DNA of 45,732 nucleotides, filler included, from Catajapyx aquilonaris (taxonomy: Eukaryota): NCBI GenBank assembly GCA_000934665.2. It is 2 parts of 2 records of this genome, joined end to end, with 100 filler letters (N's around TTAATTAATTAA, not from the genome) between each part and the next. Parts side by side here need not be neighbours in the genome. Positions count along the whole stretch, not along the records: positions 22,917 to 45,732 come from JYFJ02005806.1; 1 more part is not named here. One strand, written 5' to 3'. A program made the translations under genes and the position numbers. Within the stretch, counting starts at the first letter, position 1; each line of letters begins with the position of its first letter. This document shows, piece by piece, positions 1 to 45,732 of this stretch. Under the pieces are notes generated by a model. It saw only the letters and a program-made list of their open reading frames with translations. It ran no database searches and was not told the origin of the DNA.

Positions 1-129
1 TATCCCAAAAAGCGCAGTAAAATGAAAGCAAAGAGTTCCAGGCAAAACAAAACTTCCCCCCTAAAGAGCCGATAGGCTGATAACGGGGTATGAATAAATA
101 AAATAATAATAAAAAATTACTGCCACGCT

Positions 130-381
130 TCCGATTGGCCCCCGTCTATTGTTACCGCGAAGCGTCGATTGGCCCTCGTAATAATAATTAAAATAGTCGG
201 CATATTTCTGCTGCTAAGGCTAAAAACCGACACCAGGGGGTGGTCCTCCTGGAAATTTGGCCACTCTGGGGATCTTTAACGTGCACTCGCGCAATAATTT
301 GCAGTGTTATCCTCATCAGTATGCAACATATGTGGCTGGCATGTACAGCGTGCTACATAACAACTAGGATATAAAATGGCG
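130..381 (+). promoter_or_regulatory. Putative promoter of the Ig/FN3 gene
   Basis: Two inverted CCAAT boxes (GATTGG near 133 and 166) and a YY1-like AAAATGGCG (about 373-381) in a CpG-containing stretch upstream of the ATG at 738. Motif evidence only. Confidence 0.3.
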
Positions 382-495
382 ATGTGGTCGGATGGCAGGG
401 GATGCGGGCTGGTGGGCGAGCTGTAGACGAGAAAGAGGGCGAACCAGGCGGGGCTGAGAGAGAACCAACCGTGGAAAGAGGGAGCAGGGGGTTGG

Positions 496-511
496 GTGTG
501 TGTGTGTGTGC
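496..511. repeat. (GT)n microsatellite
   Basis: Run of gtgtgtgtgtgtgtg seen directly. Confidence 0.85.
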
Positions 512-737
512 GGCGGGCGGAGGTGGCGGCCGAGGACAGAAGAAAGCTCAATAATTCTGTGGGGAGGAGGAGGCCAGGACATACCGATCGTCCTTGTTGT
601 CTTCCCTTGGACTATGTACCGTTTGCATTGAGTTGCCCCTGGACGGACCGGGGGGTGGTCAGAGGGTTTGGTGTGGTCACCTGCGCCCCCCTACCTGCCA
701 CAGCTCATCATCTTTACCATTAGAATATGCGGCTAGG

Positions 738-3657
738 ATGCACCGCAACCACATACTCAGGATTCTAGTTCTAGTGCAGCTGGTCAAGAAAGGTGAGTAC
801 AAAGAATGGTGGGGGTGGAGGAACAGCTGGGTGCCAAGGGGGTTGCATATATGGAGGGGATGGACAGCTTATTCATACAGAATATGCATGTTGTTTATGC
901 AGGGTCATTTATAGGTTGACCCTGGATTTTGATGAATCAGCTGATGGAGTCGGCTACCGGAAACTTTGAGAAAATTACTGACAGTACATGTAGTGACAAA
1001 CAAAAAGTTGGGCTAAGTGTATCCTGATGCGATGCAACTAGAAAAACAGCACCAGTGCAAAGTAGCTGTACATTCTACCGGAGTTGAAATTGCATCCTAG
1101 GGCAATGAATTTGACCCTGTAGATAACCAAGTGGGTGTGCCTACTTTCTTGTAGAGGACAACAATATGGGACTTTTGAAGGGCAGTACTTGTTTTTGCGT
1201 GTGTGTAGGAGGACAGTACCGATAACACAAGTACCTCCTTGGAATTATCTGGGATATCCCAGAATAGCCTATCCGCAGGCTGCTACCCGGCAATACCCAA
1301 ACTACTGAGGGTCATTCACATTGTAATGATAAACATAGGAAAGTTGCCAATTGTCACCGTTGCAGCAGATGGCATGCGTCATTCCTCTTGCACAAGTGTG
1401 AAATGCATTAGAAGCAATGCCAATCCCCATGTCATCCTGGTTTTATGCTTGAAAGCTGGCAAATGTGGTGACTCATCCCTCCTGCCACTATATAGGAAGT
1501 TGCCGGTATTGACCAGGCCGTAGTCCTTACTCATGCTGAGTGCATCATCCGCTAGATGGAAAATGGAATTATCATGTCATCTGATCTGTCAGTTCAGTAA
1601 AAAAGCTTTGGTATAGAAAATGTGAGACGTGCACAGCTCCACCACTCCCATTCAACATCGAGCTTATTTCCTGGTAAACACAGTTGATACGTGGAAGGGG
1701 GCCTAAATGCACTTGGCGAGGAATTTGTTTGCTCATCTCATCAAACTGATTTTTGTACTTCTTCCAGGTGCATCGCAGCTGTCTGGTTCAAGCAGCTCGA
1801 TTCCACTGATTTCCGCAGACGTTGGCAGCAATCTGACCATTCCCTGTGGCCAACATGCCCATTTGCCTGCATTCTCCTCCCCAGCCCCGCCACCTATTTC
1901 CTCCACCGCTCCCTCCCCCCGTCCTCCTCTCATGTCACTTTCCCTGCCCCTACCAATGTGGATACGAAACGGTCGCTCCCTGACCTTTTCCCATCGAACA
2001 CAAATCCAGTCTGATGGAAGTCTGTTCTTCGCTCGCCTTGACCAATCAGATGCTGGCATCTACATATGTGTCCTAGAGTCTGATTCGCCTGATGATGATG
2101 CAAGTGGGACAAGACTGAGTGCAGATGAAGATGATGACATGGAGTCTGATGTTGTGAAGGCCAAGGTTCAAGTGAGAGTGCGAAGTAAGTTAGCAATTGA
2201 GATGTTAGTATGGGGTGTCAAAATGAATGTTCCATTCTTTTTTTCAACTCACCATACCAGCATGACGTACAGTACCTTATGTATATTCCCTATGACAAAA
2301 GCATCAATTATGTATTTGTACTATTGGAGCATAGGTCCCAAGAGCCTGTATTTCAGCCATAATATATTAATGCAATGCATTGGATTGTTCTCAGTCCCAA
2401 ATGAATACTTCGCAAATAGCTATAACTACAAATTTGAAGCCATGTTAAAGGAAACCAACAAGAAATTCAATTATGCATTAGTCACTTGATTCCAGTCCGT
2501 GCATTTACTTACTTTTTGTCCTGTCATTCATTATTACAAGCTCCACCACCTGCACTGAGCAATGTGACAGTACACCCGTCAACTGTGCTGGCCCTAGTGC
2601 TGTGGGAACTGGAGGATGATGGGGGTTACCCTGTAACCAGCTTCCAGGTCAAATACCGCCTAGCAGCAGTGGATGATAAGTCGGACAATGAGGACGACTC
2701 TGGTTGGCATACCGTTCAGCCAGATCACATCAGTCCCTCAGTGGTAATGAGCATTTTATTAACCTGTGCTTAGTGGGCATGCTACATGGAAAGTTAGGTT
2801 TTTACCACTATTCCTTTGTTTATCGTTGCAGAGACAAATAGATGTGTACCATCTCCGTCCGAACTCCTCATATGTGTTTGAGGTATGGGCCAACAACCAG
2901 CTTGGTCAGGGGGAGGTGACCCAGCTGGAAGCCACCACTCAGCACGACCCCACTGAAATTGAGCTGGCACACCATCTACTTCAAGGGGTAGAAGACTTTG
3001 ACACCCGTGTCTGGGTTGTGGCTGTCTCAGTTGTTATGGGAACCTTACTTGTCCTTGGACTCGGAACATGCTATGTGCTCTACCGAGAGTGCAGCGTTGC
3101 AGGTAAAAAGCATCACTGTTACTCAAATTACAGCTGTTATTGGGAGAAAGGTTATGCCTCCAGTATATGAGTATCTGAAAATAATTCTTCTGGAATGCAG
3201 TTGATGGGTGGTCAGACCAAGAATAGAGCTTTGAGAAGGATGTGGCAGTGACAGGTAGCTAGAAATGATGAGAAAATTCTTAAGAATCAATAAGTCTTGT
3301 GGAAACCAGGTCATGCCTCTGTCTTTAGGAGGCCCTTTTTGGAAAAATTGGAGGGCTTTCAGATATCAATAGTTTTTAAAGCCCTGAGTTATGTAACACC
3401 TGCTCAAAAATTACTACAGTATATTGATGAAGCTGTGTCATCGTTGCTTGCTTTCAAGACCATTTCACTGATTTATATTTCTTGATTATTTAGGGTTGCC
3501 TGATGGTCAGGAGACAATTGAGCTAGTGCCACACATAATCCTGAACCCTGGGTATGATGTTGCCCTCTTGGACCACGTGGAGCCAGATGAGAATTCCAAC
3601 GATCAGGCCCCAATGCGAATCAACAACAATACCGTAGTCCAGCCAGTGAGGGTCTGA
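738..3657 (+). CDS. Single-pass Ig-superfamily membrane protein (signal peptide, 1 Ig, 1 FN3, TM, short tail); exons 738-792, 1768-2184, 2541-2743, 2832-3102, 3494-3657
   Basis: All introns are GT-AG with matching phases (1,1,0,1). Ig hallmarks LTIPC...W...DGSL...DAGIYIC; FN3 hallmarks VLW..DDGGYPV..F.VKY and LRPNSSYVFEVWANNQLG; TM VWVVAVSVVMGTLLVLGLGTCYVLY; tail ends ...NPGY...QPVRV*. Confidence 0.88.
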
Positions 3658-3664
3658 TACCGGC

Positions 3665-3755
3665 CTCGTTTCTCCTCTTCCTCTTCCCCGTCCCCATCAT
3701 CCACCTCCTCCTCTTCACCCTCCCCATCTCCACCCCTATCCTCTTCCCCTCCCCA
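3665..3755. repeat. Polypyrimidine low-complexity (CCT/CCA-like) tract at the start of the 3' UTR
   Basis: Seen directly; it accounts for the spurious Glu/Gly-rich antisense ORF 3603-3800. Confidence 0.6.
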
Positions 3756-6700
3756 ATCCTGTGCGGTACGCAGAAGGAGGGTCACCAGATGCAGCCGCAC
3801 TCACCAATGCCGGTAGGACAGCTTTTGTCTGTTGTTAAATTTTTGGGTGTGGCTGTTCACATCCTCAACAACAACAAAGCGATGCTCATTACGATTTATA
3901 TATGCAGGGTGGGAAGCAAAGAGGTTTTTTTGCCACCACCCGTGTTTTAATAGCATTAACAAAAACCGAAGCATTTCAACATGAGTGAGATAACAGTTGT
4001 CACTTTTTTTTTCTTTTGTAAATGTCACCATTTAATTTTGATATATTGATGCAAAAGGAGTATTAATGGCATCCATGACTTGCATGGGGGAGAAAAATCG
4101 TGCCAATAGTTGCAATAATGTTGAGGCCGGGTCGTCATAAAGCCAGTTTTCAGCAGCCGGGGTTACCAAACACAGATTTTTGCCAATGAATCAACTGCAG
4201 TTGAACATTTAAGATGTATTCCCAGAAGTACAAATGCTTCGCAAGTCAAATATGTGCTGAATTATTTATACGAAAATTTGACCATAACTCAGTTTAGACT
4301 GCAATAACTTAATGACCAAGGATTATTTTTGATATCCCATGTGGGAATCAAGTGGAATGACTACAAGTTGACTCACTTAACTGCAGCTTATATTATGGCA
4401 GAAGCAAGGCAGCAATTTTTTTTTGCAAAACAAATGAACGCAAAGAATTTTTTTAAAGGCATGCTAGTCACACAACATAAAACTGCCTAACATTTGCAAC
4501 TTATGGGCAAAGTAAACCAGGTTTTGGCCCAAGTACTTACGGTATATTTATTTGTTGGAGGGAGAGAAAAGTAAGGGTGACTGAGGATTGTAAAGCACCT
4601 GCGGGAGACATGACCAGTCATGTGATTTTTGTACAGATTTTCTAAGCCCGAATTTTCTATATTGTTTCCTTTTTGATACCAATTTGGATGCATTTGTTTC
4701 GTGTAAAGTAACCCATTTATAATTTAAACGACCCGATTTTTTAAGAAAATTTGGTGAATATGTCGTACTTGTGGTGACGTACTGTTGTTATATGCCTTTG
4801 GAAATGAATACAGTATTCATATGTGATTATTTTTTGGGTGTCACCATTTGTTGTGTGAAAATACTAATGCCACAGAGTTTTAAAAAAAAGAAAAGAGTTT
4901 TGCAGACCCGACCCACTTAGGACTAGGAATTACAATCCGATTCAATTGCTTTGAAATGGTTGTATCCTATATTTGCGGTTAGATGTAATGGTTTCAGAGA
5001 TTTTATATAGGGCATTGCGTGACGTCAGTGGTGCCTATTCACAGCATTCATACATTGCAATATTTGATGCATGCCGTAATTCTTTTGAGCATCTGCAGAA
5101 GCTTCAGAAAATTCTCTCAAGACACTAACTGAAGTCACAAAATGTCATCCATATCGTCAGTTTTTGTTTATAATAAAAATGGAAGTAATGAACGGAAAGG
5201 TTGGAGATGAAAATTCTGTCATTCGCCTCTCATGATTCGTTTTGATTGCTTGTTACTGTGAATTTGCAAGTGCAGCAGAGAACTCTGAATGACAGGGTTT
5301 CCTTCCGATTTCACAAACCCAAGGATACTTAAATATGTTTAGTGACAATAACAGTGACATAATGATCACAAAGGCAAAGGAAAAAAATGACAGGGCAATC
5401 CAGGTTGTTTTCCAAGAGAAAAATAGGGAAAAGTGGTATTTTGAGTAGCAAAGGGGAAAAAAGTCAATATTTTGAGTGCAGTGTTACTTCATTCTATCAT
5501 TAGTGTTGTGTTATTTCCCTTCATTTTTGTATCTACATGCTCAAAGTAAATGGGGAAAAAAAATTTGAGTCATAGTTTTTCCTTAAAAATGGCCTTTTTG
5601 GGAGTGAGATGACTAACATTCCTGATGAAAGTTCAGAGCTTTTTTTGGGTTGTGATCGTGGGATAGACTATGCCAAAAAATACATAGCTAATCTAGGTGC
5701 CAGGATCAGAGCAGGAAAAAACGTTATCCAGAAATAGTTTGGGCAATAGCGTGTTATCATAGTTGGCCACTAGTGCGAGTCTACCCAATGAAAACGGGAC
5801 GAGAACAATTCAACGAAATTTTATGTTTTTTGGAGGGTTCTTTTCCCCTGTGTGTCTTTTTTGGTGTAACAAATAGATACAATGGTCTACTCCAGGAGGA
5901 AAAAATTAACGTGCCTTGCATATAATTATCTAGAGTGAGTTTATTAAAGACGAGCATGCAGTTTTAGTTACTAGTCCAACAGTGGTGATGACTTATTCTG
6001 AGTTAACTTAGTACGTTACTGTCAAAAGAATTGCAATGTTTAGAATACTCGAAACATCAGAAATAATTAGGCCCCGAATCTGTGCTTAATTATCCGTCAC
6101 TGTATAAATGCAAAAAAATTCCAAATGCCTGTTATTTCTGGTGGCAGCAATCCTTTATTGAGTGCGATAACAGGATGATTTTAGGGTCCAGTTTTCAGCA
6201 TAGATGAATACTTAGATGAATGAAAACAAATATAGTGAAGTGAATAAGTGCTTGTGTCAGTTTAGTGTTCATCAGAAATTCTGGAGAAAAGTATGGGAGG
6301 AAAAAAAAAAGAGAGAGAGAAGCTTGTATGTGTTCATCTTTTCACTTCCGTGTTCACTTCTAGAATCTCATCGCTAAAAGTTATTTTCTAATTGTTCATT
6401 TTTCTTCCTCACTTGGCTTATTTTTTACTTTCCAACTGCAAAGATGACATGCATTCTCACTAGCAAAATATGCAAAATATTTGGCTTCCAAGCTCTTAAT
6501 TTTCTCCATCAATGGCTAACCACTTCAAAAATCATAAGCTTCACAACATATCTGCGTGCAACCTAAGCAACGTTTTTGCGATTTTGAAACCTTACTATTC
6601 ACGCCTCTTCATCTAAACCCTATCCTGAAACCATGCTATTCTGTTTTGGTGGCCTGATGAGAAAATGTCGAGGACTGTACGCGACTATCAACAACACTTG

Positions 6701-8053
6701 AGTGGGAAAGAAATCGTCATTTTTGTATTTGTGTACACTGTATGTATATATATAAAAAAAAGACATGTGTTGTACAGCTTCATAACAATACAAATATTTG
6801 TATGAAACCCACATGGTGCATTTTTAAATCCATAAGTTCACAAGTGCACTGCGAAACAGTTTTATTTTCAGCATGATCTGACAACACCTTTTTAAAAAGA
6901 GTATGAAATAGGAAGCGAAGACATGGCAATAAAATGTAAGTACGGTACTATCTATTTGGTATTAACCTTTGGTTCAACTCCCAGATGTGCATGAATCTGA
7001 AGAGTGAAGTCTTGACTAGATTAACACACACAATCCATTTACCTTACAGTAAGAGAAGTGGTACACATTGCTACACAATGGCATGTTAAGTGAAACTTGG
7101 ATACAGTTAAGAATAATACACATCCTAAATGCTGTGCGTATCACATAAGCTACTCATTTTATGGCACCTACTTGGCTGTATAGTATGTAACAGAAATCCA
7201 TTTGCAGCTGTTGCAGACAGTGTATATAAAATGAAAATAATAGAATTTCACTGTAATTGTAATTTTCAGTTTAACTATAATTGTTAACTGCATCCTAAGG
7301 AGCTGCAGAATTTCCAAGGCTCATGACAGCTGCTGTCAAGGACACTAGCTACGAGTACTGCACTTTGCTACTTTTAGGAATAGAGCTTTAAAATACTGTA
7401 ATGTAGGCGGAGGAAACGCCTCTCTGCCAACACTTTCAGTGGCCAAGCCAACAGGTGCCGCTTTCCCCTCAAAAATGCTATCATAATATGAAACGCTCCA
7501 CGCAAGGACTCTGACTATGACTACTCTAACTTAGGGTGAAATCCTGGGAACACTAAGAGTGGGTGGGGCTCCTGCATTTCCTTCTCTACCATGTTTATGG
7601 TAGAAATGCAACTGAAGGAGCTTTGAAATCCCTAGATTTCCCCTGAACTGAAAAAGCTACTCGGAAAAGCAAGCATGGCTTGGCTTATAAATGGTATTGT
7701 TGGTGCATGGCATAGGTCTAAGATATATTTTAGCCTTAAGTCATCACACTAACTACACATATTGGTGGGTTAGGTCCATTTCAATTACAAAAGGCACAGT
7801 ACTTCAGTACTGCAAGATGCCAAAGTCAAAATATACATATGTAAAGTGTTGACCAGAACACACTATGTACAAAATAGGCTGCCTTGGGCTGTTCTTACAA
7901 TGTAATAAATACCATAATAAATTAATTCTACCAGACCTACTCATACACAAACGCAGACACTGCACTTAACCCGAGTTATACAATTTACTCACCCTCTTTT
8001 GTGACATCCATGTTTCCTGTTTTTAAATACTTTTGTAAAACCTCTTGCCGAAC

Positions 8054-9639
8054 TCATGTGTCATCCGGCGGCTCCGTTTTGATCTTGACTTCCACCTGGC
8101 TGAGCAGGTGAGTGTAATCCTCCGTGTCCACCTCCTTCTTGATCACCACTTCCTCTCGAGGCTCGGTTTTAACTGCACTCAAATCGGGAATTTGCAATCG
8201 GCTTGAGATCTTGCTCCAGCGATCCTAACAACACACAAGCAGACAAGGAGTTAGTCTATTTCTGTGAGGTAACCTTGGAGGCATGTGTCCAGACACATAT
8301 GGCCCCTCCATGTGTTTATGTTCTTGACTCTATCAAAGGAAGCAGATGGGCCATGTTTGGAGAAAAGTGATGGGGTGTGTTCACTAGTTATAAATACTTA
8401 TGGTCTTTACCAACAACCAAGATTGCAGAGGATGTTTAAGGTATGAGATCACCACAGGAACTAGCTCAGTTAATTTTTCATAATTTATGACAAATGACCT
8501 CAATACTGTACCTTTATGTTGCAATGGAACAGGTTAGCATTGCCCTTATCCCTCTGTATGGTGCTTAGCAGGTCTTTGCAGTTGCAGTTTTTGCAGCATG
8601 ACCAGCAGGCCCTCCGAGGTTTATTTTTCCTGGGTGACTCTCTCCGATGGAAGTTCTTCATGTGCTTGTGGTAATCATCTTCATTGATGTAGATGCAGGA
8701 GCACTCATCGCAACGCAGGCAATCCTCCATTCGGACTCGCGTCAAGCCAACCTTCTTGCCTGTACAAATTGCCGTGAATAATGACGATTGTGTAACTTTC
8801 TAGCTTTTCAACATAACTAAGAAGGAAATCTTAGGTCGGGAGTGACTAATCAGATGCAAGGCAGATTATATTGGACCAAGTGATGAATATTAAAAGTTTG
8901 CACAGATTATTCAAATTAGAGGCACCCAAATTATCTCACTCAGCAGGTCCAAGTTATTACTGATTCAACCAGAGAAGAGTACTTTTGGCTTAATTGAGAC
9001 ATCATTACTATTCTGTTTGAAGTAATAATTATCTTTATAATTAATACGTAGTAGCATATGATGTTACTGACCTGGGCTGAGACTAAGACTGGAAACCACA
9101 GCCTGAGGTTTGACTTGGTCTTTTGGTTCATCATGCTTTCTCTGTTCCCCTCCTGCGACATCGTTCCCAGCGAGCGACTCATGTATTTTGCGGTGCAGCT
9201 CTAGGACCTCTCTCTGTCCAAACTGCTTCCCACAGTGGCTGCATGATAATTCTCCTGGAATCCCAATCAATTCAGCATGGATGAGAGCCAGTCATTTTCA
9301 CACACACGTTAGGAGACATGCTTAATTTTGATTATTTAGCGTTACACCTGTATGGGATTATTTCACTTGATTTTGCTTTTATGTCAAGGCGGTATTTAAA
9401 TTTCAAAATTCATCATCATCACGACGACGGGATGACGGAAGCCACAAGCTAACCCAAAATTTCGAAATTACACCACATGAATTTAATCACAATGCTACAA
9501 GTGTCTTACCAGCAAGTTCATGGGCTTCCTTCCGGTGCTGCATGAGCCTCACCCTGGATCGAAAGGACCTATGGCAGACCTCACAGGTAGGTATGACTAG
9601 ATTTGAAGCGTTTGGTTCCGTTCTCTTGTGAATTGCCAT
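8054..9639 (-). CDS. C2H2 zinc-finger protein with three dispersed fingers; exons 9639-9510, 9254-9072, 8759-8512, 8224-8054
   Basis: Fingers CEVC..F.....L.QHRKEAH, CSHC..F.....L.LHRKIH and CDEC...HMKNFH. Splice phases 1,1,0 are consistent; there is an in-frame stop upstream of the ATG at 9639; the protein ends IKTEPPDDT*. Confidence 0.82.
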
Positions 9640-11474
9640 TCCCAAGGTTGCTGACAATCAGCCTTCCTGCCTGTGAAACAGTATGATCAATTTTTCTGGC
9701 TTGTAAACATTGCTTATCAGACTACCATATGGGCGCATATGGGGTGTTTCCTGCATTCAGCTGCCTTGATTTAAGAACAAATTGATCCATATAACACACT
9801 TGGTATTTAGCCATGACAACACTGACACACCTCATAGTGGAACCTGACCCCTCACTAAACAAAAGAGCACAAACCTTTCACTAGTACAAGGTGCAATTCG
9901 CGATGGCGAATGCTCACTGTCAAATAGGGGCACGCACCTATCAAACATAGCCAAGGCTGGTGGGCCAAATCCACTCCCTAGGATCTATTTCTGTCCCGCC
10001 CGTGGGTTCTGGTACACTCTTCCTCTGGCACGAGTTCCCAACCCACTGGCTACTGGATAGGAAATTGTTAGGAGATAAGGGGAGAGGGGACAAAAGGGAA
10101 AGAAGGGGGAACCCAACCGGCTGTTGCCTGCTGTCAACCCCTCGCATGGGGCCCCTACAAAAAAAAAATGACCCCCTGGATCGAATGGGGCACGCGACTC
10201 AGCCACATTAATCGATATATGAAACTGACAATACCAAGAACTTGGCTGTGGATATTTCGAGCGCTTGGCTATATCGGGTTACCCAGAGTCTTCCTACCCC
10301 CGGGAGCTGTCCGCATGTGGCACACATCCCGACCAAACCACATGTTTTTTTCGAGGGGGGTAGGGCCATTTGCACAACCAAAAAGCGTGGCATCTCGAAA
10401 TCGGACATTCTCTCCCCCTACTTCCGACGATGCAGCTGCCTGTTGGTAGCACCTGGTCGGAACCGGCATATGGCACACAAAGAATTGGAGGGGGTGTTTA
10501 AAGGCAGATAGCACCTTGCCTTTTAAAAACACTAACGTTGTTGTCAAATTGGCCTGGGAGATATGAACTCGCCTGTAATGAGGTTCAAAGTTTGGAAATC
10601 TCAGAAATGTTGTTCCTGGTATGTTGGGTTCCATGGGATTTACTAGTACGTAACCTCCATCACTCGTCATCTGCTTGTGCAATTATTATGGCCACAAAGA
10701 TAGTAAAAATACCCACAAGCTGCAACAGCACAATTTTTTTTTTAAACTCTACTTTAATGGTCTCGTGACTGGCAGCTGATTTCGTTGGAGGGTATGCTTT
10801 CTGCGTGTCACTTAACTTGATATTATCTGCAGGAAGAGTCACTACTTATTTCTTGGAAGAGTGTAGTATTCTCACACTGCAGTGCTCCTTGACGTTTCAT
10901 ATTCCCCCCCCCCNCCCCCCCCCCCCCAGAACACACACACACAAAGCTTTTACATGATAACAGGTACATTGAAACCTGTATGTTACATACTGATGGTTCC
11001 AAGGAAAATGTCCAACATATTAGGATATCGACCTCTCAGGTTTCATAATGCAGTACAGTAATGTACGAGTAAGTACTTGACAGTAATCATCCAGGGCATG
11101 TTTTCTTATATTCGGTATAGCAGCGCACAGTGTATACATGCAATTTCTGAAACCGGCCTACAGTTAAGTTCATAAATCCGTAACAGGTAATTGGTTTAAT
11201 CAGAGAGATTTCAATTTTCTTTTGGACAGCAAAAATGTCGTCAGTAAGAGTGGTATGCCCAAGACAGTGCCTTCATCTTCTGATGATTTACTTTGTGTAT
11301 ACTGCAGCACCTCATCTGCATTGCAAATTCATCCTCCGTGGATATTGTCATTCCGTTGACAATGTCACTTGAAGACATGAAGATATGCTTCACAAATTAT
11401 GTATGCAGAGTTCAGGATGGCTCAGTTTTTAGAAAAAAATCGAGAATACATGTAAAGTAAATGTGTAAATTATA

Positions 11475-11620
11475 CTGCACTTGTCCAACTTAAGAGAGAA
11501 AAAGTGTCCAACTTCGAAGATAGACAGGTGTCCAACTTAGCAACATTACAGGACATAGGCTTTTTGATGGTTACAAAAATAATGTCAAACATAGGGAGGT
11601 GGCCAACTTATTAAGAGGAA
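11475..11620. repeat. Short dispersed repeats (GTGTCCAACTT-like, 4 copies), probable subterminal repeats of a decayed DNA transposon
   Basis: tgtccaacttaagagag, gtgtccaacttcg, gtgtccaacttag and gtggccaacttat within about 140 bp. Confidence 0.45.
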
Positions 11621-12005
11621 ATCCACTCCCCAGCAGCCATAAGAAGTGGTGTCAGTTGGCATTTTATTTCATGTCATTATGCGCTTGCTAATTCCAGTAA
11701 CATCATGAAATTATTTCGGAGTGCTCTTAAATGTAGCTACCTGGATTCGAGTTACTTAATTGTAAAAATTTACAAAGCAAAGTATTGAAAATAAATCGGG
11801 AAGTTAGGTGTCGAGAGTGTATTTTTCCATTTCATCATGATAATGATGAGTGAAGTATGTCCTTCAAAAATGTGCATCCATGTGTTGTGATGGTGTGCAT
11901 GGCTTGACATAGAAATTTTAACAATTAGTGATACATTTTGGCTATTGAATAATTTAATATCCAAAATGTTTTTAATACATTTTGGCTATTAAATTATTTA
12001 GTTTT

Positions 12006-12347
12006 GGGGAAGTGTAGATGGCCGAGATGGTAACGTCTCGGCTTGCTGAGTGAAAGCCCCCAGGTTCGATCCCCGCCTGGGGAACTTTCCTTTCACCTGC
12101 GTCAGGAGGGTCCCTGACCTGCACCAAGGAGGTGTCTGGCAACCTAACCTCCTGGGGAACAGCACATGACCCCTTTACCGACATTGCACTTGCACAAATG
12201 TTCCCTCCCCAAAAATGCCTATCCCTACCCTACATCCTTGACTCCTTGCACCGGTGAATGAAGTTAATGTAGGAAAATGGAGTGAAATGGTGGTATTCCA
12301 CCCCCCTAAAAAGGCTCAGCCTTATCACTAGGTAACGTTAAAAAAAA
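12006..12347 (+). mobile_element. tRNA-derived SINE, copy 1
   Basis: Pol III A box TGGCCGAGATGG and B box GGTTCGATCCC at tRNA spacing, a non-tRNA body of about 250 bp and an A-rich tail; collinear with copy 2. Confidence 0.8.
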
Positions 12348-12348
12348 G

Positions 12349-12670
12349 TGTTTTTTATTGGGTGTGCAATTGGGGGTGGCACACCGCCATCAGTTTTCTG
12401 ATTTATTAACTTCAATCTCCAGTGCAAGGAATCAAGGACATGGGTAGGGATAGTGATTTTTAGGGAGGGGACACAAGTGCAATGTCGTTAAATGGGGCAT
12501 GTGCAGTCCCCCAGGTTAGGTTAGGTTACCAGACACCTCCCAAGACGAGGGTTAGAGACCCCTCCTGTGCTCCTGACGCAGGCAAAATGAAAATCCCAGG
12601 TGGGGATCGAACCCAGGACCTCTCGCTGAGCAAGCCGAACTGTTGCCGGCTCGGCCATCACGCCTCCCCA
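12349..12670 (-). mobile_element. tRNA-derived SINE, copy 2 (inverted)
   Basis: Reverse strand reads GATGGCCGAG...CTTGCT...GGTTCGATCCC and shares body blocks (CCTGCGTCAGGAG, GGAGGTGTCTGG.AACCTAACCT, GACATTGCACTTG, TATCCCTACCC, TGAAGTTAAT) with copy 1. Confidence 0.8.
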
Positions 12671-12927
12671 ACTTGGGTGGAATCTCTGCTAGATTAATCC
12701 ACCTGGAGGATAACCATACATCAGACATTGCACTGGCACACCTGCACCTCCCCTTCCACTTACTGAGCAATTCAAAAGTCCAACATGTATACTATTGTAT
12801 AATAAAAGTCCATGCTACGTACCTCGCAAGGAAGTTAAGCACTACCCAGATGGCTGCTGACATATGTAGGAATAAATATTCACTCGTAATATTGGTGAGA
12901 GAAGCAACTAACCTTCGTTCTGCATAA

Positions 12928-13003
12928 CGTCGGTGATCATGCAAAACCTCGTATCTTCCATTGGTTTTTGCAGGAGATACGAGGTTTTGCATGATCACCG
13001 ACG
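12928..13003. mobile_element. Miniature inverted-repeat element (29-bp perfect arms)
   Basis: cgtcggtgatcatgcaaaacctcgtatct ... agatacgaggttttgcatgatcaccgacg, with TAA-like flanks. Confidence 0.6.
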
Positions 13004-13978
13004 ATAAGCAAGAAGGATCCCCTTTTCCCAACTGCTTCATAACTACCTAAACATGTTACAACCTGGACGAACAGGGTATTAAATCACACGATCAATCCTT
13101 TATGCGCAGCAGATGTACTAAAAAACAAGCAGAGAAAAGTGGTCACAGAAAGATCTCACAAGGTCACTAAAATGTTGGGGGGTAAATAGAGAAGAAGTAC
13201 AATACAATTATTTTCCTGCTGCATGTGGTGAAACCTATTCCTACTAAAATTGTAGCAAGGAAGTGTCTTAACCACTATGACACCAGCAGGATTTTTATTA
13301 TTTGATCCCCATGAAATGGAACAAACAAAAATCAGCATTTTCTCAAGTCATTGCCTTTTGGAGTACATATGAATAAATTACAATTAAAATTCTGCAAATT
13401 TCTTGAATTCTTTTAATTGAATTTTGGCTTACGCTACCTAAGAACATGGAGCTGGTTTTCCATCATCCTGATCAGTTATTGCTATCAGCATGCATATGCA
13501 TATCCTGTGATCTTTCCAAGGATCTCCATGACTACATATTTTTCTGCAACAAGTGAAATCTGCACCCATGTTAAATTGTTGATCCATATATTGTGACAGG
13601 AATAAGGAAATCTTCCATTGTTATCCCGCCACTGAGCAATAAAAAGAGCAAGTATATAAGAACATATTGCTGATTCACTAAATAAAGATCACAGATGTAA
13701 TACAATTAGTCTTTACAACGTAGCATAAACATAGTTAAATTACGAATCTTACTTTCACATGATAAATAAATGAAGATTTGTGACGTACAGGTGAGTATTC
13801 AATCTTCTGCCACATGTCACCTGCATCAATATGCTTTTACATGCTTGTGCTTGGCAAAATAAAATAAAATAAAAAACTAACACAATTACCGGGTCAAAAT
13901 GTCACTCTGTCGCATACTGTGGCACACATGTCACTCACACGTTATGGTCACAAATAATTCACTCCCACTTTCCACCAC

Positions 13979-15709
13979 TCACGACGCTCTTCTCTTGATC
14001 ACATACTTCCCACGACTGAGCTGCGTCAGGTAGATTCGTACTTTTGAATTGTCTGATGTCTTGCGCACCCATATCTGGAAGAAATTCCCAGAAACAGTTA
14101 CTTTCATGAATCATGTCATTCACTTGCATGTTATCAAATTCAAAAACTGTCACATAATTTGGAATCTGTAGTTATTTATAAAAGTCAATTTTAAAAGGAC
14201 CTTTCAAGAAACGTCAAATGTGGTATGACATCAAAATATTACACGGCTCAACTCACCGCTTCAGACCCAATCGCTGATACAACGGCACTGAATTTGGATT
14301 GGTCCTTTCCCTCCACGAACACCTGCTGACCTCGGTGGAACCTTCAGTAAGAAATTGAACAACAAACCCACATTGTCACCACCCATTTAAAAACTGGATA
14401 GCATGTAAAGAGACATTGACTAAGAACACTCACCATCTCTTCTCATAAAACAGCTTCCCATCTTCAACCCTCGCATCATAAGACTGGTATGAGTCTCCCA
14501 TGGACGATATTCCCATGGATGACGGCTGCGACTGGTTAGTGATTGGTTTTTTCACCGTTGTGGATACTGCTCTTGCTTTGATCATAAGGCGGAGGTCTTC
14601 GTCCACTTCACGCTCATCCAACAAGTAATTCAACTGTGCTGGTGCTGCCTTTCTCCTCTTTTCAGGCATCGGAATGGGATCGTTGGGTCTTCTCCTCAGT
14701 TTCCTCGTCGTTGCAGGTTTTACTTCCATCGAGTCACCTGTTAGCTCCATTGAATGGCGGTCCACCTCCACCATCTTGCGTTTTTCCTCCATTTCAGCTA
14801 TTAAACTCTCCCGCAATTCAATCTTTTTCTCCTCAAACTCTCTGGCAGCAGCCCGTTTTTCACACACATAGTCACGCTCTGCCAACTCACTTTCATACTC
14901 CCGCCACACATCATTTAGATGCAGACGCTCCCGATACACCTGTTCTAATCGCTTCAAGCGTCGATTATATTCAGGATGGACCCCATCTTTCAATTGCTGT
15001 AGCTGCTTCTTCAATGCCATGAGCTTGTCACGATACATTCTGGTTGGAAACAGTAATAAAATGATGTTACACAGTGCATCCAGATATTAACTTGCCATCC
15101 ATATCCATCTCCTCTGCAACTTTCGGGATAATAATTATAAGACTGGAGCTTCATCATCCCCAAGCCTAGCATCTCGTCAAGCTTTCTGCTTCCTTCAGCA
15201 GTCAGCTGTATGCATGTGAAGTGCTTCCAAGCATCACGACAAAGGCGCTGACAGGATGCCGGAAGTCACCTTACAGCTTATCCCACAGTCGCAGATTGAA
15301 TCGATAGGATGGCTGGGAAACACTCTGAAATACCTTTTCCACATAAGTCAGGAAAGGTAGTTACACAATGGATAACTTACTGCTCTTTGATCTCCGTAAA
15401 GTCGGTGTACTCTTCTTGCGACTTCATCATATCAGTCTCGCTCGCATCTTCCGTATCTGAAATTGACATATGAAAAGGAGTAAGCCATTAATGGTTCACA
15501 CTAGTACATCAGCTTTTCAATATGCCAGAAATCTACACACCGGTACACAGTTCCTCACCTTCATCGCTCTCATGATCCTCCATCTCCAGCAGATCCCTAT
15601 CATCCTCCGCATCCTCATCCTCAAACTCATACTCATCATGAGCATACCCACCCGACGATGAATAGGGCGAACCCATCCCCAGATGCGACCCTCCCGTCGC
15701 CCCCGCCAT
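13979..15709 (-). CDS. SUDS3: Sin3 histone deacetylase corepressor complex component SDS3; exons 15709-15559, 15456-15381, 15039-14434, 14341-14257, 14074-13979
   Basis: Diagnostic segments [77 protein letters not shown] and [16 protein letters not shown]; splice phases are consistent. Confidence 0.95.
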
Positions 15710-16214
15710 CACATCAGTCACACACTCCGTTGCCGCCACCGTACCCGTCACCCCTGTACTCAGCAACAGCACACCCGCCACACCACCATTGGACTCTACA
15801 ACCGGGGGCCAGACACACGATCCAAAGCCCACCATTCGAGCTGCAGCAAGGACGCGGGATCATCGGCGTCCCCTCAGCATCATCGCAGGGGGGTGGAGTT
15901 TTATACAAGAAACGACGGACAGGGGTAAGTTCGGACCTATGTGTTCAGGAGTGTCTCTGATATTTGCACACCCAGTTACAGTGCTAGGTATTAGCAGTCC
16001 AAATGGCAGGAGTCTGAACGCACCTGTTGACGTGATCCATCCGTTCCGTGTCTAATCTAGTAGCAGCCGCCCCTAGGCTGCCCGCTTCTCGCCCCTTTCC
16101 TTGCACCTGACTAGCCCTTGTTGCGATCCCCCTGTGTACGGAATGGATCAGGCGCACACTTGAGTATCTGTGTACAAGTATTTATCTGTGATGACGTAGC
16201 CCTGGGTGCTAAGG
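15710..16214. promoter_or_regulatory. Shared divergent (bidirectional) promoter/5' UTR region of SDS3 and Derlin-2
   Basis: The start codons diverge about 505 bp apart; the region is GC/CpG-enriched. Confidence 0.6.
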
Positions 16215-17267
16215 ATGGCGTACCAGACGTTCCTGCAGGAGTATATGCAGACCCCGGTGGTCACCAGGGCGTACACTACGGCCTGTGTGTTGACCACCAT
16301 TGCGGTGCAGCTTGACCTTGTGTCGCCCTTCCAGCTTTACTTCAACCCCATACTCATCGTCAGGCAGTACCAGGTATGGCATTTGTAACAGTCCGCTTAG
16401 AGATTACCTAACAATCTTACTCGTTACAGATATGGCGGGTGGTAACAACGTTCCTGTTTTTCGGGACGATTGGATTCAATTTCTTCTTCAATATGATCTT
16501 CACGTATCGGTACTGCCGGATGCTGGAGGAAGGGTCGTTTAGGGGGAGAACGGCTGATTTTGTGATGATGTTTCTCTTTGGCGGTGGATGTATGATTGCT
16601 TTCGCCTTCTTCGTCAACCTGCTCTTCTTGGGGCAGGCCTTCACCCTCATGCTTGTCTATGTCTGGTCACGACGGAACCCATATGTCCGGATGAACTTCT
16701 TCGGCCTGCTCAATTTTCAGGTAAGTACATTATTGGTCATATATCGAGGCAACTGCCAGCGACATTTTCCGAAGCGGCAGAGGAAGGAATCGAAGATAAG
16801 AATGCTACAAGCCGGGCGAGCCAGGGGCGAGCAAGATTCCTTCTTCTGCCGCTTCGGAAAATGTCGCTGGCGGTTGCCTCGATATATGACCAATACTGTA
16901 CATCAATATTATCTTGTAGCTAATTGAACGCTAACGACTTGTTCATATAGGCACCCAACCTTCCATGGGTCCTGCTGGGCTTTTCCCTGCTGCTTGGAAA
17001 CTCGATTTCAGTGGATCTGATGGGAATGCTGGTGGGACATATTTACTACTTCCTGGAAGATGTGTTTCCCAGCCAATCAGGAGGCTACAAGATCCTCCAG
17101 ACACCTCGCTTCATGTGAGTAGTTTCCCATATATGCTTGCAATTGGTGTTGACTGTTGCATCATTTTCAGGCGAACGCTTTTTGATCCTCAACCAGACGA
17201 CCCGGACTACAACCCACTTCCTGAGGACAGGCCAGGAGGATTCAACTGGGGGGAACGTCGAGACTAG
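16215..17267 (+). CDS. DERL2: Derlin-2 (ERAD rhomboid pseudoprotease); exons 16215-16373, 16430-16720, 16951-17114, 17171-17267
   Basis: [67 protein letters not shown], and C-terminal [15 protein letters not shown]; canonical introns. Confidence 0.96.
16728..16898. mobile_element. MITE (about 62-bp inverted arms, TA flanks, Tc1/mariner-like CAGT terminus) in Derlin intron 2
   Basis: tattggtcatatatcgaggcaactgccagcgacattttccgaagcggcagaggaaggaatc pairs with its near-perfect reverse complement at about 16834-16895. Confidence 0.75.
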
Positions 17268-18282
17268 GAAGCATTGACTGAGAATGTGTGAAAAAAAGAC
17301 ATTCAGGGATTGGCCCATGATTTTCTTATCTGCCCCAAGTCTCGCTCCCCACCCATCCAGCAGTGTTATTATTATAATGGTTGCCACATGCTTGGCAATA
17401 TTTGTCCAAAGAGCCCAATAATATAATAATAAAATGTTAATCTGTGGATACTTTGAAATGTTACGGATATTATATACGAAATGTTTTTTTATTCCCTCTT
17501 TACAGCGGTATTTTGCATATTATTTACAAAGGAGCAAAAAAAAAAAACAACAACCAAACAGCATGTCTACTCATTGACTATGCCAAATCCCATCCATATA
17601 AATATGTGACTGATTACATTTAAAATGGATGCGTTTTGGGTTCTTTTGTTTCAACTACTCATCCACTGCCATTCGAAACCTTAGGATTTTCCATCACAAA
17701 ATTACATCTCGGGGGAGGGGATTATAACAGGTGCAATCACACTTGGCTGACAACCACTGGAATCACACACAACTTTCTTAGCCCAAACACTTTTGATCAG
17801 GGTCCTCGGAATATGAAGTGACAAGGGGCAAGATCTTAAGAATGGAGAATACTGGGCAGGGTAAATTTCAAAGCAAAACTGGACACACTCGCATGCATGA
17901 CGTTATCCATGAGTGTGCAGACTTAACCATGTTAGAAGCGACTACCTTCCTGCATTTCGTATAAGAAATGTGCTGAGAAATGCAATCTGGTTCGGCATCA
18001 AGCACTAACAAGAAAATGCACTGTGAAGGGGCAGTGTTTGGTGCTTTGATTGCTCAAGCCGCTTTTCCTTCCTGCAGTTTGTTCCCAGTAACTCCAGTGA
18101 AATGGGAATGTGAAACAGGGAGAGAAGTAGCAGCTGTGAAATATTCTGCATGGGTAAGAGGATATGGGAGAGGTGGGAATAATCAAAGAGATAGAGAGGA
18201 CCTACTTCACCCTAACCATTCAGGACTTGCTCTTCACACACTAAAAATTTACAAACTGACCACACTTGCTACATGGCCATCA

Positions 18283-20796
18283 TCACAAGGCTACAGTCGC
18301 TAGCAGGACCGTTACATCGTCAGGCTTCCCACCTGAAATTTAAAAAGAAATTATTATTGAGGATGCGAACAAGTGTCACTGTTGCATTAGCTGTTCATCA
18401 CTTAAAGCGACATATGTAACATACGAGGTCAAATAAATGCAATGGAATCCCAAAAGCCACTTCTAAATAAAATTAGGAATAAGTCGATTTGTTTACATTC
18501 GCAGAACCTGTCGAATGAGAACAGGGGAAGTACTTTGAGGTTTCTCAACAAGGAAAACTATATGTAAGGGAATTAATACTACATGAAGGCCATTTTACCT
18601 AATCAGGACAGATGCAAAAAAAAGAAAAAGAAGAAGAGCAGTAGAGTTGGAATAAAAAGGCGAGGATGAATCCCACAAATTCACTGTTTAAAAAGCAGAT
18701 GGCAAGGGGGTAGTCCCTCCTCAAAAAAGTGTACACCGGCTCTCTTGAATTGCGGCTCTCCGCGGCATCGGTGAGCCAGTAAGACCATGGGTGAACCAGT
18801 GTATACTCACTGATGAGTATGTTGGTGAGCCGGAAGAGCCGAGGAGGGCTGGAGTGGGCCGAGGAGGCCGCCAAAGGCAAACTAGTCATATGATGAGAAT
18901 GATGATGAGGAACAAAGGCGCGTTTTGCTCCAGCTCTCCTCTGCTCTCTGCGGCCCACCCCGGCTCTCCGAGTCTCACCAGTGAGGGTGTACACCGGTTC
19001 TCCGAAGTGACTACCCCCATGTCTCCTGGCCCTCCAGAAACTACTATAAACAAAATTAGTGATACATTTTGGCTAGTTCATAGCCAAAATGTATCACTAA
19101 TTTTTTAAATTTCTACGTCAAGCCCTGCACACCATCACACCACATGGATTCACATTTTCGAAGGACATACTTCACGCATCATTTTCTTGATGAAATTGAA
19201 AAATACAAAATTTCGACACCTAACTTCGCGATGTATCTGCACTACTTTGCTTCACAATTTGTCGAACAATTTTCGAATCCAGGTAGCTACATTGAAGAGT
19301 ACCCCCCAAAATTTTCATGGTGTTAGCAAGCGCACAATGACATGATATAAAATGTCAACTGATACTACTTTTTATGGCTGCTGCGGACTGTGTTTCCTCT
19401 TAACTTTCATTTTCTATTTCAAACATATTCAGCACCTTTTGCATCCAATTTTTTTGTGTGTGACGCAAAACATGCCTTTATAGTAATATGCTAATGTAAC
19501 ACGAACAACCCTGTCAGTCTGATGAATGAAAGTGGTATACTGTACTTCCTATTTATAAGTCAATTCTTCACACCTTTATACTTCTACTTTTTCAATACAG
19601 GATGTTCTAGTTGAGGTGTCCAATTCAGTCAGCAGTTTTGTACTATAATTGTAAATCTAACACTTACATTTAGGGGCTATTGAATATATTTTTAGTTTTT
19701 AGTATTTTTGATAGCCCCTAAAAGCGAATGCTGAGAAGTACTTTTAAAAATACACCAATTGCTACTAAAACTGCTAACTGAAATAGACACATCAACTGGA
19801 ACACCATGCATTCAAAAGTTGGAGTACAAAGGCCTGAAGAATTAGCATATAAATAGGAAGTACAGCAGCTATCACTCTTCCATTTACTGTGTAAATCATC
19901 GGCCTGACTGGGTTGTTAGTGCTACATATGGAGAAAGTTAAACTTGCATTGGAATATTACCATGAAGTACATAGTTATACTATCCTCCTCATTCCTCATT
20001 CACCAAATAACAGCTGGGGAATCTAGAGGGGATGGATGGGAGAAATGCTTTGGTACTGCATCTGAAGCCCTTACCACCCAATGAATACAATATTAATTGG
20101 CCAGTCCAAAAGTGCACAATACATTACTACAGACAGATCATATTTACATCAATGAAAGTAAACATCTCAATTTAGTCTAGTCATTCTCTCCCCTTCAGCA
20201 TTCATTTGGCATAATCTCAACTAGTGTCCATAAGTCAGTGAATCGCATTACAGTTGTAATTTCTGGTTTTGACTAGTGATTATAAGGCCTGGTTAATCTT
20301 TGACCACATTTTTTCCATGGATTCTGAAGTGGCATGTAGTTAAGCCCCTTTACCTTAAGGACTTCCATTTTAAACATATCTGCAGTATTTACATCATAAC
20401 CGGATCCTTGCAACCCCTTGTTCTATATTACTGCACACAAGTGTTGTAAACTGTGCTAGACTACCAACTCTAGCAGATACCATGTTAGTACTGATTAATG
20501 GCTAAAAACTTGGCACAAACCCTAAAAATACCAACTAACCAATGGCCTGTATTCCATTCTGTCGAGCACTAAGTGCAAATGGCGACATGTACTCGTCGTC
20601 AAATGCTAGGGACCTAGCCATCCATGCAATGGCATTGGCCACACCCTGTAGACGCAAGGGGTCACGCTCTCCCTGTAGTTTGGTCATCTCTGTCACCAGC
20701 ATGTGGTCTGGGACATTGTCGAACACACCATCGGTGGCAAGTAGAATGACGTCGCCATCCTCTACCCGGAGTTCCACTCGATCTGCTGACTCTGGG
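18283..20796 (-). CDS. PPTC7: Protein phosphatase PTC7 homolog (PP2C family), 3' partial; exons 20796-20540 and 18332-18283
   Basis: GDVILLATDGVFDNVPD, ANAIA.MAR.LAFD..YMSPFA and the terminal GGKPDDVTVLLATVAL*; the phase-1 junction is consistent. Upstream exons were not found before the linker. Confidence 0.9.
19052..19104. repeat. Perfect 24-bp-arm hairpin; family also present at 11923-11944
   Basis: aaaattagtgatacattttggcta-gttca-tagccaaaatgtatcactaatttt; a 22-bp arm copy is identical at 11923. Confidence 0.7.
19495..19926. mobile_element. Old fold-back/MITE element (about 430 bp, degenerate long inverted arms) in the PTC7 intron
   Basis: Complementary blocks include ctgtacttcctatttata/tataaataggaagtacag, ttaggggctat/atagcccctaa and aacaaccctgtcag/ctgactgggttgtt. 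Confidence 0.7.
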
Positions 20797-22640
20797 CTAT
20801 AAGAGGAATAATAATTATTAACAACACTGTCCAATCTATGCAACATTTTAAACATTCACACAAGCAGATTCACATTACATGCATGTTACAACCACCCCAT
20901 ATCTAATTTTTCATGTGACCCTGGTCCTACACTACACCCAGGTGCACAATGCAATCAAATATTTCTGACTACGTCTAGTCTTACATAACTGTCTGTTATG
21001 CTATCATTACGTCTAACACAGCATATCTTCGCCTGCTTTTTTCCTGCCAATCTATCATGTGGAAGTGACTTCCTCCCGCACTACTCCAGAGCATGGTGAG
21101 TAGTTCATCTGGATCTAAAATCATATTTAAATCCCACATATTTTCCGGCCAGTTTCTTCCCAACCCCAGTAAGTAGGAAATTAAACCTGTGATTCCATTT
21201 TGGCCAGCTTGAGTGAGGTTCTAGTACCCCCCCTAACTCAATATGTGGTCCTCCAACTTCGTTTCCCTCTCATCCTGTCACTATTGCAACCATGAGGGGT
21301 TGCAGACTTCTAATAAAAATGCACATGGTGTTTCAAAGTTTCTTGTAGCTCCTCTAGTGTCACATCCTGGTTTTGTTCTGACTCAGCAAGCTTCCAGTCA
21401 ACTCCAAGAAGAGTCGATTTTCAGAGGCAAACAAAGGTACGGAAAGGAAGGAGATTCCTTCTCGTGCAGAGCATTTGGCAGCCGAAACTGTCCGCTTTGA
21501 CGACACGCCGCAATTTCCACGACGACGGGGCAGTTTAAGCAAAGTTTCACTCTCTGGAAACGCCGGCTGTGAGAGAGCCAAGTTTGCCAAGAAAATCAGA
21601 CTTGTCTATACGTTTTATTTTCCAGCCAACGATAAAGAATTGGCTGGCATGTCGGTCTCCACACACTGTTCCAAGGAAGTGGGTTAAATGGTCGTAAATA
21701 CTTAGGACTGAATCCAGTTCCACAGTTTTCAGACATACTATGGTTCAAACTATTTCACATTCAAAAAGTTGTAAGCAGCTACTAATTCCAACTTAGAGAT
21801 TGTCACATGGCTTAAATGGTTCTGTCTAAATAAATGAGTAGAAGAGCTCAATTTGGGTACAAACATTACTCCAATCAACAGAAAAATGAGCAAATTGAAT
21901 TTCTAAAAGAATTATCACAGAATTAGCAGCTCTGTTTCTGGTGAACACAACGAAAACACTCATACCGAACAACCAATTCAGACAGTTCAGACTGCCCCAA
22001 ATCTGAAATGTTCCAAAACTTCTCACCAACTCCACCCAACCATAAAAAAACCTGCCAAATATGTAATCAGATTTGTCCTACCCAGTAAAATCGATCTGTC
22101 CTTTTTACCAAGTAATATGCACCGTGCATCAAAGTAATAGCCTTCCATAAAAATTGCGGCATATCCCGGAAGTTATGAGGAAACAAGAGGGTTGTAGGGT
22201 TTCATTTTGAAAATGAGATGGAAGCTAAGGAGCTCGAAACGGCGCAAAAGAAAATAAAGCCGGAGACTGAGGGTGAAAAGAAGCTGATTAGGTAATCTCC
22301 ACAGGGAGGGATTGATACAGCCTGAATGGGGAAAAAGGGAAAAAGCTCCTTGAGAACTTCACCTCTGAAATATTTATAAGGGCTCAAAATCCCCCTTTTT
22401 CCACGAAAATACCAGAGCCTGTTCATGGTAAAAACCTCCGAACAAAAATAACCAGTTCCAATTATGTGACAGCACACGTTTGTGCGAAACCACGCCTGTC
22501 GATTACCCATTAACCAACAACTAATGAGTTGATCAATTAACCATGTGTGGTACAGAATTGCATCCCGAATTCATGTGCCTGGAAGTGGGTGACTTCTAAA
22601 TCTCCATTCACACACAAGCTACACTGAAGTCCCCTTCAAA

Positions 22641-22730
22641 AACCGTTAAATAACAGTTAATGGCCGTTAAAAACCGTTAAATAGCCGTTAACGACCGTTA
22701 AACTGCTACAGAACCGTTGAAGACCGTTAC
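22641..22730. repeat. Imperfect about 10-bp tandem array with a CCGTTAA core
   Basis: aaccgttaaa taacagttaa tggccgttaa aaaccgttaa atagccgtta acgaccgtta ... Confidence 0.75.
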
Positions 22731-22816
22731 AAAAGTGACGCAAATCGCTCAAATCTTTACACAACTATTCTAAACTATTAAAACTTTTGCAGGAACTCCC
22801 TTAAAAGTCAGAAACA

Positions 22817-22916
22817 NNNNNNNNNNNNNNNNNNNNNNNNNNNNNNNNNNNNNNNNNNNNTTAATTAATTAANNNNNNNNNNNNNNNNNNNNNNNNNNNN
22901 NNNNNNNNNNNNNNNN
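22817..22916. other. Artificial assembly linker: 44 N + TTAATTAATTAA + 44 N
   Basis: Exactly 100 bp and symmetric, with a palindromic core giving stop codons in all six frames. Confidence 0.9.
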
Positions 22917-23780
22917 CCCCCCCTTCGATTTTTTTTCTGACCACACGCCTGACAATTTTAGACCCCTCCCCCCTCCACACCCCTCCAATAATTTTCAACA
23001 CCCTGTCCAACCGCAGACAATAGGTTGCGAGGTTAAAGGTCACGATTTGTGACACTTGTCAATAAAACGTTCCATATACTGGCAAATTAAAATTTGTTCA
23101 CATTTATTGCTTTAGCTAGATTTTCGTGGATGGAAGTACAGGCATATTTAATGGACACATCCACGACAGTGGTCAACAAGGATCGTTCATGTTCTACATT
23201 ATCTACGTAACAGTGGAAGCAAAGCATAGCGTCATTTTGCTCACAAGAAAGAAGACTGTCGGGTTCATCATTTTTTCTGGCCTGTCGCCCTGCACATTCT
23301 GGATAACCATGGTTTATTTGTTATGGTTTTGGTTTTGTTTTTTTGTGATAGGGCCCGCGAGGCCCTCTTAGGGGGGAAGGGGAGGTTCCCAAGGGAGGGC
23401 GCTGTGCGGTAGTCATTTCTGACATTCTTTAAACACCAGGCCTTTTCTCCTGGCCCTGGGCAGAGTAGAGTGTGCAATTCTGCCCCGGCATGTCGGGTGA
23501 AGAGCGGAACAAGACATGGCCAAGCAGAGGTGACGGGGACGGGATTTGAATGTTTTTCTAATAATATCTGCCCCTGTCGTGCAGACATGCTAGCAAGACT
23601 CATAATTATTCCACGAGCATTGCAATGCCATCTGGGGCGTGCCCTCGTATTATTATGCATCAAGTTGCTATCTTATCAACCAATATATGATTTCCTGCAG
23701 ACGCAGGAAAGGGCCGTTAATGCTCCTTTCCTTTGATTACAGGTCAGAGTTTGCATACCAGCAGTATATAGGCAGAGGCA

Positions 23781-24583
23781 ATGGACCCCAAGAACGGTGA
23801 GCTTCATGTGGCGTGTCTCAAGTTCAACCTTAAAATCCTGAAGCTTCTGTTGGAGGATGCGGATCCCAATGTCCGAAACAAGCTGGACCAGACCCCTCTC
23901 CACATGGCCAGTCAGGTAGGGTTCATCCAAGGGGTGGAGTGCCTGCTGAAGAATGGGGCCAACATGGATACGGTGGACATCCACGAGAATACGGCCTTGC
24001 ACGAGGCGGCCAAGAATGGACACAGAGGCGTCTGCGACATTCTGGTGTCTCTTCTTCCGAAGCGCAACAAGGACAATCGAAGTGCTCTTCACGTGGCTGC
24101 AGAACATGGGAAGCTTCGTTGCGTGGAGCTGTTCCTGCAGGAGGGGGCCGACCCTGATATGGCAGACAACGAAGGGGTCACTCCTGTCACCCTGGCAGTG
24201 ACCAACAACCACGACATGGTGTCACAGGCTCTCATCAATGCACGGAGGTACGGATAAGCAGTTTCTAATAATTGTTGTTGAAGGTACTAATATTGTTGAC
24301 ACTGTACAGGATGCAGTCTAGGAAGCAGGTGAAAGACCCATCTGGAGGGAATGCAGACCAGTCCATCAATACAACAAGTGGTAGTAATGCAGCTGAGGTA
24401 AATAAAATGTACACACAATAAATAGATTAACTGGAAGTAATTAAATTTCAGATGCAAATGTCACCAGATAATGACCCACGAATAGTGTACAATAAAATAC
24501 CTAATCAGCCGACGGGTGACCCGCTGATAGAAGCTTTGAAGAGGAGTGGTATTGCCTACCCCGGCTGCGGCCGCCCCTACTAG
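23781..24583 (+). CDS. Ankyrin-repeat protein (about 4-5 repeats); exons 23781-24247, 24310-24397, 24452-24583
   Basis: QTPLHMAS, NTALHEAA, RSALHVAA, VTPVTLAV with GAN/GADP loops; short canonical introns in phase; in-frame stop upstream of the ATG. Confidence 0.8.
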
Positions 24584-24627
24584 GCAGTTGACATCCACCA
24601 CCGCTCACCCCGAAGAACGACGGACCA

Positions 24628-24830
24628 TGGTGGGGACTGGGGACACCCTGCTGCATCTGGCCTGCCAGATAGAACAACCACCTGGAGATAGTGAAGAGGC
24701 TGGTTGGGGAGGACCACTCCTCTCTGATGGAGGTCAAGAACGGGAAGGGGACGGCTCTGCAGGTGGCCATCGGGTGTGACAATAAGGACATAGAGACCTT
24801 CCTGGGATCGTGGGAACTGCTCATTTCGAA
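24628..24830 (+). pseudogene. Frameshifted ankyrin repeats downstream of the stop codon
   Basis: GDTLLHLACQ in one frame continues as NNHLEIVKRLV...GTALQVAIG..NKDIETFL in another frame. Confidence 0.65.
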
Positions 24831-25432
24831 ACATTTCAATTCAATTTGTGAGAGCCATTATTGCTCAAGATGTTGCATTTTTTGTGTATTGATGACATTT
24901 CAAACCATTTATTTCAACCTTGTGTTATACTCCTGCTTACTCTTTGACATTATGAACTGTGTTGGTTTATATTGTTTACGACATTAAAAGTACCGGTACT
25001 GATACACATTATTTTGAACAAACGAAGCATTAATCGCTATCAGTACTGCAAAGGTGCTATATTTGGTCTTCTCAGCCCTGTTACCGTATAATAACGGGCT
25101 TCAAACACAATATGTACAGTACAGTACAACAGCACGTAGAATAAATTTTCAAATACAGCCTATCATTTCATAGAGGATATTGTTCCAACGACGTCTCCTT
25201 ACGATGAAATATTGCATTTCGCTAAGATAGGCGGCTTTGCTTGTTATTGCGTCATTTGAGCTCCACAACTACAATTGTGCCGATAAGTTATGAGAAGATG
25301 GCATGGCAATGGTAAATCAATATACCGATTGCTTCCAAGAAGGACGTAAGGTTTTCCCAATAATGTTGTAGATGTTATGCAATAACAGGTTGTTTCTAAT
25401 TTATTATTAAGTAATGAAAATGTGCAGCCATA

Positions 25433-27445
25433 TCATTTCATTTTGCCATTATTGCAATACTTCTCATATCCAAAGGCTAACCACGACGCGGCCAATCCTA
25501 CAAGCCACAGGCCAAACACATTGGTCATCTTATACAAACTGAGGAGACTATGCACCTCCTCACTCCCATGCATGAAGTTGTTGCGTTGACGAGATATTCT
25601 GAAATAATTTCTCACAAAATTTCCGTGATATGCCACACGTTTGGCTTGGTTTACCACACGTGCTTCCAACAGCCTTTGCAACACACGGTCCTCGTCTGCG
25701 AAGTGGACATCGTCTCTACCGTATGCCGGAGCAGAGTACGCCTTAAAATTTTCCTCAGGCAGAAACAGAGTCTTGGGATGCCCCTTGTGGTCCAGGAAAA
25801 AGTCTCGTTCTTGGTCGTAAAATGCATCCAGAATGACGCACGCAAACGCGTGCGACTGCGTACGCTCCATGCAGCCTCGCAGGTCCGGAACCGTCATCAT
25901 CATGTCAATCATGTCACTGTGCAGAGGGCTGTTCGCATGTTCTAATGCCATGGAGTAAAAGGCCGCCAGCAGGTATGTCGTACCCCAGGTCATCTTGGAG
26001 TCGTGGAGCTCTTGGATATTGCGAGGAAGGACCTCAGGTTCTGGGAAGGTGATCATCATGACTAGCTTGGTCTTGTACAGACAGCCGATCACCATCGAAA
26101 ACACGAGGTAAAACGCTATGAAAATCCGGACATTAGTGTCTCGGGTGTACTCAAGAGGTCGTTCCACCAGGTTTCCCAACAAGTTGGTCATGTGGGTGCA
26201 GATTTTGGAGAGTTTCGAACCCCTCTGTTGTTGATCCAGAAAGGATAGGACGAATGAGGCGAGTAGGATGCAGCAGAACAGAGCAATCCACAGAGGTGGT
26301 TCAAATGGCTGGACTACGAGGTACCACTTGATGTCAGGTCTGGGTGTGCGTGTGACAATCCCTGGTTGTAAGAAGAGGCAAGGGTAGCTCAGCTGGGTGG
26401 CTCTGGAGGCTGTGTCGGAGAAGAAGGCTCCTGCCTGCCAATCCATGTTTCCGGCCATGATGTCGTGAGATATCCCCGTCAGGCTACCGTTTGGGTTCAC
26501 CTCCGTGGTCAGAAGACCAGGGTTGGTCAGGGTGATGGCCACATTGAATGAGTATTCCATTATCATGAAAAATTCTTCGATGCATGACACATACTCGTCG
26601 TTCGCCTTTCGAAGCCTTGCATGCTTGATGTCTAACTTATCGATGTAACCGACGGTTAAAGACTTGCCGTTCATGTCCCTGGTTGGACTTGGGAACAAAT
26701 CCTTCTGCTCAGAAGACTTGCTGAAATTTGCAGGAAAGTTGAGACGATTTTGTCCTGATTTGCAGCAGTAGCACACTGTGTGTATGGCCAGTGTGGATGT
26801 GTCCGAGTCCAAGTGTGAGAGCAGCTTGAGCCTGATTCCCTGGAGAGGATCCTTCAGAAGCCAATTCTCGGGTTGGGTGTGATCTTTGTCTCGGATGTGG
26901 ATCAAGACTGGATCGTACAGGTTTCGAATCATGAATGAATTTGCAGTGCTCATGATGAGCTGTGGCAGTGCTGATCCATTCCTGGACAGAATAAGGTTGA
27001 AGGCGCAGCTTCCTCCTGGCCAGAGTCTGCCCCTGAGTTCTGGAGGTTGGGTACGAAACGACAGGAGGTGTTCAGGTCTCCATATCCAGGGGTAATCTCT
27101 GTAGTCGAAGTGGAAGGAGTCCATCCTCGAGAGGACAGCGGGACGGTAGGTGACCACTTGGCTCCTGATCAGCACTTGCTGCAGCTCTGAGCTCATCATC
27201 TCCTGGTGATCCATGCCTATTCCCAGGGAGCAGTCGGTGAAGTACTCGTCCAAATGGTATGTAACCAGCTCGGACAAAAGGTCATCTTCCAAGCTCTCTT
27301 TTGCAATATACAATCTCTTCTGTGAATATAGAAAACTCACTGTAAAACTGAGCTAAGAAAATGAAAAACTTGCGAAGGTACTTACTGAACAAGTATAACT
27401 ACAAAGAAGAACTCCAAGGAGTGTTCCACATACCCAATTCAACAT
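25433..27445 (-). CDS. Divergent ionotropic receptor (variant iGluR chemoreceptor) A; exons 27445-27386, 27319-25433
   Basis: Signal-peptide exon MLNWVCGTLLGVLLCSYTCS, VCYCC motif, S1 ..R.TQLSYP, PFEPPLW-M1, M3 LYKTKLVMMITFP, C-terminal M4 VFGLWLVGL...FGYE. Confidence 0.85.
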
Positions 27446-28003
27446 GTTTCCGAAACTTAAATAACCTAGTTCCGATTCCACGTCATTTTCGAAGGTCAGC
27501 ACAATATTGTCACGACTAGTCAGATTTATGGCGACATTATTCAGTTAGGTGTGGCCGTCACAAATCATTTAAATCATAGTCTCACAAAGAGCCGGGTATT
27601 CTATTTCTGTCATGCCAGGTCCTCACCTATACAGCAGGCCTGACCTTTAGAGATTTGAAATTGTAGCCTTCAGATGCAATTCCAGGACGTTTATAAAGCT
27701 GCAGTATATTGATCAAGATGTTTACAATGATTGCTTATGTATTAGGCAATTAGGGGAATGTCTCTGCAAGAAGAACGAACGGCATTGCATATGAGCTGAT
27801 ACTTTTATTAACAAGTGCATTAGCAATATATAGGGAGTGCGAACATTCACAATCAGTGTGTGCTCGACTTTCTGTCGTATTTCTGACTATACTATTAATG
27901 CGGCATAAGTTTATTATTGTACAAGAATTACCCCCTCGTATTACAGGCGCATAATTATGAAGCTGTTATTTAGGTGACAGAAACAGAACCATTACATTTT
28001 GAT

Positions 28004-30046
28004 TCATGCCCCAGTAAATTCTTCATTATTCATATCTTCTCGTTTCATTTTTCGACATTTCTCGTAGGCAAAACCAATCCCAGCTGCGGCTAAGCCAATG
28101 AGCCACATACAAAAGACGTAGGACAACTTCTTAAAACTGAGCACAGTGGATTTTTCTCCGCCATAGCCTCTTTGGTTCTCCTGAGAACCTCGAAAGAAGT
28201 TGATAATAAAAGTGCGGTAATTTGCCATGTTGATCAGGTGGTCAAAGGCACGTGCCTCCACCAGCCTTTGAAACACCCTGTCCATGTCCTGGTAATAGAC
28301 GTGGTCTCTTCCGTAAGATGGACCGGTGTACATCTCCAAGTTTCCTTCCGGAAAGAACACGATTTGCGGGTTGCCTTGAGCATCCAAGAAATTGTCACGT
28401 TCCCGATTGTAGAAGTAGTCCGGGAGAATGCAGGCAAAGTTATCTGTCGTTGTGAGCTCCATGCACTCCAACACAGTCTGCAATGTCACCATGTGATCGG
28501 CTATGTAGTGGATCAGGGGATTGTCTACCCCCTCAAGCAAGATCGAGAAGAGGATCACCATGAAATCGGCTGATCCCCATGACATCCCAGATCCATAGAG
28601 TTCGTGGAAGCTTCGAGGCAAAGCTTCGGGTTGAGGAAAGGTGATGAAGGACACCAGCTTGGTTCTGTACAAGCAGCTGACCACCATCGAAAAGAATAGG
28701 TACACAGCGGCGAAAGTCATGGTCGGTGTGTCATGAGTGTACTCCAAAGGTTCTTCCAGCAGATTCGCCATCAGGTTGCTCATGTTGTGGCAGATTCTGG
28801 AGGCCACTTTCAACACTGGTGTCCTTCCTTCCTCCTGTGCTCGATTTATAAAGTACAGGGCAACCGAGGAGAAGAGCAGGCAGAGAAACAGTGTAAGCCA
28901 CAATGTCGGAGCGAATGGTTGGAATATGAGGTACCATTTCATGTCTGGTCGGGGAGTACGGGTCACCAGCCCTGTTCGTAGAAACATGGCTGGATAGCTC
29001 AGCAACGTTGCTCTCGTTGCGATGTCCGAGTAGAGGGTTCCGGCCTGCCAGTCCACCTTCTTGGACATGATCTCGTGGGATATTCCAGTCAAACTTCCGT
29101 TTGGGCTCAGCTCGGTGTTGAGAAGACTTGGCTGGGCCAGGATCGTGAAGAAGTTGAACACCTCCTCTAGGATCAAGAAGAACTCTTCGATCGCAGTCAC
29201 ATGCATATTGTTCTTCTTCCGAATCCTCGCATCCTCCAGGTACACGATCTCGATGTAGCCCACCACATACTTTTTGCCATTCATGTTTCGAGGCGGCATC
29301 GAAAAAAGATCGTGATCAGAGTGAGTCGTGCTGAAGCTGATCGGCGGATTCAGATCGTCATGTCCAGACTTGCAGCAGTAACAGACGTTGTGAACAGTCA
29401 GCGTGGATGTGTTTGGATTGAAGTGTGACATAAGTTTCAGACTGATTCCTCGAACCGGATCCTGAAGGAGGAATCTCTGTGGGTTGTGGTCTGTCTGATC
29501 TTGGACATGGATGAAGACCGGGTCGTACACGTTTCGGAACATGTGCGAATTAGCGGTGGTCATGATCAGTTGGGGTAAAGTGGAGGCGTTTCTGGCTAGG
29601 ATCAGATTGAATGTGCATTTGCCTCCGGTCACCAAGGTTGACCTTAGTTCAGGAGGCTGGGTACGGAAGGACAGGAGGTGGTCTGGCCGCCAGATCCACT
29701 TGTAGTCCTTGTGGTCCCAGTCGAAACCGGTCATCCTGGACAGCACCATGGGCCAGTACCTCCCATCCTGGTTGCGGATCAGAACCTTCTGAAGCTGCGT
29801 GCCCATTTCCGTGTGATCCATCCCGATCCCCAAGGAACAGTCTGAATAGTGTGTATCCAAAATGTGTCCGATCACACTCGCCAATGTGGCATCTTCCTTG
29901 TTGACTGTCCCTAAATTCTGAATATTGAAAAGAGGATAGAGCGACATTAGCAAAAAGATATTTGGCAATAAGACCACACTTACAAGTGAATATTCTGGTA
30001 CAGTAATATCGCAGGCGATGAGAAAACAGAGCAGTATCAAGTACAT
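28004..30046 (-). CDS. Divergent ionotropic receptor B (tandem paralog); exons 30046-29984, 29917-28004
   Basis: Same architecture; shares WRP.HLLSFRTQPPELR, VCYCCKSG, PNGSLTGISH, DWQAG and TRTPRPD.KWYL with receptor A. Confidence 0.85.
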   Translation of the reverse strand: MYLILLCFLIACDITVPEYSLVSVVLLPNIFLLMSLYPLFNIQNLGTVNKEDATLASVIGHILDTHYSDCSLGIGMDHTEMGTQLQKVLIRNQDGRYWPMVLSRMTGFDWDHKDYKWIWRPDHLLSFRTQPPELRSTLVTGGKCTFNLILARNASTLPQLIMTTANSHMFRNVYDPVFIHVQDQTDHNPQRFLLQDPVRGISLKLMSHFNPNTSTLTVHNVCYCCKSGHDDLNPPISFSTTHSDHDLFSMPPRNMNGKKYVVGYIEIVYLEDARIRKKNNMHVTAIEEFFLILEEVFNFFTILAQPSLLNTELSPNGSLTGISHEIMSKKVDWQAGTLYSDIATRATLLSYPAMFLRTGLVTRTPRPDMKWYLIFQPFAPTLWLTLFLCLLFSSVALYFINRAQEEGRTPVLKVASRICHNMSNLMANLLEEPLEYTHDTPTMTFAAVYLFFSMVVSCLYRTKLVSFITFPQPEALPRSFHELYGSGMSWGSADFMVILFSILLEGVDNPLIHYIADHMVTLQTVLECMELTTTDNFACILPDYFYNRERDNFLDAQGNPQIVFFPEGNLEMYTGPSYGRDHVYYQDMDRVFQRLVEARAFDHLINMANYRTFIINFFRGSQENQRGYGGEKSTVLSFKKLSYVFCMWLIGLAAAGIGFAYEKCRKMKREDMNNEEFTGA

Positions 30047-31307
30047 GCTGCTTCCCAAAATTGCGACGACTACAATGCATAGACTACATATCCGGGCTAA
30101 TACGCGCCTTCCGACATGTAAGTCATGCAAGATAATTACGTCATGAATTTTTATACGAGTTGGGATTGCCGATAATTTTATCTTTGTGGAATACCAAAGG
30201 AGCAAGTTCACATGTATCACACGACTAATGATAGTGTTTGTGCATGTGCTCCGTATGTCGTGACATAATGTTTGGGTCTGACTTCCTTATCTTATGGAAG
30301 CGCCTTACTTCCTTGTCTGTGGTTCCAGCCGTCGCGCGACTGATCCTTCGGCTACAGTGTCAAGATTCATTGGTTTAGCTGGTGCATATTTAATGTCTAA
30401 ATGAGCCTATCCTGCTGAAATCGGAAATTGCGAAATATTTTTCCTGCACTTTCGTGACATAACTCAGCATGTATGCCCTTGAACCCTGGCGTTGCTATGG
30501 GATAATTATGGAAAGTACTTCGATGTACTTTTGCACTTATTCGATAGTATTAAAGCACTTTATTTGTGGGGTTATTTGTGAATGGAAATCAGCTCTGTAA
30601 GTAAAAAAACATACCGGCCGGTACCCCCCAATCATATCTAGTTACTTGACCAGTTCTTTTTTGTCACTTTGTATATCTTGTATACTTTGCCCGTCCTTGA
30701 GTTCAAGTGGGGGTAGGCTCCCAGCGTACATTGCCTTGGATTAAAAGGGGTCGGGAGAAAACAAAATAAAAAATAAAGCTGGCCAATCACATAGCAACGA
30801 ATGTTCTAGAGAATGTGAACTGGTAATGTGACGTACCCTTCGTACGTAGTGAGTAGGCGTCAAGTTACGCTATAAACATCTAGGTCCTATTGCCCACAAT
30901 ATTTACTCCGGTTCAAAAAACAATGTTTTATGTTATTGCAACTGGTTATACGAGAATGATATTGCTGCTCTCATTTAGAAATTATTGTCAGGTTTAATGA
31001 TCAGTGACAAGTGAATAAGGGCGTGGTTGCACTGCCGGTTGCACTCACATGACTGCGTAGGAATACTATTGGTAGCCTCTAATTTCATCATCCTCACTAC
31101 ATGACTGGCGAGTAGAGAAGAAGGTCGTGCGCTCATACATGGGAGAGGAGGTATGATTTTTCAGACATTAGTTGGATAATTATGAGTCACATTATTAATG
31201 CCACAGCTTCAAACTCATGTGCCAACTCATGCTCATTATAGCACAGATTTAACGTGCATTACAAAATGTCATATTCGTAAATCTATCTTCTTTTCAGGAG
31301 AAGCCAA

Positions 31308-32002
31308 ATGGCCAGACGGATCAAGAAAGGCAACACCCCCCTGGAAAATTTCCTCATAGTGCTTAGAAGGTAAGAGTCATGCACAAACAGATAATTATGA
31401 GGGCAATATTTTTTAAAAAATCTGGACATAATGTGGATATGTTGTCTTACTCATTCACAATCTTTTGCAGCATATTCCCTTGGATTTTAAAAATGCATAA
31501 TAAACCACCACGACCACCACGGTCATGTGCCAACTGCAGAACTGCCTGTCAAAACCCAATGCAATCAAGAGACCCCAAGATTAACCTGCAAGGTCCGATT
31601 AATATAAGGGACAGCGTTGTCCACATTGGCGACCAATATAACATCCATGGCATCTGCATAAGTGGCATTCATGGCACAGGAAATGTCAATATAAGAGGGA
31701 AGATAAACATAAAAAATAGCACAGTGCATTTTGGGGATCGAAATGAAGTCCAGGGGTGGACTTTTCCTAACATCATTCCGTTGCCGATTCTGGTTCTGGT
31801 TCGTCTGGTCCATTTACCATGTAAGCATTTCCTTATGTTTCTGTTTTCTAGCGTTAAATGCATAATAGCACAGTTGCCAAAATTGCTCATACTATATTCC
31901 ACAATATTAATATATTTTATTTTCCCTTTTGCAGCTTGGCTGAGGATGATGTACATAATTTATGTACTGTATATACTGGCAGGAGGAGATGGTGAGGAGT
32001 AA
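31308..32002 (+). CDS. Small (about 160 aa) protein with two RHIM/cRHIM-like repeats and a hydrophobic C-terminus; exons 31308-31369, 31471-31820, 31935-32002
   Basis: Strong splice sites (AG|gtaaga, ttttgcag|, T|gtaagc, ttttgcag|) with consistent phases; repeats INIRDSVVHIGDQYNI and INIKNSTVHFGDRNEV lie 35 aa apart. Confidence 0.62.
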
Positions 32003-32600
32003 CAAAAGCAGTATGGATTTTTAATGTGCAAATGAGAGAGAGTGAATGAGTGAATGGGTAATGTTTATTTCGTGGCCACAGTATAAAAGTGTTGAATCTA
32101 CGTTGGACCAATGTACAGAGAAACAAGATTATCTCATGTGAGATAAAGCTCTGAGATGAAGCAGGGCAAAGTTATTTGCGTATGTTAGTCCTTGTGATCT
32201 GTCCAATATGCAATCATTTTAATGCTGTAGGCCCCATAGCACAGAGGATGGTGCTATGGTTCATGGTTATCCCTGGAACACCATGTGTGAAATACCCACC
32301 TGCAACAAATTAAAAGAAGGGAAAATTGCCTGGCAATGGTCTGAGATTTCTTGTGTCGTGAGTGGGTAATTCACCTGATGGTGTTCGGGATGTTTGGTGG
32401 TCCTGCTGATGACTCGTCGAGATTTCTTCTTTTCTTCTGCTTCTGGTGTTTTTACACTAGAGTGCCATGCCCACCTGAGAGATGGTCACAATGGTATATG
32501 TCCTCTTCTAGCTATAGTGGGAAATGAGCTAGCAGAGGGCATATTACATTGTGACCAAGTCTCCGTTGTGTCTGGGACTCTAGTGTAAAAGAGGAGCTAC

Positions 32601-32965
32601 AATGGTCAAAAGTTTTGTGAAACATGAATTTTTCAGAAAACTTCCTTTTCTATGCTTTTCCAACTAATGTTTTTTGCTCCTGCCTGTTCACTTTCGTAAG
32701 AGCCATTTGCAATCGTCCAGGGGGTGGTGAGGGGTGGGTCGTCAGGAGAGGTTTGGGCGGGAGGGGAGTAAGTTTCGGGCTCAGAATGGGTTTTTCCTCC
32801 CCACCCGCCCAAACCACTCCTGACTACCCACCCCTCACCACCCCCTGGACAATTTCAAAAGGCTCTTAAGAAAGTGAACAGACAATGAGTGGAAAACCTT
32901 AAAAGAAAAATCATAGACAAAGAAGTTTTCCAAAAAATTCATTTTTTATTAAACTTTTGAGCATT
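32601..32965. mobile_element. Fold-back MITE with about 165-bp inverted arms
   Basis: gtccagggggtggtgaggggtgggtcgtcaggagaggtttgggcggg pairs with cccgcccaaaccactcctgactacccacccctcaccaccccctggac; complementarity extends outward. Confidence 0.75.
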
Positions 32966-35010
32966 ACTGTGATAGTCAGTGTGGTTGGAAGAAAAGAAGG
33001 TACAGTACGGTCACAGTATATGGGCGTTACACTAAAGACCGGCATAGGGCACGGGTGGCACACCAGAGACTAGTGGCGCAAATGTTCACAGTCTTGTCGT
33101 TGGCACACTTTTCTATATAAATATAAAAGCGCCCAGAGGTGAAGAAAAAGAGAAGTTGCAAATCATACCCGTGCCCCGAGAATTGCCGAAGGGTCCCAGG
33201 AGAGGGGACCGACTCTTTTCAGAGGTCCTAGTTTGCTTGTGTCACCCAGCATGGTTATTTTTACTCAAGCTTTGTACAAGACTCATCTCTCCAGTTTCCA
33301 AGAGCCTGTGGTTGAAATGGTGCTGTTTCTTTATAATATGATCGCACCTGCTATGGCTGGATCACATTGATTTTGGATGTGCTTTTGATGGTGACAGTAA
33401 GAAAGAGTGAGATCGTTGGGTCTAAGTAAACTGATCCCCTCCTTCATCGCAAATGTTAGTCAACTCAATAGTTGGCAATAAGTCCAGGCGCAAAGGGGGG
33501 GGGGGGGGGTTTTGGNGGGGATTTGGAAGTAATGTGTTGTCCGAGCTCCTCCCTGAGCATCAGGCTTCATCGACATTTCTTGCGTGCAAAAAATATGTCA
33601 CCCGGGGTTCAGTGCCTCCTGACAGAAACCAAGTTTCTCTGTTTGCGCCTGGCCTGAGAGAGATGAGGCTTGAGCAGAAAGATCATGCTGTGAGAGACCA
33701 GCCTGACTCAACGGACTCTGAAAAGCTGGTGTGTACATTGTGCGAGAAGCACCTTTGCATCTTTAAATAGTACCTGACTTAAGTCAGGTAAATTGTAATA
33801 TGATTGCATGTTTCTTGGAACGTTATAGTGCCAACTGTCTTGGCAAAGAAGCAATATCCAATTTGTTTTCCCTCAACACTGTTAAAACTTTCAAGTGTGT
33901 AAGGTGTACTGAAAAAATTGACATATGGCAAAGAGATACATAATTGTTGAAACAAGCAAAACATGACACCACAGCTTGACAATCAGGCACATGGCAGGAC
34001 CAATTAATATACTATGCTGGGAGATTAATGACAACTACTCCAGAAAGGTTTAACTTTTGTCAGAAAATACCAAATGTGACGGGACCTGTTACAAGTTGTG
34101 GTTTTAGAAATGTTGATGAGATAATTTATGTATCTGCCTGTCATTGTTAAGAATGATTTAATTTGTAAAAGTGAAAATCAAATTTTGGGTTTCAATATTG
34201 TAACATGATGCAGAGGAAGGACCATCTTCAATGTCAAAAGTCTTTAGGAACGTCTCAATACTCGCGACGTAACTGTTTACGTACCTGACTGATTAATAAT
34301 AATGGTGGAGAGAAAGTAAAGTGGGCTCTACACAGGCGGTCCGACTCCGACTCTCTCCGACTCAGAGGCATCGGACACCCTATTCAGAGAGAGGTCTGCT
34401 GTCCGATGTTCGTAGGTGGGGGGACCCGTTTTTGTGGAGGGGGGTGGAGGGTGGGGAACAAGTCTTAGAGAGATGGTGGTGGTGGAGCGGGGGCAAAATT
34501 TGTTTACGTGGAGGTGAAGGTGGTGTGGGGTGCAACGAGTTCGCCAGGAAGGCACCACGAGCCAATCAGAGAGCGGCGTTCCTCCGAGTGTCCCTTCACA
34601 CAGTTTCACACGTTTTGCCCCACCCACACTCCCATCTCCGACTTTCTTAGGTGACCTGAGCTGGCCTCCCTGGCTCCGACGTGGAATGCCATTCACACAG
34701 AAGGTTCGATGGTCGAATTTTGTCGAATCCGTGTACGACCTGACTGTGTAAAGCCCATTTAATATTTGTGTCGTGATCGTATATGACATCACAGAAATTG
34801 GGGCTTCCTGTTTTAGTGGACAGGCACTGAAATAACTGGGTTCTACAAATTCAACATTGTTGTAATAAAAGTTGAAGCTATGCAGTTGAGTCCTAATAAT
34901 GTCAGAGAGGCCGGAATAAAAGAAACCTCACTATTTATCTAGTGTCATGTACGATTCCAGCCATCGAGGTACAGATATTTAAAACTGACAGTATCTCATG
35001 TGAACACTTA

Positions 35011-35136
35011 GGGCCGGTTTCACCGAGCCCGGTTTTGATAAAAACCCCGGTTCTTCGGAAAATCCCTGCAAATAGAATAGGGATTTTCCAAAAGAACCGG
35101 GGTTTTTATCAAAACCGGGCTTGGTGAAACCAGCCA
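35011..35136. mobile_element. Tourist/PIF-Harbinger-like MITE
   Basis: Near-perfect palindrome starting GGGCCGGTTTCACC, with TTA on both flanks (35008-10 and 35137-39). Confidence 0.8.
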
Positions 35137-35316
35137 TTAATTGCAGGTGTTATCTGTTAAAAAAAAGTTTTGGACAATTGTACCCTGTCATTATACGATC
35201 AACAGCACTTTACCAGGGTGAAGCACCTTATTATTTCCCATACTTTCCCTTGCATGAGTGCTGTTGGTTGTATGGTTCCAGGTTACCCTTGTCTGAAACT
35301 TTTCTTTAATGGGTTT

Positions 35317-35565
35317 TAGTGTTAGACTATGCCAAGGAGGCCTGTGCAATAAGACTTGCGCCCATAAAATTAGTGTCAGGATCATGCATGTGTACTCCGA
35401 TTCTTTTGAGTTTGGACTGATGTCCCCATTGTCTTCATTTCTGGAAATGACAACAATGGTGACATTGGCCCGAACTTAAAATAATCGTAGTACACATGCA
35501 TGATACTGACACTAATTTTATGGGCGCAAGTCTTATTGCATCCTCCTCGGTCTAGTCTAGCACTA
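35317..35565. mobile_element. Fold-back MITE (about 250 bp)
   Basis: tgcaataagacttgcgcccataaaattagtgtcag pairs with ctgacactaattttatgggcgcaagtcttattgca; arms extend inward and outward. Confidence 0.75.
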
Positions 35566-37294
35566 GAAAAGCAAGGACTTGCACATATTCCAACAAATCT
35601 CTAACTTGATGGCTACACTTTTATCATAGTTTTTGTTAATTTGTGTGTTTTAAGTTATTAATCAGTTTGGTTCAAGCGTATTTATTGTCTTCAATTTAAG
35701 AAGATATGTTGTCGCTTGTTGTATTGGGTTGATATTACTATGTTGGTTTTAATTCTCTAGTAGAATTTAGTCGTACGAACATAAAAGGGAGTAGAGTAGT
35801 GGGTTTGTTTCAAAGCTATTTTGGTGGATTGGGAGAGGAGTAACAGTTTCAAAGCCATTTCTAAAATTTGGGGAATTTATGGTGTCAAACTATTCTGCAA
35901 CTTCCGCAGAATGCCAGATATGATGATTATGTCCTTTATTGAAGTTTCACTTAGTCTCAGGAGAGATTTTTTAATGCAGTTCTTTCACCTGTTCAGCACA
36001 AAATTTTCACAGAAGTGCAATCTACTATGGACAGGTTAATTCTATATCAATCAGAAAGTGCCTTACAATTCAATGGAAGGAAGGAGTTACTCCTCTCTCC
36101 TAATAATCCCATTCTTTTTAAACTTACAAATTGAAATATCATCAGAAGCGTTATATTTGCTCTGGATGTACACACGAAATTATTTTTTATCCTCGATACA
36201 AACCAATCAAGAGTGTTGCCTGAGGTAAAATTGTAACAAATAATGAAACTTTGAGTCACCTGTGATACTCCTGTAGTCGAGATGCATGTAAGCAGATGGA
36301 TGATACATCTGGAAGAGTGTCGGACATGGGCCTGCATGCCCAAGGGAAGAGAAAGCTCTGTACTTACTCTCAATCTCACTCCTTGAAATAGGGTGGAGTT
36401 TAATAAAAGGTGGTTTGAAACTTGTAGTTTGGCCTTATTCTTGGTTCGCACCACTATTTCTCCCTAGATATGATGAGAATGAGCCTGAGGAGATGTAGTA
36501 GTGGCGCATCACCAATTCTTATTGTTGGGTGACAGCGAGTATCCTGTGGAAAGGAGGGAACATAAATTGAAAGAATCTGAAGAAGTAATTTGTTTTTGGA
36601 TTAGCTATTTAAAAAGTACTATTCAAATGCACTCTACAGTTTGCACGAGGAATTACTATTCAGTTGGCTGCCTTGATTGACTGCAAATTTGAATATAATT
36701 AAATTAAACAGCCATTTTTAAAAATATGACATTGAATTTCTCACACTGAAGGGCAGGTTAATCAAATGAATATTAGTCACATTTCAAAAAGTAGATATTC
36801 CTGCAAAAAAATGAATGAATATAACCTAGTAATTAACAGTTGGAATTTAAGCAGTTATTTAGCCCAGTTTTATTATATTTAACTGCGGAGATGCTCAGGT
36901 TGCACCATGCTGCATCATCTGTTCACTGCTGCAGCAGGAGTAACACTCAAGGAATTCACTCCGCGCCTGGGCAGAAACAAAAACAATCCATTGGCGTAGA
37001 TTAGAGCCAATCCTCTCACAGTTAGTCACGTGCATCGGATCATTGAACAAGAACAGATGCTCACTGAGGCCACGTTTGCAATCGCTTCGACTGAGGTTTT
37101 GCCACAAAACGTAAGTATAAAAATCAATCAACTTATCGCCACTTTTGCAGGTACCGGTATGTTGAAGAACACAGAAATTAGTATAGTGACTATTACCAAT
37201 ATCTTGGAGGCAGAGAAAGCTGAGATAGTGCACTATACTCTCAAAATGGGAGGAGTAGGCTAATGAATGATATTTGATGGGAAGAGTGCATGTA

Positions 37295-37868
37295 CAGTAA
37301 AACTTCTATAAGTCGAATCTCCATGGGACAGGGAAAAAAACTTGGAGTTATAGAAGATTCAAGTTAGAGAAGTTTGGATTTTTTTAAAGCACCTAACTCT
37401 ATAAGGAAGCCTACCTTCATATCCAGCGACAAAAGGTGTTCAAAACTTAAAAATAACTGGCACTATCACACTTACAATGTTCCTCATTGTTTTGGTGTAA
37501 AAAAAACTCCGTGATGGACATTTTCCTACTCTTTAGATTCAAGGATTCAATTGTCACAATCGAGTGAAACACTTCTTTCGGTACGCCTAGTAGACGGAGA
37601 TCAGAAAATTGAGCCTTTCTGTACTACATGTGGTCTACTCTCGACCCTTCGGCTGGGAAATGAGACAATTTTCTGTACTCGCCAACATGAACTGAAAATG
37701 GATTGATATCCCATCATAAGGCCCTGCCCGCACTTCGAGTTATGGAGAACTTTGAGTTATAGAAATTCAAGTTTGGGAAGTTTATTTCCTATTATTTCAC
37801 ATTGTGACCAACCAAGCTCGTCATTTTCTTTGACTTATAGGGAAGTTCGACTTATAGAAGTTTTACTG
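37295..37868. mobile_element. Non-autonomous pogo/Tc1-mariner-like element
   Basis: 23-bp perfect TIR CAGTAAAACTTCTATAAGTCGAA, TA/CA flanks, internal GAGTTATAGAA-type subterminal repeats. Confidence 0.8.
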
Positions 37869-39827
37869 CATAACATAATATTAAATTGACTCCAGATATA
37901 ACAGCTTCAACCGTAACTGATTCTCGGTTCTAGCAGACTTGACACTTCCATACATGGCCTGTGTATTTGCTCTAACAGACATCGGTTATAACAGACTGAT
38001 TTTTATACTTACGTTTTGTGGCCACAGCAGAAATGATCCACTTTGTTTCCTTGCACTCATCACATCTGATGGACTCGGTTACAGAACTGAAGGACAAGAA
38101 GAATGGTACTTGCTACTAGCTTCAGGTAAAAGCTCCCTTGAAAATATTTTCTCCACTCTCATTCCTGATTCAAGAAACCAATCGGCCTTCCCCTTGATTC
38201 CTAAAATTTCAAAAATGATTAATTTCAATTCACATAATTTACCACCAGATTATTACCTGATGCAAGACCTCAAAAATTAATACCCACGTACCATAATTTT
38301 TTCTCTTTCCATTTCCACCCCTGTTGATCGGCATGTGCATCATTCTTGGCCCTACTGGTGATTCATCAAAGCTGCAAAGCTTGGTGCAGCTCAAAGCATA
38401 TTCAGTGATTACAAAAATGTTGCAGTAGATAATAACATTAATTGGTGCTGAAAAGCACCATGATGGTGTTGATATTTGTTGCATACATTAACTGCCATGA
38501 ATCATTTGTTACCAATTTTTACCAAGTATGAAAAGAATCGAGTTCCTACAGGAGTAACAGTTGCAACTATAACACAATGATGGTAACACTTATGATTCAA
38601 ATAACATTCTGACAATTTTCTTTATTCCTCTAAGACAATTTTAGGATCACTGCTTTCCCGCAAGTGATCTTGAGATTCCTTTCATCATATTACAAAAACT
38701 TTAAAATGAGAATAAAATAACTGAGCACCAATGTTTAATGTGTCCATGAATCTTTCACCTTCAAGGACCTTTTCTGGCACATCAATGAATTGGCTTTCAG
38801 CTAATAATTTCTGTACATGAGCATTTAAAAATGAGAATAACTGCACATGGAACAGTATACACTCATAACATGATTGTGTTCTATACATATATATTCTTTC
38901 ACTCTTTCTGCATAATTATGTAATACTGGATGTTCTGTAATAAATAAAATTTTTGAGGTACTAGACCTTCCTCTGAATATGTGCACATGAAAAAACTTCT
39001 ATAACCTACACATTTGATGTTTCTGTATCACAAGCCTAATCTCACTTTTGAAATTTAAAATCCATTTCCTGACAAGACACTCCTTTGTACGGAACATAGC
39101 ACAGATGCACAAAAGATCTGCACTGTGAACCTCCAGGTATGTACTTTCCATTCTGTCTCTATAAACTGTTTAACCCTCAAGGTTGACGAGGGGGTCAGTA
39201 TCATCTGATATAATAGTTTACCAGCATGCTTATGCGGGGTAATATGGTATAACACCGAATATTTCTGAACAACAATATTAACTAGGTAGGAGTCCTTCCT
39301 ATGGGCAGGTACACATTCAAATACATGGTTGAACAGGTACACATTCAGTCACATAATTTTGACCAGATCATTTTTTGTTATCCACCCTGACTGAAAATAC
39401 GCAACAAGTTGTGTACAACCTGCAATAGCTCACGTAATACAAAAGTAATCTTTAATGTGCTCTATACAGTTGAAACTTGTCACTAGAAGCAAAATCAGCA
39501 ACAGGTACTATCTAGGAAAACCGATAATGCACTCTCTGGAAGACTCTCATTATCAATCTCATTTATCTTTTATGCAGCTTGAACATGAAACTGGCTCAGA
39601 AAACACGAAAAAGCAAACAACATACTAAGCTAAAGCATAGATTACTTAACCTATGTCTCAAAGGGAATGTAATGAGCATTACATGATATTGAGAACTGAG
39701 ATCTGAATATGATTGTTTCTATTATGGAAATAAGTACCTTACTTTAGTGCATAAGGTACTTATTTTAGGTAACTAGCTAACATTGCACTTATCCTGGTAG
39801 GTGTAATCAGAAAAAAAAAAACTAGAT

Positions 39828-42800
39828 TTATGACTGTTGAGCCTTCCTCACTGGAGAACGTTTTCCTTCCGATGCTCCTGTCCTCTTCCCTAAGACAAGA
39901 TTGTCATATTATGCATTAATGTGCGGGACAGTATAATGTACACTTATGCACGCTTCTTACCTGACTGCCGTTTTCGCTTTCGGCAAATGTTCCTGTGTCC
40001 ATCAATTGCCTGTTATGGAGAAAGTTGTACAAAAATTGTAGAGCGACCAGGACAAGCCATTACCACATTCAAAAAGCTTAGCTCTATAAACTATTTTTTA
40101 CTATGAAAGAATAGCGGAGTGGATTTACCTGACATGAAGGACTGCAGTAGAATCGGGCATGACACCCATGACATTTGCCAAGAGCTTCTTTTCCACACAT
40201 ACAGCAAGTCTCGATTTCACGATTTGTATCCTATGAAAGCCGATTATTATTAATAGCTGAGCAGTAAGGTGAAATGCAGGTAGGTAGGGTATCAGTAGTA
40301 GGAAGGTGGTAGGTTTCTTGCACATCAAACTGGCTTGTCAACCATCATGCTTGGTTATGCCACAATGGACCCACACTGCATAACAACACAAATCCATGCA
40401 TATATCCACAGGAATAAATAATGAATCACTATATAATAAATGGTAAAGGTATTTTGCCATGAAAACAATAAGTATTTCAAACAAGTTGAAGGTATCTCAG
40501 GTGTATCAAAGCAATCGCAATGTGTAAACCACAATAACAAAATGGATACAACTCACAGGTGGTTTGCCTCCGTGTGAATCTGCTGGGATTCGATCAAGAC
40601 CACCTCCTGTCAGACGAGGTTCCACATTGCTGCCATTTTCCACAGATGATTGTACATTTTTTTGCTCATTGAAGTACCCGCTTATCTTGCCCAAGGAGCT
40701 TGCACCCATAGCATCACCTGGTTGTCGGAACTGTGCCTTTGGAAGTGAAGGCACCTCTACAGGTGAGGGTACTTTGCACACCTGGAACAACAAAATTTGT
40801 AAATTAAAACACTATGTGGCATGCAGTGACAGGTACGTACAAAAATACGAGCTGCCAAAGGCGATGCATTTATTATAACTGCAATATGAAAATTCATACA
40901 CCAACTGTCAATAATATTGCAAGTTAAAAACTTATCACCAAAATATCGTACAAGACTAAGCAAGTTCCTCAAAAAAATGAGCAAATATAATTATTAACCA
41001 CAAAATTACCTGCGATGTTTGCACTTTTGGGGACTGACTAGGTGTTACACTGTCTTGGAGAGATGACGAATCAGGGTCCCTCTTCTTGGTAGGAATCTTC
41101 CAATTCCACTTCTTATACTCATGCTTCAGACCTAGCTTGTTGAGAGTGTCATCTGACTCCTTATTCTTGCTCTCGTCACTTTTGCCACTCTTCCTCCTGA
41201 GCCTGAGGTAAGGTTCAACGCTGTTCTTACCTTTGAGGGATGTAGTCTTTCCAAAACTGGACTCCTGGAAAGTGTCACAAATAGGAAGTCAAATGTTAAT
41301 ACAATCAATACGGAATGTCCACTGCGTAGATTCTGCTCCATACTATCTGACGTTGTTTTGCTAAGTTGGTAATTTCATTAGCAGGAAATAGTGACATGCA
41401 ATGGTTGTCTACAAGTTTAAAAAAAATATATAGAGATATCTTTACAACTGCATTTGCAAATGCAGTGAGAGCAAAAACGTAATTTAGCCTGAAACTTTCA
41501 CATAAGCCAGTATGTAAACTTCAATGATTCATGCACCCATTCTACTCTCCGGTTCACATACGAGTGAACATTTGCCTGTACACTGTTGGCCACGCAGCAA
41601 CCATCTGCAGCAAAATTAGTCCCCCGTATCTCTGGCTTTCTCGATGAAACAGTGCTGGTACACGTAATTCAACTGCCTAATTATCATGGGCAGCCCATGC
41701 GGTAGCTGCAGTGCTACACATACTGCGCATTTTGTTGTGAGGAGCGGTAGGTCCCGGTATGGTGCGCACTACTTTCGGGCAGCTCACCGACCCCTCGGGC
41801 GTATGGATATCCAAAAAGGTTCACTCTTATGTGAATTGGAGAGTAGAGGACTTTCCCATCAAAGGAACCAATTAGCACATGCCTGCTATTGTATAATATT
41901 GTCAATTCTAAGGTCAGCCTTTAAGAGTGAAAAATGGTGACAGCCTTATTAAATCAAACTAGGGGTGTAATGCATGATGATGATTTCTTCATTTTTAATC
42001 CATTAATTTCCATGTTAAACCCATTGCATATGACAGAGATGGCGTTTTAAATATGATTTCCAAGTTACAAGTAGCCCAACAAAAACAGGGTTAAGTACCA
42101 GGTTCCCACATGTGTATTATAATGCACATCAAAAAAATTCATATCTCTGCGAAAGTGAGAAATGGGTTGTCATATTTCACCCACATATTATACGTAAATT
42201 TGCATAACCTCGAAAGGTGGTAAACTGTAACATAACTAAATTTGATACCATTTATCATCTATTAATGGAAAAAAAAAAGCTGCGGAGAAAGATGTGTCGT
42301 TCTTCCAATCTCCCATTTTCACATACACATTTGAGTCAGACCCCACTTGTCGTACATGGTAAGCTCTGTATTCACAAAAAATTACGTTCCAGTTTTCATG
42401 AACGTGCAAATAAATTCTTTGCAGCAGGAACCACGGACTTAAGCAGGCTGATCCTCAAAAGGATGTCCAGTTTGAAAACCAGCCAAGGACCGAAAGGTGT
42501 GCAGTACCCATTCCCCAAACAAGTGCTCAACAGTATGACCATTCTCTTTCAAAGAGTTATAAAAATTCACACTATTTCAAGGGCGACTTTTGCAAATATA
42601 AAAACTTGAAACGATATCTTTAAAACATTACAAGATCTTCAAAAAGCATGCCGCTAAAAGTGAAAGTCCCTTAAAAAATTTGATGTTCCAAACGGAAGTG
42701 ACACATTTTTCAAGCTAAAGTATCTAAAGAACCTAAAGTAGCCTACAGTACAAACTTGCATTGCCATGCAATGAGCTGAATTTCTTATGGATATGTTCTA

Positions 42801-45378
42801 CCTATGCTACGCTCATAAAGTATATCTCTTTGAAGGTGAACAGCCATTAATTAGCCAAATCATCATCATTCCCAAACTACACTATGAAAGTGCTCTACAA
42901 TTAATCAGGTCTCACCATAATCACGTAACTTTCAATGACCTGAGGCAGAATCAGGTACACCTCTTGAAAGTACCAGTTTCATCCACCTCATCCGCTTTCT
43001 CTTGCCAAAAGAGACACCTCAAAAAATAATGTCGATCCCAAAAAAAGGCCAACTTATTAAAAACAGTCACCTAATAATGCCACTTCAAGTACCATATTTA
43101 TCAATCCTGTACTGCATTTATACAGGAAGTTGTGGCTGGGAAGGACATATTGGTTAGATATCACCGTAATATTCATCGCACTTCCCTGAATTTAAGACAG
43201 GTGATGGTAATTCATATCTTTCTATACGAGGGACGTGTCACATATTCACCAGCCACCACTTCTGACGTGGGATGCAACTACTACTCATGGCTAAACAGCA
43301 AAATGTTAAATTGCACAATAATAGCGCAAGCCCATTTACCTTGTGTGCTATCTTCTGGCATGGTTTCTTTCCTACTTTAACAGTGCCTTTCATTTTGTCC
43401 ACATGCTGAAACACAATTTATGAAAAATTATTTATGATTGAAACACATATCTTAGGGCCCTAGTCTGGTGTCCGGGGGTAGGAGCCCCAGAAACAGTGGG
43501 TACTGTTTTTGACTAATTTTTTGGCCTCCCAGGAGCAAGCGGGATAGCCCCCTCTGTATACACTCTACTACCGATTATCCGGGTGCGGATTATTATTTTG
43601 TGTTACAGATTATACGTGCATCGCCAAGACCAAACGTTAGGAATATAAGTTTGAAAGAAAGTCAATATGTCACACAAACAAAAAATGTACCATTTTTTGC
43701 AGAAAACAATCTAAAAATCTATGGTAAATTGTATTATTGTAATTAACCTTATTTAAAGCAGCATACACTCTGTACATTAGTTAATTTTAAACCGGTGGAT
43801 AGCTCTTTTTACGGTATCTAGGGCCATTTTCGGATTATCCGTGTTTTCCTGATTATACGGGCACATGCGTGCAATTAATTTGCCCGGATAATCGGGAGTA
43901 CAGTGTTACTGGCATTTTCCGGCTTTACAGTGGCATTTCCCGTGCTCCCCATGATCAACTTGAGACAAGTGCCTTATCCCCTCGCTATCACACCTCCTCG
44001 GGAGTGAACAGTTACCCAGCGTCTGGGCAGCTGCGCGCCTGCGTCGTAGAGCCCACCAAACCCGCCAGACTCGGAGGTTAGTTGCCCCATCAAGGTGTGG
44101 TAACGGAAATGGCTAGCAGATTCCCGGGGCGAGGTCCATACCCCTTCTAACGGGACCGGATCCCTGGACACCAAACTAGGGGCCTTAGTATGTTTAACCA
44201 GTACCTCAGGCAATATGCGAGTATCATGACAGCTGAAGCTGTCAACGGGAGTATCCTGGTTGTGGTTCGTATCTGTCAGCAAAAATGTTAAAATGAATTA
44301 ACCTATAATTGATTGATTAGCCTATTTTTGATGCAACAGTAGCCTTGGCTTTACTGCCAGGAACATGGCCAATTTATGCAAAATATTCCTAAATGTGCAA
44401 TGTATTATTATGTGCAGCAATTTAAAGCAACAAGTGACTGTTACAACAGAAACCTGTAAATGTAATGTCTAACCAGATAAGAAGTTTTGGTGTAAAATAA
44501 TGTTACAATATCTCACCCAGGGATCGATTCCTCTTCACCTTTGAAACCTCCTTAGTCCGCAAAGGCAGAGATTCCAACTTTGGGGCTGCACCTAAATTTC
44601 TGAATGCTGAAACTAATGTTTTAAAAATCTCATTATGTTGGAGGAAAAGGTCTAAATCTAAATGACAGGAGAAAGAATGCAACAAACCATTGGCAGGGGC
44701 AGTGACTGTGGAGAAATTGACATCCTTTGGAAACACTGCAGCCAGCTCCTGCAGGAGGATTCTCACATGGTGATACATTATTGGATTACCACGACGCTTC
44801 TCCAGTTCCTCCATCACAGTTGTAGTCAAGCGACTAAGTGACTTGTATGGCTTCCCACCATCCCGCAAATAACACAAGAACTTGCAAATCTTTGTTGCAC
44901 TCTTCACCATTGTCTTCTTTGCCTTTGAGAGTTTCTCAGTCATTTGTCGTTGAGTACAATATCCTCCTGCAGAAAATGAAGGTGTTACAAAAAACGTCAA
45001 ATGAAGCCCGCCGCTTGGGCCTATCTCCTCATAGCATGGGCTTGTAAATTTTCGCCTTGAAAATTTATATATTTTTAGTGGCAGTCACTCTGTTCACACA
45101 AATAACTGAACTGAGAACAAAAAAGTTGCTTCCACCATCTACATATACTTACTACGCCCACTTGACTCCAGCTTCATCAGCTCTTCGTCAATTTCAACAG
45201 CCTTGATCTTATTGGCAATCACATCCCATACGAGGTTTGTAATGGTGAAGGTGGGTGATTGAAACTCCAGCAGGTCAATCTCCTCTCCATATGAAATTGC
45301 CGGGCCATTTTTTATCTGCTCCAGAAAAGTCACTTCTTCATCACCTTCCTCATATCTGATGCCTTTGCAGGTGCCCAT
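39828..45378 (-). CDS. MYND-type zinc-finger protein with an unrecognised N-terminal domain; proposed exons 45378-45153, 44966-44517, 44272-44205, 43405-43340, 41264-41010, 40781-40557, 40230-40129, 40009-39961, 39889-39828
   Basis: Nine exons join in frame via GT-AG sites (phases 1,1,0,0,0,0,0,1). Spliced C-terminus CCMCGKEALGKCHGCHARFYCSPSCQ|AIDGHRNIC followed by basic RKRKR. The start codon and the exon content of 41.3-43.3 kb are uncertain. Confidence 0.65.
43455..44184. mobile_element. PIF/Harbinger-like non-autonomous element (intronic)
   Basis: TIRs gggccctagtctggtgtcc / ggcccctagtttggtgtcc (17 of 19 match), TTA on both flanks. Confidence 0.7.
43561..43905. mobile_element. MITE nested inside the 43455-44184 element
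   Basis: TIRs cactctactaccgattatccggg / cactgtactcccgattatccggg (21 of 23 match), internal GATTATCCG repeats, TA on the left flank. Confidence 0.7.
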
Positions 45379-45732
45379 AATAATTGACCTGTAACGCAAA
45401 CATGCAATCAGTGACACACTTTCTTGTCATTTGGCAGTAAGGTCAGTAAGTGAGAAAGTTATTTTCAGATTAAATGCAAACTGGCAGTCTCCCATAGCTG
45501 CAATACATATACATTGTCATCAATTCCACACCAATAACAACGCACCAGAATAGTTGTTTCATTGAACCTTCCCAAAGGAGCAAAAAAGCACTGATCCATT
45601 GCCTATTAATATAATTATGATCACTCTCAAGATATACAACAAGGGTTAAGCCGTTGGACGCCACAACCGGAGCCACATTAATATCCATGATCTTTACTTA
45701 TCTTTGGTTGCTAGAGCAAACAATATATATAA

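Follow-up and report, generated by a model that had tools for sequence, protein, structure and literature searches.

The cryptic RHIM (cRHIM) motifs of arthropod proteins are defined mainly by function. In those parts of the published work available to us, cRHIM signalling in arthropods involves motifs found only in receptors, adaptors and one soluble regulator. For shrimp IMD the functional, tested cRHIM core is reported to be VHIG, which is also the motif reported for PGRP-LE and IMD of Aedes, whilst the cRHIM core of fly IMD is given as LHFG. The core of the RHIM itself is described as I/V-Q-I/V-G, and two or three RHIM copies are reported in ZBP1 and in some invertebrate proteins (Kajava et al.). 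According to the same source, the HET-s domain is built from 26-residue tandem repeats, which each contribute a coil to an axially stacking two-coil beta-solenoid, and the Pirk protein, which is reported to act on cRHIM assemblies, possesses several 18-residue half-RHIM-like repeats together with a RHIM-like motif (Kajava et al.). A Pirk-like protein from Aedes reportedly works without any cRHIM.

Here we describe a candidate gene from Catajapyx aquilonaris whose product is plausibly a stand-alone, tail-anchored, HET-s-like two-rung stacking module of cRHIM type. A first-pass annotation had proposed that the locus encodes a candidate RHIM/cRHIM amyloid-signalling component, an interpretation that the results below support in part.

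The locus and its gene model

The window (the whole stretch of DNA analysed, 45,732 nucleotides in length) contains, at 31308–32002 on the plus strand and within JYFJ02005806.1, a candidate gene of three coding exons predicted to be joined by consensus GT–AG introns. The joined reading frame is 480 nt long (159 codons plus stop), in keeping with the three-exon ORF of about 160 amino acids described previously, and the sequence features noted at that time are all present at the coordinates given here. Coding exon 1 (31308–31369, plus strand) starts with the ATG at 31308, ends at a predicted donor (AAG/gtaagag, 31369/31370) and encodes the first 20 and two-thirds codons, comprising the basic N-terminus and the start of an amphipathic segment. 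Intron 1 (31370–31470, plus strand; 101 nt, GT–AG) has a pyrimidine-rich 3' end and the acceptor ttttgcag/C at 31470/31471. Coding exon 2 (31471–31820, plus strand), whose 116 whole codons we designate P0001, carries a Pro-rich stretch, a CxxCxxxC motif, both repeats and the first half of a hydrophobic tail. Intron 2 (31821–31934, plus strand; 114 nt, GT–AG; donor CAT/gtaagca at 31820/31821, acceptor ttttgcag/C at 31934/31935) is stop-free and in frame with the coding exons, so that its retention would only lengthen the hydrophobic tail and leave the C-terminus unchanged. Coding exon 3 (31935–32002, plus strand) encodes the remaining half of the hydrophobic region, which runs to residue 154, and an acidic end, with TAA at 32000–32002. 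A donor-like GTGAGG, read from the sequence, follows position 31991 and could offer an alternative route to further exons.

All four predicted splice junctions, called from the consensus alone, are of GT–AG type with pyrimidine tracts and preserve the frame. Upstream of the ATG exon, a possible 5'-UTR intron (31152–31297, plus strand; donor GAG/gtatga at 31151/31152, acceptor ttttcag/G at 31297/31298), recognised likewise by its consensus, may point to a non-coding first exon, and the gene probably extends over about 1 kb, its three coding exons being preceded by a non-coding leader. The nearest polyadenylation-like signal, ATTAAA, is found at 32309–32314 (plus strand), 307 nt past the stop, with no AATAAA within 1.2 kb. 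In a codon-usage test the candidate frame scored best of six, but its log-odds of -0.06 bits per codon are below those of most true genes in the window, in a test that was trained on 1,756 window codons and is not discriminating. Stop-free length is weak evidence and only weakly unusual, a frame of at least 211 codons being present in 24 of 200 Markov-simulated windows. Searching 30301–31310 with three patterns revealed no kappa-B-like consensus sites, Rfam gave no matches across the entire window, and antisense frames across the locus yielded only a sub-threshold NUMOD-like match (E 0.011; 15.7 bits against a cutoff of 27).

The candidate lies head-to-head with an ionotropic-receptor-like gene in divergent orientation, the first Met of which is located at 30046, about 1.26 kb upstream of the candidate. 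A neighbouring exon encoding Derlin-2 has 90–93% identity to insect proteins, making an IMD-type pathway a reasonable context in which to consider the locus. In the 13.7 kb downstream, none of 42 frames of at least 70 codons matched Pfam at E up to 0.01, nor did three further antisense frames give a Pfam match reaching the cutoff.

The N-terminal part of the predicted protein is strongly basic, with a net charge of +9 over residues 1–55. Within this, residues 12–29 form an amphipathic stretch of moderate hydrophobicity (Eisenberg H 0.43, muH 0.48) with no 19-residue Kyte–Doolittle window reaching 1.2, and as a predicted membrane helix the segment is not convincing. The CxxCxxxC motif noted earlier is formed by Cys40, Cys43 and Cys47 (31526–31549, plus strand). 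Residues 118–154 are hydrophobic, with 19-residue Kyte–Doolittle means of 1.2–1.8, those in the first half of this region (residues 118–137; 31760–31820, plus strand) reaching up to 1.83. Of the flanking hydrophobic helices proposed in the first-pass annotation, the C-terminal one is borne out as a hydrophobic tail, whilst the N-terminal segment is amphipathic but below the membrane-helix score.

The two pseudo-repeats and their predicted stacking

Exon 2 encodes two pseudo-repeats, KINLQGPINIRDSVVHIGDQYNIHG and NVNIRGKINIKNSTVHFGDRNEVQG, that start at residues 57 and 92 with a spacing of 35. Pseudo-repeat 1 (residues 57–81; 31577–31651, plus strand) has the core VHIG at 31619–31630 and pseudo-repeat 2 (residues 92–116; 31682–31756, plus strand) the core VHFG at 31724–31735, the two being separated by a Gly/Ile/His-rich linker of 10 residues (31652–31681, plus strand). 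They are identical at 11 of 25 positions, with 18 of 25 forming positive BLOSUM62 pairs. The best off-diagonal self-alignment score, 70, compares with 26.2 +/- 4.9 for shuffles of the whole protein (0 of 300 reaching 70) and with 20.9 +/- 4.8 when residues 56–117 alone are shuffled (0 of 1000), upholding the pair of repeats, 35 residues apart, that had been picked out earlier. Comparison of the two copies at the nucleotide level shows agreement at 15/25 first, 20/25 second and 8/25 third codon positions (positions 1 and 2 versus position 3, Fisher p = 0.0027), and nine of the 11 identical residues are specified by different codons. This pattern indicates that the frame has been kept as protein, in other words that there is constraint at the protein level; beneath the peptide repeats, no tandem or dispersed DNA-level repeat was detected. 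Hydrophobicity autocorrelation shows the 35-residue period (z 4.3) and a weak six-residue one (lag 6, z 2.3; lag 13, z 2.8), with lag 18 not above |z| 2. The regular 6- and 18-residue periods of a hexapeptide-repeat left-handed beta-helix were thus not seen, and Hexapep was unmatched at E up to 10. Six-frame translation of the window, 91,460 residues in all, contains the VH(I/F)G tetrad three times, twice as the repeat cores and once elsewhere, and the tetrad is by itself unspecific.

A phmmer search against 1.84 billion representatives identified no relative, the only three matches being bacterial surface proteins (P0002–P0004) that have one short strand motif in common with P0001, and a word-index homolog search with P0001 gave no candidate. 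That the adjacent 680-residue receptor-like frame, used as a control, likewise had no word-index match at E <=1e-10 shows this route to be blind to fast-evolving arthropod proteins, whilst the 932 matches obtained with the Derlin-2 exon show that the collection searched has good arthropod coverage. Within the window, tblastn matched the candidate locus only to itself. Whole P0001 gave no usable match in the ESM Atlas, the best match to residues 31–97 being a 54-residue cluster at 0.77, below lead level. Among metagenomes, one of 89 pattern matches survived tblastn and was rejected because it is an antisense, out-of-frame reading of a 688-residue bacterial GGDEF/EAL gene; none of four pattern matches in viral contigs passed.

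Profile searches took in the Pfam library, which we take to include the RHIM family, with five queries: P0001, each repeat with its flanks, both repeats together and the 211-residue open frame. With E allowed up to 10, a range in which HMMER's filters discard most matches above ~0.1, none of these matched RHIM, HET-s or Hexapep; the lack of a RHIM profile match is one of the outcomes that the first-pass annotation had named as counting against its reading. Against PDB chains, phmmer of P0001 at E up to 10 produced four unrelated matches and no RIPK or ZBP1 chain, and a two-repeat profile matched one chain, that of the adhesin LabA (E 0.17), leaving the solved RHIM chains unmatched. No NCBIfam family was hit. 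The GerPA/GerPF family (PF10676) was rejected at 11–15.2 bits and E 0.027–0.53 over 19–21 residues, against a gathering cutoff of 27.3 bits. The earlier remark that PGRP, death and kinase domains are missing holds for the product and for the scanned window frames of at least 70 codons; in Pfam searches of 8, 83 and 4 other window frames there was no PGRP, IMD death domain, Relish, STING or SRB2 domain, and neither HeLo nor NACHT domains were seen in the scanned window frames.

The AlphaFold2 model of the monomer is poor (mean pLDDT 43.6) and shows, at low confidence, three short (4-residue) strands per repeat. When four copies of residues 31–97 of P0001 were folded together, the complex score, which is the model's own confidence, was 0.35 (runs at 0.36, 0.35 and 0.34), the best of three controls reaching 0.00; the runs share at least 83% of contacts, with a partner pLDDT of 63 or more. 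Confident contacts connect residue i+35 of one copy to residue i of the next (85:50, 78:43, 80:45 and 88:53), so that repeat 2 of one chain is predicted to sit in register over the following chain's repeat 1, and both repeats supply interface residues. In calibration, run on two copies rather than the four used for the candidate, the mark that the candidate passed was reached by 21/30 solved one-chain pairs and 0/23 solved single chains from microbes, and by 17/29 (animals 7/16) and 0/30, respectively, from eukaryotes. Amongst the eukaryotic pairs without an older solved relative only 1/7 reached it, and for animal proteins that lack solved relatives the calibration is weak.

A proposed mechanism and its rivals

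The reading that we favour, tentatively, is that a small lineage-restricted coding gene gives rise to a membrane-anchored, cRHIM-type protein that stacks head to tail. The analysis demonstrates the frame, the repeats and the constraint acting on them, whereas stacking of the repeats has model support only; we infer membrane topology, polymerisation in the cell and an immune role along the following lines. The strongly basic N-terminal part is taken to be cytosolic, and a C-terminal hydrophobic hairpin or tail would anchor the protein in the membrane. In each repeat three short strands (phi-N-phi-x-turn, phi-N-phi-x-turn, x-V-H-phi-G-D) would make up a single rung, and the two rungs would stack inside one molecule, repeat 2 then templating repeat 1 of the next molecule, so that a beta-solenoid or cross-beta polymer would grow head to tail along the surface of the membrane. 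This would be the HET-s principle realised with cRHIM-type cores, VHIG and VHFG. Most likely, such a protein would seed the cRHIM assemblies of an IMD-type immune pathway from the membrane to which it is bound, or else serve them as a cap or decoy. A more ambitious version, which we regard as a long shot, would make the protein an undescribed animal counterpart of fungal HET-S: seeded by IMD/PGRP amyloid, a self-templating two-coil solenoid would polymerise on the membrane, either propagating or capping the signal or, as an effector triggered by amyloid, arraying its flanking hydrophobic helices so that the membrane is damaged.

The same repeats might instead belong to a real small membrane protein in which they form an ordinary mini beta-helix or beta-solenoid domain, either cytosolic or an ectodomain, as a monomer or a fixed oligomer, for example of hexapeptide-like coils, with no templated polymerisation and no link to RHIM or cRHIM signalling. 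VH(I/F)G would then simply be where the third strand of a coil turns. We consider this unlikely, although a good deal is compatible with it: the weak six-residue period (lags 6 and 13) beside the 35-residue one, the three 4-residue strands per repeat in the monomer model, the unmatched RHIM and HET-s profiles and the sub-threshold likenesses, which concern only the strand motifs found in folded or coat proteins (gerPA, at E 0.027–0.13, and the bacterial surface repeats). Residues 12–29 could even act as a weak signal anchor, placing the repeats and the three cysteines outside the cell, but this segment falls below the membrane-helix score and the N-terminus is strongly basic. Neither Hexapep nor any other beta-helix family was matched at E up to 10, a stable solenoid without capping elements would usually need more than the roughly 60 residues available, and the multimer fold favours an inter-chain repeat-on-repeat register of i+35 over coils of i+18.

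Whether the frame is translated at all is addressed by the codon pattern of the repeats. With positions 1 and 2 kept at 35/50 and position 3 at 8/25, and different codons used at nine of 11 identities, this pattern is not a product of neutrally decaying DNA duplication and argues against a non-functional locus, that is, an untranslated open frame in a non-coding transcript or dead gene remnant with fortuitous splice-like sites. Such a locus, which we hold to be slightly less likely again, would account for the failure to find a homolog, for the negative codon usage and for the frequency of comparable frame lengths in simulated windows. AT-rich DNA often contains GTAAG and pyrimidine-CAG sites, and the open intron 2 illustrates the ease with which a hydrophobic 'tail' can be read out of T-rich sequence. 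Against this, 159 codons over three exons are free of stops despite the divergence of the repeats, and four splice sites match the consensus with the frame preserved. It is also conceivable, but to our mind improbable, that the exons form part of a larger or differently built gene and that the stand-alone micro-protein architecture is wrong, either because upstream coding exons join at the acceptor at 31297/31298 or because the GTGAGG after 31991 leads to exons downstream. The frame is open from the ATG back to that acceptor, 10 nt away, yet the candidate leader has no start codon in frame with the ATG, and the 1.26 kb separating the candidate from the receptor-like gene provides space for a promoter and leader exon but little else. 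At the other end, the GTGAGG lies 9 nt before the stop, and the Pfam screen covered only frames of at least 70 codons; in the 13.7 kb downstream, however, none of the 42 frames of that size had a Pfam match at E up to 0.01, and the three further antisense frames had none at the cutoff.

Should the favoured reading, a membrane-anchored stacking protein, be true, the candidate would provide a minimal and genetically simple handle on the seeding, capping or localisation of cRHIM amyloids. We know of no earlier animal example of the covalent two-rung design behind ordered HET-s fibrils, and the candidate would be the first known animal case. Because the protein is so small, peptides and one knock-down would suffice for a direct test of the idea. 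Should the candidate prove to be an ordinary orphan membrane protein, the lesson would be that VxxG tetrads are too unspecific for a cRHIM to be called from sequence.

Comparison with known systems

The mammalian RHIM (RIPK1, RIPK3, TRIF and ZBP1; viral M45) and the candidate have in common a short motif that is beta-forming and non-globular, in which Asn and Ser flank a hydrophobic-x-hydrophobic-Gly core. The canonical RHIM tetrad is not present, however: the core is (I/V)-Q-(I/V)-G in the mammalian motif and V-H-(I/F)-G in the candidate, His standing where the RHIM has Gln. In addition, in those proteins that have several RHIM copies these are joined by long disordered regions rather than by a linker of 10 residues. 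A strand-turn motif (hydrophobic-N-V/I-H/x-D-S-x-hydrophobic-x-hydrophobic-G-D) is common to the candidate, the bacterial Ig-like repeat domains of the Gram-positive surface proteins P0002–P0004 and GerPA/GerPF, but only 19–47 residues align and the bacterial domains are folded and of unrelated architecture. As each bacterial protein contains 5–10 repeated stretches, the phmmer E-values are inflated, the gerPA score of 13–15 bits is far short of the 27.3-bit cutoff, and we treat this likeness as convergence on a beta-strand motif.

Amongst arthropod proteins with a cRHIM (PGRP-LC, PGRP-LE and PGRP-LA, IMD, Pirk, Relish, insect STING and shrimp SRB2) a V-x-x-G core is shared with the candidate, VHIG and VHFG both having the invariant fourth-position Gly of this low-specificity pattern. 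The earlier assignment of the cores to the cRHIM type fares well here: VHIG is identical to the reported shrimp IMD and Aedes PGRP-LE and IMD cores, and VHFG is one residue away from the LHFG reported for fly IMD, cores that are described as tested. In the candidate the motif also lies close to a putative membrane anchor, as is reported for PGRP-LC, SRB2 and STING. Nevertheless, the sequence likeness seen to the cRHIM proteins is limited to the tetrad and the preceding Ser; the candidate is without a PGRP, death, Rel or STING domain, and it has two closely spaced copies where the cRHIM proteins have one. Pirk (also Rudra or PIMS), a negative regulator of the Drosophila IMD pathway, resembles the candidate in being small and without globular domains, but the portions of the published accounts available to us do not describe membrane anchoring of Pirk, whereas the candidate has a hydrophobic tail.

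In its predicted arrangement the candidate resembles the prion-forming domain of Podospora HET-s/HET-S (with NWD2). Both have two non-identical pseudo-repeats per chain, of 25 residues with a 35-residue period in the candidate and of 26 residues in HET-s, and the in-register placement of repeat 2 on repeat 1 predicted by the four-copy fold is the HET-s arrangement. The proposal of a HET-s-like two-repeat design gains from this fold but not from the profile searches: there is no HET-s Pfam match and no HeLo domain. The source is moreover an animal, not a fungus. Both systems combine their repeats with a part that is hydrophobic or membrane-active, which is a C-terminal tail in the candidate and an N-terminal pore-forming domain in HET-s.

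Gene model and internal repeat

The three-exon structure proposed in the first-pass annotation at 31308–32002 (+) was borne out when the sequence was re-read. Coding exon 1 (62 nt) runs from the ATG at 31308 to a consensus donor (AAG/gtaagag) and is followed by a 101 nt intron whose 3′ end comprises a pyrimidine tract and CAG. Coding exon 2 (31471–31820, 350 nt) has the 3′ boundary CAT/gtaagca, and a 114 nt second intron with the acceptor ttttgcag leads into a 68 nt third coding exon closed by a TAA stop at 32000–32002. Joining the exons by coordinates in a script gives a coding frame of 480 nt (159 residues), in which nearly all features of interest fall within exon 2, whose 116-residue translation (P0001) carries its own residue numbering. 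An acceptor-like site at 31297/31298, 10 nt 5′ of the ATG, and a donor-like site at 31151/31152 suggest that a non-coding leader exon probably precedes the ATG exon. Intron 2 is itself stop-free and in frame, so that 31367–32002 is a single open frame of 211 codons, and its retention would merely produce a longer hydrophobic tail.

Two 25-residue segments begin at residues 57 and 92 of the protein, with identical residues at 11 positions and positive scores at 18. Their self-alignment score of 70 was reached in none of 300 whole-protein shuffles (26.2 ± 4.9) and in none of 1000 shuffles restricted to residues 56–117 (20.9 ± 4.8). The repeat thus exceeds chance and, because this Ile/Gly/Asn-rich region alone was shuffled in the second test, local composition is excluded as its cause. 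Autocorrelation of the hydrophobic pattern peaks at a lag of 35 residues (z 4.3); lags of 6 (z 2.3) and 13 (z 2.8) stand out less. No second copy of the candidate was found within the window.

Outside the repeats, residues 1–55 carry a net charge of +9. The N-terminal segment noted previously (residues 12–29) is indeed amphipathic and moderately hydrophobic (H 0.43, μH 0.48) but scores below a membrane helix; a Pro-rich stretch and then Cys40, Cys43 and Cys47 follow it. The hydrophobic C-terminus was likewise recovered, at residues 118–154, as two halves separated by an Arg/His/Pro-containing turn, and the final five residues are Gly, Asp or Glu. In the simplest topology the N-terminal part would be cytosolic, as the positive-inside rule favours, with a C-terminal hairpin or tail anchor holding the protein at the membrane. 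Alternatively, a weak signal anchor would place the repeats and cysteines extracellularly.

Putative cRHIM-type cores and predicted stacking

The proposal that the protein is a stand-alone tandem RHIM/cRHIM protein did not gain a profile match: searching Pfam at E up to 10 with P0001, each repeat with its flanks, both repeats together and the 211-residue frame returned no RHIM, HET-s or hexapeptide family, the sole entry being gerPA at 11–15 bits against a cutoff of 27.3. NCBIfam held no family for the candidate and, among solved structures, the protein drew four unrelated weak matches and a two-repeat profile one, with no RHIM chains. Nor is the canonical RHIM tetrad (I/V-Q-I/V-G) present, its Gln being replaced by His. 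In published accounts arthropod cRHIMs form a looser class, whose defining features are function and a V-x-x-G core with Gly as its one invariant residue; there, the deletion-sensitive core of shrimp IMD is VHIG (residues 39–42), Aedes PGRP-LE and IMD likewise carry VHIG, and the fly IMD core is LHFG. Judged by tetrad, the putative VHIG (31619–31630) and VHFG (31724–31735) cores of the candidate fit this class exactly. Six-frame translation of the window (91,460 residues) contains VH[IF]G three times, two of these being the candidate cores, and the tetrad alone is unspecific. Ser-x stands before each candidate core and Asp after it, and the extended pattern S-x-V-H-[IF]-G-D is confined to the candidate within the window.

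Four copies of P0001 residues 31–97, folded together, passed the complex test with a score of 0.35 (runs 0.36, 0.35 and 0.34; best of three controls 0.00), the test having been calibrated with two copies rather than four. Contact agreement between runs was at least 83% and partner pLDDT at least 63. In calibration the mark was reached by 21 of 30 same-chain pairs and 0 of 23 single chains from microbes, and by 17 of 29 pairs (animals 7 of 16) and 0 of 30 single chains from eukaryotes; for eukaryotes without an older solved relative the figure is only 1 of 7. Since the candidate has no solved relative by sequence, recall of a known complex is not an obvious explanation for its pass. The geometry is more telling: confident contacts join position i+35 of one copy to position i of the next (85:50, 78:43, 80:45, 88:53 and 83:48), so that repeat 2 is predicted to stack on repeat 1 of the adjacent chain in register; this stacking between chains expresses model confidence rather than measurement.

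Genomic neighbourhood and search for relatives

About 1.26 kb separates the candidate from the first Met (30046) of a divergently oriented, apparently intronless receptor-like ORF of 760 codons (28004–30286, −), behind which a second of 639 codons, also apparently intronless, stands in tandem (25433–27352, −). For both, the sole family match is to ligand-gated ion channels, slightly under the gathering cutoff (E 3.7e-7 and 5.7e-5, respectively), and the two presumably represent divergent ionotropic receptors. Further upstream, Pfam matches mark an Ig-domain exon (1707–3170, +), an Sds3-like exon (14430–15086, −), a Der1-like Derlin-2 exon (16412–16720, +; identified also by its relatives) and an exon with four ankyrin repeats (23772–24257, +), with weak, sub-threshold matches for a DENN-like exon (8943–9200, −) and a PP2C/SpoIIE-like exon (20538–20855, −). 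None of 42 scanned downstream frames, each of at least 70 codons, matched Pfam at E up to 0.01; the long open frames at 34328–34927 (−, 199 codons) and 44503–45084 (−, 193 codons), which may represent genes, remnants of transposons or frames open by chance, have no match. PGRP, death and kinase domains, noted previously as lacking from the product, are also absent from the frames scanned in the window (8, followed by 83 out of 155 listed and a further 4), as are Rel and NACHT domains; left aside were the candidate itself and alternative frames overlapping the stretches scanned.

Directly downstream of the candidate are three near-perfect foldback inverted repeats at 32450–32590 (64 nt arms), 32681–32884 (91 nt arms) and 35012–35135 (51 nt arms), with arms 81–90% complementary and loops of 13–22 nt, which resemble MITE or foldback elements; the second accounts for mirrored Gly/Pro-rich 'ORFs' on both strands. 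Runs of N at 22817–22860 and 22873–22916, either assembly gaps or masked stretches, and single Ns at 10914 and 33516 all lie away from the candidate.

A word-index search with P0001 gave no homologue, ESM Atlas nothing usable for the protein and viral contigs no relative. Using phmmer against 1.84 billion representatives, three matches were obtained at E up to 0.001, all Gram-positive surface proteins of 865–1743 residues in which many Ig-like repeats have a first strand resembling A-V-N-V-H-D-S-T-I-Y-V-G-D. The alignments cover 23–47 residues per stretch and the E-values depend on 5–10 stretches per protein, and we take these proteins to share a convergent strand-turn motif rather than homology. 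The only metagenome locus (L001, 1347–3413, −), matched in a scan with the pattern VHFGDRNE, was rejected, since it arises from reading a bacterial GGDEF/EAL gene antisense and out of frame; it illustrates the chance matches such a scan yields. As a control, the Derlin-2 exon has 932 relatives in the collection, the best being insects of several orders (90–93% identity), with decapod crustaceans at 82–84%. These matches mark the window as arthropod, with most likeness to insects or other hexapods. As no match exceeds 93%, close relatives of the source organism are missing from the collection. Because arthropod proteomes and transcriptome-derived proteins are evidently present, the missing relatives are meaningful for close or moderately diverged ones. 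A library of this size requires roughly 36–40 bits, and a short orthologue conserved only in both repeats would fall below this. The word index also returned no relative of the neighbouring receptor-like ORF at 28004–30286 at E up to 1e-10. The candidate protein is likely an orphan.

Competing readings and known designs

Could the frame be dead or untranslated? Two weak tests bear on this: when the window was simulated with a third-order Markov model, 24 of 200 runs contained a stop-free frame of at least 211 codons, and codon-usage log-odds, trained on 1,756 codons from the window's clear genes, are slightly negative (−0.06 bits per codon), yet the highest of the six frames. The two repeat copies say more. 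Their DNA is identical at 43 of 75 positions, with matches at 15, 20 and 8 of 25 first, second and third codon positions (positions 1 and 2 versus 3, Fisher p = 0.0027); different codons are used at nine of the 11 residues identical between repeats, and no DNA-level repeat is detectable beneath the peptide repeats. Second positions 80% conserved with third positions near saturation are the mark of purifying selection on an old, translated internal duplication, and a DNA repeat decaying neutrally does not yield such a pattern. Given this pattern and four consensus, frame-preserving splice sites, the frame probably is, or once was, a translated gene, and we consider a dead or untranslated frame unlikely. 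That the exons belong to a gene built differently seems less likely again; a donor-like GTGAGG lies 9 nt ahead of the stop codon, so a longer 3′ structure is possible.

The repeats might instead belong to an ordinary small β-solenoid membrane protein without templating, a rather doubtful reading, though the least so of these three. The AlphaFold2 monomer, for which no alignment was used, is poor (mean pLDDT 43.6) and gives each repeat three strands of 4 residues (P0001 37–40, 43–46 and 49–52; 72–75, 78–81 and 84–87), while the four-copy model joins chains. We tentatively prefer a two-rung cRHIM-type stacking module. The candidate would then be a small membrane-anchored protein whose sole evident functional element is this module, which could polymerise head-to-tail or, at the membrane, bind to or cap other cRHIM assemblies. 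A link to IMD signalling, for which the basis is the tetrad match and the taxon, is improbable at best.

Such a stacking module would have the core of the cRHIMs of IMD and PGRPs, but in two copies and with no receptor or adaptor domain. With HET-s it would have the two-rung logic in common, although the two are unrelated in sequence and the hydrophobic part lies at the opposite end; Kajava et al. describe HET-s as arranged head-to-tail with two rungs per molecule, as the four-copy model predicts for the candidate, and propose that covalent linkage of RHIM copies promotes seed formation. Pirk, likewise a small regulator bearing repeats, resembles the candidate by description. If real, the candidate would vary a known design rather than introduce a new principle.
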